DNA of 64,000 bases from positions 128,001-192,000 of IMG/VR virus record IMGVR_UViG_3300035502_000313; one strand, 5' to 3'. Positions 1 through 64,000 of this stretch are shown one piece after another. Origin of the DNA: a virus. Taxonomy: Duplodnaviria > Caudoviricetes. Made by a program: the position numbers and the translations under genes. The notes beneath the pieces are model-generated. The model was not told the DNA's origin. It did no database searches and saw only the letters and a list, made by a program, of their open reading frames with translations. Numbering within the stretch: position 1 is the stretch's first letter; the number at the start of each line of letters is the position of its first letter.

Positions 1-299
1 ATTTCTGTTCTCTTCTGACGATAAAGAATATATTCCTTTGCAGTGTCGGCAAAACCATTCTTAATAAGAACACGTTCTACATTATCCTGAATCTTTTCTA
101 CATCGATTTCGTTTGTATCGTTATCTGAACAATATTTATCACAAGCAGATTCAATATTGTCTGTTAGCTTTGTACAGGTACTTTTATCGAAATCATAATT
201 GTCCATATAATGAGATGCTTCTACAGCCTTATATATGGCATTATAAATTCTTGTTTTATCAAAATCAACTTTGTTACCGTTACGCTTAATTACTATCAT
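1..299 (-). CDS. ATP-cone domain protein, N-terminal part only (runs off the window edge); probably ribonucleotide reductase large subunit
   Basis: Manual translation MIVIKRNGNKVDFDKTRIYNAIYKA...IDVEKIQDNVERVLIKNGFADTAKEYILYRQKR is a typical ATP-cone; AAAGGAGG RBS upstream. Confidence 0.8.
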   Translation of the reverse strand, partial: MIVIKRNGNKVDFDKTRIYNAIYKAVEASHYMDNYDFDKSTCTKLTDNIESACDKYCSDNDTNEIDVEKIQDNVERVLIKNGFADTAKEYILYRQKRTE

Positions 300-429
300 A
301 ATTAAGTCCTCCTTTATAATTATTTTTACTATAAAGTTATATATTGTGTAGATAAAAAATAAACGAAAAAATAGCACCAGCGTACATATAGCGTACGCTG
401 GCGAATATTTTTGTTTTACCTTATCGACG

Positions 430-717
430 TCAATTTAAATATCTCTTAGCGAATTCATCTTCACCAATATTTTTACGAATTGATGATGTATTGATATACA
501 CTGCACACAGACAACAATCGAACGGATCTGGTGCAATCAATGTGACTTTACAATCATAAAAGTCATTTACAAAACGAGTGAGATTAATATCACATCCGTC
601 GATTTCATTTGCGACATCATCATAGAGTTCGAATCCATTAGGCATTGTTTCGAATACTCCGGCATTCTTATAATCTTCAAGAGTTATAAGCTTCTTTGCA
701 TCGTTTGTTTCATTCAT
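430..717 (-). CDS. hypothetical protein (early cassette)
   Basis: 95 aa ORF, GGAG RBS, upstream TATATATTAT motif, terminator hairpin at about 377-401. Confidence 0.7.
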   Translation of the reverse strand: MNETNDAKKLITLEDYKNAGVFETMPNGFELYDDVANEIDGCDINLTRFVNDFYDCKVTLIAPDPFDCCLCAVYINTSSIRKNIGEDEFAKRYLN

Positions 718-830
718 TTTAAATTCTCCAGTCTATGTTTTATTGACTTTATCATCTGTCTATTACTAAAATAATATATAAATAAAAATAAATATTACCA
801 GGAGTATGGTAGCTCCTGGTAATATAATAA

Positions 831-1610
831 TTAAACACAAAACATAATTGGTTGATTAGCATTTGCAGGATTAACATATCCTTCTCTAAGAGTATTAATA
901 AAGTCTTCTCTTCTTCCAGCCCAGTTTTCAATATAACTTAACTTCAGATCAACTCCAGCGAATATAGTCTCAAGGCCATCATAATGCTGAAGATATGCTA
1001 CTAAAAAGTTAGCTACATCTGCAGTGGCAAGATTTTCAAAAATCTCCATTTGAGTAGGACTTATAGTAGATAGATTAGCAGGATGTGTTACAAATATATC
1101 TAATGGTATATGTCCAAGACCACCAGAAATATCACCATGTGTAGCACTCTGTAATCTAACCATATTAGGATATTTAAAGTCTACGAATATACTATTATTA
1201 AATACAGAAGTTAAATCTGCTCTCATTTGCAATAAAGCTACATCATCCATAGAATAGTTATTATATGCTGACAAATAGTCATAATATCCTATACCAGATT
1301 GCTGAGCCATACCACCATCTTCTTGACCGTATACATCCCAAGCAATATCTCTAACACCTAAGATTTCAGCACCTCCTAAGAGATCAGTATCAATTATATA
1401 ATAACCATCTCTTTTTCTACCTTTATCATTAGTGTCAATAGAAATTCTAACCATATGAGGAAAATAACGAGAGAATGTAAGTAATGTATCTGGAATAATG
1501 ACTTCTTCTACCCAAGTATCTTTAGAAATATCATCAGGTAACATAAGTGGCTTAGTACCTAATCTACGTTCAATCTTATTCAATAAGATATTCATTTTAT
1601 TAAAAGCCAT
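831..1610 (-). CDS. hypothetical protein, probable virion structural (neck-like)
   Basis: 259 aa, strong RBS, late promoter at 1638-1649; function inferred only. Confidence 0.5.
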   Translation of the reverse strand: MAFNKMNILLNKIERRLGTKPLMLPDDISKDTWVEEVIIPDTLLTFSRYFPHMVRISIDTNDKGRKRDGYYIIDTDLLGGAEILGVRDIAWDVYGQEDGGMAQQSGIGYYDYLSAYNNYSMDDVALLQMRADLTSVFNNSIFVDFKYPNMVRLQSATHGDISGGLGHIPLDIFVTHPANLSTISPTQMEIFENLATADVANFLVAYLQHYDGLETIFAGVDLKLSYIENWAGRREDFINTLREGYVNPANANQPIMFCV

Positions 1611-1711
1611 AACTATTACATCTCCTTTATATAATATTACTTAGATGTTAAAAATACGCAAAAAAGAAACGTGCTAATTAAAGCACGTCTCCCTTTCTTT
1701 TGTTTCTTTGT

Positions 1712-1882
1712 TCAGTCTTCACATGTACGGAGATTATCCATGCCTTCACTTAAAACTAGCAGAGTATATGGAATCTCCCACCCATACTTTTCTGAAATCT
1801 TCACCACAGAATCATGGAAATTTGATTGAGAACTATATAGGCATGCAACAACATCTTTTTGCGTTTTGATAGATTCATCCAT
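1712..1882 (-). CDS. small hypothetical protein (56 aa), not in ORF track
   Basis: AAGGAGGTG RBS overlapping the upstream stop; MDESIKTQKDVVACLYSSQSNFHDSVVKISEKYGWEIPYTLLVLSEGMDNLRTCED; followed by terminator. Confidence 0.7.
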   Translation of the reverse strand: MDESIKTQKDVVACLYSSQSNFHDSVVKISEKYGWEIPYTLLVLSEGMDNLRTCED

Positions 1883-1895
1883 GGTATCCACCTCC

Positions 1896-2552
1896 TTACT
1901 TTTTTGTTGTCAGAGCATATTTATTAATTGCTCTGTTGTTTTCGTCTGTGACCATTCTGATAATAGACTGGTCTCTAAGTAGCACATTGAGTGTTACCTC
2001 AATTGCTATCTTAGATAACTGGCGATTAGTGAACCAATACTGTTCCCATTGGTCACCAAAGTATCGATCCAAGATCCTTTTGATCTTGGTATCAATTGAA
2101 TCACATGATCGAATGTGGTCAACTTCAGACTTCATAAGTCTGAGCTTAGCGTTTTGATCATTCTGAAACGCCATACTTCTACCAGCGAGAAAATAGTCAA
2201 TCTCTTGCTGGTCTACTACTGGTTTTGATCGTCTATACTCATATGAGCATAACCTTTTAATGATGCAAGACGATCCTTCCTCTGTAGTGATATGTACGTA
2301 CATATCCACAGAGGAGAGATTTCCTACTTCACATAAAGTTATCCTTTCTTGATAATCAACCTCCTTAAATCTGTGAATCGCATAAATAATGGCTTCTGTA
2401 CTGTTTTCAAACAGATACATCAAACCATCATTGAAAGAGCACATTACCCTTTCGAATTTCCCGAACTGGCTTTCTATTTCTCTTATAGCCTCGGAACGTC
2501 CTATTACATCCTCTAAGTCAAAATTTAAGTTACCCTGATTATTGTTGTTCAT
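1896..2552 (-). CDS. hypothetical protein (early cassette)
   Basis: 218 aa, GGAGGT RBS, early promoter at 2616-2632. Confidence 0.75.
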   Translation of the reverse strand: MNNNNQGNLNFDLEDVIGRSEAIREIESQFGKFERVMCSFNDGLMYLFENSTEAIIYAIHRFKEVDYQERITLCEVGNLSSVDMYVHITTEEGSSCIIKRLCSYEYRRSKPVVDQQEIDYFLAGRSMAFQNDQNAKLRLMKSEVDHIRSCDSIDTKIKRILDRYFGDQWEQYWFTNRQLSKIAIEVTLNVLLRDQSIIRMVTDENNRAINKYALTTKK

Positions 2553-2615
2553 TTTGTTACCTCCTGCCTTTTATTGGCAATAAAATTTTAATTAACAGTT
2601 GAACGCTCTGTTAAT

Positions 2616-2632
2616 CACTATTATAATATATA
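2616..2632 (-). promoter_or_regulatory. phage early promoter TATATATTATAATAGTG
   Basis: Same motif at 11608-11624, 14616-14632, 16869-16885; variants near 765-780, 7226-7238(+), 44810-44825, 49490-49501, 52433-52450; resembles phiKZ/AR9 early TATATTA-type promoters. Confidence 0.7.
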
Positions 2633-2701
2633 ATCTATTATAATTATACAGAAGGTAAAATAACAGGGTAGTTAATCTACCCTGTTATCATATACTTTAT
2701 C

Positions 2702-3001
2702 TTATATTATCTTTATTATTAGTTTATTATCATTATCTGGTATATAGGTTAAGACTCTATATGCCTTACCATAAATAACGACATTTTGTTCCGATGGTAG
2801 TGTATTAATTATATCAATGTCTTTAGAACTGAATCCTGTAATATCATACATTACACAAGTACCATCTGTACATGCATTTACTGTGTATGAAGAATCCTTT
2901 AATAGTGAGTATATAATCATATTTTGATTGATATATTTAATAACATAATCGACGAGGTTAATACCAGATATATTTTTTGTAAAACTTAGTATATCATCCA
3001 T
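2702..3001 (-). CDS. hypothetical protein
   Basis: 99 aa, AAGGAGG RBS, TAATG overlap with upstream small ORF. Confidence 0.7.
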   Translation of the reverse strand: MDDILSFTKNISGINLVDYVIKYINQNMIIYSLLKDSSYTVNACTDGTCVMYDITGFSSKDIDIINTLPSEQNVVIYGKAYRVLTYIPDNDNKLIIKII

Positions 3002-3240
3002 TACGGTATTAATCCTCCTTCTTCTAATGCGTCTTCCATTGCATCAGCCTGAACCTGTTCCTTACCTTCTTCAGATTGCATCTTTTCATATGCTATTGTG
3101 TACAAGATTTGAAACATAGCACAAGGCATTTCATATAACTCCATAAGAGATATTCTACCTTTATAATAGGTTGAAACTTGCTCTATACGTCTTATATCTT
3201 TTTCATAAGACCCAGCTGATGACGTGTAAAAAGCATATTG
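3001..3240 (-). CDS. gp51/gpT-like chaperone extension (-1 frame of upstream gene; or a 47-aa ORF from ATG 3144)
   Basis: -1 frame open from 3240 to stop at 3001: FYTSSAGSYEKDIRRIEQVSTYYKGRISLMELYEMPCAMFQILY... Confidence 0.6.
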   Translation of the reverse strand, partial: QYAFYTSSAGSYEKDIRRIEQVSTYYKGRISLMELYEMPCAMFQILYTIAYEKMQSEEGKEQVQADAMEDALEEGGLIP

Positions 3241-4895
3241 TCAGGATTAATTTCTTGCTCGTCAATTTTTCTACCACATTTTGGACATCTGCGTTCAGGG
3301 TAGATATAAGAAATATCTCTGATAAGATTACCATTATCATCAAGCTTACCACCATCATACTTATCTGTTTCAACAGAAAGAGCCATAAGCTGGTCAGATG
3401 TCAGTGACTTAAGAATGGTATCAAATGTCTTAATACGACGCTTATATGTCAAAGACTTATCATTAACAACAGGCTTTGTATCAATAGGAATAAGCTGATT
3501 ATTAGCATAGTCAATCTTATAGATTGCATCGATGTAAGATAGTAGAAGAAGTCTATCTTCATACTTAGAGTTAAAATCCTGATTTACAAGAGTAGGTTCA
3601 ATATAAGTGTTATAAAGTGATGGAACCTTAAGAGCAAATACATACTCATCAGAAGCCTGATATAGAGTTACATTATAATCAGAGTTAGAAGAATCTGTAT
3701 TGCCTTCATGAAGAATAGTCATATATTCTTCCTTAATAGCATCAGATTCAAACTTAATCATAGAATGAATTGGAACTGATTCCATGAATACATTATTACA
3801 CTTATCATCACCACAAGAGAATGTGATAATATTAGACAAACCAAATGTAGCCTTATATGCAGTAAACATATAATCATCTACAACAGTATTAGGTGTAATC
3901 ATTGCCCAAGCTTCGAATGTCTTTGGCTTATTAGCATCAATAATATGATCATAAATAAGCTTTAGTTTGTTTTCGATATACTTGTTATAATTACTACCTC
4001 TTAAACGCTGTGGGTCGATAGACTGAATTTCCATTGGCTTCCATGCAGACATTCTAACAGCTTTCTTCTGATTCCATAGAACGCCATCTGCACATTCAAT
4101 AGCCTTAGTCTTGATATCATTGATAACCTTAGCAGCATTGATTGGCTTCTTAGCAATTGTAAAACCATTAAGATTAATAGCCTTAGAAATAGGATTGAAA
4201 GATTTCTTTACTTCCTTTCTAATTGTCTCTTTAATCTCTTCAGTCTTAGCCTTCTCATCTTCTTCCTCTTCAGAATCCTTATCATCTTCATCGTCATCTT
4301 CATCAAGATATTTCATGTCTTCATCTTCAATACCATCAAAAAGATGCTCATCTTCGTCATATACAGATTCATCAGCAGCCATAACGATAGTTTCTTTCTT
4401 AGTACCAGCAACAGGAGCTGAATTTTCAACAGTCTTTTCAATTACAACTGGAGTCTCTTCTTTTACAACAACAGGTGCTACAGGTGTAGGTTCTGGAGTA
4501 GGGGTTGTTGTTACTACAGACTGAGCAGGTTCAACCTCATCTTCAAACTTGTGTACTACAACAGTATTAGATGAAGATGCAGTTAGTTCGTCATCAGAAT
4601 CAATATCACTATCATTTACGATAGCAGCCTCGATTCTTTCTTCCTGACCTTTTCTAAAAGTTTCATTTGTTTCACTCTGTGTTCTGGCAATTGCACCATC
4701 AATTCCTTCAAATGCCTTATCAAGCATTGGATTACCTGTACCGACAATAGGCTCAGGCTTAGACTGTACTACAGCCTCAGCGATATTTGCTTCTTTTACA
4801 TTAGATGTATCTAGCTTCTTTCTTGGCATATTAGATGGAGTAGCAGTTGGAATAGCACCATTAGCAAGCTCAGATAAAGTTACATTTTCAGACAT
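3192..4895 (-). CDS. baseplate hub/tail assembly chaperone (T4 gp26-like) with long acidic N-terminus
   Basis: CGDDKC and CPKCG Zn ligands, LKVPS motif, ends ...NMLFTR; next to gp25-like gene. Confidence 0.55.
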   Translation of the reverse strand: MSENVTLSELANGAIPTATPSNMPRKKLDTSNVKEANIAEAVVQSKPEPIVGTGNPMLDKAFEGIDGAIARTQSETNETFRKGQEERIEAAIVNDSDIDSDDELTASSSNTVVVHKFEDEVEPAQSVVTTTPTPEPTPVAPVVVKEETPVVIEKTVENSAPVAGTKKETIVMAADESVYDEDEHLFDGIEDEDMKYLDEDDDEDDKDSEEEEDEKAKTEEIKETIRKEVKKSFNPISKAINLNGFTIAKKPINAAKVINDIKTKAIECADGVLWNQKKAVRMSAWKPMEIQSIDPQRLRGSNYNKYIENKLKLIYDHIIDANKPKTFEAWAMITPNTVVDDYMFTAYKATFGLSNIITFSCGDDKCNNVFMESVPIHSMIKFESDAIKEEYMTILHEGNTDSSNSDYNVTLYQASDEYVFALKVPSLYNTYIEPTLVNQDFNSKYEDRLLLLSYIDAIYKIDYANNQLIPIDTKPVVNDKSLTYKRRIKTFDTILKSLTSDQLMALSVETDKYDGGKLDDNGNLIRDISYIYPERRCPKCGRKIDEQEINPDNMLFTRHQLGLMKKI

Positions 4896-4910
4896 ATGAT
4901 TTCCTCCTTG

Positions 4911-5330
4911 TTATTTAAAATCAGCTAAACTAGCTGTATTTTGTAATACTTCACCAGTTTCTGTATTAATCGGTAGATAAGCATTTAACTCTTCCGAAGT
5001 AATATAGATCTTGATTACTTTTTGATCATTAGTATCATCATCCCCAAGAATACATCTAACATCGGTTAGAGTAAACTGTGGAAGATATGTCATAATTTGG
5101 TTTTTTATAGAATTGGCTAATTTAACCATATCTACTTCAGTTGAATATCTAAATCTAGAAACTAGTCCAACACCCATACCAGGATGAGTCTGAAATGTTC
5201 CAGGTTCTAACAAGATAAGTCTAATCAGCATCAAAGTAGCATAGTCTTCACCTTTTGCTACAAGAGGCTTATAATATTTATCAACGGAAAGTAATGGTTC
5301 AGTTGTATCTACAGAAGTACTATCTGCCAT
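4911..5330 (-). CDS. baseplate wedge protein (gp25-like)
   Basis: LLEPGTFQTHPGMGVGL...IKNQIMTYLP matches the gp25 pattern; 139 aa; late promoter 5348-5359. Confidence 0.7.
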   Translation of the reverse strand: MADSTSVDTTEPLLSVDKYYKPLVAKGEDYATLMLIRLILLEPGTFQTHPGMGVGLVSRFRYSTEVDMVKLANSIKNQIMTYLPQFTLTDVRCILGDDDTNDQKVIKIYITSEELNAYLPINTETGEVLQNTASLADFK

Positions 5331-5411
5331 ATTATTACCTCCTTCATTAATATATTGTTTTTGTTATAAAAAAATAAAGCTCTGATTTAACAGAGCCTTA
5401 TTTTTATTTGA

Positions 5412-6311
5412 TTAGTTTTCAGATGTGATTCTAGTTACAACTTCAATAGCCTTTTCTTTTGATTCAGCAGAACCAAGGAAACAGCTAGGGTGAAGGAAAG
5501 TAACTCCATCCCAAGTTCTTACCTCATCAGGAATATTGATAATATGGTTATTCATAGAACCTTCTTCTTTAGGAATAGCTCTAAAGCAATAACCTCCTCT
5601 AGAATTCGGATAGATATAGAACGGGATATTTTCTTTAGTGAGTTCATTAACCATAGAACTGATGTATGTCTCTGTTGCTACATAAACACCATTACTAGTT
5701 TTGATAGCTTTTAAACAGTCTTCATGTTCTTCTACTTCTGCATCGATAGTATAGAACAGATTTCTGAATAAAGTTTTCATAATGGTTACAGCATGTATGA
5801 ATTCATGTTCATTAGTATTAGAAAATCCGTTTGTTCTATTAGGTGGGCAATTTAACTGTCTAATCATAAATGTAAGAGGGTTAGATTCTACACCATTATC
5901 AGCATCATCAATATACTTGATTAATGATTCATATACATAAGTCTTGTGCTTTTCATCAGATACAAACTCTGTGCCAACCTCTCTCCAAATTAATCCAACT
6001 GATGCATATTTTCCACCATCAGGTCTAAACACATGATTAGCTTCTTCACCAACTTGATGATGGTCATACTGTCCTAATCCAATGTCATATACTACACAGT
6101 CTACTGTGTCATCTGTGTATCCTTCTTCAGCAGGCTTAAATGTTTTAACAAGTTCAGTTTTGATTCCATATTTATCTACAAACAACAATTCAAGAAGTGC
6201 TGTTGCTGATACGTCATCTGTATGGAATCTAGGGTTTGAGCTATGTGTTACAAGTGTAACCTCAGTACATTCTCCTTTCTTGATTCTTTCAATGATTTCT
6301 TTAATTTTCAT
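5412..6311 (-). CDS. MYG1 (UPF0160) family DHH-type exonuclease
   Basis: TH..FHTDD, DIG...YDHHQ, YASVGLIW, IDDADNG, FLHPSCFLG motifs. Confidence 0.85.
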   Translation of the reverse strand: MKIKEIIERIKKGECTEVTLVTHSSNPRFHTDDVSATALLELLFVDKYGIKTELVKTFKPAEEGYTDDTVDCVVYDIGLGQYDHHQVGEEANHVFRPDGGKYASVGLIWREVGTEFVSDEKHKTYVYESLIKYIDDADNGVESNPLTFMIRQLNCPPNRTNGFSNTNEHEFIHAVTIMKTLFRNLFYTIDAEVEEHEDCLKAIKTSNGVYVATETYISSMVNELTKENIPFYIYPNSRGGYCFRAIPKEEGSMNNHIINIPDEVRTWDGVTFLHPSCFLGSAESKEKAIEVVTRITSEN

Positions 6312-6439
6312 ATAATTAATTCCTCCTTAAGAATTATGATGTATTATATCATACATCAAAATGATATATGATTATATTTTAGTTTTTACAAGTATAAAAA
6401 CTTAACTATAAATAACTCTCACTGAAAGGAACATATATT

Positions 6440-7222
6440 ATGGCTAAATTGAAATACACCTTTGATGACTATATTAATAATCCATCTGGAAAAGGCAGTG
6501 CAGTTATTGCTTCCATTAATAAAGACCAATTTGATAAGGAGCTTATTGGTCTGGAAAGTAATAATGGAAAATCCAGTTATACTGTTTATAAGCAAATTAA
6601 AAGTGGCGGCATAGTATCTTATGTCATACACTTTCTAATTCCTTCTAATACTAAAAATTTCTTTCATGATGTAGTTGTAGAATTTACACCAAAAAAGGAT
6701 GATTCTACTACTAATAGAACGATAAAGAATCATACAGTAAGATTCTTTTCTAATGACAGCAATTTTGTATTTACATATGCTTATACTTTTAAATCACATG
6801 GAGTTCTAATAACAGAACTCGAAAAACTTCTTCCGTTTAGAAGTACTGTACAAAAACCTACTATGCGTAATCCTGACAATGCAATGGGTTATAATAAGAG
6901 TATAGTGTTTGCTTATCTTATTATGCAAAGAAATGGATTATTTGCTAAGGATACACTTAATAGACTTGCTAAGAATGCTGGTATTAATGTAATACGAGCA
7001 AATATTTTACCTTTTGATAAAAAGGAGCAGGAACGTAAGAAAATAACACAAGAAGCTAAAGAGGCTGGAGAAAAAGAAAAAAGAACCCCAGCTAATAAAG
7101 TAATCAAATCTAAGAATCTTCTTGGGGATAAGTTACCATCACCGCCAAAGATTTCTAAGATTGTCGGTAATAGTAAGATGATTAAGAAAGTTTCAAGTGT
7201 CAAAAAATCTAAAAAGCGATAA
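6440..7222 (+). CDS. hypothetical protein, basic C-terminus
   Basis: 260 aa ORF with GAAAGGA RBS. Confidence 0.65.
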   Translation: MAKLKYTFDDYINNPSGKGSAVIASINKDQFDKELIGLESNNGKSSYTVYKQIKSGGIVSYVIHFLIPSNTKNFFHDVVVEFTPKKDDSTTNRTIKNHTVRFFSNDSNFVFTYAYTFKSHGVLITELEKLLPFRSTVQKPTMRNPDNAMGYNKSIVFAYLIMQRNGLFAKDTLNRLAKNAGINVIRANILPFDKKEQERKKITQEAKEAGEKEKRTPANKVIKSKNLLGDKLPSPPKISKIVGNSKMIKKVSSVKKSKKR

Positions 7223-7284
7223 GGTTGTATATTATAATGGAGTACAAAGTACAAATTTATTTATAAAACGGGAGGTTAAATAAA

Positions 7285-8913
7285 ATGGATAACAATTTTG
7301 AATCACCAGAAATACTAAATTCACTTCAGCCGATGGATGTATTTGAGTATTCTCATAGTGCATATTATTGGACTGAAGTAGACAATTGGTTTCCACAACA
7401 AGGGGAAGAAATTTTTAAGCAAACCAGAAACGCAATTATTCTTCCAGTGTCCAAGTTTTATGAAAGACCTGAGTCTTCTATGATGCTGGACTATTTTATG
7501 CTTATCTCAAAGAGATGCTACAATTCTGATGAGATCAGAAATCATATTTGTAGATATCTCAATTATTTTGAAAGATTCTATGATAAAGAACAAGAGTTAT
7601 TGTTCCATATGTATAGAATCAAGTTCATGATTGATATTGGAGTACCTACCAGTGACGGTAAGTATAGACAATATACTATGGATGAATTCAAGAATGACAT
7701 AAAAACTTATGTCCTTTCTCAGAGCATCTATAGCAAGACATGGAAAATGGTTGAGGACAATTATCAGCTTGAACTCAACTACAAAAACAAAAGCAATGAA
7801 GCTTTGCAGTACTCAGACCGTCATGGTAAATATCTGATGGAAATTAGTATCTTTATGAATATGCTTATTCCTTTGATGATGCATTTTGTATATAAGAACA
7901 AAATCACATCTACAGATGTAATTCATACACTGATTTTCACAATTTACAACTGGCTGTTTGATATTTACACCAACAAAGATATTATGGCTAAGCGTGGTCT
8001 TCAGCCTGCAGATATGTATTCTAAATTCTATGAGACATCTAGTACAACTATGGCATCTCATTATAAAACAAATGGAACACTTTGGGACATGTCTGCAATT
8101 AGAGGTCACTCACCTATAATCAATGCAAATGATGCAGTTAACACTGTTATTATGCAGGTTATGCCAAAATATACTTTTAAAGGAAACGTTATTACATACA
8201 ATATAACTTCCGTCAGAAATAATATAAAGTATAATATTTCTGATATTAGTTATGAGTATGATTACGTTTCGTTAAGCTCTTCAAAACGTGATGGAGAAGA
8301 TAATACTTCACAGTTGGATAAGTATGAAGCCCATCTTCAGAAAACTGATGAAGGACTAGCACTTCAGAACGATTACAGAGCTAAGAGAGTTATGGAAATA
8401 ATTATTTCATTCGGAGGGTATGTCAGTGATGATGAAATCAAATTTTATAGAAAACGACTTACCGAGAATGGGCAGTTTCTTATAAATCGTTTCCAACAGA
8501 ATCTTGTCAATAATATGTATTATAGATTCTTTGGAGACACAGTATCAATCAATAGTATCAATGGTGATCAGTATATCACTCTTATGATAATTGCTAAAAG
8601 ATTGTTACTGAAAAATGGTATGAAGCTATTACCGTATATAATCTCAAGTAAAGTAGTTAGAATATCTACAAGAACTTCTCTTTGTAAGAAAGAACTTATG
8701 AAGATAGAACAGTCTGAATATTATAATGACTTGCTTAGAAAGTATAATGGTAATGAAAAGATTATCAAGCAGTTTTTATCATTAATAGCAACAACCTTAT
8801 CTAGTGGTTTTAAGATTATTGATTATGATAATTCTCAGTATAATAACTATGAGGTTGTTATGGAAAGCGATATTCTCATCGATGAACTGATGAGATTTAT
8901 TCTTGCAATATAA
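7285..8913 (+). CDS. conserved jumbo-phage protein; candidate non-virion RNAP promoter-specificity subunit (phiKZ gp68/AR9 gp226-like)
   Basis: 542 aa, helical, early-type promoter TGTATATTATAAT at 7226; size fits; the ORF is solid but the function is inferred. Confidence 0.4.
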   Translation: MDNNFESPEILNSLQPMDVFEYSHSAYYWTEVDNWFPQQGEEIFKQTRNAIILPVSKFYERPESSMMLDYFMLISKRCYNSDEIRNHICRYLNYFERFYDKEQELLFHMYRIKFMIDIGVPTSDGKYRQYTMDEFKNDIKTYVLSQSIYSKTWKMVEDNYQLELNYKNKSNEALQYSDRHGKYLMEISIFMNMLIPLMMHFVYKNKITSTDVIHTLIFTIYNWLFDIYTNKDIMAKRGLQPADMYSKFYETSSTTMASHYKTNGTLWDMSAIRGHSPIINANDAVNTVIMQVMPKYTFKGNVITYNITSVRNNIKYNISDISYEYDYVSLSSSKRDGEDNTSQLDKYEAHLQKTDEGLALQNDYRAKRVMEIIISFGGYVSDDEIKFYRKRLTENGQFLINRFQQNLVNNMYYRFFGDTVSINSINGDQYITLMIIAKRLLLKNGMKLLPYIISSKVVRISTRTSLCKKELMKIEQSEYYNDLLRKYNGNEKIIKQFLSLIATTLSSGFKIIDYDNSQYNNYEVVMESDILIDELMRFILAI

Positions 8914-8983
8914 TTATGAAATTATTGTGACGGAGGGGACAAAGTTCTCCTCTGTCATTTATATAAACTAGGAGGAAATGTAA

Positions 8984-9988
8984 ATGTTTACTGAAAGAAA
9001 GAAAATAGTTATTGGAGAAACATACTTGTTCGATGTTCTTAATGAAACTAATATGGCTGTAACTTCATCATTAGTAACAGTTATAAAGAAATCAAAACAT
9101 AACAAGTATATTGTCTTGTCTGTTAATAATGGAGATATTTTTGAGACAGACGCTGAATACTTAACTCCATATGTAGATCCTGAAAAAGCTTCTGTTATAC
9201 GTTGTCAGTACGGAACAACAGAATTCACTAATCACGATCTTATTTATTTTGAGACTGTGGATATGATGTTAGACATGCTTAATACTTTAAACCAAGAAGT
9301 AAAGGATGATTTTAAAGCAAGTGAAGAGTTTTCTGATATTATAAAGATGTCAAAAGAACTCACTGCTGATATGAGAGAAAAGGTTACTAAGTATGTAAAC
9401 ATCAGCAATTATAAATCAGCATTCAAAGTATTAGGAAATGCTTATTCTAAGATAAAGAATAACTTTAAATGCAATGAAGAAAAGGCTGTTGATTTATTGT
9501 CTTATATAAATAAAGACTATTCTAAGTTTGACGATATGTTTAACAGTAATGTAGATGATTATATCAGTGGAGATATAAACATTGAAGACTTTATTGATAA
9601 GGCTGAAGATATAATCGAAGAAGCATATCCTAAGGAACTTCTTGAAAATGTTAAAGATATCATAGATCCACGACGTTCAAAAATAAGCAAAGAAGAGATT
9701 AGAGAAACTTTATGTAAGGTAGTTAGACATGCTTATGTAAATGATTGTATAGCTATCATTATAGGATTAGATGATTCAGAAAATTGGCATATCAAATCTG
9801 TATATTTCGATGATGAAGACTATGGTAAAGCTGATGCAATAAATGAAGTTATGGATGATTTTAAAGAATATGTTTATGATATGTATCCTGAATTAGAACA
9901 GCATGATTACTGTGATCCTAAATACAGATTCAATGTTATCACTATAAGCAAAAAAGATAATATTGAAAATGACGATGATATGGAGTGA
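8984..9988 (+). CDS. hypothetical protein
   Basis: 334 aa, AGGAGG RBS. Confidence 0.7.
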   Translation: MFTERKKIVIGETYLFDVLNETNMAVTSSLVTVIKKSKHNKYIVLSVNNGDIFETDAEYLTPYVDPEKASVIRCQYGTTEFTNHDLIYFETVDMMLDMLNTLNQEVKDDFKASEEFSDIIKMSKELTADMREKVTKYVNISNYKSAFKVLGNAYSKIKNNFKCNEEKAVDLLSYINKDYSKFDDMFNSNVDDYISGDINIEDFIDKAEDIIEEAYPKELLENVKDIIDPRRSKISKEEIRETLCKVVRHAYVNDCIAIIIGLDDSENWHIKSVYFDDEDYGKADAINEVMDDFKEYVYDMYPELEQHDYCDPKYRFNVITISKKDNIENDDDME

Positions 9989-9994
9989 TTTAAA

Positions 9995-10276
9995 ATGAAT
10001 AACACAGAAGTATATCTTCAGGATAAATTTATAAGAACAAGACTTGCGAACATACGCAAGTCTAAGGGTCTTACACAAAAAGAATTATCAGATATATCTG
10101 GTCTTTCTATTGCTACAATAAGCAATATAGAATTTGGGGAGAATTCATATACACTTAGAAGTTTAATTAAGTGTGCAGAAGCTCTCGGATATGAAATTAA
10201 TATAGATAAAAAGGTCGGTGATATAAATGTCAATACCGAAGAAACAGATAAAGGAATTCCTTCTTCAAGCACTTGA
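9995..10276 (+). CDS. XRE-family HTH transcriptional regulator
   Basis: LANIRKSKGLTQKELSDISGLSIATISNIEFG...L..L...AEALG. Confidence 0.9.
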   Translation: MNNTEVYLQDKFIRTRLANIRKSKGLTQKELSDISGLSIATISNIEFGENSYTLRSLIKCAEALGYEINIDKKVGDINVNTEETDKGIPSSST

Positions 10277-11282
10277 TGGAATGAAACCAGTGTCCGGAGG
10301 AACAGAACTTGCTGGTCCTTGTCCTATATGTGGAGAAAGAAGAGCAAAGTTTTATATAGGTCCATTTGATGATTCAGATAGACCTATTAGATATAATTGT
10401 TTTGTATGTCCTGCTCAAGGATATGTAGACCAATATTTTCTTGATACTTGTAAGATATCAGCTAATCTAGACCCAGCTATTCTAAAAACTAATAAAGGTC
10501 CAGGTTATATGACTCAAGGACTGTCAAATGATATAAAGTATAATCTTAATTATCATATTGTAACAGAAAGTCCATTAACAGAGATGAAGTTACAATATAT
10601 CAATCAACGTTTAGGAACACAGTTAACTTACCAAGACTGTGCTGATAATAAGATTATTTTAAACATCTCGGACTTACTTGAAACTAATGGTATTTCATAT
10701 TATTCTAGACCACAAGAAGCAATGAAACAATTAGACACTTACTTTATAGGATTTCTATCACGTAGTTGTTCAGCTTTAAATATGAGAAATCTTGTATTTG
10801 GTAAGAAAGATGTATTAAATACTTTTCACGAATCTATGAGATCAAAGTATGTAAACTATAAGATATTTAAGAACGTTGTAGAAGATGATTTTTATGTATT
10901 ACCTTGTAGTGTTGATTTAAGTAAAAAAGTGAGAGTGTTTATAGCAGAAGGTCCTATGGATATTCTAGGAATAAAGTACAATCTAATCAAGAGTACAGAT
11001 AATTGTGTATATATTGCTGGTAGAGGTAAAGCATACGAAAATGCAATGTTATGGATAATAACAACTCTAGCTACTATAGATTTGGAGATTCATACATTCC
11101 CAGATAAGGATGTATCTAACTCGTATATAAGAAATATAATACTAGGTTTTAAATCAACATTTCCTATGTATAGATTCTTTATACACAATAATCAATATGC
11201 TAATGAAAAAGATTACGGTGTTCCAGAATGGCGTATCTCAGATTTCTACTGGGAAGAAAAAAATAATAGCAATTTGATATAA
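10227..11282 (+). CDS. DNA primase (Zn finger + TOPRIM)
   Basis: CPICG...YNCFVC zinc finger; IAEGPMD and PDKD TOPRIM motifs; KDYG. Confidence 0.8.
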   Translation: MSIPKKQIKEFLLQALDGMKPVSGGTELAGPCPICGERRAKFYIGPFDDSDRPIRYNCFVCPAQGYVDQYFLDTCKISANLDPAILKTNKGPGYMTQGLSNDIKYNLNYHIVTESPLTEMKLQYINQRLGTQLTYQDCADNKIILNISDLLETNGISYYSRPQEAMKQLDTYFIGFLSRSCSALNMRNLVFGKKDVLNTFHESMRSKYVNYKIFKNVVEDDFYVLPCSVDLSKKVRVFIAEGPMDILGIKYNLIKSTDNCVYIAGRGKAYENAMLWIITTLATIDLEIHTFPDKDVSNSYIRNIILGFKSTFPMYRFFIHNNQYANEKDYGVPEWRISDFYWEEKNNSNLI

Positions 11283-11317
11283 AAATAAAGCTGGATGTAG
11301 AGTCCAGCTTTATTTTT
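11281..11317. terminator. bidirectional intrinsic terminator
   Basis: AAAAATAAAGCTGGA-TGTAGAG-TCCAGCTTTATTTTT between convergent genes. Confidence 0.85.
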
Positions 11318-11319
11318 AA

Positions 11320-11559
11320 TTAGTCTTCTCCGTACAAATCTTGACGGAGAAGACTTGCTTCTCTAAGGAGAGTTTCAAATCCCTCCAGTTCTAACTCTGG
11401 AGTGATTACTGTCTTTTCTCCTTTGTAGGTGACGACTGGTCTGTCACCATCAAATTCAGTAATTACTGGTTCTCCTTGCATGACAAAGCGAAAGAATCCG
11501 TCTTCATCAATAAACTGGTTTTGGTTTTGTTTTTTCTTCCTTCTTCTTTTTTGTGACAT
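11320..11559 (-). CDS. hypothetical protein (early cassette), basic N-terminus
   Basis: Likely start MSQKRRRKKK after GAGGTG RBS; early promoter 11608-11624. Confidence 0.7.
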   Translation of the reverse strand: MSQKRRRKKKQNQNQFIDEDGFFRFVMQGEPVITEFDGDRPVVTYKGEKTVITPELELEGFETLLREASLLRQDLYGED

Positions 11560-11637
11560 ATGCACCTCAGATAGGACGTGGTCTTTATAGCAGTTTCTGC
11601 ATCCTATCACTATTATAATATATAATTATCATAGTTC

Positions 11638-11649
11638 AACATTTCAATA
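11638..11649 (+). promoter_or_regulatory. phage late promoter AACA-N6-TA (representative copy)
   Basis: Also at 12872, 16908, 24287, 34203, 50175, 52500 (+) and 1638, 5348, 16465, 31237, 50144 (-); AACT variants at 327(-), 23509, 36974, about 34014(-), about 45561(-); all just upstream of RBSs. Confidence 0.8.
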
Positions 11650-11676
11650 AAGTATTACAAAAAGGAGGGTTAAATA

Positions 11677-12873
11677 ATGGGTGGTAAATTTATTAATAAG
11701 TCATATTCTGGTACTATTAATGCTCTTACATCTGGTACAATTCAGAAAGTAAAAACAGCCAATTATGTGTTTAATAATAAATCTCCTGTTTTATGTAACT
11801 GGTATAATATTGATAAAGATGCTACCACAATTGATGAGGGTAGTGGACTTCATTACTCCGATGTAGGTAAAACAAGTCCAATTAGATATAAAGTGATTAA
11901 GGATGCTGTTTTCTATGCTCAAGGTATTCAGATTGAAATCAACCTTGAATATGATGAAGAAGGTTTATCAACAGCACCTCCTTCAATTAGCGGTATTATA
12001 TTACCTAATACTTGGATTCCTTATCAGGGAGATCATTTCTTCTTAAAACAATCTGGTAAGGAATATCTATATAGAGTAAATACTGTAGATTATGACACTA
12101 TAGAGAATGGTAATAACTTATATAAGTTTGATGCAGCTATTGATCAGACTGGTGAAACTTATATAGATAAACAAGTTACTGATAGTTATAGAATGATTAT
12201 CAATAATGTAGGAACTAGCTTTAATTCTATTGTAAAAGAATCTATATACGATTGTATTGATATACTTGATGGAATTCTTATACAATTAAAGAATAACTTT
12301 ATATCACTATTCTATAATGATGCTGTACAGACATTTACTTATAATGGTACTTATGGAAAACTTTATGATCCTTACATGATAGAGTTTATTTCTAGAAATG
12401 ATATTCTTAAAGGGTCAGATGAGTATATCTTTGTACATCATGAAGTTCCAGTTCCTAGAACATTCTCAATTGATTATAATAATACTATATATAGAGCATT
12501 AGAAACAAAGACATTAGATCATTTCTCTGTTAATGCTTGTATAGCAAATCCAATTGATAATCAATACTCTCTATTCTCTACAGTAATAGATCAATATTTC
12601 AGTATTGATTATAATAGTAATAATGGTATATATAGATTCAATCCTATAAGTGGCGAACTTATTGGAAGAACAAAAATGAATAATGAGTTTGATGCTTATT
12701 CAGAAGATGCTTATATGAATATCATTATTAAATATATGAATGACTCTAACATAGATTCTAATATCATTCCTTTACTAGAAGATATGGAATTTAAACCTAC
12801 TGTAGACATGTTTTATTGTATTCCTATGATAATATATGTTCTAGAAGCTAGTGTAAAAAAGTTGATGAGTTAA
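11677..12873 (+). CDS. putative virion structural protein
   Basis: 398 aa, late promoter, strong RBS. Confidence 0.5.
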   Translation: MGGKFINKSYSGTINALTSGTIQKVKTANYVFNNKSPVLCNWYNIDKDATTIDEGSGLHYSDVGKTSPIRYKVIKDAVFYAQGIQIEINLEYDEEGLSTAPPSISGIILPNTWIPYQGDHFFLKQSGKEYLYRVNTVDYDTIENGNNLYKFDAAIDQTGETYIDKQVTDSYRMIINNVGTSFNSIVKESIYDCIDILDGILIQLKNNFISLFYNDAVQTFTYNGTYGKLYDPYMIEFISRNDILKGSDEYIFVHHEVPVPRTFSIDYNNTIYRALETKTLDHFSVNACIANPIDNQYSLFSTVIDQYFSIDYNSNNGIYRFNPISGELIGRTKMNNEFDAYSEDAYMNIIIKYMNDSNIDSNIIPLLEDMEFKPTVDMFYCIPMIIYVLEASVKKLMS

Positions 12874-12928
12874 CATACCTATAAAGCTCAATAAATATAA
12901 TTTTGTATTATTTGAAAGGAGGATTACT

Positions 12929-13414
12929 ATGGATGATTCATTAAAGAATATTGTCACTCCAGATGATTTAATGGAAGAATTTGTTACAGATTCTATTGTA
13001 TCAGATGACGAATTATCTGATTCTATTTTTACTTGTGTAGATAATTATATTGATGATTTATGTATAAGTGTAATGGATGATGAGAATAGTATTCTAGATT
13101 CTGATAATGATGTAGATACTCCATTTACATATATCCTTGATAAAGTAATGGAAAAGGTAGATACAATCGAAAAAATTGAAACAGATGAGTATGCTAAAGT
13201 TATTGCTAAACAATTAGATTTGGATGACAATAAAGATGACGACAATTCTAGTGACCCTGACTATTGTGAAGGTGTTGATTTTGATGAGATAACTCCTGAA
13301 GATTTCCAATTATTTATTAATGGAAATGAAGTTGATAATGATACATATGAAGATGGATATACTTATAGAGCAAATGAACCTGGTTTATTTGACGATTCCA
13401 ACTTCAATGCTTAA
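12929..13414 (+). CDS. acidic hypothetical protein
   Basis: 161 aa D/E-rich, late promoter 12872. Confidence 0.7.
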   Translation: MDDSLKNIVTPDDLMEEFVTDSIVSDDELSDSIFTCVDNYIDDLCISVMDDENSILDSDNDVDTPFTYILDKVMEKVDTIEKIETDEYAKVIAKQLDLDDNKDDDNSSDPDYCEGVDFDEITPEDFQLFINGNEVDNDTYEDGYTYRANEPGLFDDSNFNA

Positions 13415-13432
13415 TTAAAGGAGGTATATACT

Positions 13433-13834
13433 ATGACACGTGATGTTTCAGTTGATGAAATTATTGAAGACGTTATGAATGCTAATAGAGATTTAATCGT
13501 TGAAGAAGCTGTTGATGAGTATTTGTTAGCAGAAAAAGATATTCTAATGGAAGCTACAACAGCCGCTGATAAAATGGTAGACCTTTCCATTGATGCTGAC
13601 TATGATGATGAATCTCAGTATCTTGAAGATGATGAAGAAGTTAATGCATTCATTGATGATTACATTACAGACGATATTGAAGACGAAGAAGATATCTTCC
13701 AAGACACTATTGATGAGTGTGATGAGGGAGAAGACTTTGTTGATGATATCGAAGATGTAACAGATTTTGAAGATTTAGAATCTTTTTTTGATGAAGATGA
13801 TCTTGATTCTTTGATGGATGAAGAAAGAGCTTAA
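13433..13834 (+). CDS. very acidic hypothetical protein (possible head-internal)
   Basis: 133 aa; IVEEA and ILMEA motifs. Confidence 0.65.
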   Translation: MTRDVSVDEIIEDVMNANRDLIVEEAVDEYLLAEKDILMEATTAADKMVDLSIDADYDDESQYLEDDEEVNAFIDDYITDDIEDEEDIFQDTIDECDEGEDFVDDIEDVTDFEDLESFFDEDDLDSLMDEERA

Positions 13835-13858
13835 TGTATTATAAAGGAGGATAAAATA

Positions 13859-14398
13859 ATGATAACACAAGTTACTAAGTATATGTGTACTGTAGAGACA
13901 AAGAACTATCCTGTCACTACTATTAGACCAACAATCAATAGATACTCTTCTATTAGAAAGAAGTTTAGTGCTTCTGAAATTGCAAACTGTCTTGCATGCT
14001 ATGCTATAGTTACACTTCATAAGACAAGTGGTGCTAAGATAAGATTAACTGCTGACAATTTCAAGAGTGTTCTTCTTGCATATAAGAATGAACAGCTCGA
14101 ACAGCAGGAAAGAAACGAAATGCTTGCTCAGGTTAGAAAGAATTCTGAAGCTCTTAAACAGATTAAGGAAGAAGAATCTACAACTGAGACAACTACAGAA
14201 ACTACTACAACAAAGAAAGCTCCAGCCAAGAAGGTTGAAGAAACTGTTGTTGAGACTGAAGAAGTTGTAGAAGAAAAGGAAGATGAAGTAATCGTTCCTT
14301 CTGAGACTGAGTCACTAGAGGAAGTTCAGTCTGATCCTGAGAATCCTGAAACTGCTGACTGGTCTTATATCGACGGTGAAGAAGACGAAGCTGAATAA
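13859..14398 (+). CDS. hypothetical protein with acidic tail
   Basis: 179 aa, AAAGGAGG RBS, terminator at 14418-14464. Confidence 0.7.
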   Translation: MITQVTKYMCTVETKNYPVTTIRPTINRYSSIRKKFSASEIANCLACYAIVTLHKTSGAKIRLTADNFKSVLLAYKNEQLEQQERNEMLAQVRKNSEALKQIKEEESTTETTTETTTTKKAPAKKVEETVVETEEVVEEKEDEVIVPSETESLEEVQSDPENPETADWSYIDGEEDEAE

Positions 14399-14510
14399 AA
14401 AATAAACTAATTATACAAAAAAGAACAGCCAGAGTATCACAAGATACTCTGGTCATTCTTTTTAATTCACCTCTTTTCTTATTATATAGATTAGATTATT
14501 GCCACAATAA

Positions 14511-14549
14511 TCAATCGTATAGACCGCCTCCAAATCCATCTCCGAACAT
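14511..14549 (-). CDS. putative 12-aa peptide MFGDGFGGGLYD in a structured early transcript
   Basis: AAAGGAGGTG 6 nt before ATG; early promoter at 14616-14632. Confidence 0.35.
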   Translation of the reverse strand: MFGDGFGGGLYD

Positions 14550-14635
14550 ACTTAACACCTCCTTTCATTTTAGTATGTTCGATAATAGGCGGAAAGTAAT
14601 ATCTCCTCATATTACCACTATTATTATATATAACT

Positions 14636-16435
14636 CTAGAACTCTGGATTTACAAATTTAATAGAATCATCAGGTTGAATAGTTAATTCATATAGACATA
14701 GTATATTTTCTTTTGTTACTGTTCTACTAGAGTATCCATTCATACCCAATACTTGAATCTTTGCATCTGCTTGTTTTTCACATTCTTTATTAGCTTCTAT
14801 CGTATACACTGGTTTAACTATAGCAGTATCGCCATCATAGTCCATTCCCATAGCATCAATAAGTCCATTACAAATAGAAAGGGTATCTTCAAATACAGGA
14901 GATGTATTAGAGTTTATGTCTTCATTATTTATAACAGGATACCATTTATAAAATTTATTATTATCTTCAAAATAAGACTGAATTACCATAGGTTGGGTTT
15001 TTACAGTAGATTTTATTCTTACTTTAGATGGATACTGGTTTAAATAAGAGTCAATAGGAAAACGTGTAATAAGAACCATCTTGTCTTCTGTAACATCACA
15101 AGCTGCCATATAGAATAAATCACACCAAGTTAACACTCTCGTTATTTTATGTTCCTGGGAAAATTCTTTCTTTGTTTCATCAAACTCTTTAGAATTGTTT
15201 AATTTATAACCAGAAAAAAACATACCAAAATTTAATTTCTTTAAATCTACAGGCTTTCCAGTCGATGTCTTTAATTCTTTATTTTTAACTTGTCTAGCAA
15301 ATTCTTCTTTATCTACAGGAAGATCAATAGGAATAAATCTATTAGAATAACCGTGTATAAAACGTTCAATTTGTTTATCAAGTTCTACGTCAGAGAAAGC
15401 AATCTGATAATCTACAAGAGGAACCATTACTGTTTCTTTATCATTGATTTTTATAGGATATTCTAATCTACCGGCAAATCTATTTTCAAAGAAACGTCTT
15501 AACCAAAACATTATAAATGGTTTAAAACAACATAATGCAGCAGCTAATGGTAATGCAGCGTGATTCATATCAATCATTAAGTCATCAATATTCTCACCAG
15601 ATACATCTGGAGCAGACATTACAAGACGTGCAGAATAGTCTATAGTTTTATACATAAGACCGCGTTTAATAAGCCCCATTTTACCAGGCAAGTTTGCTGG
15701 AGTTTCTTGACCATTGATAGTGGTTCCATTACCAAACCAGTCAAATATCTGTACAAGAATATTCTGTACTCTAGCTTTTGTAACATCAGATAATGTAAGA
15801 CCAAATCCAGCAGTTTCTTTAAGTGATTTTGTAGCCATTAATAAACTACTATAAAGTTTATTAATCTCACCAACACCGATACCAGCATCTCTAGTATCAA
15901 CGTCTCTATAATATGCTGGGATAACTATATACTTAGTAATCCACATTTCATTTCTATACTTTTCAATAAATTCAACTCTTTTATTTCTAGAAGATGAGTC
16001 GTTCTTCTTAAACTTGATTTTATTGAAATTCTTTTTGAGCCAGTCTATTCCAGTATTACCATCATCAGAAACAATTAATTCACCGTTATCATTAATAATA
16101 AAGTATTCAGTACCATTTACAATACTTTCAATCTTCTTATTTAATTTACATAATGTCTTATACACAAGAGGATGAATAAAAGTTCCTCCTAAATCTATAT
16201 AAGCATAAATACCAGAACGTTCAGCTTTAGTAATACCAAAGATTTCATTTGATAATAATCCATCTTCTGTAGGAGTAGGACCATTGAAGAAAACAGGATT
16301 AGATACTTCTTTAAGCATATTTACTCTAATAAACTTATCTATATCTAATAGAGAAGTCTTTAAATGTTGAGTAGCTGCTTCAGAGAAAAAGTCAGTATCA
16401 TTCTTAGCTATGTTAACAGCCTCATTAATAAGCAT
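14636..16435 (-). CDS. multisubunit RNA polymerase beta' N-terminal subunit with catalytic motif (probably virion RNAP)
   Basis: EDGLLSNEIFG, YIDLG..FIHP, VIPAYYRD, GKMGLIK...KTIDYSARLV, TRFP, DYDGD; late promoter; N-terminal xxE motifs. Confidence 0.9.
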   Translation of the reverse strand: MLINEAVNIAKNDTDFFSEAATQHLKTSLLDIDKFIRVNMLKEVSNPVFFNGPTPTEDGLLSNEIFGITKAERSGIYAYIDLGGTFIHPLVYKTLCKLNKKIESIVNGTEYFIINDNGELIVSDDGNTGIDWLKKNFNKIKFKKNDSSSRNKRVEFIEKYRNEMWITKYIVIPAYYRDVDTRDAGIGVGEINKLYSSLLMATKSLKETAGFGLTLSDVTKARVQNILVQIFDWFGNGTTINGQETPANLPGKMGLIKRGLMYKTIDYSARLVMSAPDVSGENIDDLMIDMNHAALPLAAALCCFKPFIMFWLRRFFENRFAGRLEYPIKINDKETVMVPLVDYQIAFSDVELDKQIERFIHGYSNRFIPIDLPVDKEEFARQVKNKELKTSTGKPVDLKKLNFGMFFSGYKLNNSKEFDETKKEFSQEHKITRVLTWCDLFYMAACDVTEDKMVLITRFPIDSYLNQYPSKVRIKSTVKTQPMVIQSYFEDNNKFYKWYPVINNEDINSNTSPVFEDTLSICNGLIDAMGMDYDGDTAIVKPVYTIEANKECEKQADAKIQVLGMNGYSSRTVTKENILCLYELTIQPDDSIKFVNPEF

Positions 16436-16533
16436 ATAATAAATACCTCCTTATTAAAATTTATTATTAAATTGTTGAAGATACAAAAAAGAACAGCCTA
16501 TCTCACGACAGTCTGTTCCTTTTCGATTATAGA

Positions 16534-16809
16534 TTAGCTGCAATAGTTGCAGTCATAATCCTCCTCTTCATCATAGTTATCAGTAAGTAGTTCAAGGCTA
16601 CTGTAATACTCGTCATCAGCATTGCCTGTAACCTTGTCTATTTCCCTTTGAACTCTGTATTCATATTCGTCCCGTGCTGCTTCAGCCTCTTCACGGGTAG
16701 AATAAGAGCCGACGAAGATTGTATAATCTTCACCTTCAGTGAATTCGGTTGCTTCCGGTAGTACGATAGCATAGCCATCGCCCGTTACGTCATAAACGTT
16801 GAACATCAT
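16534..16809 (-). CDS. hypothetical protein (early cassette)
   Basis: 91 aa; VGSYSTREEAEAARD motif; leader shared with the 2552 gene. Confidence 0.7.
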   Translation of the reverse strand: MMFNVYDVTGDGYAIVLPEATEFTEGEDYTIFVGSYSTREEAEAARDEYEYRVQREIDKVTGNADDEYYSSLELLTDNYDEEEDYDCNYCS

Positions 16810-16999
16810 CTTTTTGTTCCTCCTGCCTTTTTGGCAAACTAAATTTTTAATTAACAGTCTCTGTTAATCACTAATATAATATATAACCCATAAATATTTT
16901 AAAATTCAACATATCAATAAAGCTCATATAAGGAAAGTACTTACGATGAAATTTAATAAATGATTTATATTAAAATCTCAAAAGGAGGTAATCATATCT

Positions 17000-17554
17000 A
17001 TGAAAAAGCCTATTTTTTATTATACTGAAGGTCATCCTCATTGTGATGATTATCGTATAGGACCACCGCCATGTTCTTCAGCTAGTACATGTCATCCTTG
17101 TACTCCTCCTGCTAAACCACAGCCATATTATCATGGTAAAGTAAGTGTAACAGGACGTACAGTACTTACGGTTAAATATCTAGATAGACATAATTACTAT
17201 CAGACATTTGATATCAGAGACGGTGAGACATATGAAATTACAGCAGTATCCTCTACAAGAGGTATCTGTAAATTTGCTGGTAGAATTGTTGATTTTGAGT
17301 GTAATAAAGGTATTGAAAAGCTTTTAGATAAGCCACATGAAATTACAATTTCTGCTCTTATTGTAGATTATTCTGATGCTTATGAAAGTAAGTTAATTAG
17401 AATGTATACAAACAATATTGTATCGATCAAACCTATTAAATGCTTTGACGGTGAGATGAACTATCCTACTGAATGTGACTGCGATTATAGCAGTCCTGAT
17501 TATGGTCATGAATGTCATCATGATGAAGAACCTATTTATGACCCATTCGAATAA
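17000..17554 (+). CDS. hypothetical protein with Cys/His/Pro-rich termini
   Basis: 184 aa, late promoter 16908. Confidence 0.7.
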   Translation: MKKPIFYYTEGHPHCDDYRIGPPPCSSASTCHPCTPPAKPQPYYHGKVSVTGRTVLTVKYLDRHNYYQTFDIRDGETYEITAVSSTRGICKFAGRIVDFECNKGIEKLLDKPHEITISALIVDYSDAYESKLIRMYTNNIVSIKPIKCFDGEMNYPTECDCDYSSPDYGHECHHDEEPIYDPFE

Positions 17555-17618
17555 TGTTTAATTATGCGTGGTGAAAGATAACTCTTTCACCATGCACTTA
17601 TTGAAAGGAGTTGCGTAT

Positions 17619-17852
17619 ATGAAAATTTTTGATAATCTTGATATGCGTAGTAATCAGATTACTAACGGTAAATTTGAGTCTGTAAGCATATTACCAACTT
17701 CTAATTTATTTAACGGAAGAATAGTATATAATGAAACCGACAATAAGTGCTATTATTATGATGGTACTAAAGGTAAGTGGGTTTATTGTGCTACTTCTGA
17801 GGATTTAGGAGATATATCTTCTGTTCTTGCATCTGTTGTGGAGGTGAGCTGA
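17619..17852 (+). CDS. small tail-fibre-associated protein
   Basis: Start after AAAGGAG; LP...[19 protein letters not shown] fibre motif; paralogous to the 21738 ORF N-terminus. Confidence 0.55.
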
Positions 17853-17853
17853 T

Positions 17854-20439
17854 ATGCCTACTATTGAAGAACAACTCAAGGAATTAGTAAAACAGAAAAA
17901 TGCTTTGGTTGATAATTTAAATAATAAAGGTGTATCTGCTACTACAGACGAAAAGTTAAATACACTTGTTCCTAAAGTATTAGATATTACTACTGGTGGC
18001 GGAACAGATACTTCTGATGCTACTATAACATCAAGTGATGTATTATATAATAAGATAGCATATGGTGCTGATGGTAAAGTAATTGGTACTATCCCTATTC
18101 AAACGTCCAAAAACTATACACCTTCTAAGAGTGAACAAACGATTCCTGCTGGTTATTATTCAGAAGACCAGAAGATATACGGTGATGCTGATTTAATTTC
18201 AAGCAATATTAAATCAGGAATTGTTATATATGGAGTTAGTGGTTCATTCACATCTGATGGTACGGCTCAAAGTAGTGATATTTTATCTGGTAAGAAAGCA
18301 TATGTAAATGGTCAAGCTGTTACTGGTAATATTCCTTCTAAAGATGCTGAATCATATAGACCTACTACTAAAGACCAAACTATTTCTGCTGGTCAATATC
18401 TATCTGGTGACCAAACTATCAAAGGCGATGCTAATTTACTTTCAGAGAATATCAAAGCAGGCGTTTCTATATTTAATGTACCTGGTAAATATAGCGGTGC
18501 TAATATGTCTGATACAACTGCAACAACATATGATATCGTAAAAGGTAAAACAGCATATACAGCAGATGGTCTTATTACTGGTGTAATAGAACCTGTTGAT
18601 GATAGTGATTTAAATATAAGTCCTAGTATAGAAAAGAAGATTATATCAGGACCTAAAATAATTGAAGCTGATAAGCAATTGGTAGTTGATTCTGTGTCTG
18701 TAGATTCAGGTGATATTGCTTATGGAAAAACTGTATTTGGAGTATCTGGTGATTTCTCTTATACAAATACACCTGCTACTCCAGAAGAAGTTAAATTAAA
18801 TAAAACGTTCTTTGTAAATGGTGAAGAAAAAGTTGGTACTATGAAGACAATATCTGGTACTAAGATAATTCCAACTACTACAGCATTTACATCTGAATAT
18901 AATGCTTATATAGATAATCCTTATACTATACCTGCAGAGCCTAATCTAATACCAAGTAATATTAGAACTGGTGTTACTATTTATAATGTATCTGGTACTT
19001 ATTCAGAACCATCTGTTTCAGGTACTGGTGCAGAAGCTAATGAAATTGCTAAAGGTAAAACTGCATTTGTAAATGGTGAAGAGGTTGTTGGTACTGCTGA
19101 ATATGTAAATACAATTACATATGAAGCAAAAGAATATGATCAATCTATATCTGGTCCAAAATATATTCCAGATGGTGCTACTGTAACATTCCAAAAAGTT
19201 AATATAAATCCAGATACAATAGTATATGGTTATACAGTATATGGAGAAGCTGGTACATTCTCTTATACAGAAAATGTACCTTCTGCTGATCATGTTACTA
19301 GTGGTAAAGAATACTTTGCTAATGGTAAAAAGTATACTGGTACTATGAAGGAAACTGATGGTTATGAAATTACTCCTACTACAACAGATCAAACAACCGA
19401 TTCAAAAGTTTATCTAAATACACCATATACTATTAAAGGTGATAGAAACTTGGTTCCAGATTACATCTTAAAAGGAAAGACAATATTTGGAGTTGAAGGT
19501 GTATATGAAGCTTTAGATACATCTGATGCAACTGCTGATGCAAGTACTATTTTAAAAGGCTATACTGCGTATGTTAAGGGAGAGAAAGTTACAGGAACAA
19601 ATGAAAATCCTGATACATCTGATGCAACTGCTAATGCTGGTAATATATTAAAAGGATATACAGCATATGTAAATGGTGAGAAAATTACAGGTACTTTTGA
19701 AACAACTACTGAAACATTTGATCCTAAAAATCCTTATATGCCTAGTGATAAAGAAGTAACAATTGCTTGTGCCAATAAACAAGTAACTGCAAATATTGTT
19801 ATTGGAACTGATGCAAATCTTATTCCAGAAAATATTAAAAAAGATGTTACTATATTTGGTGTAACTGGAACTATGGAAGGTGAATCTGGATATGAAGAAC
19901 AGATTGTTTTCGAATGTCCTTTAGCTGAAACTGTAGACAATATTCTAAGTGAATATTTAAATATAGTTGTAGCAAAGAATAATGGAACATACTCTAACTT
20001 AGCAGCTTATGAATATGGTTTTGTATCTGCAGTATCATCTAGTAACAATAGTTATTTGAGTGGTATTTCATTCCTTCCATATGGAAATAGTGATTTTGGT
20101 TTTTATTTTAATACTTCTATAAAAACACATGAAGAAATGTTATTATCTATATCATATTACGAATCTACTTGGGTGAATAATACAATTACACTTCATTTAA
20201 TAGAATGTGATTCTATTAGTGAAATTCAAGATAAAATAAGTTCAAGTTCTTACGCATATTCCTTAGATTTAAAATTGGTTAACACTATGAACTCAACTGT
20301 AGCTAATGGTAGAACTAAAGTATTATTTTCACTTTCCAACTTGCCTGTGGGAACTTACTATTTATATATTGAAGGTACAAATGTTTCTGGTAACGATGCT
20401 GTACTAAATAGATTATCTATTATAGATGTAGAAGTATAA
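17854..20439 (+). CDS. tail fibre protein with internal repeats
   Basis: Repeated DTSDATA..ILKG(Y/K)[10 protein letters not shown] and NL.PENIK.GVTIFGV.G modules; distinct C-terminal domain. Confidence 0.75.
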
Positions 20440-20458
20440 AGAAAGGAGGAAATAATAA

Positions 20459-21289
20459 ATGACTCTTATTTATGATAGTAATATCCCCTCTATTTCATGG
20501 GAAAATATAAAAGGTTCTATATATAAAATATACTTCAGGGAAGATATAACTCCTGTAAATGATACTAAAATATCATGTAATGAATATACAGTTGTTATGG
20601 AAATTGAAGAAAATGATGTAGATGAATATATTGAGAATAACAAAGAAAGTCTTCTTGAATTTGCGAAAGAACAAGATAAGATTAAAATAAATGAAAACAA
20701 AATCAATACAATGAAATCTTCTTTAACTAACTCGGATTATAAGGTGCTTAAAAATTTAGAGAATTTTATAATTGGTATTCCTTTTGAAAGTGACTTATCT
20801 ACAATATGTGCTAATAGACAATTAATGAGAGACTCAATCAATAATATCGAAAGTGATATTACTGCTGATGAAGATTTATTAGATCAAGCTAAAGAAAGAA
20901 AGATTAATGAGGTTAGTCTTATATCTCAATCTACAATTATAAATGGTGTAGACTTTAATGGAAAACATTATAAACTCAATACTACAGATCAGATTAATAT
21001 ATCTGCTTTGAACATGATGGCACAAATGGGAAATAAAGTTCCATACCATGCTGATAATGAAGTTTGTAGAGTATTTGAACCAGAGGAAATGATTCAACTT
21101 GCATCAGTAAGTACTCAATGGGTTGTGTATCATACTACATATTTCAACTTACTTAAACATCAAATTCTAGAATATACTACATTAGAAGAAGTAAATGCTG
21201 TATATTATGGAATAGAACTTAAAGAAGAATATCAGCAAGTAATCAATGCCATTACAAATATAGGTGGTGATACAAGTGAGGAAGAATAA
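20459..21289 (+). CDS. DUF4376-like tail fibre assembly protein
   Basis: HYKLNTTDQINI...VPYHADNEVCRVF...YHTTYFNLLK...VNAVYYG pattern, directly after the fibre gene. Confidence 0.7.
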   Translation: MTLIYDSNIPSISWENIKGSIYKIYFREDITPVNDTKISCNEYTVVMEIEENDVDEYIENNKESLLEFAKEQDKIKINENKINTMKSSLTNSDYKVLKNLENFIIGIPFESDLSTICANRQLMRDSINNIESDITADEDLLDQAKERKINEVSLISQSTIINGVDFNGKHYKLNTTDQINISALNMMAQMGNKVPYHADNEVCRVFEPEEMIQLASVSTQWVVYHTTYFNLLKHQILEYTTLEEVNAVYYGIELKEEYQQVINAITNIGGDTSEEE

Positions 21290-21722
21290 AATTTTCCAAT
21301 ATCTTTGCCTACTATATTTTGGCGGTTCTTCATATGTAACAATGGAAGTATTTTGGAGACAATACAGTCATTGGTCTATGTTTATTCTAGGAGCATTATG
21401 CTTTGTTATACTCGGTCTTATCAATGAGGTAATTCCTTGGAGAATATCTATAGAAGTTCAAGCATTAATAGGTTCTGGTATTATAACAGCATTAGAATTT
21501 ATCACTGGATGTATTGTAAACTTATATCTTGGATTGGATATATGGAATTATTCAGATATGCCGTTAAATCTATTAGGACAGATATGTTTACCATATAGTC
21601 TTATATGGATTTTTATAAGCGGTATAGCTATCATACTGGATGATTGTTTTAAGTATATCATATTTGATGAAGAAAAACCTTATTATTATTCTATCATATT
21701 TAGAAAGTATTTTTATTTATAA
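21276..21722 (+). CDS. CmpB/putative ABC type IV-like membrane protein
   Basis: SHWSMF..G, ITALEFITG.IVN....IWNYSDMPLNLLGQICLPYSLIW; four TM segments. Confidence 0.75.
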   Translation: MRKNKIFQYLCLLYFGGSSYVTMEVFWRQYSHWSMFILGALCFVILGLINEVIPWRISIEVQALIGSGIITALEFITGCIVNLYLGLDIWNYSDMPLNLLGQICLPYSLIWIFISGIAIILDDCFKYIIFDEEKPYYYSIIFRKYFYL

Positions 21723-21737
21723 AGGTAGGTGGTATTA

Positions 21738-22424
21738 ATGCAAATACTAACTAATATTAACTTAGAAAAGAATGAACTCTTAAATGCAATAATTCATAGA
21801 GTTACTTCTGACCCTACTGTAAATTCAAAGAATCAGGGTATGCTAATATATAATACTACTGATAAAAAATTAAAATATTATAATGGTACAGAATGGATTG
21901 TTATAGGAGCTAGTAGTGGTGGTGGTTCTATTAGTATAGATACAACTATCACTGATACATCTACTAACGATAATGCGGCTGGCTCAAAAGCTGTTGTAGA
22001 TTATGTAAAGAGTTCTATCAGTACATATTCTGCTGTAATAAATCAAATTAATAGTGTTAGTAATAATAGCGTATTGAAAGTCAATTCATCCGGTGCTGTA
22101 AGTGGAATCAGTGTAGATACTACAGTTACTAAAAATTCTACAAAACTAATTACATCTGGTGCTGTATATAATGCTATTAATGATGTAATTGCATTAAATA
22201 GAGTAATAGAGACTAATCCAAAGTTGACTAGTAGTTCAGGAAAAGCAACTTGGACTATATCTCTAGATCATAATAATAAAGCATTAGTACAGATATATGA
22301 AGTCAGTACAAATGAAGTAATTTTTGCAAGTATAAAAGATACTGCATCGTCAATAGAAATTACTTTTAATGGTGTTGATGGAAATATATCCGCTGGTACA
22401 TATAGTGCTGTTATTATTTATTAA
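21738..22424 (+). CDS. tail fibre-associated protein
   Basis: GMLIYNTTDKKLKYYNGTEW, SKAVVDYV, ITSGAVYNAI fibre motifs. Confidence 0.6.
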   Translation: MQILTNINLEKNELLNAIIHRVTSDPTVNSKNQGMLIYNTTDKKLKYYNGTEWIVIGASSGGGSISIDTTITDTSTNDNAAGSKAVVDYVKSSISTYSAVINQINSVSNNSVLKVNSSGAVSGISVDTTVTKNSTKLITSGAVYNAINDVIALNRVIETNPKLTSSSGKATWTISLDHNNKALVQIYEVSTNEVIFASIKDTASSIEITFNGVDGNISAGTYSAVIIY

Positions 22425-22438
22425 AAGGAGGTATTAAT

Positions 22439-23440
22439 ATGAAACAGAATGATTTCGATTTTGAATCTGTATTTATTGATAATGATAAACCTGAGATGGT
22501 TTTTGATACAACTAAAAGACCTGTACCACCACCATCTAAACCGGCAAAGTCTCCTCGTCAATACGATAGAAGACAAACAGTCATAAATAAGCCTTATTCT
22601 GACAAACCTATCCCTGGTCCATATGTTCCAGACTATGATTTGTCTATAGATACAAGTGCTCCTAATCCAGTTCCAAATACTTACTTAGCACCAGGTCATC
22701 GTCATTGCTGTCCTGATAGAAATATCATTCCTATGAAAGAAGAAGATGATGAATGTGGTTGCTATGTAACTAGACATGAACTTAATAAAGTTCTTGCTAA
22801 TATTGCTAGAGCAGATATCTTTAAAGATTTATCTGAGAATGGTACTACAACTTCTGTAGGTGGTATTAAGAAGGGTACTAAGTTTGATAAGCTTACATTC
22901 TCTAAACTTGTTAAACTAATGCTATATCCAGAAGTTAATACAGAAGATGATGTATATGCTTGCAAATCTCCAGATGGTAAGAGAACTATTCTAAACTCTA
23001 CTGTTAAATATCCTATTGGTGATTTAAAAGAGGGAGATTCTTTAGAAGGCATGACAGTTTCTCAGATTATTGAAGCCATGATTTGCGGAACAAATAAATG
23101 GGGAACTTATTTATGGAAAACTGATCTGATTACTGTAGCTGCTGGTACTACTACTATCGATGCCGAAGAAATTATTCCTAAGCTCGTTGAAGATTATGAT
23201 GTAAAACATAAGTATGAAATGTTAGTAGTATGTAAAGCTGAAGATAAAGAAAACGAAGAGACATATAAATATGATGAGATTATTGCTAAGCGTCATGATT
23301 CACATCAGAAAACTAATGTATCTATCGAAGGTGTTCCTTCTGACATTAAATGGAGTTATAATCCAGAAAGTAAGAAGATTACATTACATACAGATACAGA
23401 AACAACTGTAGATATTGCTATCGTACTTGTAAGAAGATAA
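22439..23440 (+). CDS. putative virion protein
   Basis: Two VGGI..G..F..LT...L...ML-type repeats; Pro-rich N-terminus. Confidence 0.5.
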   Translation: MKQNDFDFESVFIDNDKPEMVFDTTKRPVPPPSKPAKSPRQYDRRQTVINKPYSDKPIPGPYVPDYDLSIDTSAPNPVPNTYLAPGHRHCCPDRNIIPMKEEDDECGCYVTRHELNKVLANIARADIFKDLSENGTTTSVGGIKKGTKFDKLTFSKLVKLMLYPEVNTEDDVYACKSPDGKRTILNSTVKYPIGDLKEGDSLEGMTVSQIIEAMICGTNKWGTYLWKTDLITVAAGTTTIDAEEIIPKLVEDYDVKHKYEMLVVCKAEDKENEETYKYDEIIAKRHDSHQKTNVSIEGVPSDIKWSYNPESKKITLHTDTETTVDIAIVLVRR

Positions 23441-23539
23441 TCTAAAGGGAGAAGTTATATAACTTCTCCCGATATTTTATACTTTTCATCCTATAAAATT
23501 ACATCTTGAACTATTTAGTAAATTATAAATGTTAAGGAG

Positions 23540-24271
23540 ATGATTGATGTGGATACACCTAGCTTTATTAAAGTAAAAGGTGATTCTTATGTATTTGCTA
23601 ATGAAGGAACATTCAAATTCTATGTTCCTGAAAAGTATTTTTCTAATAAGCTCGCACAATTCGTAGGAGAATATATCTCACTATTTGGAATGTTATCTTA
23701 TGCAATTTTTGATAAGAATGACAAAGCTATTGGAAAACTAAGAACATTTAAGTTTCCAATCTCATTTCTGACTAAACCAGATGAGATTGAAGTTGTAAAA
23801 GGAATTACTTTAACGAGTAATAACAACCCTAGTGATTATAGAATTCTTAAATATCATAAAGATGGAGTAATCGTAGTAAATTATAATATTGCCGAAGACG
23901 CTGAGAATATTCAGCGTTGGTATTCTGCACTTGATACTGGTGCTTTACCTAATAATTTACCATATGATGAACTTCAAGATTACTTTCTAAGAAATATTCA
24001 ATTGACTGGTAATAAATACTCTGTTTCATTACAATTGATAGGAGTAGTTATTGGTGAATTATGTCGTTCTAGAAAGGATATTGATACTGCGTTCCGTCTA
24101 ACTGACTCAAATGATATGAATAATTATCAGTGGATATCCATTAGAGATATCCCTAAAGGAGTATCTCCATTTACTGCATTACAGTCCGAAGAATGGGACA
24201 AAGCTGTCATTTCTTCTATTATTGCAGACACTAATCGTGATTCTCCTCTTGAGAAAATTATGATGGATTAA
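23540..24271 (+). CDS. RNA polymerase beta' extreme C-terminal subunit (virion RNAP, phiKZ gp96-like)
   Basis: C-terminal half aligns by eye with the end of the 47199-49424 beta' protein (IGVVIGELCRSRKDI/LEIIIMNQIRSGDDI; NYQWISI/NYQILTL; ALQSEE/SLQSED; SPLEKIMM/SAYDLLYM). Confidence 0.65.
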   Translation: MIDVDTPSFIKVKGDSYVFANEGTFKFYVPEKYFSNKLAQFVGEYISLFGMLSYAIFDKNDKAIGKLRTFKFPISFLTKPDEIEVVKGITLTSNNNPSDYRILKYHKDGVIVVNYNIAEDAENIQRWYSALDTGALPNNLPYDELQDYFLRNIQLTGNKYSVSLQLIGVVIGELCRSRKDIDTAFRLTDSNDMNNYQWISIRDIPKGVSPFTALQSEEWDKAVISSIIADTNRDSPLEKIMMD

Positions 24272-24393
24272 TGCAGATAACTTTTTAACATATTGATAAA
24301 AGGTCATGTAACAACCAGTTTATATGCCTTATATAAAAACACACATAAGATTAAACACACATTTTTAAAAATTTAAAAAGGAGGATAAAACAC

Positions 24394-27300
24394 ATGAGTA
24401 GATATCCTGGCACACAGTTTAAAGTGTACGATAATTCTCAGGCTACAGCTATTGTTCCTGTAACCAATGTGAATGCAGATGACACTGTCAAGTATCTTAC
24501 TTCCTTTGCATCAGTAAAGGGTCCTGAGAGAATTACTCTTACTTCTGGTGACGATTTCTATACCAGATATGGCACTCAGGATAATATAGACTTTAAAAAA
24601 TATGGTCAGCCGTTATTTCAGGCTTCCATGAATATTAATAATGGTGCTGCCCTTCTTGCAAAGAGAGCTGTATTAGATGACGCAACTCTTGGTAATGCTA
24701 CATTAGGTGTGGTTCTTACAAAATATAAAAATGCTAAAATCGAAAACTATAAAGATAGTAACGATGTTACTCATTCTGATAAGATTGGTAGCATTTCTTT
24801 TTCTGAAAAAGTTTATTCTAAGTATTCTTTAGCTCCTATAGTTTTTAGTATAGATAATGTAAATGATTATTCAAATGCTATTCAAATTGTAGATGAATAC
24901 AAGGAAAGATATGATGCATATAAAGATTACATTACTGATGTAATTTCTAATGAAAATACACCTGATAAAACATTCCTTAATAAATTATTTAATAAGGGTG
25001 AGGATTCTGATAAGATCCTTAGTGGTTTTACTCAGTCTATATACTATGATTCAGAAGATAAAGTAGTTGATGTATTCAACGATGGTAAAACTTCTGTTCG
25101 TAAGGTAAGTAGTATTACAACTGGTATTTATAATTCTAATCAAAAAACATATTCATCTAATTTTACTATTGATGATATTACAGGTGATAATGCATCCAAA
25201 GAAACTTCTATTGATGCAACAAATACAATTAATAGTGTAAAAGATGCATTTAAAGATACATCTTTATGGAAAGCTAGTAAAGATGATGATAGTGGGAAAA
25301 TAACTTGGGAAAAGATTAGTACTGAAGTAACATTTGCAAATGTTTTTGATAAAGAAATTTCTATTGATAGAATTTTCAATTATGATGTATCTAGTAAATC
25401 TGATAGTGAAATTTCAGCAAAATTAATTGATGATGTTAGTGCTAAACATCCTGAATGGTCAGAAGATGATTATAGCTTAGGTGATGAATATGCCCTAATA
25501 ATTCCTGGTGTTAAAGTTTCTGGTTATAGCACTACTGCAAGACTTCTAAATGATATTATGGTTGAACATAGTGGTTATATTGAATGTGAATATGTATTCC
25601 CTCTGTTTACTATATTCGATAATGGTCGTGGCGAATCTGTCAAGTCTATTGGTATTGAATATGATTCTGCTACTTCTGTAACTCTTAAGAAGGCAGTTTA
25701 TTCATTATCTATCTATAACTATGCTACGGCTAAGAGACTAGAGAAGTTCTCTTTCTCGTTAAATCCTTATGCTCGTAATAATAGTACAGGTTATTCATTT
25801 GATATTGAATCTGCAGTAAACTATGTTTCTGAACAAGTTAACGTTAAGACATATTATGAATCTTATGATGCACTTCTTGAAACACTTCAGGAAATCTTAC
25901 AGTCTACGGATGATACATTAATTGAAAACAATGATATTTTGTTTGGTCATAATCTAAACGGTAAATATCCTGCATATAATTCATACTATACATCATCTAT
26001 GCTTAAGAGAAGTACATATGTTTATGACTATGCACATCTAGATATTTTTGATGATGATACTCTTACTGTAAATGCTTACTGTGATAGTGATAATATGACA
26101 AGTACTATATCTAATTTAAAGGTTAAGTACTATTTCTATAACTATATCAGACAGCAGAAGAGTCTTTTAGAAAGACTTGAAATGGGTTCGAATGGTTACT
26201 ATCTTGGAAGATCTACTGATAGATCAGAACAGGCTACTGATGTTGTACCATTTATTGTTATTGACGATACAGATACAACACTAGGTGATGATTCTTCGAC
26301 TATTTCTATGTCTACCATAATGAGTTTGACTGGTCAGACCAATGGTGCTGTTATTTCAGATGTAACTGAAGATGTAGAATCTTCTGATATAACTTATAAA
26401 CCTATAATTCAGAGCAACTTCATTGAATTTAAAGTTAAGTTAGCTAAAGCTTTAATATACAAAGATGGAAAACTTGATAGTTCTGGCGGTGATAATGGTA
26501 TAGTATATATTACATCAAATGATAAGACATTATCCAGAAGTGATGTAATATCTGCTGAAAGTGATGATACTGGAAAAATAACTGGCACAGTTCCAGCTGC
26601 ATTTTCAGGTTATGTATTAGCATATAATTCTAAGAAGAAGTCTTATGATTATACTGCTATTACAATCTGGATACCACTATCTACTGATTTCTTATATCAA
26701 GAACAGTATAGAAGATTCTTTGCCGGTGAATTCGATAGAGATATCTTTAACCTTGATATTTACTTCCCTAATGCATTATTTGATGCAAACTACTCTGATT
26801 CAACTAAACTTGCAATCCAGAGACTTGCTGCATATAGAGGCGACTTTATGTGCTATATGGATATGGGTGTTAATAAGATATCTAGCTATGCAGATTGCTA
26901 CGAAAGAATCCCATCTACAACAGGTGGTCTTGAACTTACTGAAGATGATAATGAATATAAATATATCAGAGATATGCATATTGCTGTAACATGCTTGTCA
27001 TACAAGATTAGAAATCCTTATGATAACAAAGTAATTTCTGTAACAGCAACTTACGGATTATCAAATCTATATATTTCTCACTTCTTAGATGATGTAGGTA
27101 AGGTATTTGCTGGTATTTCTAATAATATTACTATCAATAATATTCTTGAGGGATCGGTAAGTTACATTCCTAAGATTTATCCTACAAGTGAAATGACATC
27201 ATTAAATAACATTGGTGGTGTATATCCTTCTGATGATGAAACTATTATCAATGAAAAGCAGCTTATGTGTGATCTAAGAGTTAACTACGGTTGCTATTAT

Positions 27301-27672
27301 GATGATAGATTCTCTATCGAAACAGAATATACTATGAATGCTGCTGAAAGTGAATTCTCTTATTGGAACAATGTGGCACTTGTTTGTCTCATGATGCAGT
27401 CCATTAGAAAGGCTTGCCCATCTGCAAGATATCAGTTCATTACTTCTGATGATCTTACTGTATATCAGAATGCAGTTGAAACAGCAATGAAGCCTTGGAA
27501 GAATAAGTTCGCTAGCATCTCGTTCAAGTATGTTCAGGACGATACTGCTATTGAAAACAAGATTTTCTATGCTGCTATTGAAGTTGTATTTAAGCCATTT
27601 GCTCAGGCAGAAATCTTCGAGCTTACAGCACTTAACTACTCAACTCTATCTAGCAGTGTAACAAGTATTTAA
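24394..27672 (+). CDS. tail sheath protein
   Basis: MSRYPG start, KGPE...DFYTRYG, C-terminal FYAAIEVVFKPFAQAEIF; upstream of tube gene. Confidence 0.8.
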   Translation: MSRYPGTQFKVYDNSQATAIVPVTNVNADDTVKYLTSFASVKGPERITLTSGDDFYTRYGTQDNIDFKKYGQPLFQASMNINNGAALLAKRAVLDDATLGNATLGVVLTKYKNAKIENYKDSNDVTHSDKIGSISFSEKVYSKYSLAPIVFSIDNVNDYSNAIQIVDEYKERYDAYKDYITDVISNENTPDKTFLNKLFNKGEDSDKILSGFTQSIYYDSEDKVVDVFNDGKTSVRKVSSITTGIYNSNQKTYSSNFTIDDITGDNASKETSIDATNTINSVKDAFKDTSLWKASKDDDSGKITWEKISTEVTFANVFDKEISIDRIFNYDVSSKSDSEISAKLIDDVSAKHPEWSEDDYSLGDEYALIIPGVKVSGYSTTARLLNDIMVEHSGYIECEYVFPLFTIFDNGRGESVKSIGIEYDSATSVTLKKAVYSLSIYNYATAKRLEKFSFSLNPYARNNSTGYSFDIESAVNYVSEQVNVKTYYESYDALLETLQEILQSTDDTLIENNDILFGHNLNGKYPAYNSYYTSSMLKRSTYVYDYAHLDIFDDDTLTVNAYCDSDNMTSTISNLKVKYYFYNYIRQQKSLLERLEMGSNGYYLGRSTDRSEQATDVVPFIVIDDTDTTLGDDSSTISMSTIMSLTGQTNGAVISDVTEDVESSDITYKPIIQSNFIEFKVKLAKALIYKDGKLDSSGGDNGIVYITSNDKTLSRSDVISAESDDTGKITGTVPAAFSGYVLAYNSKKKSYDYTAITIWIPLSTDFLYQEQYRRFFAGEFDRDIFNLDIYFPNALFDANYSDSTKLAIQRLAAYRGDFMCYMDMGVNKISSYADCYERIPSTTGGLELTEDDNEYKYIRDMHIAVTCLSYKIRNPYDNKVISVTATYGLSNLYISHFLDDVGKVFAGISNNITINNILEGSVSYIPKIYPTSEMTSLNNIGGVYPSDDETIINEKQLMCDLRVNYGCYYDDRFSIETEYTMNAAESEFSYWNNVALVCLMMQSIRKACPSARYQFITSDDLTVYQNAVETAMKPWKNKFASISFKYVQDDTAIENKIFYAAIEVVFKPFAQAEIFELTALNYSTLSSSVTSI

Positions 27673-27689
27673 GAAAGGAGGAATGACTC

Positions 27690-28847
27690 ATGGCAAACTA
27701 TTCTACACCTACGACAGTAGCAACCTCTGGTGCATTTAAGGGATTAAAAACACCTAGAGATTTGCTCAATTATAATCTTATGAGAGGTGTTACTGACTTT
27801 AGTAATCTCGAACAATGGGATTTATATGAAAAGGGTTATCCATTTCTTTGTGTAATTTCTATTCCTGATTTCTTAAGAGACTTAGCTTCTAAAGATACTA
27901 AGATTAAAAATATCGTAAATAACTACGTTCATATTCTAGAAAATGATTTCCGTGGTATTGATAACATTGAAAATATCACAGGTGATTCAGGTGGTGAAAT
28001 CACAAATGGTATTAGAAGTATCCAGCTTATCAATAAGGTAACTAAGGCTTCTAACTCTAACTTCACTATAAACTACTATGAACGTTCTGGTTCTATCCTT
28101 ACTAAGGCTCATGAACTTTATCTTACAGGTATTAAGGATCCAGATACTCAGGTTAAGCATTATCATGGTCTTATCGATGACTGGATTTATTATGGTCTTG
28201 ATACTGATTCTGGTAAGGATCCTGGTCCACATCGTGAATGCTTTACTTTCTTATACTTTGTAACTGATAATACAATGACTAAGATTGAACGTGCATTCTT
28301 GATTGCAGCTGCTCAGCCTACAACTGCTAACTTCTCTGATCTTTATTCTGGATCAAAGGGTGATATTCAGTTCGTTGAACTTGCATTATCATTTAATGGA
28401 TTCTTCATTAATAATGACTATGTATATCAGAAGGCTGAAGACATGCTTCTAGCTATGCGTAATCCTACTAACTACACAGATACTAGAATTATTGTTGATA
28501 GCAACAACTTCAGATATGATGCTATCTCTAATGCAGGTATTCATTCTAGCGATAGTGACAATTTTGCTACACCTACTTACTTCTCTGAAGATAGTGGTAA
28601 CGCTGCTACTAGTCAGGCTCTTATGTCTGATACTATTACATCAACACCATATGTTGATTATGCACCTGGTAGCAGTAGTAATAAGGGCAGTGCAAGTGGT
28701 GATGTTAGTGAATACAAGAATGTAGTTGCATCCATGGCTGGATCAGAGCATATAGTTAATAAAGTTTCAAAAATAGATGCTGTTGAAACAGGTTTAAAAG
28801 AAACAGCTAAAAGTGCACTAAAAACACTTGGTACAATACTTGGATAA
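27690..28847 (+). CDS. tail tube protein
   Basis: Follows sheath; FTINYYERSG...YLTGIKDP...AQPT...ELALSFNG tube-like pattern. Confidence 0.7.
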   Translation: MANYSTPTTVATSGAFKGLKTPRDLLNYNLMRGVTDFSNLEQWDLYEKGYPFLCVISIPDFLRDLASKDTKIKNIVNNYVHILENDFRGIDNIENITGDSGGEITNGIRSIQLINKVTKASNSNFTINYYERSGSILTKAHELYLTGIKDPDTQVKHYHGLIDDWIYYGLDTDSGKDPGPHRECFTFLYFVTDNTMTKIERAFLIAAAQPTTANFSDLYSGSKGDIQFVELALSFNGFFINNDYVYQKAEDMLLAMRNPTNYTDTRIIVDSNNFRYDAISNAGIHSSDSDNFATPTYFSEDSGNAATSQALMSDTITSTPYVDYAPGSSSNKGSASGDVSEYKNVVASMAGSEHIVNKVSKIDAVETGLKETAKSALKTLGTILG

Positions 28848-28864
28848 TTTTATTTATAAAAATA

Positions 28865-28904
28865 AAAATAACCCCGATGGATTTTCTCCATCGGGGATTT
28901 ATTA
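28865..28904. terminator. bidirectional terminator
   Basis: CCCCGATGGA-TTTTC-TCCATCGGGG between convergent tube and portal genes. Confidence 0.8.
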
Positions 28905-31208
28905 TTCTTCTTCATTTTCATTTTGAGATGCAGCAACATGTTGCTTAGCTTTATGAGCAATATCTTCAAGTTCAGTAATATTAAGATATGAACCAAGATT
29001 ATATTTATTAATTTCACGGATTACTTCATTCTTAATCTTTTCATCTTCATCTGGATCAAGAATTAATTGTGCAACACTCTGAGAGTATTCATTAACGTTA
29101 GTCATCATCTGGTTAGTATTTGTAATATTCAAGAACATTGGAGGAGGTAATACTACAGACAATGTTATATTATCATCAAACTCATTATTATATATTTTAT
29201 TTACTATACGAGTAAGATTAGCTTGATATCTACTTTGACGATTATATACTTTTCTTAAGAACTTACTTGATGACATTGTTAACTGTGATGAATAATCTAC
29301 TGAATTACGCATCTGAATCATTTCCATAGGAACATCAGTACTATTTACCGCCATTTCTTCAAGAGTAGTCATAAACTCAGTTTGATATTCTACTTGCTGA
29401 CCTTGCATAACCTCAAAGTCTATAGGAGAACCACCAGGACCTCTAGGAATAATATAATCATTAAACATACCAGTTATATTAAGAATATGATTAATATTCT
29501 CAATCTGTCTAATACCAAAGTTACTTTTCTTAATCTGGTTTATTGTATTAAGAAGAGTCTTTGATATATTTGTATCGACTGTTTGATTTACATAATATAC
29601 ACGTTTATCCTGTGCTCTTGTCATATTCCAAATAGCGTGAGTTATATACATTGCAGAATATATTGTTGCTGGGAACATTGCTTTGTTTAAATCAGAGATA
29701 CCTCTATGAGTATCTTTATTCATATTAAAGTATACATGTTCCATATCATCTGGTGGAATATATGTAACTCTAATCTTATTCATACGAGAACTATTGTTAT
29801 CATAATTATATTTAAGAACTGTATAAATTTCATTTCTTAAATCCTGATTAGAATTTATAAACTTAGCATCAATAAAATTAGAAATTTGATTAGCTATATA
29901 TCTAACAATATTGTTTTGTTTCTGTGACTGATCCATCATACTATTTGTAGAAAGAATAGAGTTAGAGCCTTTAAGAGACATTGTAGGGTCTTGCATCTTA
30001 TCATAATCTCCTACAGGATTATAAGGACCATCAACTTCGATATAGTAATATCCAAAACAATATTCCTCAATATAAATAGGAATAACATGCTTACGTTCAA
30101 GAATTCTTACAATTGTACCTGGGACATTAATATACTTATCATCTTTTGATTTCTTTTTTATTGATTCTTTATCAATAAGACCATCTTGTCCTCTATCGTC
30201 AAATGATTTAAACTCTAGATCATCTTTAATAGTCTTATCAAATCTTCCTTTTACTATATCACGTATATTCTCAGCTGATTCAATAATCGTTTCTTCTGAG
30301 AAATTTGCACCTTCATAATTCAATGACATCTCGTTTAATGAATGCTTGGCTTTTTCAAACTTTAATGTTGTTTCAGCAATAGAGTTTATAACTCCAGTAG
30401 AACATTCAATTTCGATATTATCAAGACCACATTCTGTAAACATTTCTGGTTTAATATTATCTGGGAGTTTATCCATAGTAATTTTACCATCTTCTGTAAT
30501 AATAGAACCTTCTTTAATATTAATATCAGCACGAATATTGTTCTTCTGTTTCAATAATCTTGCTACAGCTTTCTTATAAGGAACTATATATACAAATGCT
30601 TCACCGTACTTAGATGCTGAGTCATAAACTTGCTCAGCTAGTTCTTGAATCTTATATTGTTCTTTGATAAACTTAATATGCTCATTATAAGTTTCTGAAT
30701 CATTATTAATATTTGAAGATGTGATATTAATAAAGTCTTTAGAAAAGTGATCTGCAGATAATACATTATCCTTTCTTGTATCTAGTGCCTCTTGTAATCT
30801 AGGCATATATTTAAGAATAGTATCAATCTTATTATCATAATCAAATACTGTTGTGGTATTGTTAATAAATCCCATTAAACCAGATTCAACTACTTGACTA
30901 TCATTGATGAGTTCTTCTAACTGTTTACCAGCTTCTTTATTTTCTCCACTTACAGAACTTCCTTGCTGTTGCATTCTGGAATAAAGAGTACTCATAGTAC
31001 CCTTACCAGTATTATTCATATTAACAGTCACTATATTATCTATAGATGTATCTAACTTAGATTTGATATTCTCTAAGTCTTGTTTATTAGATGGCTGAGA
31101 ATAATATGTTTTACTATAAAGATTATCCAAATTATCTTGAACAGAATTAGATAACTTAGTAATGATACTGTTAGTACGCTTTTTAGTACTATCATCTTTT
31201 TTAGCCAT
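28902..31208 (-). CDS. portal protein (T4 gp20-like)
   Basis: SKYGEAFVYI, TRAQDKRVYYV (cf. RAPERRIFYI), DYIIPRGPGG (cf. DYWLPRREGG). Confidence 0.8.
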   Translation of the reverse strand: MAKKDDSTKKRTNSIITKLSNSVQDNLDNLYSKTYYSQPSNKQDLENIKSKLDTSIDNIVTVNMNNTGKGTMSTLYSRMQQQGSSVSGENKEAGKQLEELINDSQVVESGLMGFINNTTTVFDYDNKIDTILKYMPRLQEALDTRKDNVLSADHFSKDFINITSSNINNDSETYNEHIKFIKEQYKIQELAEQVYDSASKYGEAFVYIVPYKKAVARLLKQKNNIRADINIKEGSIITEDGKITMDKLPDNIKPEMFTECGLDNIEIECSTGVINSIAETTLKFEKAKHSLNEMSLNYEGANFSEETIIESAENIRDIVKGRFDKTIKDDLEFKSFDDRGQDGLIDKESIKKKSKDDKYINVPGTIVRILERKHVIPIYIEEYCFGYYYIEVDGPYNPVGDYDKMQDPTMSLKGSNSILSTNSMMDQSQKQNNIVRYIANQISNFIDAKFINSNQDLRNEIYTVLKYNYDNNSSRMNKIRVTYIPPDDMEHVYFNMNKDTHRGISDLNKAMFPATIYSAMYITHAIWNMTRAQDKRVYYVNQTVDTNISKTLLNTINQIKKSNFGIRQIENINHILNITGMFNDYIIPRGPGGSPIDFEVMQGQQVEYQTEFMTTLEEMAVNSTDVPMEMIQMRNSVDYSSQLTMSSSKFLRKVYNRQSRYQANLTRIVNKIYNNEFDDNITLSVVLPPPMFLNITNTNQMMTNVNEYSQSVAQLILDPDEDEKIKNEVIREINKYNLGSYLNITELEDIAHKAKQHVAASQNENEEE

Positions 31209-31321
31209 TTAAATATACCTCCTTCGATATTGATATTAATAGATTGTTGGATTGGTCGATAATGACGGGATTGTAAAAGCAATAAGAGAACCATGCTCTT
31301 TTACAAGCATGGTTCTTTTTG

Positions 31322-31924
31322 TTATATATTCAGAAATCTCATAAATGTGCTTACATCATGTGCTTTTTTATGTGTTATAAATTTTACAGTAAAATAATCA
31401 CTACCAGTTCTATAATATAACTCTGCATCTAATTCTGTGCTTTTAGTACCAGGCAACATAGTGGGAGCTATATACATTGGTCTATTATCAATAAAGAACT
31501 TTCCTGCTCCATCTGCTGATTTTTTTATTAATACATTATTATAGAAAGTCTCATCTGTATTTAAAGAGTTTACATAAGATACATTATCAGATGTATAAAT
31601 ATCATTTGATATAGCTTTAAGAATACTCATAGCTTTATTATATTGCTGAATTGCATTATAAACTCCTATATTATCAAATGTATCTAATACACCAATATCT
31701 AATTCATATCCAATAGTCTTTTCTTTAATTACATCAACAGAATACATCTTATTGAAATATCTATCACTAATATCTTTACACTTAATCATTTTAATTCCAC
31801 TTGAATTAGGTGAGAATACTATATCTCCAAATACTGGATCTCTAGCTATATATACATAACTATCAGAAGCATTTAATTTAAATTCAGATATATATCCTCC
31901 AAGAATAGCACTTATATTAGTCAT
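31322..31924 (-). CDS. hypothetical protein coupled to DNA polymerase gene
   Basis: True start MTNISAIL with GGAGGAG RBS overlapping the polymerase stop; 200 aa. Confidence 0.7.
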   Translation of the reverse strand: MTNISAILGGYISEFKLNASDSYVYIARDPVFGDIVFSPNSSGIKMIKCKDISDRYFNKMYSVDVIKEKTIGYELDIGVLDTFDNIGVYNAIQQYNKAMSILKAISNDIYTSDNVSYVNSLNTDETFYNNVLIKKSADGAGKFFIDNRPMYIAPTMLPGTKSTELDAELYYRTGSDYFTVKFITHKKAHDVSTFMRFLNI

Positions 31925-33965
31925 TGTTAGTCTCCTCCATCTGCTTCGGTTTGCTATATAAATATCCTTCCTTAAGTGTATTAAAAATCTCTGTAAAGTT
32001 ATTAAAATCAGAACGTTTAAAATCATACTTAGGTTGATTGATAATACTCTTATCTCCGCAAGCCATTGCATGAACAATAGCAGCGTCTCTATCTGAATCA
32101 CAGAATACAAATAAAGGCTTAACCATACTATCAGGTTTATTAGATACATCATCAAAATCATGATAAGTCAATATGCCATCTGGATATCTGATATTAGTAA
32201 AGTATTCTATTACATCATCATACATTTCTTCATAACTTGCAAAATGGAACCAACGATTAAAGAATTCAATCCAGTTATGTGACTGTAGATCATCCATAAA
32301 CTGTGCTTCTCTTTTCCATTTTATTTCGTCTCTATGAAATCTATTTTCAAATTCATATACCTTATTCGGAATATTGACATGAGCAATCAAGGTTGTTCTT
32401 GACATGTTTGCTTCAGATGTGATTGATGGATAAAGGGCTTTATAATCATAATCATCCAAGTTATCATATATAGATACTGGACGTCCATTGATTTTACGTT
32501 TAGAATAATCACTGTTTAATTTAGGGTCAGCAACAAATGCACCTGGGAATGAAACTTTAGGTGTATTCTGATTTACATTGTTTCCTATAATCATTCCATA
32601 ATTATAGTATGATTTCGCTGCTCTATTCTTAAGATATACTGTTTGTCTATAAATCTTAGACCAACGTGTATTATTAAGAAGAACGTTATTATATGCTGAG
32701 TTAATATCATTAACCTTATATTCAATACAATACTGAACAATAGTATCCATGATATTATAAAATACAAATGTCTCATAATCTTTATAAGGTAATTCTGCTA
32801 AGTTCTTTGTAATATGACTATAATTAAGTTTCTTTACGCCACAAGTAATCTGTCCAATATAATCCAATTTATAACTTCCTATAGCTGCTTGTCCTTTACG
32901 TCTTGAAGCGAAATGAATCATCTGGTCTAACCATACTGAATACGAACTAATCTTTGCAAAGTCATTACGTTCTTCATACTTAAACTGATTTCTTTCATCA
33001 ATCATATAATTGACTTCTTTATATCTAAAATCAGGATGACACATAATATCTTTTGGATTAAATCCAAGATTGATAATACGCTGAATAATATACGGAACGT
33101 CGAATGCCATATTCCAAGCTAATACAAAATCAGGTTTAAGATTGTTAATATAATTAAACAATTGTCTAAGCATTTCTATTTCATCCTTTTCATCATAGAA
33201 ATGAAATACAACTTGCATTTTATCAACTCTATATTTTTTAGCTTGTTCTGGACCACCAACTGCATCAACAAGAAACTGTTTAAGTCTCATATTTAACATT
33301 GGTTCTTTTGATTCTCTTTCAAACTTCTCAATCAAAGGATTAGTATCATTTCTTAATAAGAATGAATGGATTATCAATGACTGGTCATCAATAAAAGAAA
33401 CTGCATTTATAGGACACTCGCCTAACTCTACAAAATCTCCTTTACAATTAATTGTATCTGCTTCGATATCAAGATATGCTTTTGAAGGAACTGTATAAGA
33501 ATTTTCATATGTGTGAGAAAACTGAAATCTAATATTATCTTCAATATCCATATCAGACATTAATATACTTGGGTCATAATTACACATTGTTTTATTAGCA
33601 GCTCTATTACCATTTCTACAATTGTCATAGAACTTATCTAACTTTCCAAGTCTTTCAGCAATATCCATCTGTAATTTGGAATATGGAACAATAACACATT
33701 TACAATCTTCTATCATAGCATACTCTAATGTATACTCAGGAATTTTCATATCACTTCTGAGTATATAATATTCGTACATCGGGTCTACAATAGTTTCGAG
33801 AAATTTCTCACCAGTTTTATTATCCTTAATAATAAGGTCTATAGCACCACTTTCCCATTTACCTTCATTATTCTTTCTAGGATAATGATATATCGTATTT
33901 AATAAAGATAATGGATATCCCTTAGGATATTGTCCTATGATAAAATCATTGTCGTAGTATTTCAT
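31917..33965 (-). CDS. family B DNA polymerase, N-terminal subunit (3'-5' exonuclease + motif A)
   Basis: YLDIEAD, AWNMAFDVPY, SYKLDYI, YNIMD exonuclease motifs; FPGAFV and DYKALYPS; lacks motifs B and C. Confidence 0.9.
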   Translation of the reverse strand: MKYYDNDFIIGQYPKGYPLSLLNTIYHYPRKNNEGKWESGAIDLIIKDNKTGEKFLETIVDPMYEYYILRSDMKIPEYTLEYAMIEDCKCVIVPYSKLQMDIAERLGKLDKFYDNCRNGNRAANKTMCNYDPSILMSDMDIEDNIRFQFSHTYENSYTVPSKAYLDIEADTINCKGDFVELGECPINAVSFIDDQSLIIHSFLLRNDTNPLIEKFERESKEPMLNMRLKQFLVDAVGGPEQAKKYRVDKMQVVFHFYDEKDEIEMLRQLFNYINNLKPDFVLAWNMAFDVPYIIQRIINLGFNPKDIMCHPDFRYKEVNYMIDERNQFKYEERNDFAKISSYSVWLDQMIHFASRRKGQAAIGSYKLDYIGQITCGVKKLNYSHITKNLAELPYKDYETFVFYNIMDTIVQYCIEYKVNDINSAYNNVLLNNTRWSKIYRQTVYLKNRAAKSYYNYGMIIGNNVNQNTPKVSFPGAFVADPKLNSDYSKRKINGRPVSIYDNLDDYDYKALYPSITSEANMSRTTLIAHVNIPNKVYEFENRFHRDEIKWKREAQFMDDLQSHNWIEFFNRWFHFASYEEMYDDVIEYFTNIRYPDGILTYHDFDDVSNKPDSMVKPLFVFCDSDRDAAIVHAMACGDKSIINQPKYDFKRSDFNNFTEIFNTLKEGYLYSKPKQMEETNND

Positions 33966-34036
33966 TTTTATTTCCTCCATTTACCAACGTACGCAATACG
34001 TACGTTTATATTTTATATAGTAGTTTGAGCATCTAT

Positions 34037-34165
34037 AAAAAACGACAGACATACTCCACAGCCGCCGAAACTGTGGAGATGCTGTTCTTTTGTTCTTTTA
34101 ACAGAGGAAAACAATTCTTCGCAGAGGAAATCATGTCTCAACCAGAAGGCTGATTGCTCAACCTT
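34037..34165 (-). ncRNA. putative late small RNA with two anti-SD motifs
   Basis: AACA-N6-TA at 34165-34176; terminator CTCCACAG/CTGTGGAG plus U-tract; no ORF; divergent intergenic region. Confidence 0.5.
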
Positions 34166-34240
34166 ATCTAAATGTTGATAAATATTAGCGATTTATGTGA
34201 AAAACATTTCTATAATACAATCAAAAGGAGGAAATAAAAT

Positions 34241-35197
34241 ATGGCTTATTTAAACTTTGACATTTTAAAAGGCAATACTACTTCAGATAATAAACCAGAA
34301 CAAGATTTAACTCCTACAGTTATTCCAGTGTCTGAAGGTGAAGAACCTGCAAAAAGAAAAAGAGGAAGACCTAGAAAGAGTGAGCAACAACCTCAACAAG
34401 CTACAGCAGAGATTATTCCTTCTGCTGGTACAAATCCTGTTAATACTGTTTCTATGTGTCAAACATCAGAACCGTATATTGATACTTTTAATGAAACAAA
34501 TGACATGTTAAAGTATTCTATTATGCAGTTAGATGTATTAACTTCTGATGTAAAGAATGAGTTAGATTCTATTAGAAGTTCTAAAACTCTTAAGGGTAAG
34601 TATAAGTATATTTCTGACTTATGTGCAACAGCAAGTTCTCTAGTAAGCTCTAAGATTTCTGCTATTAAAGAAATCAATGCTGTAACTCATAACTGTCATA
34701 AACTTGAACTTCAAAGGGTTAAAGATATCAAGAACTCTGCAGCTAATCAACAGGATGATGATAAGTATATTACTGACCTTTATAATGCTTACATTAATAC
34801 ACCTGTAGGAGCTGGTCCTAATCCAGCATTACAATATACATCTTCTAATGTAGCTGGTAATATGCAAGCATTAATGGGCGGTGTTAATACTATTCCTGTA
34901 AACGAAGACCAGAACTTCCAGAATTATATGAGTAATCTAACTCCTGAACAAAATAGAATGATTCTCGGAGATAAGTCCAATATTGAAACTGTAGTTGTTT
35001 ATGATCCTACAACTGGTGAAAAGTCATTTGAAGTTATTGATTCTAGTACAGGTATTTCTGTACCTAATTATCCAAGGCCAAATGCAGGACTTCTAGATGA
35101 TACTAGTATAGATATGGCTACTGGTATTGCATCTAATACAAATATTGGACAGAGTTGGAAAGTTGTCGTACTCGGAGATATGATAAACAAATTCTAA
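34241..35197 (+). CDS. hypothetical protein with AT-hook
   Basis: KRKRGRPRKS motif, central coiled coil; late promoter 34203. Confidence 0.65.
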   Translation: MAYLNFDILKGNTTSDNKPEQDLTPTVIPVSEGEEPAKRKRGRPRKSEQQPQQATAEIIPSAGTNPVNTVSMCQTSEPYIDTFNETNDMLKYSIMQLDVLTSDVKNELDSIRSSKTLKGKYKYISDLCATASSLVSSKISAIKEINAVTHNCHKLELQRVKDIKNSAANQQDDDKYITDLYNAYINTPVGAGPNPALQYTSSNVAGNMQALMGGVNTIPVNEDQNFQNYMSNLTPEQNRMILGDKSNIETVVVYDPTTGEKSFEVIDSSTGISVPNYPRPNAGLLDDTSIDMATGIASNTNIGQSWKVVVLGDMINKF

Positions 35198-35265
35198 TTG
35201 TATACTATTATTATGATTATAAAGAAATTTTATAATCTAATATTAATTACAAAGGAGTTTTATTT

Positions 35266-35595
35266 ATGAAAGGTATCGACAAACTCTGTGAATGGTTCAC
35301 TGAGAATCCAAATGTATGTGCAAAAGAGGTTGAACTGGCACTTAATGAAGAGTGTTATGTTATCGATCCAAATATTATTGACAATGAGAATGGAATGTAT
35401 GCTTATATACCTTGTGTTGTTGTGAGAATTGATATGTCTCAGAATATCCCTGGACGTAAATATTATATGCTTCAGGCTAAAGAAAGCATTAACGACGAAC
35501 AGCTTAATAGTTTAGAAGAAGCAGGTATAAAATTCTATAAGTATTTAGAGAATACAAGTCCATATTTGTTCAAAATCAATAATACTATTGGATAA
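35266..35595 (+). CDS. hypothetical protein
   Basis: 109 aa, RBS, terminator GAATGAGCC-TTCG-GGCTCATTC at about 35620-35647. Confidence 0.7.
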   Translation: MKGIDKLCEWFTENPNVCAKEVELALNEECYVIDPNIIDNENGMYAYIPCVVVRIDMSQNIPGRKYYMLQAKESINDEQLNSLEEAGIKFYKYLENTSPYLFKINNTIG

Positions 35596-35664
35596 CTTAA
35601 AGTTTAATCGAAATACTGTGAATGAGCCTTCGGGCTCATTCTTTTTTGTTAAGGAGGTTCTAAA

Positions 35665-36972
35665 ATGGCATATAGAGAAATTAAAGTTAAAGACATAGCG
35701 GTACAGAAACAACTTAATAGAAATATTGTCGTAGCTCCTTTACATCAAAGCTATGCATTATGTATAGAATATATGAAGCATTGGTTTCTAAAGAAGTTTT
35801 CAGATGACTTCTTTTCTTGGACTCATGTAGATGGTAGTCATGTATTTGGTGATATTACTAAATATACTAGACAAGAAATAATGTCTCATAATTCAGATGA
35901 TAAAGCAGCATTGACAATTATTCCTACTATAGATGATGATTATAATAGAGATAGATTGGATCAGAATCTATTTGGAATTGATCAATTTATTAATACAACA
36001 AAAATAGACAAAGCGTTCTTTCAAGACCCAGTCAATAAAAGATATATTATGATGAAGATGGATATGATGCTTCTTAATTTTACATATAGAGTTAAATTAC
36101 CTTCAAGAGCAATGCAACTAGATGTACAGAAGTATATGAAACTTGCATTTAGAACTAATCTATCAGAATCTCAAGATGTAGATTTAGATTATGTAATGCC
36201 ATATCCGATGATGTTATTCATTGCAAAAGATTTGGGATTTGAAATTAAAGACGATAGAATATGTGAGCCTATAAAGTTTCTTACATATCTAAATAGTCGT
36301 TCTTATATTCCTATTACATATAAGCGTTCTAATGTAAATGCAAGAGAAGAATACTTTGTAAGAGTAGACCATCTCCCAGTACGTCTTCTAATAAAAGATG
36401 TAAGTAAAGATGATGGTAATAAATATGGTCATGTATCAGATGACTTTAATATAGAAATGCAAGTTGAAACAAGATTCCCATCAATGCAATTATATGTATA
36501 CTTTACTAAAGAAGAAGCTACAGATGTTGTATTTGGTAAAGAGGCTACTAATATTGATAATACGCTTATGATGTCACTACATTATTATGACGATCCTCCA
36601 GCAATTAATGATAAAGGATGGAAGCTTACTATAAATGCTCAATGGGAAGAAGATAAGCCTGGGCTTATTAATATTGATTTGAACGAATTATTCGACGGTG
36701 AATTATCTCAGATTTCAAATTATCTGATTTCTAGATTTATTTCTCCTAGTGTATTTTTAGATATACAACTCTATAGCGGAGGAATTAAACTAGAAGATGT
36801 AGATATAGATTGGGGAAGTATGAAACTAACTGCAAAAAATCCTACAGAAAAATTAATTTCAACACTGGCAATTTATATTGATCTTGAATATTTGAATAGT
36901 ATTAGAGTTGAAAGTTATGGAAATGAGGGCTCTAGTAAAGTAATGATGAGTGACCCTAATAGGTCTTATTAA
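35665..36972 (+). CDS. putative virion structural protein
   Basis: 435 aa in head-gene cluster; function not recognised. Confidence 0.45.
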   Translation: MAYREIKVKDIAVQKQLNRNIVVAPLHQSYALCIEYMKHWFLKKFSDDFFSWTHVDGSHVFGDITKYTRQEIMSHNSDDKAALTIIPTIDDDYNRDRLDQNLFGIDQFINTTKIDKAFFQDPVNKRYIMMKMDMMLLNFTYRVKLPSRAMQLDVQKYMKLAFRTNLSESQDVDLDYVMPYPMMLFIAKDLGFEIKDDRICEPIKFLTYLNSRSYIPITYKRSNVNAREEYFVRVDHLPVRLLIKDVSKDDGNKYGHVSDDFNIEMQVETRFPSMQLYVYFTKEEATDVVFGKEATNIDNTLMMSLHYYDDPPAINDKGWKLTINAQWEEDKPGLINIDLNELFDGELSQISNYLISRFISPSVFLDIQLYSGGIKLEDVDIDWGSMKLTAKNPTEKLISTLAIYIDLEYLNSIRVESYGNEGSSKVMMSDPNRSY

Positions 36973-37013
36973 GAACTTTAATATAAAACACCGAAGAAAA
37001 GGAGGTCATTTCA

Positions 37014-39647
37014 ATGAGTCTTACATACAGAGATATTACCAATCGTCAAAGAAATTTAATGACAATTGATAATTGCAATATTAATGTCAATGTAAATCAG
37101 CTTCTTGATTCATTAAAAGAAAGCTACTCGTATCATAAGGCTAAACTTTTGTTAGAAAATTGGACAGCATTTGGTAATGAAGATATTGCTCTTGATAAGG
37201 TATTTGAAGTATTTACTATCATTACAGATAATGATGATATTCCTAATATAGAGAATGCATCGAATATCATAGAAGGTAATATTATTACTAAATTACGTAA
37301 TGCAAAGCAAACAAATTTATTGAATCATTACAAACGTGGTTGGATTAAGCATAGACATACATCAATGCTTAATGATACTAAAGATAATGAGAATGCTGTT
37401 GCTAAGGCTAAAGCAAATGGTGGATATTTAGGAAATTCTCTTCACCCAAATAGAAAATATAAAAGAGATATTTATGGGCGTAAAATGGGAGAAGTAAAAA
37501 ATACCAGCTCCCAACAGCAAGATGGAAATGATGAATCAGATAATACTGCCGAAGTTGCTAAAGAATGCTTTGACAGATTTATTAATGTGGCTTATGTTAA
37601 TGAGCAATGTGATAGAGTTCTAAATAATCATCAAAAGCTATCTAAAAGATTTAATTTTGATAATATCGTAAGACAGTGTCCATTATCAACAGCAGCATTG
37701 CAAGACTGTATATATCATATGTGTGGTTTATTAGAGACATATGATATGTATGAAGGAGTTAGATATCTTATATCATTAGAGAATATAATGTATCTAATGA
37801 ATAAGAATTGTGTACCTGTGGACAATTCATTTATTGTAGAAACAGTAACTGATTATTTTTTAATGTCAGAAGATACTAATATCGATGTTACAATTAGAAA
37901 TCTTAAGTATGTAATTGAGAATTCTAAATTCTTTAACGATGATGAACTTTCTGGAGTTAGATATGTATGTACTGATAATGAGGATGCTATCATTGAAGCT
38001 GTAGAGAATGAAGAAGACATTGATTTTGTAGAAGAGAATAAAATACATGATATGTTTCTTAAGTATAAACAAAAGAGAGCTATTACTCTTAAGAAAAAAC
38101 AAAAGGTAGAATCTCTTAGAATTAAAAAAGAGATTCATGATTTTAAAAAGTCTAATAAGAAAACAATTGAAAATTTCAAAGCTACTATATCAAGAATATT
38201 TGTTAATAGTCCAGAAGGAATTATTAATGAATTACCTGATATATTTAAATTTGTAAGACTAGGAATAGTTATAGGAGCATTTGCTATTAATCCATATCTT
38301 GGAATTATTACTATGATAACAGGATTTTTCTTAAAGATGAAGATATCTAGAGAAAGAATGGCGATTGTAATAATACAATATACTAAAGAATGTGATAATT
38401 ATAAAAAGAAAATGGATAAAGCTAAATCAAATGGCGACGAAAAGAAAAGAGAAAAATATGAGAAGCTATATAAGCAGTATAAAGAAGATATATCTAAGCT
38501 AGAATCTTATCAAGAAGAACTCTATACAGAAGCTGAGAATGAAAAGCGTATGGAAGAAAAATATGCTAAAGAAGCTGAAAAAGGTGGAGATGATTTTAGC
38601 TTTGATGATTTCGATATGGCTTTTGATTTTGATTTCGAAGAACAAACTGCTATTGAATATGCTGATATGATGGCTACATTGTGTGAACAATTATCTTTTT
38701 CTAAGGCTAATTTAGATGCTTGTATTCATAATAATATATCTAAATTATCTAGTGGTGATATATACAATATTACAGAAGCAGTTAAATTATGTAATGATAT
38801 TGTAGATTGTCCTAGATTTGTTAATACTCTAGAAGATGAACTTGCTAGAGTTAGAGGTATCAAGAATGAATCTTATATTGTATCTCTTCAACGAATAGAT
38901 TCTATAAAGATGTGTATGTCTGATATAGAAAAGATTAAGTATGATAGTCTTCTTGAATCTGGATTTATACAATCTGATAACGAACTGTATGATATAGAAA
39001 CTATATATGAGACATTGAAATATAAGAATGAGATAATTAATGATACTATAGATTATATTAGATCAGTTAATGAAGCAAAAGAAAAAGATGATAAGAAAGG
39101 AATATCATTCTTAAGCAAATTAAAGATAGCTTCTCAGAATCTAAAGAGAGTTGCTTTAAAAGGAAAAGATAAAGACAAAGAATTAAGTATGAAACTTGAT
39201 AGTGAATTAAATAGAACTATGAAAGCTGTTAAACAAGCTATGATTAGTGATTCTAGAGAAAGTATTATCAAGGGTTCTTTCCTTCCTTCTGCTTCTAAGT
39301 GTTTACATATAGCTCTTGCTTCTGGTGCAGCATTTTTAATTGAACCAGCTCTTGCTATAGTTGGTTTGCTTGGTTTTATCGGTTGTTCTAAAGTATTAAA
39401 TGAAAAAGAACGCAATCTTATTCTAGATGATATAGATATAGAAATTAAGATGTGTGATAAGTATATGAAGATTGCTGAAGAAAAAGATGATCTCACTGCA
39501 GTTAGAGAGATTATGAAGACAAAACGTGACTTAGAAAGACAGCGTTCCAGAATTCTTTATAATAAGAAATATGTATTTAAAGGTAAGAAACAATATGACA
39601 TGAAACCTGCTTCTATGTCTAAGAATGCTAAAGACGATAATTATTAA
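37014..39647 (+). CDS. putative head-internal/ejection protein
   Basis: 877 aa, many xxE sites, two hydrophobic hairpin segments followed by coiled coils. Confidence 0.5.
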   Translation: MSLTYRDITNRQRNLMTIDNCNINVNVNQLLDSLKESYSYHKAKLLLENWTAFGNEDIALDKVFEVFTIITDNDDIPNIENASNIIEGNIITKLRNAKQTNLLNHYKRGWIKHRHTSMLNDTKDNENAVAKAKANGGYLGNSLHPNRKYKRDIYGRKMGEVKNTSSQQQDGNDESDNTAEVAKECFDRFINVAYVNEQCDRVLNNHQKLSKRFNFDNIVRQCPLSTAALQDCIYHMCGLLETYDMYEGVRYLISLENIMYLMNKNCVPVDNSFIVETVTDYFLMSEDTNIDVTIRNLKYVIENSKFFNDDELSGVRYVCTDNEDAIIEAVENEEDIDFVEENKIHDMFLKYKQKRAITLKKKQKVESLRIKKEIHDFKKSNKKTIENFKATISRIFVNSPEGIINELPDIFKFVRLGIVIGAFAINPYLGIITMITGFFLKMKISRERMAIVIIQYTKECDNYKKKMDKAKSNGDEKKREKYEKLYKQYKEDISKLESYQEELYTEAENEKRMEEKYAKEAEKGGDDFSFDDFDMAFDFDFEEQTAIEYADMMATLCEQLSFSKANLDACIHNNISKLSSGDIYNITEAVKLCNDIVDCPRFVNTLEDELARVRGIKNESYIVSLQRIDSIKMCMSDIEKIKYDSLLESGFIQSDNELYDIETIYETLKYKNEIINDTIDYIRSVNEAKEKDDKKGISFLSKLKIASQNLKRVALKGKDKDKELSMKLDSELNRTMKAVKQAMISDSRESIIKGSFLPSASKCLHIALASGAAFLIEPALAIVGLLGFIGCSKVLNEKERNLILDDIDIEIKMCDKYMKIAEEKDDLTAVREIMKTKRDLERQRSRILYNKKYVFKGKKQYDMKPASMSKNAKDDNY

Positions 39648-39662
39648 TGGAGGTGAAATACT

Positions 39663-40661
39663 TTGAGTTATCTTAATAGTTTGAGAGAGATTTTACACGA
39701 AATTAATATTGGTGGTGAAGATCCAAACGCTTCTCAAGAACCTGATGAAGATGATGGTGACCAGAACTTTATGGATGATAATGATGATTCTGACACATCA
39801 GATAATACTACCGATGATTCTTCTAATTCTGATGATGAAGGAGATCAGAACTTTATGGATGACGATTCTGATAATAGTGAAGAAGAACAACCTGATACAA
39901 ACGACAAAGGTTCTGATGAAGATGATGGTGACCAGAACTTTATGGATGATGATTCTTCTGATAACAGCGAAGATGATACAACATCTGATGATAATAACGA
40001 AGAAACTGATTCAGGAGATGAAAACTCTGGTGACCAAAACTTCATGGATGATGACGGAGGTGAAGATGATTCTGGTGAAACTGAAGACAGTGGAAAAGAA
40101 TCAAATGATAATAATGAATCTGAAGAAAATAGTGATGATAATTCTGAAGAAGATGAAAATGGATATGATATTAATAAAATAGAAGATGAGCTATTCTCTA
40201 GTCTTACTCCAGAACAAATTGCTATTAAGAATCATGAACTTAAAAATCAATTCATTGAGCTTTATTCTATTATAGGAAGTACATTAGTAAGAATAAACGA
40301 TATTTCTAAATCTAATGAAAATATTAATGTATTAAAATTTATAACAGAAAAGTTATTAGAGCTTAGAGAGATGATTGATTTCAATATAACTACTGCATAT
40401 CAAACAAGAACTTATATTGAAAATAATATTATATATCAGCAATGTATAGCTACATTAAATGCTATTGCTGAAATTATAGATAATATTCCTAAGTTAGATG
40501 GAAAGAAAGAAAACGAAGATGAAAACGAAATAGATAATAAGGGGATCCCAGTAGAACAAGATAAAGAATCTTCTGAAACATTAGATATTTCTGACTCTAG
40601 TGTATCTAATTATCAAGAGGAATCTACTGACTATTCTTCTGAATATAATGACCTATTTTAA
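39663..40661 (+). CDS. acidic prohead core/scaffold-like protein
   Basis: TTG start after GGAGGTG; four GDQNFMDD repeats; directly upstream of major capsid. Confidence 0.55.
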   Translation: MSYLNSLREILHEINIGGEDPNASQEPDEDDGDQNFMDDNDDSDTSDNTTDDSSNSDDEGDQNFMDDDSDNSEEEQPDTNDKGSDEDDGDQNFMDDDSSDNSEDDTTSDDNNEETDSGDENSGDQNFMDDDGGEDDSGETEDSGKESNDNNESEENSDDNSEEDENGYDINKIEDELFSSLTPEQIAIKNHELKNQFIELYSIIGSTLVRINDISKSNENINVLKFITEKLLELREMIDFNITTAYQTRTYIENNIIYQQCIATLNAIAEIIDNIPKLDGKKENEDENEIDNKGIPVEQDKESSETLDISDSSVSNYQEESTDYSSEYNDLF

Positions 40662-40808
40662 AATTTACAATGGAATATCATAACAATATAATAAAATAGT
40701 GAAAGGGATTTTATTGCTTGCACTATTAAAAATACAAATAACATCAATATCATCATCTAAATATTTATATTTTAACATTTTATAAAAATTCAAAAGGAGG
40801 ATACTAAT

Positions 40809-42839
40809 ATGCCAGTAATCGGTGAACAGATTAGCCGTAAGCCTGGTTCTGCGGGTTATACCCACGATCCTATGGCTGGTTTTGCAAAAGAATTTTTAAG
40901 TCTGTCTAACTCAATTCTTGAAGAAGCTAGACTAGATTTATATGAAGATACATCAAAGGTTCTTAGAAAAGGTATTTCTGACGAGACATTAAAGAGCTTC
41001 TTTATGGAGAACTCTGCTGATCCTCGTGGAATGACAACTGAAGAATATGAGGATCATATGCTCATGATGGAGCAGATGTATGAAAATGATAAGGAAGCAG
41101 TTCTTGAACACTGTGGTATGGGACAGTACAACCCTGTTGTAGGTATGACATTCCCTATCCATAAGAACATTATGCTTAACAACATCTTTGACAAGGGTGC
41201 TATTCCTAAGTTTGTTGCAACTTCTCCTAAGTTCACAGTAAGCATGGAAACAAGATGGCTTATTGACCCTGAAACAAATGAGAAGATTGATATGTGGAGA
41301 GAACAGTTTAAGATGACAGATGCTATTGATAAGGCAGCTCCTCTTAAGACTCTTTATCTACCTTTACCAGAAGCACAGAATACAAATGTAATCGAAACAT
41401 TATTCGGTGTTCCTGCAGACCATAATACAAACCTTTCTATCGAATCTCACCTTTCTGGTCTTATCGGTAACAAGGTTGTATATCCTGGTCAGACTATCAG
41501 AATCGTTGTTGAGAATTCTGATTCTGCTACAACTCCTGCTACAGTTACATATGAAGTAGTTAAGTATACAAATACTACTGAAAAGGCATATGTAATTCCT
41601 ACTGACACACCTACAGATCTTGCAGATCAGCTTCCTGAAGTTGAGGATACTGTAACTCAGACTGTTATCGGTGGTGTATTTGATTGGAGAGGTCCGTTCA
41701 CTCCTGCATATGGCGGTTATGATCGTCAGATTTGTGAGCAGTACGCACTTCCTCTAGTAACATCTGTAGCTGAAGGTACTCTTCCAAGCACTTGGAAGTT
41801 AACTGTAACTCTCGCAGATGGTTCTACAGTTGACATTGATAATACAACTGATGAGAATGCTATTCCTGGTCAGTACAGAACAGTTGGTTTTGTATCTGGT
41901 TTCACAAAGGATAACAGATTTGGTCTTACAACTTCTAATGCAAGTGTTCTTGGTGTTCTATTAACATCTAGACTTGACACTTCTTCTGCTATGCTTAAGA
42001 CAGCTTCTGTATCTTGGGATGTTCGTACAGACATTATCGAAATTCCTAATGCAGTTCCGATTAATGTTACAATCAGCCCTGAAGAAGTTAAGGATATCGC
42101 TGCACTCTATCAGATTAATCAGCTTACTAAGATTATGTCTCTCATGAAGATTTCTCTTGGTAACTACAAGGATGATAAGATTCGTCGTCAGCTCGATACA
42201 AGCTTCCTTACAATGCCTGATGATTCTAAGATTGCACGTCAGTTTGACTTTGCTCCTTCACAGAGCTATGCACTTGATCCTATTGAATGGCGTCATAAGA
42301 CATTCATGGATGCTCTTGATACTCATGCAACACAACTTCTCCATGTATTAAATGATCCTAACGTTACATTCAATATCATTGGTCGTGATGATCTTATCAG
42401 AAAGATTACTCCTACAGATTATACATATCAGTCTCCTTCTGCAATTGGTCCTGTTCAGCTTGACTTTGTTAAGACTGTTGTTACATCTGATAAGAGAACA
42501 TATCAGTTCATTAGCTCTGATAAGCTTCGTGATAGCAACAACCTCATGATTATCGTTTGCCCAAGAAACTCTGAGAGATTCATTTACAGAATTTATGATT
42601 ATCAGATGTATCTAAGCAATGAAATCAGAAACATCACTAACCCAGCTCTTCCTGCAGTTCATGCATTCGAGAGATGGATTATGAGAGATTACCAGCCGGT
42701 ACAGGGACGTATCAGAATCCTGAATCCTACTGGTCTACGTAACTACAGCACTGATTATGCATTCAACAACGATCCAACAGGTCGTGGTGACGGCATGAGA
42801 AGCATTGGTAAGAACGATTTCAATATCGATGCTATCTAA
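40809..42839 (+). CDS. major capsid protein
   Basis: 676 aa, strong codon bias, N-terminal propeptide with xxE sites, NITNPALPAV near C-terminus, strong terminator after. Confidence 0.8.
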   Translation: MPVIGEQISRKPGSAGYTHDPMAGFAKEFLSLSNSILEEARLDLYEDTSKVLRKGISDETLKSFFMENSADPRGMTTEEYEDHMLMMEQMYENDKEAVLEHCGMGQYNPVVGMTFPIHKNIMLNNIFDKGAIPKFVATSPKFTVSMETRWLIDPETNEKIDMWREQFKMTDAIDKAAPLKTLYLPLPEAQNTNVIETLFGVPADHNTNLSIESHLSGLIGNKVVYPGQTIRIVVENSDSATTPATVTYEVVKYTNTTEKAYVIPTDTPTDLADQLPEVEDTVTQTVIGGVFDWRGPFTPAYGGYDRQICEQYALPLVTSVAEGTLPSTWKLTVTLADGSTVDIDNTTDENAIPGQYRTVGFVSGFTKDNRFGLTTSNASVLGVLLTSRLDTSSAMLKTASVSWDVRTDIIEIPNAVPINVTISPEEVKDIAALYQINQLTKIMSLMKISLGNYKDDKIRRQLDTSFLTMPDDSKIARQFDFAPSQSYALDPIEWRHKTFMDALDTHATQLLHVLNDPNVTFNIIGRDDLIRKITPTDYTYQSPSAIGPVQLDFVKTVVTSDKRTYQFISSDKLRDSNNLMIIVCPRNSERFIYRIYDYQMYLSNEIRNITNPALPAVHAFERWIMRDYQPVQGRIRILNPTGLRNYSTDYAFNNDPTGRGDGMRSIGKNDFNIDAI

Positions 42840-42878
42840 TCAGTATTGAATAATAATTCATATTAATTAGTCTTTATA

Positions 42879-42914
42879 TCCGCCTAGTGTCTGGTTAGGC
42901 ACTAGGTGGTTTTT
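42879..42914 (+). terminator. intrinsic terminator after major capsid gene
   Basis: CCGCCTAGTGTC..GGCACTAGGTGG followed by T-tract. Confidence 0.8.
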
Positions 42915-42939
42915 ATAAAATTTGAAAGGAGGATTATTC

Positions 42940-44148
42940 ATGATTAGACAAATCAGATATGATTTTTCTGACTTAGAAATGGCTTGTGCTGAAATCATTG
43001 ATACTGATGGACGAAAAGGTTTAGATAAACTCAAAAAAGAATTAAATTTATTCTTTAAAGATTCTACTTGTAAGAATATTGTATTTACACGTTCTGATAC
43101 ACTATTCTTTGGTATGTGTGTATATCCACAAGTTACTAAAGAATTAGTTATGGAGATTCTTCAAGATGAAAAAAAAGTAAGATTCAAGGAATATTCTATA
43201 GAGATTGATTCTAAAGTTCTTCATCCTTCATTAATGATTACTCCTCAAGAACTTCTTGCTATGCTTCTTCATGAAATTGGACATATTGTAAATGATTCCG
43301 CACCTGTAGATGAAGTAAGAAAAGTTATTGCACTTGACCTTACTAAGAAGGGTGATGCTTTAAATATACCTAAGACTGCTCAGTATTATACTATAATTAG
43401 TTATGGTATTAAAGATACTGTAAGAAGATTAACATCTATGTTCTTTGTATATAGAAATGGAGAGGTTCTTGCTGATGAGTTTGTTCATATGTGTGGATAC
43501 GGTGAACAACTTAATTCTATATTTGAAAAGATTTGTAAGTCTGGTATGAAAATTAATGATAAGTCTGTAAATAAACTTACATCTTTAGCATGGACTTTAT
43601 CTGTATATAAAGAAATAAAAATTAAGAGAATTCCTGCTATTAGACTTCTTGAAAAGATGCATAGTATTTCTGGTTCTCAATTTGAAAAACGTGAAATGGA
43701 AATCATGAAAAATGCTATTAGTACTATAGATGACAGTAATGTTCAAGAATGCTGTGATTATACTAATAGAGATCTATACTATATATTCAATGAAAATAAG
43801 ACAGAAGTTAAGCAAAGTAAATATGCTGAACTAAGAAAAGCTTCTGCTATAAAAAATATTCGTAAGTTTGAACAAGACTTATATGAATATAAAATGCGTA
43901 TACGTCATGTAGCAGATGAGGACGATGCATATTATCTAATGCGTATGGTTAATATGAGAATATCTGTTATAGAAGATTTTCTTGACCATGAACGTCTATC
44001 CGAGCAGGAACATAAACGTTGGTGGGGTCTACTTGAAAAGTATTACTCTTTAAGAGAAGAACTTGCTACTACAACTACATATAGATATGACTATAGTGAC
44101 AGTCTCATTGTTGTAAAGTATCCTGAGGTTAAACCTGGTCGTATGTAA
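42940..44148 (+). CDS. HExxH zinc-metallopeptidase-like virion protein
   Basis: ELLAMLLHEIGH and downstream EVLADEFV...GYG. Confidence 0.65.
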   Translation: MIRQIRYDFSDLEMACAEIIDTDGRKGLDKLKKELNLFFKDSTCKNIVFTRSDTLFFGMCVYPQVTKELVMEILQDEKKVRFKEYSIEIDSKVLHPSLMITPQELLAMLLHEIGHIVNDSAPVDEVRKVIALDLTKKGDALNIPKTAQYYTIISYGIKDTVRRLTSMFFVYRNGEVLADEFVHMCGYGEQLNSIFEKICKSGMKINDKSVNKLTSLAWTLSVYKEIKIKRIPAIRLLEKMHSISGSQFEKREMEIMKNAISTIDDSNVQECCDYTNRDLYYIFNENKTEVKQSKYAELRKASAIKNIRKFEQDLYEYKMRIRHVADEDDAYYLMRMVNMRISVIEDFLDHERLSEQEHKRWWGLLEKYYSLREELATTTTYRYDYSDSLIVVKYPEVKPGRM

Positions 44149-44213
44149 ACAAAAAAAAACAACCACGCTTACACGCAGCTGTTTTTGTGATGACACTGGT
44201 GTAAGAGCCAGTG

Positions 44214-44741
44214 TCATCTTTGTTGTTGCTCAAGTTGAGCAACTCTTGCCTTGAGCATTGCGTTTTCATTTGCAAGGTGATTAAAGCTTATAAACAAATT
44301 ATTATTGTTCATAGCATTAACATTGCTAACAAGATTGTTCACATAGGTTACTAGTTCATTTACATTATTAATCTGAACGCCATTAACGTTCCCATTAATA
44401 ATATCTGTTAGAATTTTCAAAGTATCAAGAGCATTAATTCCCTCAATGATTTTGTCACCAAGTTGAGTTTCATTCAGAAGTCCATACTTCTGAACAATCG
44501 CTGTCATAATCCCATTCATTCTAACATCTGAATCCATAACGATTGATTCGAAGTCTTTTTTGACTTTCTCTATGTCAGCCTTGACAATATTAGAATTTCC
44601 TGGATACTGACAGATATTCGGTACATTATTTAGTAAGTTCTTACACTCTTTATAGAGTTCAGAAACACTAAGACCGGAATCGATCAAATTACCCAATGTG
44701 TTAATAACACTTGCAAATTTTGCATATTTTTCATCTAACAT
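44214..44741 (-). CDS. hypothetical protein (early cassette)
   Basis: 175 aa, AAGGAG RBS, early-type promoter at about 44810-44825. Confidence 0.7.
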   Translation of the reverse strand: MLDEKYAKFASVINTLGNLIDSGLSVSELYKECKNLLNNVPNICQYPGNSNIVKADIEKVKKDFESIVMDSDVRMNGIMTAIVQKYGLLNETQLGDKIIEGINALDTLKILTDIINGNVNGVQINNVNELVTYVNNLVSNVNAMNNNNLFISFNHLANENAMLKARVAQLEQQQR

Positions 44742-44839
44742 AAAAATATCTCCTTTTCATATGTGTGAAAATAAATTTTGAGAGGACAATGGACTTGTCC
44801 TCTCTCTTACACCTATATTATATACAACTAATATATTTT

Positions 44840-45547
44840 TTAATCTAATAAAGAACCCTTGTTATTAGAACCATTAAAACTTCTACCTGAAGAACCAGAT
44901 GCTGTGCTTGTATCTGTTGCAGTCTGAATCTTATTATTGGTATTAACAGCATAATCTATTCTATTAGATGGCTCATATCTAAGCATCATAAATGATAATG
45001 CTGTATTCGCATATCCAATCATATCTAATTTAGATAGAGTATAATATAATCCATCAAAAGTATCTAATGATATCTGTACAGGTTCTGGATTATTTAAATA
45101 TAAATCTAAACATGGCTTATCTCCAAGTTCATTTTTAAATACGCCTGGAGCTATTCTTAATATCTTATCCATAGGTAATTTAATATAACTACTATCTTCA
45201 GATATAACCTGCAAGCTATTATCTAAATATCCGTATATATTGTTATTGCCTATACCAAACCATGTCTTTTTTGCATATTCAAACATACTTAACAATGTAA
45301 ACATATGCTCTGGATATATGCATATTTTTTCTGATTTACCACCTCTTCTATCATCTATAAAAAGATAATAACTTAATGTTCTTTTTATCATTGTATTACA
45401 TGTTTGATTATTATTGAGCTTGAATTCTGAACAATTAGAATAGGTTCTTCCATTAGTATTGATAGAAGCTACAGTTTTAAACATGAGTTTAATATCTTCA
45501 TTTATTGTATATATAACATCATGCATATACATATAATCACTTTGCAT
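44840..45547 (-). CDS. hypothetical protein
   Basis: 235 aa, GAGGTG RBS, AACT-N6-TA promoter. Confidence 0.7.
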   Translation of the reverse strand: MQSDYMYMHDVIYTINEDIKLMFKTVASINTNGRTYSNCSEFKLNNNQTCNTMIKRTLSYYLFIDDRRGGKSEKICIYPEHMFTLLSMFEYAKKTWFGIGNNNIYGYLDNSLQVISEDSSYIKLPMDKILRIAPGVFKNELGDKPCLDLYLNNPEPVQISLDTFDGLYYTLSKLDMIGYANTALSFMMLRYEPSNRIDYAVNTNNKIQTATDTSTASGSSGRSFNGSNNKGSLLD

Positions 45548-45585
45548 ATTCTCACCTCTTTAGTATGTAGTTTAGTCTGGTGTAA

Positions 45586-47139
45586 TTACCACCAGACTTT
45601 ATTTCCGTTTTTATCTATTCTTTCAAATGGCATTTTACCATGCTCTTTGAATCTCTTTTCCATAACATTGAAAGCTGTATTCTTCAATTGAGTTTTGTTA
45701 AATACAATTTCTTTTGTATCTAATGCATATTTATCATACATAGATAGTGATTGTTTATAATAATTTGTTATGGTTTTAACAGATGTGTCTACTACATCTA
45801 TATAGAATGAGTTATATGCTCTAGTTCTACCAAACCTCTGTTGATTTTGAGGTGGTGATTTTGTTGGTTCAGCCATATTAATGCAAACCATTAAATCTTT
45901 TATATCAAGACAAGCTCCAGCAGATTTAGATGTTGTTAATATGATTGTATTGTCTTTAGCACTATCTTTATCTGGATTGATAGAAGTATATACTCCTATA
46001 TCATTAGAATACTCTGAGTAGTTATATCTAATCCAATTATAGAAAAATACTACAGCATTGTTAGTAGCAAAGAAGAATAACTTCTTACCTGGAATAGCAC
46101 TAATCATATCCATAACTATTCTAGATATATAATCAAAGTTCTCTCTTAATATAACACTATCACAATACATAGTCTTACTAAATCCGTGCAAGTTATGACA
46201 TCTAGTAACATCATCGACTGTCATACCACTCTTATATAGTAATGCTATATAATGAGTATGAGGATCATTCTCTGTATCAAACAAATCCAACATAGGAACA
46301 CATTTGAAGTATTCTTGATATGCTCGGTTTTGTTCATCATCTCCTCTACACGGAGTAGCTGTTAAATAAAGTGTCTTATATACAGGACTAGCATAATCAA
46401 GATTCCATATATTCTCAAAATTCAAATGAGCTTCATCTATAATCTTTAGTCCTATACCTAACTTTCTAAACATAATATCAATACTTTCCCAGCCATTCTT
46501 TTTAGCATAAGTTGCGATTGTATCATGTGTTATCATAAATATCTTACAGTTATCATATTTATTATCAGAAGTTAGGATACTTATTATACCACTAGAACCT
46601 GATATAAATTTTATCTCAGACGATACTATATTAGTATGCTCCAATATGCTGTCCTTCCATTGATTCAACCAACCAACATTAGATGTTATAATGATAGTCT
46701 TTACATTTAATAGTGCAGTATATACAAGTCCTAAATAAGTTTTTCCTGCACCTGTATTCAATGCCAAGAATAACTGATTATATTTCTTTGTATATTTATA
46801 TTCTCCATTACCAGATAAGAACTTCAATGCTAATGCTTGTTTCTCATCCTTTGGTGGATATTTGATTAGAATTTGGTTAGAATTATGCTTTGGTTTTATA
46901 TAACAACCATTCTCATAGAATACATTATAACCTGCAATGTTTTCTATTTTGCTTATACTCATTCCTCTAGGAATAGTATAAGTCTTGTTTATTCTATCAT
47001 ACATAGCACCTACTGTTTTAAACATGAACATATTCTTATCATAGATATCGAATATTGATTCTAATGCTGGGATATCTCCAGGTGTATAGTTATTAATAAC
47101 TATTTTGTTATGATAGACAACAATCTTTCTGTTATCCAT
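45586..47139 (-). CDS. SF2 DEAH helicase (UvsW/phiKZ gp75-like)
   Basis: TGAGKT, IIDEAH, LTATP, QRFGR; downstream of nvRNAP beta'C as in phiKZ gp74-gp75. Confidence 0.9.
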   Translation of the reverse strand: MDNRKIVVYHNKIVINNYTPGDIPALESIFDIYDKNMFMFKTVGAMYDRINKTYTIPRGMSISKIENIAGYNVFYENGCYIKPKHNSNQILIKYPPKDEKQALALKFLSGNGEYKYTKKYNQLFLALNTGAGKTYLGLVYTALLNVKTIIITSNVGWLNQWKDSILEHTNIVSSEIKFISGSSGIISILTSDNKYDNCKIFMITHDTIATYAKKNGWESIDIMFRKLGIGLKIIDEAHLNFENIWNLDYASPVYKTLYLTATPCRGDDEQNRAYQEYFKCVPMLDLFDTENDPHTHYIALLYKSGMTVDDVTRCHNLHGFSKTMYCDSVILRENFDYISRIVMDMISAIPGKKLFFFATNNAVVFFYNWIRYNYSEYSNDIGVYTSINPDKDSAKDNTIILTTSKSAGACLDIKDLMVCINMAEPTKSPPQNQQRFGRTRAYNSFYIDVVDTSVKTITNYYKQSLSMYDKYALDTKEIVFNKTQLKNTAFNVMEKRFKEHGKMPFERIDKNGNKVWW

Positions 47140-47198
47140 TTCTATCACCTCCGAAATTAATGAGAACCACCTTTATATGGTGGTTCTCGATTTTTATA

Positions 47199-49424
47199 TT
47201 AACCCATGAACTTAAATAACTTATCTGTATTAGATTCAGATTCAGTAAGAGGCTCTTCTGATAAGAACTTCTGAGGCTGTACCATATACAATAAATCATA
47301 TGCGGAAGGCTCATGTTTCTTGAATGATAAAGGAGAATAAAGCATTCTTGCAATATCCTCTGACTGAAGTGATATACTAATATTTGGATGAGTACTGATA
47401 GCCTTTTTAAGAGTAAGAATCTGATAATTAGTTTGTTCAGGAACAGACCAATCAGGCATACTAATAATATCATCTCCAGAACGAATCTGATTCATAATAA
47501 TGATTTCAAGATGAACACTCATTATATTATCAAGTCCAATGTTATTAAGTTTATTACTAAGAGTTTCAAGGAATGTCTCAGCAGTATAACTATCTGTATT
47601 AGCCTTAAGGTTAATAACTTTAATTACAGATTCAAGTCTTTCACTCATATCATCATTATGAATAGAACCAATTGTAAATAAAGGATTATTATCACCAATA
47701 AGAGCAGATACTGGAAGAATAATATCTTCATCAATATCATTAAGATTCTTTAACTTGATATATTCTGTAAGCCAATCACTAAGATAGAAATTATCAACAT
47801 TAGAAGTTTTGATTGGATATTCTTCTCCAGTTGAGTCATTTCTCAGATAGAATATATTGATATACTTCATTGTATCTTCGAAGCTTGTATCAATATCATC
47901 ATCATTCTCGTCATTCTCAAGAGATGCAAGAATCTCTTCTTGAATATCTCCATCTCTAATAACAAGTTTCCATTTCTTTACATCTTCAAATTCTGGATTA
48001 ATAAATATTGTTCCTTCATCAACCATGATAAACTCAGAAATCTTTTCTTCAGATAAACATGAAGTATCAAAAGTAACACTATTAATTTTAGCTTCAAGAA
48101 GATGTTTAGCAGACAACATCATCTGTGTCAATGGTTCTGTAAGGTTAGTTACACTATATACTCCAATCTTTACAGCTGGAACAATACTATATAATTCTCC
48201 CATACATTTACGACAAATACCAAGTCCCATTGCTGCTGACTTACACTTAATAGGACTTCTAAGATAAATCTCTTTTCCAATAAGGTCAGAGTTATCTCTC
48301 ATAGCTTGATATACATTGCTGATTCTTTTTTCCATTCCAAAAGGATTAAGACGATAATATCTATCAGCAATTTTCTTAAGTGCAGTTTCATCACTTACCT
48401 TATATTTAAGAAAGTTTCTTGTACCACAATCATAAGAAGGATCAAGTTTATTTGTATACGGAATAGTATACTTATTCGTCTGAGAACAGTTCAATGTCAT
48501 TATTCGAGAGAACTGTCCTGAACGAGCAGTATTTTTCTTTGAAAGAATCTGTGCAATACGTGCAATCAGAGACTCAAGAATATGAAATGCAACATTATTT
48601 GCACCTCCATTAATATAATTGGTATTAACTACATATGGGAAGATACCTCCTTCACCATTTGGTTTAACACCAATATTAGTATACATTTCACGAGCCTGTT
48701 TAGGTTTGATACCTTCTTTAGCACGGAATGCATCTGACAAACAATGGTCACGACCAATATACTGTTTAGCATTAACGATATAATCTACAAGTCTATTCAT
48801 ATCATTAAGTGCTTCAGCATTCATTTGTTCTACTGGGAACTGAGAATAATAGTTAGTTTTGTGTCTATCCATTATCTCTTTGAATCCAGGACAATTGTTA
48901 TACATAAGAATAAAGTCCTCATTATTGATACTATTATTGAAGAACCATGCAAATTGGTCAACAAACTTAAGGTTTCTCAAAGTATCATAGATAACTCTAT
49001 TAAGGTTATGAATGATCATAACATCATTGTTCTTACCACATTCCTCTCTTACAGGAATAATAGCAAACTTATCAATGTACTCCTTAATATAACCATTAGT
49101 AATACCGTCCTTATTAAAGAAGACATGATAAGGTTTAATTTTCTGCTTGGTTTTTATTATAAAACCCCAAACGATAATGTTTGTTAAGGCATATGCAAGA
49201 GGAAGCCTTACACTCATTCCGTTGTCAAAAACGAATTCGATTTTTGTATTCTGAACTGATGTTATCTCAATATAGTCCAGAAATACATCTTTAAGATTGT
49301 TTGTATAGTCATCAATGGTTTCTTCAGTGATGTCTGATACATTGATACTAATAGGTTTACCGTATACCACTGGTGTAAAGATACCATAATCGTATACAGT
49401 TGTTTCAGGTGAGTTATTATTCAT
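47199..49424 (-). CDS. RNA polymerase beta' C-terminal subunit (non-virion RNAP, phiKZ gp74/AR9 gp154-like)
   Basis: Bridge helix KNTARSGQFSR, RSPIKC...ICRKCMG Zn site, trigger loop EPLTQMMLSAKH, SVHLEIII; early-type promoter. Confidence 0.9.
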   Translation of the reverse strand: MNNNSPETTVYDYGIFTPVVYGKPISINVSDITEETIDDYTNNLKDVFLDYIEITSVQNTKIEFVFDNGMSVRLPLAYALTNIIVWGFIIKTKQKIKPYHVFFNKDGITNGYIKEYIDKFAIIPVREECGKNNDVMIIHNLNRVIYDTLRNLKFVDQFAWFFNNSINNEDFILMYNNCPGFKEIMDRHKTNYYSQFPVEQMNAEALNDMNRLVDYIVNAKQYIGRDHCLSDAFRAKEGIKPKQAREMYTNIGVKPNGEGGIFPYVVNTNYINGGANNVAFHILESLIARIAQILSKKNTARSGQFSRIMTLNCSQTNKYTIPYTNKLDPSYDCGTRNFLKYKVSDETALKKIADRYYRLNPFGMEKRISNVYQAMRDNSDLIGKEIYLRSPIKCKSAAMGLGICRKCMGELYSIVPAVKIGVYSVTNLTEPLTQMMLSAKHLLEAKINSVTFDTSCLSEEKISEFIMVDEGTIFINPEFEDVKKWKLVIRDGDIQEEILASLENDENDDDIDTSFEDTMKYINIFYLRNDSTGEEYPIKTSNVDNFYLSDWLTEYIKLKNLNDIDEDIILPVSALIGDNNPLFTIGSIHNDDMSERLESVIKVINLKANTDSYTAETFLETLSNKLNNIGLDNIMSVHLEIIIMNQIRSGDDIISMPDWSVPEQTNYQILTLKKAISTHPNISISLQSEDIARMLYSPLSFKKHEPSAYDLLYMVQPQKFLSEEPLTESESNTDKLFKFMG

Positions 49425-49508
49425 TTTATATACCTCCTAGATATACATAGATTATTTGATAGTTTTTGAATATGTCATTTCCTATCATATCTATAATATA
49501 TCAATAAG

Positions 49509-49585
49509 AAAAAAGTTGAGCAGTAGCCGAAGCCACTGCTCTGCTCAAGAAAGGAATGTACTCTATAGTAGAAGAAATCTACTTT
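49509..49585 (-). ncRNA. putative late small RNA (or structured 3' UTR) with anti-SD
   Basis: AACA-N6-TA at 49585-49596, 5' hairpin, CATTCCTTTCTT, terminator GAGCAGTGGC-TTCG-GCTACTGCTC. Confidence 0.35.
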
Positions 49586-49600
49586 ACATATATGTTATAA

Positions 49601-50059
49601 TTAGTGTCTTGTTTTACCCATTTCTTTAGGCTGGAGCTTAGGTGTAGAAACAGCCTTAGCACCCTGACCAGAAACATACATACGCTGACCCTTACGAGCA
49701 GCAACCTGTGCCTTACTAGCATACTTCTTCTTGATAGCAGCTAAAAGCTTACGTTCCTGAATACGATTCTTAACCAACTTCTTCCAAAGAGTGTCGTTGT
49801 TGTCCTTAGCAAGCTGTAAAGCAGCCATACCTGTACGACGTGTAAGATCATCATTCTTATTAAGTCTTACAATTGTCTTTCTGCTAATCTTCTTAGCTTC
49901 CATAAGAACATCTGCCTGCTCAAGAAGTTCACGCTTGTCGGCATCAGAATCAGAATAATGATCATCATAGAAGAAAGCTTCCTGAAGCTCATCCATATTT
50001 AGATTCATTGTAATTTCCTGAGAATCAGCTATTGCTTGTGCGTTTGTATAAAGTCCCAT
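49601..50059 (-). CDS. basic virion protein with acidic propeptide
   Basis: Strong codon bias, VLMEA site then Lys/Arg-rich body, late promoter 50144. Confidence 0.55.
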   Translation of the reverse strand: MGLYTNAQAIADSQEITMNLNMDELQEAFFYDDHYSDSDADKRELLEQADVLMEAKKISRKTIVRLNKNDDLTRRTGMAALQLAKDNNDTLWKKLVKNRIQERKLLAAIKKKYASKAQVAARKGQRMYVSGQGAKAVSTPKLQPKEMGKTRH

Positions 50060-50239
50060 TTCGGATATCCTCCTTTATAAAATATGTATTTATTAATTGC
50101 AATTAAAAGAAATGTATGATATATCATACTAATCAGTCTTTTTTATATTATTGTTCTGTTTTTAAAGAGTGAATAACAATTTGATAATAGATTACTGATT
50201 TAACGTAATAAGTAATCTGAGAATAGGAGGAAATATAAA

Positions 50240-52336
50240 ATGGATATTACGCAGATAGTCAACAGCAAGACAACGGACATTTATAAAAAAGAAATGATTG
50301 ATGCTCTTAAGCTTTCATTTCCAGGACTCACAGAGAAGGATATCAAAGAAGCTATAGATTATTCTATTATTAAACGTGGTTCTGATAGTAAGGCAGTACT
50401 CGATAATAACTATACGAAGACAAAAGAGAATAGAACTTTGTTTGAGGTTACAGATTATATAATTCAGAGAGAACCAATTATAACTGTATCTGGAGTTATG
50501 TTTAGAAGACATGGTTATTGTCCTAATCCGTTTGTTATGCTTATTCAGGAGTTTCTTAAACAAAGAGGTATTTATAAAGATACTATGTTTAAGTATCCTA
50601 AGGGTTCTGAAGAATTTGAAAAGTATAACATTCTTCAGCTTTCCGAGAAAGTATCAGGCAATGCAATGTATGGTGCTTCTGGTAATCATACAAGTATATT
50701 CTATAATCTTTATGTTGCACAAAGTATTACTATGCAGGGAAGAAGTTGTATTGCATCAGCAATTATGTTATTTGAAGCTACAATGGCAAATAATGTAAAG
50801 TTCTGTGGTCTTAATGAGGTAATTACATTCATCAATAATGTAAGAAGAGAATCAATCATTAATTATCCTGATGAAGTGATTATTGATAAAGATAAGTATG
50901 TAAGTGTAGAAGAATGTTTCTTTAAGATTATTTATAGTAGTGGATTTTATTGGATTCCTACTGAAAAAGAAATGACTCTTATTTGGGATATTCTTAATCA
51001 GTGCAATCAGCATGAACTAAATAAATTATTCTATAAGAATAATTTATTCTGGTTTGTAGATAATAGTGTAGTTATGAATAAGATTATATCTATTCTTTCT
51101 ACATTAGATGTGCCATTTATTGACCCTAATCATCCACCAAAGTGTATAGAAGACTCGGTAAATGAATTATATGATATGATATATGAATGGGTGTATTATG
51201 ATAAACAATATATGGATAGAATAGATAGAACAGAGAATATGTATCGTTGTGTTTCTATGCTTACTGATACAGATAGTTGTTTTATATCATTTGATGGATG
51301 GTATCGTTATATTCTTGATAAGACATTTAATATTCCTATGAAGATTAAAGAGATTGAGATTGATGAGAAAACTGGTAATGTAGATAAAGCATTCGATGTA
51401 GCATATGATTATGATTTCTATACAGATGAAATTATCGAATCTCAGAATATTATTCGTCCAGACGTTGTATCTCCTCAGGTAGGATTCAGATGTAGTATTA
51501 TTAATATTCTCGCAAGTATTATGGGTAGACTTGCTATAGATTATATGGGTAAATATTCTGATAATTCAAATACAACTAAATGTGAAGATGGTTCTAGACG
51601 TAAGAGTTTCTTTATATTAAAGAATGAATTCCAACTTAAACGTGCTCTCATCACAGATGGAAAAAAGAATTACTGTGCATATCAAGAACGTCAAGAGTCT
51701 AATATCATTCCTAGAGAAAAAGCATTAGCTATTACAGGTATGCCGATTAAAAAGGTTGGTGTTCCAGAATCTACTAAAGTAAGACTTCAGAAGATTCTTC
51801 TTGAACAAATACTTGATAATCCTGGAGAAATATCTCAGGTAGAAATAGTTAAACAACTTGCAATTCTTGAGAAACAGATTATAGAAGCTATTCATAATGG
51901 TAGTAAAGAATACTTTAAACCAGAAAGAATAAAAGCATTAGATGCATATGATAATCCTATGAGAGAATCTGGTGTAAAAGCTGCTGTAGCATTTAACTTT
52001 CTTAAAGACGATGATATGGAACCTATAGACCTTAATACAAGAAATAGTATTCTTAATATAAAGATAGATATTAATAATAAGAATATTGATGATCTTAGAG
52101 AAAGTCGTCCAGATGTATATGCTAAGGTTGTTGAACTTATGAAAAGAAAAGAATATGCTAAAGGAATCACTGGAATTGCAATTCTTGATGATATGCAAGT
52201 TCCTGAATGGATAAAAGATTATATTGACTATACTACAATAGTAAATGATAATCTTCATACATTCCCATGTGAAGCTATTGGTATAGATAGAAGAGAGAAT
52301 GATAATATAAACTTTACAAATATTTTGAGATTTTAA
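50240..52336 (+). CDS. family B DNA polymerase, C-terminal subunit
   Basis: EKVSGNAMYG (motif B), ITMQGR, TDTDS (motif C), KKNY. Confidence 0.9.
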   Translation: MDITQIVNSKTTDIYKKEMIDALKLSFPGLTEKDIKEAIDYSIIKRGSDSKAVLDNNYTKTKENRTLFEVTDYIIQREPIITVSGVMFRRHGYCPNPFVMLIQEFLKQRGIYKDTMFKYPKGSEEFEKYNILQLSEKVSGNAMYGASGNHTSIFYNLYVAQSITMQGRSCIASAIMLFEATMANNVKFCGLNEVITFINNVRRESIINYPDEVIIDKDKYVSVEECFFKIIYSSGFYWIPTEKEMTLIWDILNQCNQHELNKLFYKNNLFWFVDNSVVMNKIISILSTLDVPFIDPNHPPKCIEDSVNELYDMIYEWVYYDKQYMDRIDRTENMYRCVSMLTDTDSCFISFDGWYRYILDKTFNIPMKIKEIEIDEKTGNVDKAFDVAYDYDFYTDEIIESQNIIRPDVVSPQVGFRCSIINILASIMGRLAIDYMGKYSDNSNTTKCEDGSRRKSFFILKNEFQLKRALITDGKKNYCAYQERQESNIIPREKALAITGMPIKKVGVPESTKVRLQKILLEQILDNPGEISQVEIVKQLAILEKQIIEAIHNGSKEYFKPERIKALDAYDNPMRESGVKAAVAFNFLKDDDMEPIDLNTRNSILNIKIDINNKNIDDLRESRPDVYAKVVELMKRKEYAKGITGIAILDDMQVPEWIKDYIDYTTIVNDNLHTFPCEAIGIDRRENDNINFTNILRF

Positions 52337-52372
52337 CAAAAAAAGAAGTGGATGTAAAGTCCACTTCTTTTT
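52337..52372. terminator. bidirectional terminator
   Basis: AAAAGAAGTGGA-TGTAAAG-TCCACTTCTTTT. Confidence 0.85.
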
Positions 52373-52540
52373 CTTTATTATTTGAGGGTTTAAGGAGTGC
52401 CCTCAACTCCTTTATTTTCCCGAATTCTAACTCACTTATATTATATATATATCTAATTATTATGACTTTTACAAATACACAGTATAATCTTTCTACTTCA
52501 ACATACTTATAAACTAAGGTTTGAAAGGAGGAGTCTGTAT

Positions 52541-55500
52541 ATGTCTGTTCAAGTACAGAAGTATATAAAGAATTTAGGCAAGTCTATTACTTATTCTGCA
52601 GCCGATGTATTGAATAGCAAATTTGAATATATAAATGAAACTAAACAAGAGAATCAAGAAGTATTCAAAGAAGTATATCATTCTATAAAGGATTATAAAA
52701 ATACATTTGCTAGAGTAAAGAAAACTATTACTGATAATAAAGTAATGGATGCAGCCAGAGTAGGTTATAATTCTGTTTTATACAGTATTACAACTGGCGA
52801 TTTCTATGCTAAACAGAGAGAAGCAGAAGTCATGGAAAAATATGGAGGATCCTTCATGCAAGGATTTGACATGGATGACGATGACTTTGATTGGGACAAT
52901 GATGATTTATCTACAGGTGATAAGGTTGTTGCTACTGCTATTAAAAAGAATAGTAAGATAGGAACAGCTTTAACTGTAGAAGCTATATCTCAGACTGGTA
53001 AAGCACAGATGGATGTTTCTAGAGAAAACACTATGCTGTTATATACTCAGAATGAGCGTATGTTAAATAAATTAGATAATGGGTTTGGAAATATATTAGG
53101 TTTTCTAAAACAAAATGGAGAACAAACTGCAAAAGTTCAAAACCAGATGAATGAAAATCTTAATAAGTTTATGACAAATGTAGATAATAACATTACTAAA
53201 CTTACTAAACAAATGGATGAACTTCTCGAAATGCAGAGAAATATGTATAATCCTAAAAAAGAAGAAGAAAAACGTAAAGTCGGCTATGATGATATGATTA
53301 GTCGTAATGGTGTTTTAAATATTAAAGAGTATTCTAAGCATGTAAAAAAGAATGCTTTTAATACAATTAATGATATGTCTGGTGGAATGCTAAGTTATAT
53401 ATTTGGTGATTCTTTAGGACAAGGTTCTAACTTATTAGCACAATTTTCTGCTAATCCATTTAGAACAATATCAGAAACATTTATAAATAAAGCACTTGGT
53501 AAAAACTTTGATAGAGCTGCTAAAGAATTAAATACTACATTAGAAGGTATTGTACCATCTTTAATAGGCAAACTTAATGCTGCGTCTAAAAAAGATGATA
53601 GTGGTATTATGGGATTCTTAGGAAAAATCTTTGGTATTAAAGATGGCTCTAGAGAAAATATAGATACTAGTAGATACAATAAAGGTGCTATTCCTTTTGA
53701 TGGAATTACTAAGAGGGCTATAACAGATGTAATACCTTACTATTTAAGAAAGATGACTTCTGTCTTAACTGGTGAACAGGAAATGATATATGATTTCCAA
53801 ACTGGCAAATGGAGTAGTATGAAAGCTGTAAAAGCTGCTCATGATAATGCTGTAAATTCTGCTAAATATAGCACTGCTAATGCATTAACAGGAATTATAG
53901 AAAGTGGTTTAGGTGGTAGAAGATTAAGTGATTCGTATAAGAATAAATATGATTATGACAAAATAGTAAAAGCTATTGAATCTTTAGCAGGAAAATTACA
54001 AAATGCAGGAGACTTCGGAAGCGTTGATGAATCTCTCGATATATACGAAAGAGATGTAATGAAAATGCTAAGAGAAGCTATGCGTCTTGATGATGGAAGT
54101 GGAAATGATAGAAGATTTACTAGAAATTCAAAAGGTAAAAGAATTTCTTCTGGAATACAGAGAAGTGCTATCGGTGGATTCAATAATATGCTAAGACAAA
54201 ATAGATTATCTCAAAATAATACTATAAAAAGTATAAATAATGGAGATTCTATATTACGAATCATAGAATCAGAAGGTCTTGCATCTCAAAGTACTGAAAA
54301 TTATCAAGCAAAAAGTTTTGTTAATAGTCATGGTGATTTTGATCAAAATAAAATTCAACAAATGCCTGTTACACAAGCTTTAATTCGTGGTAGAGATGAA
54401 TATGGAGTTACTCTATATCAATATCTTAGAGACATGGATCTTAGTTTACGTTATATTAAAGCTAATTCTACTTATCTTGGAAGTCTTAATAGTAATGAAA
54501 ATGGTGAATCTAATAAGAATAATGAAGAGATAGTTAAGCATATTCTTAAAGATGGAGACATTGATTTTACTAAAGATAAAGAATCTCAATACATTGAAAA
54601 ATATTTTGAGAATATGCAAAATAAAAATAGACGTAAAGAAGAAGATGATTGGGATAAAAGAATTTCAGAAGCTAGAAAAAGAGCTGCAGCTAAGGGAGAA
54701 ATATATACATTAGCTACATCAACTGATTTTGAAAGTTCAAATGGTGATACAGGAATAGCTAATATAATGCGTAATAGTAGTTCTAAAACTGCTGCTAAAG
54801 CTAAAATAGCATATACTAGAGAACAACAGAAACAAGAAGAAGAAAGATGGAAGGCTATTGCTGGTATAATCGGCCAAGAGGAAGCGAATAAAGCTAGAGC
54901 TAACTTAGATCAATATGACTCTGATAAGAGTATAAAAGATAATATGGAAAAAGTTAAAGATAAAGGCTTTACTGCTAGTCTTATGATGTTTGCTAAATCT
55001 CTTGGCAATAAAATACGTAATCCTGGCGATGCAGCTGCCGATACTATTGTTAAAGTAGATTATTGGTTACAGAAACTCATATATGGTGAAGATTTAAAAG
55101 ATTCCGAAAATGGTAGAAAATCTTTATTTGAAAATATGAAAGATCAATTCCAAAAGGGTATACAAGGAATTAGAGAATCTATAGATAAAGGTTTTGAAAA
55201 ATTAAAAGAAAAAGTTAGTCCATTATTTAAACCACTCAAAGAATTAGGTAAAAAAATATTTGGTACAAAAGATGAAAATGGTTTTTATCAAGGTGGTATG
55301 ATAGGATCATTTATCGGAGGTGTTCAAAAAGGTTTTCGTAGAAATTCTTCGGATTTTTCAGGCTATATTAAAAATCAATATTCAGACTTTAAAAATAGAT
55401 TTACTCAAGATAGACCTGAACCTGAATTATCGTCTAAACAAAAATATGATGCTAGACGTTCAGAGATAATGAATAAATTAAATCGAGAAGCAGAAAGTGA

Positions 55501-58500
55501 AAACCAAATTATTAGTGGTAATGCATTAGAAAAGATTGCTAATATATCAGCATATAGAGTTAAACAGTCTTCTGTAAATAATGAAAAAATAGATGGAGAT
55601 GTTAAAAGAGCTGCTAGAAAGCAAGCTATGATAGATGAATTAACTAGAAAGATAGAGAATCAAGAAGCTTCAGTTATTTCTAGTGAAAAGTCAATTGCTT
55701 CGTTAAAACAACAATTACAAACTAAATTATATAATAATGAAGATCCTGGGGATTTAGAAAAAAAATTAGAAAGTCAAGAAAAGGTTTTAGAAAAGACAAA
55801 GGCTAATTTGAAAAATAATAAACAAAAGTTAGCCAAAATAGTAAATAGCACTACAAAAAATAAATACATGGCTGTTGGCGGTGTTAATAAAACAGGAAAG
55901 CCATTTAGATCTGTATTATCTGCAGGTGAGTTACATAACGGAAATATAGTTCCTAAAATGGGTATATATCAAATTAATCCTGGTGATACTGTTATAAATC
56001 CTGCTGGTGCTGCTACAAGAGCTAAACAAGCTAATGCCGAAAGAAAGTATCTTGCTAATATAAGAAGAAATGCAGAAGCTAATGACAAATTAACTCCAAC
56101 CGATGATACTAAAACTAAGGACAAAGATTCTGATGAACAGAATAAAAAGAAGATTCAGCAACTTCTTACTGATACAGACTGGAATAGTTTATCTACTAAA
56201 GAACAAAAGAAAGAATATATCGGTAATGTTGTTTCTAAAGGTTTAATTGGTGGCGGATTAGGTTTACTTGTAGGTGGACCTTTAATAGGTGCATCTATCG
56301 GTGCTGCTTCTGCTTTAACTAAATCTACTGGTTCATTTGCTAGTTTCTTATTTGGTGAAGCTGTTACCGATAAAGATGGTAATATACAAGTTGATGATAA
56401 AGGTAATGTTAAAAGAGCTGATAATGGTCTTATTAGTCAGGAAATAATGAAGGCTGTGCCAGATATTAAGAAGTATGGTCTTGGTGGTGCAATTGCTGGT
56501 CTATTAACTCCTATCGGTCCTTTAGGCGGTGTTCTTGTTGGCTCTGCATTAGGATTTGCAAAGAATTCTGAAATATTCCAAGGCTCTTTATTTGGTGAAG
56601 GTGGAATATTCTCTGAAGAGAATAAAGCTAAATTTAAAAAAGGTGCTAAAAGCATGGGAATCGGTGCTGCTATTGGTGCGTTTACTGGTGGTCCATTTGG
56701 TTTAGTAGGTAATGCATTATTAGGTGCTACTGCAGGCTATGTTACATCAACTGACAAATTCAAAGACTTTGTTCTTGGTGAAAAAGATGATCCAAATAAT
56801 CCTGAAAGTAAGAGACATGGTGGTGTCATGGGTGTTCTTAAGAGTGCTGTTGAACCACTAAAAGATTTTGGTAAAACACTTACTAACGGTATATTAGATG
56901 CTGTGTTTGGTAAGAAAAATGGTGAAAATGGCAAACGTGAAGGTGGATTATTTGGACTTGTAAGAAAAACTATAATAGATCCTTTAGCAGACGGCACAAA
57001 GACCATGGTAAATGCATTAAATGAAAAAGTAAGAGACATCGGATTTATGGCTAAAAAGACTTGGAAGAAAATTCAAAGAAAAATGGCTGGTAATGATGGA
57101 GCAGGAGTATTTGGTGAATTTGGTCAAAAAATTGCTAAGGGTGCCACTAAAATAGCCAAAGGTGCAATTATGGCTCCACTACTTCCTTTAATGGGAGGAG
57201 TAAAATTAGCACAAAAAGGTATTTTTAATCCAATTAAGAGAAAATCAATTAGAACTGGTAAAGCAAGTCATATGACTGCTAGAGAAAGATTAAAAGCAAG
57301 AGGCGAGCTTGGTATGGCTGAATATGATGACTATACTCTTTTTGATAACTCTCTTACTGAAATGGACAATGATTCTATTCAGTCATTAAAAGATAGACTT
57401 TCGGTTTATGTAGATGGCGATGATGCAGCGTTTAAAGAACAGAATAATCTTTTTGACAGTACAGGAAGAGAACTGAGAGATTATATATCATCAAAAAATG
57501 CAAATAAAATTATGAAAAGTCTTAAAAAAAATGACTATAGAGAAGCTGAAAGATTAATTAGAACTGGTAATTTTAAAATAGAGGGTGGTGAAGCTAATAG
57601 AGGTAAACTTGAAGCAATAATTAAAAAGCATAAAAGAAAATATTCTACAATCGATGAAAGAATGGCTAAAGCTAACAGTGCAAGCAAATTATCAAGTAAA
57701 GTTCTTAAAGATGAATATGGCCTTGATGTTGATTTAAACGATCCAAGAGATGTTGATAAGGTTAAGAGAATGCTTGATAGAGAACTGATTCATAACGAAG
57801 CTGGATTAACTGAAGAGGATATGGAATTTGATAGAATGAGAGAATTCTGGTCAGATGATAAATCTCCTCTTAAGACAGTTAATAGTGGTGTAGAAGCTGT
57901 AGTTAAAACTTTAGATAATATTTATAATGAAGTAAAACTAGGTAATGAATATGACAAGTTATCTGATGAAGAAAAATCTAAATATGAATCTAGAGAAGAT
58001 TATATTCAAAAGAATAAAGCTACTGCTGAACCAGATGCTACTCAAGATAAACTCAATGGTAAAAAATCTGATTCTACTAATAAACATAGAAAATTTTCTA
58101 GGGTTAAAATGGTACAAGAAAATCCAGATAAATTCTCAAAAACTATAAAGAGAATTATTGAAGAAGCATTGAAATTATTTGACGGAAAAGTAATGGAAGA
58201 AATTAGTGACCCAAATAAAATTAAAATAGATATCGATAAATGGAAATTAGAGAATCCAGATAAAGACTATAATAATGAAAAGCTTATTAGAACTAATATT
58301 ATTATTGATAGTCTTGACCAAAAGTATGAGTTTGACTGTGCTTATGTATGTAAGCAAAGTGGTAATAATTTCTCAGTTGAAATTGCTAAAAATCAATCAG
58401 AGAGTTTCGAAACATGTAGAGAAGATTTTGCTAATGCATATCTAGATGCACGTATGCCTAAAAGTGCTAAAGGTAAAGGCAGTTATATGAGTTTTAAAGA

Positions 58501-61500
58501 CATGGTTAAAAAGACTATAAAGATATCAGGATTCTTTGTAGCTGCTAGTATTGTTCCTGGTGGAGCTCTTGTTTTAGGAGCAAAACTTGCTTTTATGAAA
58601 ATAGCTAAAAAACGTGGATGGGATAAAAAACTCAAAAATGGTATTAGACGTGTTAAAAACGATGTAAAACATGTTCTTGGTTCTCATGCGATTGATTCAA
58701 GTTCAAAAAGACAACAAAGAAAAGAAAAAAACTATAATGCAAAAGCTGAAAAAGTACTTCAGAAAATGATAGAAAAAGGTGATGCTCAGCTAGATACTAT
58801 AGCACAAGAAAAATATAAAAAGAACTATTCTGAGTTAACTGATGATGAAAAATCAGCGGTAAATGCTACATTCAAAGAAAGATATGTAAATAATAAAATT
58901 GCTAATCAAGTTACCGGTCATGGTTTATTAGGAAATATTAAAGCTGCTCCTAAAGCTCTCATGGGAACTTTAAAATCTGGTATAAAAAATCTAACTGCTG
59001 GTAAAATTGATAAAGTCAAAGAGAAAATACAAAAACAAAAAGAAGAAGATAGATTTATAGGAAAATTATTTAATAAACTAGATAAATGGAAACTAGGAAG
59101 AGATGAGAAAAACTTTAAAGGTAAAAAGGATAGTAGACTTGCTAAAATACTGAAATGGCTATTTATAGGCGGTATTGCTGTTCCTATACTAGTAGGATTT
59201 GTTAAAGATAAAATCATGCCTGCTGTTCATGATAAGATTCAACCATGGCTAAAGAAAGCTGCACAAAAGCTTATTGGTACTAAGAATGAACAAACTGGTG
59301 AATATGAAGGTGGAATAATAGCTGGTATCGTAAATCCTGTTAGAAACTTCTTTAAAGACAAATTCCAAACTATTAGTGATTGGTTCCATAATAAAGGAAA
59401 GTTTACTAGTCCCGATACTGGTTTCAAAGGATTAATAGGAAACTTTAAATCTGCAATCAATTACGGTATAACACTATGGAAAGATGGTACATCTACAATT
59501 CTAAATGATTGCTTGCCTAAAGTAGTTGAAGGAATAGTAGCTAATTTACCAACTATACTTGGTGCTATAGGAACTGGTTTAATAAATGGTATAAAGGATA
59601 TCTTTTTTGGTAAAAAAGATGGTACTGGAGAACAATCATTAGAAACTGTAAATGCTTCTCAGATGGTTGATTCTACTTCTTCTAGTAGCGATAATGATTC
59701 ATCTTCTTCAAGTACTGGAATTAAATTTAATAATACAGTTGGTGGAACATGGGTTGAAACAGTAGGTGGATCGTCAACTAAAGTAGGAAGTTATGTAGAT
59801 GTAGTTTCATTAAATAGTGACATATATCAACCTACTTCAAGAAAAACTAATGATGATGGATCGACAACTTTAACAAATGAAAATACTGGAGAATCTGTTA
59901 CATCTGAATTTATTGATGATGATTCGATGGTATCTGCTGGTACAAACAAAGCTGGAGATAAAATATATTATAAGAGAACAGATGTTAACAGAACTCAACC
60001 GTATACAAAGGCTAATGACGGTGAATATGTTAGAATGGATAAGCAATCCAGTGTTATGCTTAGCAGTCTTCAAGACAATCAAAGCTATGCTGATATGGTT
60101 GCTGATAACGATGCTGGAGACGCTGGTGTAACTGATTCTTATACAGGAACAAACCCAGCTTTAGAAAAGACAGCATATGCTGGAAAAGTATTAACTAAAG
60201 CAGCAACTAGTAAATCAGGTGCTAAAGGTCTTTCTATGGCAATTAAAGCTGGAGGAAAAGGTGTTAAAATAGCTGGTAAAATGATTAATCTTATTCCAGG
60301 CACAAATGTTGCTGGATGGGCTACAAAGAAATCATTAGGAAAAGTTGGAGATAAAATAGTTGATTCTGCAGATGATGTATCATATAAATACTATAATTTC
60401 ATGCAATCTAAAATATCCAAAGCAGTAGAAAATAGTAAAGTTCTAAGCAAGGTTAATAATGCAGGAATTAAGATTAAAAATGCTCCTAAAAATATAGCTG
60501 AGAAAGCTAAAAATGCTATAAAAAATAAAATGGGAAAAACTGCAGAGAATGCTACTAAAAATGCAGCCGAGAATGCCGCAGAAAAAGCCGCTAAAGAAAC
60601 TGCTGAAAAAACAGCTAAAGAAGCTGCAGAGAATGTTACTAAAAATGCAGCTGAAAGTGTTATGGAAAGTTCTACTAAAAATGCAGCTAAAACAGGAGGA
60701 ACCTCATTTTTAGCTAAATCCGTTAAAGAATTATTTGAAAAAGCCAAAAGTAAAATAATTGAATGGTTTGCAAAGCTATTTAAAGGTAGTGCTGTAAAAG
60801 AAGCTGCAAAAAATGCTGGACGTGAAATAACAGAAGAAACTGCAGAAAAATTAGCTAAAGAAACTGGTGAAAAATTAGTTAAAGAATGTGCTGAACAGGG
60901 TGCTGAAAAAATAGCTACAGTAGCTGGTAAAAACCTCGTATCATCAGCATGTGATTGTTCTGGTATAGGAGTAGTAATTAATATAGCATTTGCTATAGCA
61001 GACTTCTTACTAGGTATGGATGATGCTAGAAATATATTACAAATTACTGGAGATGATATTCCATTATCTTATAGATTCTTCGCAGGTCTTGCTAATACAA
61101 TGCAAGATATTCCAATTGTCGGAATATTATTAGGTTGTATTGGAGCTAAGAACATTGTTTATTATCTAGTAGAATGGTTTGGAGATATTCTCTTCCCTGA
61201 AGCTACTGAAGAATTAAAGAAGAGACAAGAAGAAGCACAACAAACTCTTGAACAATATAATGCACAAAATAATACTAATTTAACACTAGAGCAGTATAAT
61301 AATAAAAAGTACGCTACTGTATCAAGTACAGTAAGTGGATGGTTCTCAGATGCTGGTTCATTCTTATCAGGAAAAGATGCTACAGTATCAGAAGCTATGG
61401 AAACAAGACGAAATGTAGCAGATTCTAATGATACTGTAACTGACATAAGAGAAAAACTTGAAAGTATAGCTTCTCATATGTGGGAAAAACAAGGTGATAA

Positions 61501-64000
61501 ATTTAAAGATTTTAACCTTAGTAAAGATACATATGGAAAGTTATGTGCTGAAGTTATTGATAAGATAGTATTATTACTAAATGGATTAGATGATGATTCA
61601 TTAAGTAAAGTTTTAACTAGTGCTGGAAAAATAGAAACAGGATTTTGGGCAAATGCTGGTTACACTACTCTAAAATATCTTACTTTTGGTGCTTATGATG
61701 GTGACCCATTTGTTGATGCATGGGATGACGGTTATAAAGGTCTTTCATATCTTGGTCTTGATAAAAAAGATGGATGGGAAAATACAAGTGTTGTAAAATG
61801 TATCGGTGGTATAGCTTCAGTATTTGTTAAGGCATGTGGTGGAGCTAACTTAAAATGGAAAATTATTGACATCGTAATTTCTGTATTTGGTAATGGTATG
61901 GCTGGAGATTCTATAGATGAAAATTCTAAGAAACTTGTAGAAAATAGCAATTCCAAAATATCAAATATTAATGATGCGTATGATTCAAATTTACACGGAA
62001 ATTCTGGTACAACATCTGTAAGTCTGTCATCGTCCGATTCGTCATCAACATCTACAGCAGAAGATGTAGTTGCAAATGCAAATGCTAATAGTAAATTATC
62101 AGCTATATCTGGATTGTACAACACAGCTAAATCAAACATGATTAACACTGCAGGTTTTATAGATGATAAGATAAGCAGTAGTCTATTTGGCGAAGTATAT
62201 AATAATGCTAAATCAACTGCATCTGGATTGTATAACACAGCTAAATCAAACTTAAAATCTACAGCATCAGGTTTATATAATACTGCTAAATCAAACATGA
62301 TTAACACTGCAGGTTTTATAGATGATAAATTAAGTAATAGTCCATTTGGTGGAATATACAATTATGATAAATCTGCTGCATCAGGATTATGGAACTTCTT
62401 TAAAGGAATATTTACTAATGCAGAAGCTAATAGTAACTTATCTCCTATAAATATGACATCAAACAATAAAGATAAAAATAGTGGTTCGTCAATAGGTAGA
62501 TTTCTAATGCTTATTCCTAATACTATTAATAATGCTATAACAAATATGACTGGTGATTTAAGTAAAATAGAAGATATGTTCTCTGGTCTAGTTAAAAAGA
62601 ATAAGAGTATAAATGATTCTATTGATTCTTTATCATTACTTCCTACAGATAAAAAATATTGGGATATCGAAGTAGATAATGATAACCCATTTGTAAGTGG
62701 ACTGTTTAAATTTGTTGAATCTATGAACAGAGTTGTTAAGGCACCATTCTCTTTGGCAGTTTCGTCATTAGGAAAGGGATTGTCTGCTGTTTCGTCTTCA
62801 TCATCAAACAGTAGTAGTTCTTCTTCATCTTCGTCATCAAGTGGATCAACAAATAGTAGTGATAGTTCTTCTAGTAGCAGTTCTAGTAGTAGTGGTGGTA
62901 TTTTATCTAAAATTGCTACTGGTGCTAAATCAATATTTAAAAAGGTTTCATCTGGTATAAAGAGCTTTTTTGGTTTTGGTAAAGGTAAAGATGATTATGA
63001 TGATACTGGTTATGGTGATGATCCTTTCCATATTTATCAAAGAGATTATAAAGGCTCATATAGAACTACTGGAGATTCAGAAAGTCAAACTATAGCAGAT
63101 TCAGGTTGTGGACCAGCTGCAGCAGCATCATTGTTAAGAATGTATGGCAAGAAGGGTGATATGCATAATGCTGTTAATTATGCTTTAAGTAATAAATATA
63201 AAGAAGTAGATGGTGGTACATATCCTCAATACTTTAATGATTACTTAAATAAGAACGGTATTAGTACAAACTCTAATGCAGATAATAATGATGTAGTAAA
63301 TAGTCTTATTCACAATAAGCCTGTTATCTTAATGGGACGTGATTCAAGTAATAGTGGTACAACGCCTTATGGATCTAAGTATTCTCACTATGTAGTAGCT
63401 AGAGGACTGGATTCAAATGGTAATGTTATAGTAGAAGATTCTGAAGATAAGAACGGTAGTACTAGATATAGTCTAGCAGATACTCTAAGAAATTCATCAG
63501 TAAGAATAACAACCGGTAATGGTAAATATGGTAGAGGTGCTACATCATCTATGGCTGAAAACTTTACCACAGGCGTTAGCTATACTGTAACATCAGCAGT
63601 TTCTAATATAGTATCTAATGCAGCAAATTCTGTGGCTGGACTATTAGGAAGTAGCTCTACATCATCTAGTACATCTAATGATGCATCTGCAAGCACTAAT
63701 GGCGTAGAAGGAAGTATTACTGCTGATACTGATGTTAAGACAAAATGTGGTTATACTGCTGATCAATTAAAAGCTGCTATTACATCAATTCATTCAGGAT
63801 GCAGTGCAGAACAATTCCCTGAACTTGCTATACAAGTTGAAAATTCTAAGGGTGTCAATGCATTATTTACAATAGCTGTAGCTATTAGTGAACATGGATG
63901 GGATGGTACAATTGGTGTTAATACTACCGGTGCAAACTGGGGTAACTATAACCCATTCAATATATCCGGTTCTCCTAACTCATCAAATGGAAGATGGAAA
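52541..64000 (+). CDS. giant tape-measure/tail-associated lysin (>=3820 codons, runs off the window), not in ORF track
   Basis: ATG after GAAAGGAGGAG and late promoter; frame still matches at the window end (...ISGSPNSSNGRWK); Gly-zipper TM segments at about 56220-56740; C39-like SGCGP...HYVVA at about 63030-63510; glucosaminidase-like GVNALFTIAVAISEHGW...NPFNI from about 63750. Confidence 0.85.
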   Translation, partial: MSVQVQKYIKNLGKSITYSAADVLNSKFEYINETKQENQEVFKEVYHSIKDYKNTFARVKKTITDNKVMDAARVGYNSVLYSITTGDFYAKQREAEVMEKYGGSFMQGFDMDDDDFDWDNDDLSTGDKVVATAIKKNSKIGTALTVEAISQTGKAQMDVSRENTMLLYTQNERMLNKLDNGFGNILGFLKQNGEQTAKVQNQMNENLNKFMTNVDNNITKLTKQMDELLEMQRNMYNPKKEEEKRKVGYDDMISRNGVLNIKEYSKHVKKNAFNTINDMSGGMLSYIFGDSLGQGSNLLAQFSANPFRTISETFINKALGKNFDRAAKELNTTLEGIVPSLIGKLNAASKKDDSGIMGFLGKIFGIKDGSRENIDTSRYNKGAIPFDGITKRAITDVIPYYLRKMTSVLTGEQEMIYDFQTGKWSSMKAVKAAHDNAVNSAKYSTANALTGIIESGLGGRRLSDSYKNKYDYDKIVKAIESLAGKLQNAGDFGSVDESLDIYERDVMKMLREAMRLDDGSGNDRRFTRNSKGKRISSGIQRSAIGGFNNMLRQNRLSQNNTIKSINNGDSILRIIESEGLASQSTENYQAKSFVNSHGDFDQNKIQQMPVTQALIRGRDEYGVTLYQYLRDMDLSLRYIKANSTYLGSLNSNENGESNKNNEEIVKHILKDGDIDFTKDKESQYIEKYFENMQNKNRRKEEDDWDKRISEARKRAAAKGEIYTLATSTDFESSNGDTGIANIMRNSSSKTAAKAKIAYTREQQKQEEERWKAIAGIIGQEEANKARANLDQYDSDKSIKDNMEKVKDKGFTASLMMFAKSLGNKIRNPGDAAADTIVKVDYWLQKLIYGEDLKDSENGRKSLFENMKDQFQKGIQGIRESIDKGFEKLKEKVSPLFKPLKELGKKIFGTKDENGFYQGGMIGSFIGGVQKGFRRNSSDFSGYIKNQYSDFKNRFTQDRPEPELSSKQKYDARRSEIMNKLNREAESENQIISGNALEKIANISAYRVKQSSVNNEKIDGDVKRAARKQAMIDELTRKIENQEASVISSEKSIASLKQQLQTKLYNNEDPGDLEKKLESQEKVLEKTKANLKNNKQKLAKIVNSTTKNKYMAVGGVNKTGKPFRSVLSAGELHNGNIVPKMGIYQINPGDTVINPAGAATRAKQANAERKYLANIRRNAEANDKLTPTDDTKTKDKDSDEQNKKKIQQLLTDTDWNSLSTKEQKKEYIGNVVSKGLIGGGLGLLVGGPLIGASIGAASALTKSTGSFASFLFGEAVTDKDGNIQVDDKGNVKRADNGLISQEIMKAVPDIKKYGLGGAIAGLLTPIGPLGGVLVGSALGFAKNSEIFQGSLFGEGGIFSEENKAKFKKGAKSMGIGAAIGAFTGGPFGLVGNALLGATAGYVTSTDKFKDFVLGEKDDPNNPESKRHGGVMGVLKSAVEPLKDFGKTLTNGILDAVFGKKNGENGKREGGLFGLVRKTIIDPLADGTKTMVNALNEKVRDIGFMAKKTWKKIQRKMAGNDGAGVFGEFGQKIAKGATKIAKGAIMAPLLPLMGGVKLAQKGIFNPIKRKSIRTGKASHMTARERLKARGELGMAEYDDYTLFDNSLTEMDNDSIQSLKDRLSVYVDGDDAAFKEQNNLFDSTGRELRDYISSKNANKIMKSLKKNDYREAERLIRTGNFKIEGGEANRGKLEAIIKKHKRKYSTIDERMAKANSASKLSSKVLKDEYGLDVDLNDPRDVDKVKRMLDRELIHNEAGLTEEDMEFDRMREFWSDDKSPLKTVNSGVEAVVKTLDNIYNEVKLGNEYDKLSDEEKSKYESREDYIQKNKATAEPDATQDKLNGKKSDSTNKHRKFSRVKMVQENPDKFSKTIKRIIEEALKLFDGKVMEEISDPNKIKIDIDKWKLENPDKDYNNEKLIRTNIIIDSLDQKYEFDCAYVCKQSGNNFSVEIAKNQSESFETCREDFANAYLDARMPKSAKGKGSYMSFKDMVKKTIKISGFFVAASIVPGGALVLGAKLAFMKIAKKRGWDKKLKNGIRRVKNDVKHVLGSHAIDSSSKRQQRKEKNYNAKAEKVLQKMIEKGDAQLDTIAQEKYKKNYSELTDDEKSAVNATFKERYVNNKIANQVTGHGLLGNIKAAPKALMGTLKSGIKNLTAGKIDKVKEKIQKQKEEDRFIGKLFNKLDKWKLGRDEKNFKGKKDSRLAKILKWLFIGGIAVPILVGFVKDKIMPAVHDKIQPWLKKAAQKLIGTKNEQTGEYEGGIIAGIVNPVRNFFKDKFQTISDWFHNKGKFTSPDTGFKGLIGNFKSAINYGITLWKDGTSTILNDCLPKVVEGIVANLPTILGAIGTGLINGIKDIFFGKKDGTGEQSLETVNASQMVDSTSSSSDNDSSSSSTGIKFNNTVGGTWVETVGGSSTKVGSYVDVVSLNSDIYQPTSRKTNDDGSTTLTNENTGESVTSEFIDDDSMVSAGTNKAGDKIYYKRTDVNRTQPYTKANDGEYVRMDKQSSVMLSSLQDNQSYADMVADNDAGDAGVTDSYTGTNPALEKTAYAGKVLTKAATSKSGAKGLSMAIKAGGKGVKIAGKMINLIPGTNVAGWATKKSLGKVGDKIVDSADDVSYKYYNFMQSKISKAVENSKVLSKVNNAGIKIKNAPKNIAEKAKNAIKNKMGKTAENATKNAAENAAEKAAKETAEKTAKEAAENVTKNAAESVMESSTKNAAKTGGTSFLAKSVKELFEKAKSKIIEWFAKLFKGSAVKEAAKNAGREITEETAEKLAKETGEKLVKECAEQGAEKIATVAGKNLVSSACDCSGIGVVINIAFAIADFLLGMDDARNILQITGDDIPLSYRFFAGLANTMQDIPIVGILLGCIGAKNIVYYLVEWFGDILFPEATEELKKRQEEAQQTLEQYNAQNNTNLTLEQYNNKKYATVSSTVSGWFSDAGSFLSGKDATVSEAMETRRNVADSNDTVTDIREKLESIASHMWEKQGDKFKDFNLSKDTYGKLCAEVIDKIVLLLNGLDDDSLSKVLTSAGKIETGFWANAGYTTLKYLTFGAYDGDPFVDAWDDGYKGLSYLGLDKKDGWENTSVVKCIGGIASVFVKACGGANLKWKIIDIVISVFGNGMAGDSIDENSKKLVENSNSKISNINDAYDSNLHGNSGTTSVSLSSSDSSSTSTAEDVVANANANSKLSAISGLYNTAKSNMINTAGFIDDKISSSLFGEVYNNAKSTASGLYNTAKSNLKSTASGLYNTAKSNMINTAGFIDDKLSNSPFGGIYNYDKSAASGLWNFFKGIFTNAEANSNLSPINMTSNNKDKNSGSSIGRFLMLIPNTINNAITNMTGDLSKIEDMFSGLVKKNKSINDSIDSLSLLPTDKKYWDIEVDNDNPFVSGLFKFVESMNRVVKAPFSLAVSSLGKGLSAVSSSSSNSSSSSSSSSSSGSTNSSDSSSSSSSSSSGGILSKIATGAKSIFKKVSSGIKSFFGFGKGKDDYDDTGYGDDPFHIYQRDYKGSYRTTGDSESQTIADSGCGPAAAASLLRMYGKKGDMHNAVNYALSNKYKEVDGGTYPQYFNDYLNKNGISTNSNADNNDVVNSLIHNKPVILMGRDSSNSGTTPYGSKYSHYVVARGLDSNGNVIVEDSEDKNGSTRYSLADTLRNSSVRITTGNGKYGRGATSSMAENFTTGVSYTVTSAVSNIVSNAANSVAGLLGSSSTSSSTSNDASASTNGVEGSITADTDVKTKCGYTADQLKAAITSIHSGCSAEQFPELAIQVENSKGVNALFTIAVAISEHGWDGTIGVNTTGANWGNYNPFNISGSPNSSNGRWK
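62126..62328 (+). repeat. 44-nt direct repeat (period 159 nt) within tape measure gene
   Basis: GCTAAATCAAACATGATTAACACTGCAGGTTTTATAGATGATAA at 62126 and 62285, plus SGLYNTAKS peptide repeats. Confidence 0.85.

Follow-up and report, generated by a model that had tools for sequence, protein, structure and literature searches.

Small RNAs that also encode a peptide, and genes of very small size, include RNAIII with delta-haemolysin, SR1 with SR1P, mccA of microcin C7, and Stp of phage T4. The last of these provides an example of a phage peptide made early that acts on a host system. Hairpins over start sites occur in the MS2 replicase operator and in the early transcript of T4 lysozyme, where they are opened by a known protein or avoided by an alternative transcript start. 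The STAB-SD of cry3A was reportedly introduced by Agaisse and Lereclus in 1996 as a 5′ stabilizer of that mRNA. Its Shine-Dalgarno (SD)-like sequence binds the 30S subunit and does not direct initiation (PMC4113751). In the PeSL cassettes of T4-type phages, stem-loops are terminators located ahead of sigma-70-like promoters (Arbiol et al. 2010, PMC2839356). For the virion RNA polymerase of phage AR9, the early promoter consensus is AAATATATATTAT-(6N)-G+1 (Lavysh et al. 2017, PMC5312081); that paper makes no mention of stand-alone units of 10–12 codons, of start-clamping hairpins, or of non-coding or small RNAs.

The unit analyzed here resembles peptide-coding small RNAs and start-site hairpins, and to judge from its sequence it is a member of no named family. 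Searches of the literature brought up no relevant work on comparable phage micropeptides, and a conserved gene of 10–16 codons clamped at both ends by covarying hairpins was found described neither in the literature searched nor in Rfam. Rfam returned only sub-threshold chance matches, namely eukaryotic miRNA models over the terminator.

Locus and predicted early promoter

The whole stretch of DNA that was analyzed (64,000 nt, hereafter the window) comprises bases 128001-192000 of a 212,182-bp IMG/VR record with direct terminal repeats; the phage has a G+C content of about 31%. The unit lies on the minus strand and extends from the stop codon of a 599-aa gene (14638-14636) to a bidirectional terminator, at which a convergent plus-strand gene (13859-14398) also ends. 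The product of the 599-aa gene (16435-14636, minus strand) matched phrog_2986 ("RNA polymerase beta subunit", jumbo phage; E = 1.7e-85) and is about 30% identical to the beta-prime pieces of the AR9/PBS1 group (Listeria LPJP1, Bacillus BpSp and Goe21, Staphylococcus S6). The phage thus has split multisubunit RNA polymerase genes, as is expected of the bearer of an AR9-type unit. Nucleotide searches of the GenBank phage collection for near and distant sequences gave no match to the locus. From this result and the polymerase identity to the AR9 group, we take the source to be an uncultured, distant AR9-like jumbo phage.

Upstream of the polymerase gene, an intrinsic terminator (~16520-16487, minus strand) splits it from an early 91-aa gene, and an AR9-like late motif, AACA-N6-TA, precedes it at 16476-16465. 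Because it has its own upstream terminator and this motif, the beta-prime-like gene is probably a late gene, and the arrangement suggests that it encodes a late (virion polymerase) subunit. Judging from the motifs, early in infection the unit itself would be transcribed from its own promoter, and late in infection through read-through from the polymerase gene. Its features, in window positions, are the following.

14617-14633, minus strand: AR9-type early (virion RNA polymerase) promoter motif, TTATATATAAT followed by 6 nt
14616, minus strand: predicted transcription start G+1, by analogy with the 6-nt spacing in AR9
14595-14616, minus strand: H1, 5′-terminal hairpin starting at +1, from folds
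14524-14592, minus strand: H2, with an inner 10-bp stem (14581-14572/14552-14543) and an outer stem (14592-14587/14529-14524), from folds and covariation
14556-14565, minus strand: SD AAAGGAGGUG, unpaired in the H2 loop
14511-14549, minus strand: micro-ORF of 12 codons plus stop (MFGDGFGGGLYD)
14491-14610, minus strand: 39-aa ORF, judged spurious
14485-14521, minus strand: H3, whose 5′ arm consists of the last codons and the stop codon
14417-14453, minus strand: bidirectional intrinsic terminator (14453-14428 plus U tracts), common to the convergent plus-strand gene and with an equivalent in every relative

An earlier note, made from the letters of this DNA, had placed an early promoter here, and this was borne out: the motif matches the AR9 early consensus and recurs over the genome. 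At 14633-14616, TTATATATAAT is followed by 6 nt and a G, in agreement with the AR9 core ...TATATATTAT-(6N)-G+1; this promoter differs from that core by one A/T, and exact matches to the core occur among other genomic copies. The unit shares with AR9/PBS1 early units an AT-rich promoter core, the 6-nt spacing to G, and an intrinsic terminator at its end, but the AR9 units described drive ordinary genes (PMC5312081). The strict motif occurs 12 times in the 212-kb genome, and exact copies in the window number five, all on the minus strand. Predicted early starts include window positions 2616, 11608, 14616, 16869, and 52433 (minus strand) as well as seven more genomic sites; the promoter sites examined lie close ahead of either a gene or a short unit lacking an ORF. 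The promoter is kept in the relatives, in all of which it lies directly 3′ of the polymerase stop codon, and we infer early timing of the unit from it.

Nine of the 12 predicted early transcripts have a hairpin beginning at the +1 G or at most one base from it, with arm sequences that differ by site. Because such a hairpin follows nine of the 12 early promoters, H1 appears to be a general feature of the predicted early transcripts of this phage and not special to the micro-ORF unit. Nearly all relatives also have a hairpin at or near +1, and these hairpins are unrelated to each other in sequence. The +1 hairpin may be a general 5′ protection device of the phage.

Coding signature and hairpins of the unit

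Relatives were collected by a search with the polymerase protein, which gave nine viral and 15 metagenomic loci; one further locus (L033) came from a pattern scan. Gut- or rumen-type metagenomes are the origin of the relatives. With identical copies removed, the unit was present at the same site in 16 distinct sequences with polymerase identities of 75–88%. All 16 contain an open frame of 10–16 codons beginning M(F)GDG[F/L]xG. First and second positions of the GDGF codons are invariant across the relatives, except for one Phe-to-Leu change, while all four third positions vary, those of Asp and Phe solely by synonymous exchange of one pyrimidine for the other. By chance, four variable positions among 12 would coincide with the third positions with a probability of 1/495, and the pattern is that of purifying selection at the amino acid level. 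The encoded peptide is acidic and glycine-rich (4–6 Gly), with a conserved N-terminal core and a tail that varies in sequence and length. In a six-frame search, the GDGF motif was found once in the whole genome. An overlapping ORF in the +1 frame is present only where the Asp codon is GAT and is not conserved.

The spacing of the putative ribosome-binding site (RBS) is that of a translated small ORF, the 10-nt SD lying 8 nt ahead of the AUG at 14549. In all 11 sequences of type A (as opposed to the five of type B described below), the distance from SD to start codon is 7–9 nt and the GAAAGGAGG core is invariant. Together, these features suggest that the micro-ORF is actually translated. One relative (L023), which counts against the proposed picture, has a UUG start and only a weak H2. 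No homologue, domain, or target of the peptide was found; it is shorter than the length limits of protein-homology, structure, and atlas tools.

The secondary structure outlined in the earlier note, consisting of a 5′ hairpin, a CCGCCU/AGGCGG outer stem, and a 10-bp inner stem, is present in full at 14616-14524 (minus strand), as are the perfect SD in the loop (14565-14556) and the AUG (14549) in the 3′ arm of the H2 inner stem. CCGCCU (14592-14587) pairs with AGGCGG (14529-14524). Nine to ten of the 11 type A sequences keep the inner stem, in which the loop carries the SD and the start codon is part of the 3′ arm; the SD was unpaired in the folds of the window and of most relatives. When the pairs are anchored on the AUG, their changes are compensatory: position −2 appears as C-G, U-A, or A-U, position −1 as A-U or U-A, and positions +4 to +6 as A-U, G-U, C-G, G-C, and U-A pairs. 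Where the peptide is of the MF type, its additional Phe codon, UUC, has a counterpart in a GAA inserted into the 5′ arm. Covariation extends to the outer stem, which reads CCGCC/GGCGG in the window and CCACC/GGUGG in L024. With shuffling confined to the part 5′ of the SD, p was 0.002–0.25 per sequence, with a combined p = 6e-7, or 2.6e-4 when only four independent stem versions were counted.

Folding at the start of the micro-ORF is also unusual for this phage. The start region has a folding energy of −16.0 kcal/mol and P(AUG unpaired) = 0.0006, compared with medians of −6.2 kcal/mol and 0.49 over the 168 SD-bearing ORFs of the phage. Only two of the 168 genes are folded as tightly at the start, and the start is less accessible in only one.

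H3 and the bidirectional terminator were absent from the earlier description. In 16 of 16 sequences, two to four codons at the end of the ORF, in some cases together with the stop codon, make up the 5′ arm of H3. Its arm sequences are entirely different between relatives (Fisher-combined shuffle p = 4e-11 over 12 lineages). In the folds, structure takes up almost the entire RNA: a stretch of 216 nt reached a minimum free energy of −57.4 kcal/mol, whereas shuffles averaged −40.2 (z = −4.3) and none of 200 did as well. As is usual with hairpins, the plus strand gives an equally good fold; the strand call therefore rests on promoter, RBS, and ORF.

Consensus folding of 13 whole transcripts (MAFFT/RNAalifold) yielded no paired positions, as the hairpins have no sequence in common and the alignment was out of register; MAFFT on the H2 region alone was out of register owing to the extra Phe codon. 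For this reason, hairpin conservation was assessed on per-sequence folds anchored on start and stop codons, with shuffle controls, which is weaker than an unbiased structural alignment. We discounted a second SD-like tract with an ATG at 14456, from which an antisense ORF of 83 aa opens, since it lacks conservation and its purines are the complement of the plus-strand terminator U tract.

Type B relatives and distribution

Five relatives (L004, L005, L006, L020, and L022), designated type B, lack the AUG-sequestering stem. Because they do so, the H2 hairpin itself is dispensable and sequestration is not universal in these sequences. Their strong SD serves an upstream ORF of 10–14 codons, the UGA of which overlaps the AUG of the GDGF ORF; the latter retains a weaker SD of its own. 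The overlap suggests translational coupling and possibly a second micropeptide. The upstream ORF (e.g. L004:4858-4890) ends in ...VG(E/D)THG. Both designs would let ribosomes reach the GDGF ORF only indirectly, by melting of a stem in type A and by coupling in type B, which is consistent with controlled translation. The proposal of a riboregulated micropeptide was largely right, and the earlier reading as a whole, checked by conservation in homologues as the note had suggested, held in part: the H2 stem covaries and the codons of the 12-aa ORF are conserved, but the stem is absent in the five type B relatives and the 39-aa ORF is not conserved.

Beyond this group, two lineages with 47% polymerase identity have an ordinary gene at the site instead. 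L028 (50% polymerase identity) carries an early-type promoter, hairpins, GAAAGGAG, a GUG start, and a terminator at 2862-3100. Its ORF of 16 codons encodes an unrelated acidic peptide, and its Asp/Glu codons form a hairpin arm. Possibly, as L028 indicates, the site may accept different micro-gene cassettes. No GDGF micro-ORF is present near the homologous polymerase gene of Listeria LPJP1, Bacillus BpSp and Goe21, or Staphylococcus S6. An exact 26-nt search of IMG/VR gave no match, and degenerate codon-pattern scans of IMG/VR found the micro-ORF confined to this clade. One pattern match (L035) was discarded as a chance hit inside the gene of a glycine-rich protein.

Proposed mechanism, alternatives, and further predicted early units

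Based on the anatomy, conservation, covariation, coding signature, and unusual start-site folding established by computation, we consider it rather probable that this is an early micro-gene standing on its own in the genome of an AR9-like jumbo phage, i.e. a folded mini-mRNA that gates a trans-acting peptide. The injected virion RNA polymerase would start at about 14616 and stop at the terminator, giving a mini-mRNA of ~200 nt (155–250 nt in relatives). This RNA would be almost wholly folded, with H1 capping the 5′ end, H2 displaying the SD and pairing the AUG, and H3 pairing the last codons and stop. A 30S subunit would dock on the exposed SD, and the AU-rich stem over the AUG would have to melt before initiation; the terminating ribosome would unwind H3. 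Folding would both shield the short RNA from nucleases and gate or slow translation, a role in which H2 and H3 would act as gates. The product would be an acidic, Gly-rich peptide of 10–16 residues with an N-terminal G-D-G-F-x-G core and a variable tail, whose most probable mode of action is in trans, on a target of the host or the phage in the early phase of infection. Against such a function counts that the peptide is very small for a specific role in trans (10–12 aa, about five fixed residues).

Similar to the dual-function RNAs, the unit is a short structured RNA with its own promoter and terminator and a small, presumably translated ORF. It has no sequence relation to them, however, and the GDGF peptide is shorter than all of their products but MccA. 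From MccA it differs in having no C-terminal Asn, and no partner enzyme genes were present among the flanking genes examined. As in the start-site hairpins of MS2 and T4, the start codon is paired locally and initiation would require opening of the stem, but the RBS is left exposed in the phage unit. With PeSL the unit shares an early promoter tied to a stem-loop and small variable ORFs, and the micro-ORF of L028 suggests cassette-like exchange; unlike in PeSL, the hairpin comes after the start site without serving as a terminator, and the promoter is one for a phage-type polymerase.

Several other readings of the same features have to be considered. The unit could act in cis, either because ribosome loading on the SD and short ORF stabilizes the RNA or remodels its hairpins, as in STAB-SD or a dual-function RNA, or because the nascent GDGF peptide stalls the ribosome; we regard this as unlikely, although it has more in its favor than the remaining alternatives. 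Like the STAB-SD of cry3A, which acts by 30S binding (PMC4113751), the GAAAGGAGG core is a perfect SD. Located near the 5′ end of a Firmicute-type transcript, it could hold a 30S subunit and block 5′-to-3′ decay. Moreover, nearly the entire RNA is structured, and a ribosome on the micro-ORF would open H2 and H3. A STAB-SD is by definition non-initiating, however, whereas here a conserved start codon at the optimal 7–9 nt in all type A sequences opens a conserved ORF, which sets the unit apart from STAB-SD elements. Furthermore, selection acts on the residues of GDGF themselves, and ribosome occupancy alone would not call for this. In known arrest peptides, conservation lies by the C-terminus or the position of stalling, whereas here it lies at codons 2–5, at the N-terminus, ahead of a variable tail; such a pattern is easier to reconcile with a peptide acting in trans than with stalling at one fixed position. 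Finally, only the terminator and the convergent gene lie downstream, leaving nothing to regulate. By analogy, ribosome loading in cis is plausible as an added role. Regulation of read-through was also considered, with the unit as a leader-peptide attenuator in which a ribosome on the Gly-rich ORF chooses between H3 and the terminator and so controls transcription antisense to the convergent gene. The arrangement, in which a short ORF with one abundant residue (4–6 Gly) precedes a hairpin and then a terminator, is as expected, but we think this reading very improbable. Folds of the relatives contained no conserved alternative antiterminator pairing, no relative has a same-strand gene downstream (the convergent gene follows the terminator), and the A-rich tract ahead of the terminator is the complement of the plus-strand U tract. 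The Gly codons, moreover, switch freely among GGA, GGU, and GGC, so that no single tRNA would be sensed. Equally small is the chance that the hairpins are a stabilizer or processing structure in the 3′UTR of the upstream polymerase mRNA reading through late. There is no terminator between the polymerase stop codon and the unit, and late read-through would be expected from the AR9-like late promoter on the polymerase gene; this account nevertheless leaves the conserved early promoter, the SD spacing, and the coding signature unexplained, and would at most describe an additional role.

Other alternatives dispense with the GDGF peptide. The RNA might be a non-coding early sRNA with an incidental ORF, serving as a decoy for 30S or CsrA or as a partner of the late anti-Shine-Dalgarno sRNA of the phage. 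In favor of this, the ~200-nt RNA is structured, has a promoter and a terminator to itself, and exposes an SD in a loop; the genome has other early units without an ORF (e.g. at window 52433), and a putative late RNA with CCUC motifs (34037-34176) could be its partner. We nonetheless see little likelihood in it, given the codon-position pattern and the frame, length, and spacing kept in 16 relatives. Complementarity to UUCCUCUG of the late RNA, judged by eye, is ~4–5 bp and generic to any SD. The CsrA decoy proposed in the earlier note finds no support, since several conserved GGA motifs in loops would be the mark of CsrA/RsmA binding and only the GGA of the SD is kept; the GGAs of the H1 loop and of the ORF, located in non-conserved loops or at wobble positions, change among relatives. 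A ribosome decoy alone, also put forward there, is unlikely in view of the evident selection at the peptide level. Least credible of all is a type-I-toxin-like mRNA for the cationic 39-aa ORF with a hydrophobic tail (14610-14491). This ORF exists in the window, its composition is like that of small membrane toxins, and the mRNA is highly folded, but it has no equivalent in any relative, no SD, and an AUG at +7 inside H1, so that the suggestion of a gene here was dropped. Type I toxins are conserved hydrophobic or membrane peptides of ~20–60 aa with an RBS hidden by folding and an antisense RNA; the conserved peptide here is acidic, Gly-rich, and of 10–16 aa, and its SD is unpaired and exposed. 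A scan of the plus strand with the promoter consensus yielded nothing that stood out, only one weak 9/12 match (14552-14579).

We therefore return to the gated micro-gene with a trans-acting product as the preferred reading. A bolder version, which we put forward tentatively and think more doubtful than not, is that the GDGFxG peptide is a new host-takeover or anti-defence effector, among the smallest conserved independently transcribed genes, and belongs to a wider undescribed class of early "hairpin-clamped" micro-genes of AR9-like gut and rumen jumbo phages in which the fold times or limits translation. For example, a ribosome might catch the site during transcription, before the stem closes. 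The host-takeover or anti-defence role in particular would be a guess. ORFs as short as these are ignored by gene callers, which makes phage micropeptides almost invisible; this one is backed by three independent comparative signals, namely (i) codon-level selection, (ii) covarying hairpins, and (iii) a conserved promoter-terminator frame. If made immediately on infection, the peptide would be a candidate minimal effector against a host process or defence, and the clamped mRNA would be a compact natural design that links RNA stability to gated translation. The unit may point to a neglected layer of early gene content in jumbo phages.

We also noted further predicted early units. A second stand-alone unit at window 52338-52447 (minus strand) has an exact promoter motif, a start at 52433, and a predicted transcript of ~95 nt. 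It contains an SD-like AAAGGAG paired within a hairpin and a strong terminator adjoining the end of a 698-aa plus-strand gene. No SD-linked ORF was found in it, and it is a candidate early non-coding RNA. Early promoters at genome positions 44617, 90994, and 110304 (plus strand) have a common 5′ leader with a nested hairpin starting GAGUAAGAGAUA. Two of these three leaders precede ordinary genes after 170–185 nt; the unit at 44617 extends for ~230 nt to a terminator-like hairpin, and no SD-linked ORF was found in it. Finally, an ORF of more than 3,820 codons on the plus strand (window 52541-64000) runs past the window end.

Follow-up and report, generated by a model that had tools for sequence, protein, structure and literature searches.

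In low-GC Gram-positive bacteria, several small RNAs carry open C-rich seeds that are complementary to ribosome-binding sites; examples are RsaE/RoxS and the hairpins of RNAIII. In phages P1 and P7, the c4 antisense RNA recognises defined complementary sites in its own operon and shuts off translation. To our knowledge, the small RNAs of lytic phages have been little explored, and for giant phages there are only transcript maps with unexplained short RNAs. A study of 201phi2-1 and phiKZ describes short transcripts that end soon after their start site, are conserved upstream of homologous genes and have no known function; an example is sRNA005, upstream of the gp277/gp182 tail gene (PMC11512511).

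For phage AR9, the late promoters have been defined as AACA-N6-TA/G and the early promoters as AAATATATATTAT-N6-G (PMC5312081). In the late class, AACA occupies positions -11 to -8 and is followed by six free bases and by T and A/G at -1/+1 (PMC5312081). Position -8 is essential in vitro, where AACT abolishes transcription (PMC5449584). RNA-seq of AR9 further revealed strong termination at predicted terminators in vivo (PMC5312081), and the late units of this phage have long 5' UTRs, with some of the late transcripts being non-coding antisense RNAs (PMC5312081, PMC5449584).

Here we considered a locus in a DNA stretch of 64,000 nucleotides (the window), which represents positions 128001-192000 of a single-contig phage genome of 212,182 bp with a G+C content of ~30% (G000). 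This genome encodes RNA polymerase beta-like subunits and a split DNA polymerase, with an N half (DNA pol-N; 31917-33965, minus strand) and a C half (DNA pol-C; 50240-52336, plus strand). Its nearest cultured relatives are the Bacillus phages AR9, PBS1 and BpSp, at ~31% polymerase identity, and the only relatives closer than these are contigs from human-gut and rumen metagenomes. All phages that bear the unit described below are metagenomic, and the RNA unit was read from sequence alone. Around DNA pol-N, we noted a 279-aa ORF without a family match (31322-32161, minus strand) that shares 245 nt with the 3' end of the DNA pol-N ORF. The alignment of the AR9 homologue stops at about residue 580 of 682, so that DNA pol-N may truly end elsewhere, or a frameshift or overlap may be involved. 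In one related phage the DNA pol-N gene is split by a group I intron (L005:5461-5828; Rfam RF00028, 77 bits), and this explains why the tblastn match of that phage contains stop codons. A gp226-like gene (7285-8913) gave no match when compared with solved structures by phmmer, and a link to AR9 gp226 is not relied on.

The unit lies between DNA pol-N and a divergent AT-hook gene (Table 1). For this gap, the initial annotation had proposed a perfect AACA-TTTAGA-TA promoter on the minus strand with +1 at about 34165, two copies of an anti-Shine-Dalgarno motif, and a strong terminator with no gene to stop, and all three elements were found in place. We infer the transcription start of the unit from the AR9-type motif, and AACATTTARATAAGG at this distal promoter is kept in 15 relatives in the alignment. 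The anti-Shine-Dalgarno sequence, present as CU motifs 1 and 2, is found three times in the whole window against 0.44 expected copies, a count that was reached by 1 of 100 shuffles. A CAU stands 2 nt ahead of CU motif 1, so that the whole stretch mirrors a ribosome-binding site plus AUG; its complement is GAGGAAAUCAUGUCUCAACCAG. The terminator consists of a lower stem (ACAG/CUGU) and an upper stem (CUCCACAG/CUGUGGAG), followed by CG and a U6 run that begins 2 nt past the stem, and its hairpin has a folding energy of -21 kcal/mol. A simple terminator scanner missed this terminator (34085-34037), probably owing to a loop of 9 nt. No gene on the minus strand precedes the terminator for it to stop, and the neighbour at 34241 is divergent; the promoter of this neighbour accounts for a conserved block to the right of the unit. 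As a separate observation, GGUUGAG is found twice on the minus strand (at 34146-34165 and 34137-34143), and the 3' arm UCAGCC of the 5' hairpin P1 has the choice of pairing with one or the other. L001 offers a similar choice, with CAACC facing two GGUUG. This arrangement may reflect a bistable 5' end or the trace of a duplication.

Table 1. Features of the small-RNA unit and of the flanking DNA, in window coordinates.
Feature	Position	Strand	Basis or remark
Distal late promoter AACA-TTTAGA-TA (AR9-type, phage RNA polymerase)	34165..34176	-	Predicted start 34165; AACA at 34176-34173
5' hairpin P1, 20 nt, AAGGUUGA-GCAA-UCAGCCUU	34146..34165	-	Predicted fold, begins at +1
Conserved single-stranded block CUGGUUGAGACAUGA, runs into CU motif 1	34131..34145	-	Alignments
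CU motif 1, UUUCCUCUG	34122..34130	-	Sequence match
CU motif 2, UUUCCUCUG, conserved AUUGUU just before	34102..34110	-	Sequence match, alignment
Intrinsic terminator	34037..34085	-	Hairpin 34085-34045, U6 at 34042-34037
Divergent late promoter AACA-TTTCTA-TA of AT-hook gene (34241-35197)	34203..34214	+	Motif match
Proximal late promoter of DNA pol-N, AACT-ACTATA-TA	34014..34025	-	Predicted start 34014
Hairpin AACGUACG-UAUUG-CGUACGUU in DNA pol-N leader	33986..34006	-	Just ahead of ribosome-binding site; gene's own leader, not small RNA
Ribosome-binding site GGAGGAAAU and ATG of DNA pol-N (31917-33965)	33963..33978	-	GAGGAAA at 33971-33977

The promoter class itself is well represented in this phage. 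Across the 212-kb genome, 52 of the 217 AACA-N6-TA sites (24%) are intergenic as compared with 7.9% of the DNA, and the sites are mostly located 18-35 nt ahead of a start codon. AACT-N6-TA is likewise enriched, at 17-33 nt ahead of start codons in G000; judged from this usage, the late RNA polymerase of the studied phage seems to be more tolerant at -8 than that of AR9. An AR9-like early motif, TTATATATTAT(A/T)(A/T)TAGTGAT, has about 20 copies in G000, typically 55-71 nt before genes, with examples at window positions 16876, 11615, 2623 and 771. This motif is absent from the gap between DNA pol-N and its neighbour (33966-34240). An early promoter for DNA pol-N was therefore rejected, the more so since the conserved AAAC.A.TATATAA block in the gap is a late-type promoter. 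That a late RNA would for this reason be a repressor of earlier genes does not follow, because DNA pol-N and its divergent neighbour share the same promoter class.

Fifteen distinct relatives, with polymerase identities of 72-86%, have the unit at the same site ahead of DNA pol-N, and the features kept among them are the promoter, the CUGGUUGA..CAUGA block, the UUCCUC motifs, and the terminator with its T-run. At each of the two motif sites, UUCCUC is present in 12 of 13 distinct sequences, with one motif missing in L018; the motifs occur in two or more copies and their spacing varies between 18 and 24 nt. The predicted probability of being unpaired is mostly 0.33-0.93 for CU motif 1 across homologues, and lower for motif 2 in some lineages. 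RNAalifold detected compensatory changes in the terminator stem, at 7 of its 10 pairs. Conservation of the T-run is confined to the minus strand, which fixes the strand of the unit. Covariation and conservation of the CU motifs had both been named in the initial annotation as points to check, and both speak for the unit. A hairpin that starts at +1 to +3 was found in 16 of 16 homologues examined. These 5' hairpins were checked individually, since their lengths differ; their 3' arms differ as well and pair with different registers of a constant 5' end. Nucleotide identity to the window unit ranges from 0.64 to 0.88, versus 0.47-0.58 at silent-type third positions of the adjoining polymerase gene, and from this slower change the region of the unit is under purifying selection.

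According to nhmmer searches, each genome has one copy of the unit. Rfam gave no match in or near 34037-34176 above noise at E up to 10, and nothing at gathering scores for the units of the relatives. A pattern scan of IMG/VR returned 39 stretches, among which only four already-known lineages were homologous, the rest being antisense of coding or start regions. Paralogues or mobility of the unit were rejected on these grounds, that is, the single copy per genome and the antisense nature of the other IMG/VR matches. A replication origin primed by the transcript of the unit was also rejected, because the cumulative GC-skew minimum is at ~135 kb and the unit is at 162 kb. As far as sequence comparison can tell, the locus is a conserved non-coding promoter-to-terminator unit, whose anatomy, conservation, covariation and single copy are directly visible in the genomes compared. 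It forms a new family within a kind that is already known.

In clades at 54-59% polymerase identity (L005; L004/L006/L023), the same site is occupied by a differently sequenced unit whose layout is unchanged: a late promoter comes first, then a hairpin at +1 as the 5' element, a pair of CCUC(C/U) motifs that are mostly unpaired, and a 3' hairpin. The motif pairs are ACACCUCC and AUUCCUCU in the L005 clade, and GUCCUCCU and ACCUCUCU in the L004/L006/L023 clade. Since a covariance model of the unit recognised the close clade only, and not the units of L004, L005 and L024, the homology of these latter units is drawn from position and layout alone. The L024 unit is an exception in that it has UUUCCUUU in place of CCUC. 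In L004 and L023, where the proximal promoter is AACC, the 3' hairpin is not followed by a clear U-run, and the RNA may therefore be a leader in that clade. In phages with at most 50% polymerase identity, the same two genes again diverge, separated by a short gap that has one promoter in each direction and lacks the unit. The most persistent feature in this comparison is the CCUC core, which mirrors GAGG/GGAGG and provides the best argument that the motifs are likely to be the working part of the RNA. In the phage with the seed GUCCUCC, moreover, GGAGGAC is found in 7.9% of start regions versus 1.5-3.7% in the others. This match between seed and ribosome-site signature is suggestive, and co-variation of seed and signature at the gene level was not significant (3 pairs with both, 6 and 12 with a single one, and 81 with neither).

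To look for targets, each phage's own RNA core was scored against all of its start regions in six phage genomes, in which genes and start regions were called crudely. The GAGGAAA matches listed in the initial annotation are all present; they belong to the ribosome-binding sites of both polymerase halves (DNA pol-N, 33971-33977; DNA pol-C, 50227) and of the genes that start at 4895, 8984, 20459 and 34241. GAGGAAA is not rare, as it occurs in ~8% of the start regions of the genome. The best-scoring start regions in the window phage were those of an RNAP beta-like gene, a 567-aa gene (3192-4895; start region GAGGAAATCATATGTCT), and an 88-aa gene. The label of tail chaperone that had been given to the 567-aa gene found no support in Pfam or PHROGs. 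For the 88-aa gene (phrog_918), which lies outside the window, we observed a 14-nt perfect complement (AGAGGAAAACAAUU) between CU motif 2 and the start region (G000 118747-118760; L114:1248-1261, minus strand; blastn-short E 0.046 against the genome), and this match was not kept in three sister phages. All three genes were rejected as specific targets, since their complementarity past GAGGAA[AU] is phage-specific and shrinks in sister phages. Conservation of the named targets thus did not hold up, the match to the 567-aa gene beyond GAGGAA[AU] being specific to the window phage.

The genome-wide comparison gave a similar picture. All six genomes had 93 gene groups in common; the best mean z among these was -1.21, and 678 of 2000 permutations were at least as low. 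DNA pol-N was a poor predicted trans target, with ranks of 104/173, 169/197, 44/187 and 42/200. Perfect complements of at least 7 nt were found in 16-25% of start regions versus 8-16% of internal coding windows, with 13-15% for shuffled cores; start sites are thus weakly enriched for complementarity. A specific conserved phage target is not supported by these tests, which covered phage genes, while a general affinity of the RNA for GAGG-type sites is possible on the sequence evidence. Of the trans-acting repressor that had been proposed, the discrete, non-coding and conserved unit with mostly open CCUC motifs stands, and the conserved phage target does not.

The unit most likely encodes a small RNA of ~125-130 nt in which the two open CCUC motifs are the selected feature, and pairing with ribosome-binding sites would be the most economical mechanism. 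We tentatively favour the possibility that it is an independent non-coding RNA gene of this length whose CCUC cores pair with ribosome-binding sites and block ribosome entry, and we give this reading a little less than an even chance. In this model, the phage's own RNA polymerase would start at the AACA-N6-TA promoter (+1 ~34165), the 5' end of the RNA would be a protective hairpin, and ~60 open nucleotides would then display the two UUCCUCU motifs before the RNA ends at the strong intrinsic terminator with its U-run at 34042-34037. The CCUC cores, which mirror the GGAGG/GAGG ribosome-binding sites of the phage, would pair with these sites and thereby prevent ribosomes from entering, and start regions with GAGG then AA(A/U) would be favoured by the RNA. 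The same motifs might also serve as a safety lock, in that read-through would mask the DNA pol-N site and leave translation to the transcripts that begin at the proximal promoter. Use of the promoter, by analogy with AR9, and termination are predicted here, as are the folding and pairing of the RNA and whatever effect it has on translation.

The unit might alternatively be a cis-acting leader or attenuator of DNA pol-N, in which the terminator and the CCUC motifs would tune the amount of polymerase obtained from the distal promoter. The short RNA would then be no more than a by-product of premature termination, comparable to short 5'UTR-derived transcripts of giant Pseudomonas phages. Its location is consistent with this, as it is on the same strand and directly upstream of DNA pol-N, and always at that gene, and short premature-termination RNAs upstream of conserved genes have been described for 201phi2-1 and phiKZ (PMC11512511). 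When the read-through transcript was folded, the DNA pol-N ribosome-binding site paired with a CCUCU motif in 9 of 9 lineages, and its probability of being unpaired was 0.00-0.26 as compared with 0.58-0.91 in the transcript from the proximal promoter (0.02 versus 0.91 in the window phage); the long fold had a z of -4.4. Terminator escape is thereby predicted to yield an untranslatable polymerase message. In folding programs any free CCUCU pairs with any free GGAGG, however, so that masking in 9 of 9 lineages is expected and does not discriminate. The L004 and L023 units would also fit a leader, by their missing U-run and AACC proximal promoter as well as by the match of motif 1 to the polymerase start over 9 nt (AGGAGGACU). 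Against a leader stands the strength of the terminator (-21 kcal/mol, U6), for which no conserved competing or antiterminator pairing was noticed upon folding and reading of the sequences; Rfam likewise gave no aptamer, riboswitch or leader family. Importantly for this question, all close relatives have a second late-type promoter, a conserved hairpin and a ribosome-binding site between the terminator and the DNA pol-N start; this proximal promoter is of the same class as the distal one and mostly reads AACA-AATATA-TA, with AACT in the window and in L007. Moreover, L013 (1370-1520) equals L014 (1230-1520) minus exactly 145 nt between the two promoters, with flanks that are 100% identical and one fused promoter retained. 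The loss of the whole unit in this natural variant means that phages can do without it in at least some settings, a point against the favoured small-RNA gene. The phages at or below 50% identity, which have the same gene pair without the unit, speak against a leader. The second promoter and the clean deletion in L013 favour a separate small RNA over a required leader, in line with the stand-alone RNA of the initial annotation, itself a prediction from sequence. The unit behaves as a self-contained insertion, made up of the RNA body, a terminator and a promoter copy, that would not be needed for transcription of the polymerase gene. We consider a leader unlikely, while according it appreciable weight.

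Other explanations concern what the CU motifs or the surrounding DNA might be instead. The open motifs could have a binding partner other than phage messages, either a factor from host or phage or an RNA of the host, which would be consistent with the conserved core CCUC(C/U), with motifs that come in two or more copies at a variable spacing of 18-24 nt, and with the absence of a conserved phage target from our tests. L005 carries CACCUCC, which we take to resemble the 3' tail of 16S rRNA, and a protein or nuclease that recognises this pyrimidine-rich tail would be a candidate partner. The sequence gives no hint of any one protein, however, and a decoy or protein-binding RNA seems rather improbable to us. 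The unit could also be a by-product of promoter duplication, possibly including an inverted copy of a start region, and as such neutral DNA or a transcriptional insulator. Two promoters of the same type do bound it, loss by recombination between them is possible, and the first CU segment is similar to the start region of the AT-hook gene when this is read in antisense (CAU..AUUUCCUC), a kind of pattern that often arises as the antisense of GAGGAA codons or start regions in unrelated phages. Such an origin is hard to reconcile with a unit that evolves more slowly than silent sites, maintains its hairpins by compensatory change and retains CCUC where the remaining sequence has been replaced, and we hold it to be very unlikely. 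Finally, we give almost no credence to a small protein encoded by the unit, either as the plus-strand peptide MSQPEG or as one of the minus-strand ORFs of 33 and 42 aa. The plus-strand frame does have a strong GAGGAAAUC-AUG ahead of it, and the relatives have short open frames of 16-28 codons on this strand. Comparison of the relatives for length, frame and sequence nevertheless revealed no conserved reading frame on either strand: the plus-strand frames range from 6 to 28 aa with unrelated sequences, and those on the minus strand from 0 to 76 aa. No promoter was found on the plus strand upstream of the MSQPEG frame, the minus-strand ATG has no ribosome-binding site, and ORFs this short are expected by chance in AT-rich DNA. 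The block at 34131-34145 is conserved at the nucleotide and not at the peptide level, with indels that are not multiples of three. The earlier statement that the RNA has no ORF is thus literally incorrect but holds in the sense that none is conserved, and MSQPEG, expression of which had been put forward as a refutation of the RNA, is not conserved in length, frame or sequence.

Two further observations were made outside the unit. A second orphan unit is located at 49508-49596 (minus strand). Its promoter, AACA-TATATG-TA, directly follows the stop of the gene at 49601, and the unit continues with a 5' hairpin, an open stretch (AUUCCUUUCUU) and a terminator that has a UUCG loop and U6; next comes the early promoter of the RNAP beta-like gene at 49424. 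In the whole genome, only about four units of this kind, running from a late promoter to a terminator, were found. In addition, four genes of DNA metabolism have a (C/U)GUACG(C/U)AWU hairpin or motif immediately ahead of their ribosome-binding site, namely DNA pol-N (window 33986-34006, minus strand), an SbcC-like nuclease subunit, a UvsX-like recombinase, and a dCTP deaminase (G000 29057, 40747 and 9731; L198, L199 and L200), and it is kept before DNA pol-N even in distant relatives. By analogy, this motif looks like a shared translational operator of a replication regulon, in the manner of T4 RegA/gp43.

More widely, jumbo phages with their own RNA polymerases might have a widespread, undescribed class of small RNAs that expose the docking sequence of the ribosome itself and reprogramme translation in that they mask ribosome-binding sites, with seeds that drift along with the ribosome-site signature of each phage; the unit described here would be one family of this class. 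This wider reading derives from two hints, the CCUC kept amid replaced sequence and the combination of GUCCUCC seed and GGAGGAC signature in one clade, and we regard it as speculative and unlikely to hold in general. A conserved RNA at a DNA polymerase gene that mirrors a ribosome-binding site is a candidate for translation control at the RNA level, in phages that already bring their own transcription machinery. Action in trans would mean a further level of timing control on top of the two phage RNA polymerases, and action in cis would illustrate how tandem promoters are insulated from each other. The interest would be higher if the class proves to be general among giant phages. Ready material for comparison exists in the variant with the natural deletion and in the divergent units that occupy the same site.

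With respect to the known systems, the unit resembles RsaE/RoxS and RNAIII in having its own promoter and terminator, in being non-coding, and in displaying several open pyrimidine-rich motifs. It has no sequence or structure homology to RsaE/RoxS and no Rfam match, it is phage-encoded and would be read by a phage RNA polymerase, and its motif is UUCCUCU, as opposed to UCCC/CCCC in RsaE/RoxS; defined conserved targets of the unit were not found in our comparison of phage genes. The analogy with RsaE drawn in the initial annotation thus applies to the design and not to a shared Rfam family. Like c4 of P1/P7, it is a phage small RNA whose proposed action is to pair with phage messages in their ribosome-binding region and so to shut off their translation; unlike c4, it showed no conserved specific site in our tests, and no Rfam C4 match. 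It shares the AACA-N6-TA promoter class with AR9, in which the DNA pol-N homologue g132 differs by having an early promoter, another gene context and no such unit, and the studied phage also uses AACT, which AR9 does not in vitro (PMC5449584). The RNAs of 201phi2-1 and phiKZ differ in that they were seen experimentally, belong to Pseudomonas phages and have another promoter type, whereas the present one is a prediction from genome sequences; a second promoter separates our unit from the gene, and a CCUC seed is not known to have been reported for theirs (PMC11512511). These RNAs and the unit described here nevertheless have in common a short promoter-to-terminator layout right upstream of a gene that is conserved, the same location in related jumbo phages, and a conserved fold.

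Follow-up and report, generated by a model that had tools for sequence, protein, structure and literature searches.

A gene-less early-promoter unit with interleaved helices beside the DNA polymerase gene of a jumbo phage

In a virus record of 212,182 bp, a 204-nt gap lies between two plus-strand genes, one for a divergent family-B DNA polymerase (PolB) and the other a giant ORF, and the minus strand of this gap carries an early-type promoter, a ribosome-binding context and a terminator with no gene between them. Our favoured reading, held with a little more than even confidence, is that this unit is an early accessory-gene cassette, now empty or collapsed, that yields a non-coding RNA of ~97 nt with a bistable module that hides a Shine–Dalgarno (SD) sequence. 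RNA synthesis would begin at about G52433 from a promoter of the virion-RNA-polymerase type, here called P1 (52452–52434, minus), and the RNA would pass a leader with a normal-looking ribosome-binding site (RBS) context but no start codon before stopping at the bidirectional terminator that also ends PolB. The genome would have kept the promoter, RBS and terminator of the slot, the coding sequence being gone, and in the predicted RNA the SD AAGGAG could be hidden by pairing with ACUCCUU, or stay accessible if UUGAGGG and CCCUCAA pair instead.

Locus and anatomy of the unit

We analysed a 64,000-nt stretch (the window, bases 128001–192000 of the record, which has direct terminal repeats and 31% GC); coordinates are those of the window unless marked as genome positions. 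Multisubunit RNA polymerase (RNAP) genes, with window matches to the beta/beta′ homologues phrog_2986 (E 1.7e-85), phrog_3015 (E 7e-45) and phrog_2962, together with a split PolB, indicate that the phage is, by gene content, of the AR9/phiKZ-like jumbo type with its own multisubunit RNA polymerases. The family-B polymerase appears to be divided between two genes (phrog_3011 and phrog_2927) that lie on opposite strands with ~16 kb between them. A search with PF00940 (T7-like single-subunit RNAP) gave no match in the genome, nor in control genomes, and none of 50,697 phage records matched 50200–54200 in a 'distant' blastn search. A replication origin at the locus was considered and rejected, as the minimum of cumulative GC skew lies at genome 134 kb, far from 180.4 kb. 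The features on which the argument draws are the following.

754, 2606, 11598, 14606, 16859, 44800 and 52423, minus: anchors of the P1 copies in the window; 10 further copies lie elsewhere in the genome.
14636–16435, minus: RNA-polymerase beta-like subunit (PHROGs).
31917–33980, minus: second PolB piece (phrog_3011, PHROGs).
47199–49424, minus: RNA-polymerase beta-like subunit (PHROGs).
50240–52336, plus: divergent family-B DNA polymerase, PolB (Pfam PF20286, E 1.6e-27; phrog_2927).
52340–52372, both strands: bidirectional intrinsic terminator, common to PolB (plus) and the orphan unit (minus); arms 52340–52352 and 52360–52372, 13 bp.
52382–52406, minus: hairpin B, UUGAGGG (52406–52400) with CCCUCAA (52388–52382), −8.9 kcal/mol; it excludes hairpin A.
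52392–52412, minus: hairpin A, AAGGAGU (52412–52406) with ACUCCUU (52398–52392), −7.6 kcal/mol; it would sequester the orphan SD.
52413–52432, minus: 5′ leader, ending in the typical RBS context AAAAUAAAGGAG and lacking the 5′-terminal stem-loop of other P1 transcripts.
52433, minus: predicted transcription start, the G of AGTG, placed by analogy with AR9; AGTG/A is kept in all copies, and the alternative AT-repeat register would give 52431.
52434–52452, minus: P1 early-type promoter core, an AT block then AAGT, just 5′ of the predicted start (nhmmer, 15.0 bits).
52467–52475, minus: TTTGTAAAA element 5′ of P1, common to several P1 copies at variable spacing (alignments).
52500–52511, plus: AR9-type late promoter AACA-N6-TA of the giant ORF (AACATACTTATA), 30 nt before the ATG.
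52541 to 64000 and beyond, plus: giant late ORF, ATG at 52541, genome 180541–195543; 5000 aa, of which at least 3820 aa are in the window.

The order of these elements on the minus strand is observed directly, running from the promoter (52452–52434; TATATATAATATAAGTG spans 52449 to 52433) through the interleaved helices (52412–52382) to the terminator (52372–52340). The TTTGTAAAA element stands 28–30 nt from P1 in five copies and far closer in the copy 44627. The start site is a prediction that follows AR9, where the start falls 6 nt past the AT block. The leader terminates in AAAAUAAAGGAGU, with no start codon after it; the RBS context AAAATAAAGGAGT(T/G) recurs before real genes of this phage group, with an ATG 6–9 nt downstream.

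The preliminary description had proposed an early-like minus-strand promoter followed by two interleaved helices and a bidirectional terminator, with no usable start codon, and this outline holds. The promoter, as set out below, is a repeated motif that fits the AR9 early consensus with direction tallies that agree, and both helices at 52412–52382 are 7 nt long and 100% complementary. The terminator has a GC-containing stem flanked by A/T runs on both sides, and compensatory changes occur in 9 of its 14 pairs across nine sequences including relatives. The only start past the SD is a TTG that abuts AAGGAG with zero spacing and opens a 30-aa frame reading through the terminator. The next frame (106–133 aa) lies past the terminator, antisense to PolB, and was rejected as the gene of the unit, being broken by 3–6 stops in 10 of 11 relatives. 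The terminator U-run ends near 52335, and the predicted RNA, whose length is deduced, is probably ~95–100 nt (~97) and non-coding.

Early and late promoters and the variable slot

The P1 family and its direction were established directly by counting. An nhmmer profile returned 48 matches at E ≤ 50, 18 of them at ≥7.5 bits; one inside a 774-aa gene was dropped, leaving 17 intergenic copies in the genome, two of which had fallen inside spurious or over-extended ORFs of a greedy ORF map. Their consensus is TATATA[AT]TAT[AT]AGT followed by G. Read in the TATATAAT→AGTG direction, 15 of the 17 precede a co-directional ORF, whereas the opposite reading gives 8 of 17; nine sites fit one direction only, and eight of these fit P1, the sole exception being the unit's own copy. 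The other copy outside the 15, at genome 142606, precedes a 12-aa micro-ORF. The P1 core pattern (≤1 mismatch) has 36 matches in five complete relatives versus 3 for a reversed control. Among 30 copies fetched from relatives, 27 are followed within 420 nt by an SD-led ORF of at least 40 aa, and the remaining three by shorter ORFs (29, 12 and 10 aa), each with a clear RBS. Across the 47 early-promoter copies examined, that of the unit is the only one without an ORF.

The motif fits the experimentally defined AR9 early consensus, given in the accessible text of PMC5312081 as AAATATATATTAT-(6N)-G+1: ATATATATATAAT-ATAAGT-G agrees with AAATATATATTAT-(6N)-G at 11 of 13 block positions, counted by eye. 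As judged from its motif, P1 is an early promoter of the AR9/phiKZ, virion-RNA-polymerase type. The copy in the unit scores mid-range among the 17 intergenic copies, and over the ~20 nt that end at the predicted start it has the same sequence as a gene-driving copy at genome 110314; P1 paralogues have long identical stretches in common. The promoter core is undamaged, which suggests that an RNA is probably made. A 5′-terminal stem-loop pairing the first nucleotides is present in 11 of the 12 P1 copies anchored by script (5 of the 17 were not anchored by the regular expression), and the exception is the unit's copy.

Several features of the P1 family extend beyond this locus. The stem-loops show compensatory differences among paralogues, for example GATAAT/ATTATC, GATAGA/TCTATC and GATAAAT/ATTTATC. 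The early unit at window ~14420–14634 (minus; P1 copy at genome 142606) consists of a strong RBS and the 12-aa micro-ORF, MFGDGFGGGLYD, followed by hairpins and a terminator; the same promoter type precedes MGDGFGGGIGSY in one relative (L051) and MGDGFGGFVD in another (L057), and these counterparts point to a conserved micropeptide. Two families of long (~110–360 nt), highly conserved 5′ leaders stand behind early promoters and recur before different small genes, within and between genomes. The first comprises L042, L052, L055, L056, L062 and L063 with genome 44627, 91004 and 110314, and the second L035, L046, L050 and L061 with genome 79170. Rfam at the gathering threshold gave 0 matches at seven relatives' loci with P1 leaders (including L042, L052, L046 and L050).

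The giant ORF has a late promoter of its own. The accessible text of PMC5312081 gives the AR9 late consensus as AACA-(6N)-TA/G, and the corresponding motif upstream of the giant ORF is kept in 11 of 11 relatives, including two that lack P1. AACA-N6-TA is enriched between genes (1.80 vs 0.78 per kb per strand); of its 54 intergenic matches, 43 lie upstream of a co-directional gene. P1 is therefore not needed for the giant gene, and a reading of the P1 motif as a plus-strand promoter of the giant ORF is overturned by the orientation tally and the separate late motif. The late motif is often extended to AACATnTnnATAA, 15–30 nt upstream of RBSs. The sole Pfam match of the giant ORF is Peptidase_C39_2 (aa 3519–3634); in relatives the ORF measures 4578–5669 aa in seven records that do not visibly cut the frame; two short records give frames of 2111 and 2312 aa.

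A PolB search gave 12 loci at 77–88% protein identity, of which 11 could be assessed, one (L008) ending inside PolB. In nine of these relatives the interval from PolB to the giant ORF measures 346–844 nt and contains a single small minus-strand gene, preceded by a good RBS and driven by an orthologous P1; the two others, with gaps of 86 nt (L013/L024) and 300 nt (L015/L028), lack both a gene of this kind and a leftward early promoter. The slot genes differ among relatives, and none of the eight slot proteins tested had a Pfam match above cut-off. This comparison marks the gap out as a variable accessory slot, with the PolB terminator at one end and the early promoter at the other. In L015, a rightward early-promoter-like motif followed by a GTAGAG...CTCTAC hairpin lies just past the PolB stop (~5095–5180, plus), and this 300-nt gap without an ORF may be another gene-less arrangement.

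The element itself was sought widely. Its 31 nt were not found in 10 relatives' records, and scanning for the element or leader, with exact or degenerate patterns, gave 0 matches in viral contigs and 0 in metagenome contigs, collections from which records very close to the window may be absent. With a 68-nt stretch as the query, blastn against the 10 relatives' records returned only 13–29-nt matches, the best of which (E 2.9e-4) is an unrelated terminator; blastn-short against the phage's own genome and all loci returned only RBS-like 10–15-mers. Within its own genome the element is unique even with 6 mismatches allowed. No ancestral gene fragment was identified in the ~60 nt of the unit, so we infer its origin by gene loss from synteny only.

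In 13 DNA sequencing runs at most 0.25 of the words were present. Runs X1–X4 gave no contig across 52340–52441, and short contigs on either side were 95–99% alike. One contig from run X2 (151 nt, depth 3) follows 52444–52525 with 1 difference and then continues leftward into a canonical P1 leader, not the element. This single low-depth contig hints that a near-identical strain differs here, with the break inside the promoter AT tract.

Folding of the interleaved helices and competing readings

On the plus strand the inverted repeats are TTGAGGG (52382–52388) with CCCTCAA (52400–52406) and AAGGAGT (52392–52398) with ACTCCTT (52406–52412), nucleotide 52406 belonging to both. We scanned the 212-kb genome and 321 dinucleotide shuffles for interleaved 7+7 Watson–Crick helices (≥3 GC per helix, span ≤40): the genome has one such locus, against a mean of 0.053 in the shuffles, 17 of which contain at least one. 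The real genome has 440 7-bp helices versus 85 in shuffles and, because it is five times richer in them, the shuffle null is generous to the finding. The interleaved arrangement is unusual (about 1 in 20 per genome), not overwhelming. The only other locus with interleaved 6+6-bp helices lies outside the window at genome 78374–78413, inside the minus-strand gene 78065–78595, and is probably due to chance.

In nested folding the 43-nt core does not stand out from shuffles (z = −1.64), 12 of 200 of which do equally well. Hairpin B is its minimum free energy (MFE) structure; in the minus-RNA ensemble the fully formed hairpins A and B have probabilities of 0.048 and 0.238, and neither dominates, while in a 103-nt context the MFE structure is the SD-closing hairpin, extended by GGG/CCC. 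With both 7-bp helices formed at once, the loops that connect them would measure 0, 1 and 3 nt, so that a full H-type pseudoknot would probably be sterically strained; given A-form geometry, presumably only a trimmed pseudoknot of 5–6 + 6 bp could close here. The preliminary description had left the choice between an H-type pseudoknot and exclusive hairpins. Our analysis leans towards the exclusive hairpins: two near-isoenergetic hairpins, one of them hiding the orphan SD, are the better-supported description.

This complementarity also sits uneasily with an empty cassette, as a plain deletion scar does not predict interleaved 7+7 helices, with 0.053 expected per genome, and selection on the predicted RNA is possible. 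The support from run X2 for the empty cassette comes down to that one 151-nt contig at depth 3. The next most credible reading, to which we give a distinctly smaller share of belief, is a functional early small RNA (sRNA): the ~97-nt transcript would be under selection and its SD/anti-SD module, or a trimmed pseudoknot, would act in trans. Its CU-rich arm might, just as tentatively, pair with the ribosome-binding sites of target mRNAs, or the RNA might titrate a host factor. The intact promoter, the strong terminator within ~100 nt and the helices that are unusual against shuffles are consistent with such an RNA, as are the comparable short units called sRNAs in jumbo phage 201phi2-1 (accessible text of PMC11512511). 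Against it, the element stands alone, with no counterpart in 10 relatives' records or in the viral and metagenome scans; one P1 copy in 47 without an ORF is no recurrent design; and the fold of the core is unexceptional (z −1.64).

A related proposal looks improbable to us, namely that an injected virion RNAP makes the ~97-nt early RNA in the first minutes of infection and that its SD/anti-SD switch or trimmed pseudoknot serves as a decoy or regulator; that it would do so by occupying, for example, ribosomal subunits or an RNA-binding defence protein of the host is similarly doubtful. If this were true, an RNA would occupy a slot that holds small early proteins in relatives.

The element could also work on the plus strand, where AAGGAGT/ACTCCTT followed by TATTTT would form a weak second terminator behind that of PolB and insulate the late giant gene, the competing TTGAGGG/CCCTCAA hairpin being incidental or an anti-terminator; we regard both parts of this reading as unlikely. 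The site is flagged as terminator-like (7 pairs, 3 GC, tail TATTTTCCCG), with 2 such sites found vs 0.5 expected, and a similar SD-like hairpin with a T-run acts as a terminator in the relative G012. The overall plus-strand fold is strong (z −6.09), mostly owing to the first terminator. Relatives nevertheless manage with a single bidirectional terminator, and the arrangement shows no conservation. The order of synthesis also weighs against the reading: the competing hairpin emerges first and prevails in the ensemble (P 0.675 vs 0.023), so that the terminator form would seldom fold.

There is an equally slim chance that the locus is a silent scar, in which the P1 copy is unused, the region is untranscribed spacer and the helices arose by chance, as they do in about 1 in 20 shuffled genomes. 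Two extra AT bases in the upstream tract of this copy, or its local context, might keep it from being used; its spacing to TTTGTAAAA is 30 nt instead of 28, and the accessible text of PMC5312081 describes the AR9 virion RNAP as very sensitive to single deviations from consensus. The identity of the ~20 nt before the predicted start to a gene-driving copy speaks against silence, and the TTTGTAAAA spacing is not fixed in other active-looking P1 copies.

The preliminary description had further suggested an anti-defence decoy modelled on ToxI, the antitoxin of type III toxin–antitoxin systems, and a comparison with antitoxin models. Rfam holds a ToxI model. Over 51800–53000, no antitoxin family appeared at E ≤ 10; the 12 matches at that level were all below the gathering score and terminator-driven, and a tandem-array search of the same interval (minimum score 30) found 0. 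In the accessible text of PMC5086642, type III antitoxins are 34–36-nt units repeated 2.8–5.5 times, with ~1.8–2.5 repeats needed for function. The element is alike in unit size (~31–35 nt) and in a formally possible H-type topology, and it sits in an early accessory slot; it differs in being a single copy with loops of 0, 1 and 3 nt, without the defining tandem repeats, single-stranded tails with a toxin cleavage motif, a covariance-model match, a homologue in any search, or a cognate toxin. A ToxI/CptI/TenpI-like pseudoknot mimic neutralising a host type III toxin is thus very improbable.

If the empty-cassette reading is right, the unit is a clean natural example of early-promoter cassettes gaining and losing small accessory genes in AR9/phiKZ-like jumbo phages. 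Its promoter–RBS–terminator shell would probably still yield a short RNA, and such shells would be raw material for new sRNAs. It also cautions that a structured, gene-less promoter unit is not always a designed regulator. More reusable than the element are the early and late promoter consensus for this uncultured freshwater jumbo-phage group, the 5′-terminal stem-loops on early transcripts and the conserved long leaders.

Comparison with known systems

Orphan Shine–Dalgarno elements known as STAB-SD stabilise mRNAs in Bacillus, where they protect downstream coding mRNA. The unit resembles them in having an SD-like sequence near the RNA 5′ end without a start codon, and differs in that no coding sequence comes after it and pairing can hide the SD.

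The closest parallel in promoter architecture is with the early units of AR9/phiKZ, which, in the accessible text of PMC5312081, have a long AT-rich block, 6 nt and then a conserved G start, occur in many copies before early genes, and belong to phages with late promoters of the form AACA-N6-TA and encoded multisubunit RNAPs. The motif here differs in detail (TATATA[AT]TAT[AT]AGT followed by G), and this predicted unit has no gene. Transcripts of the present phage usually start with a predicted 5′ stem-loop, whereas the word 'hairpin' has no match in that accessible text.

Jumbo phage 201phi2-1 provides a precedent for short early-terminated transcripts: the accessible text of PMC11512511 reports 11 sRNAs, 3 of them intergenic, with a terminator closely after the start site. 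They are like the unit in their intergenic position, in a promoter and terminator less than 250 nt apart and in a phage with its own RNAPs. Cappable long-read RNA-seq revealed the 201phi2-1 sRNAs, one of which is conserved between genera, whereas the unit here is predicted and unique to one genome.

The PeSLs of T4-type phages are cassettes of an early promoter and a stem-loop that mediate modular shuffling, according to the accessible text of PMC2839356 and PMC4122927. As may also hold at the PolB slot, repeated promoter/stem-loop modules lie on either side of small, non-essential genes of variable regions, and close relatives differ by insertion, deletion or replacement at the modules. The promoter class and polymerase are different here, and the stem-loop lies downstream of the start instead of being an upstream terminator. 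From one contig and synteny we infer that recombination at P1, as in PeSLs, may have shaped this slot.
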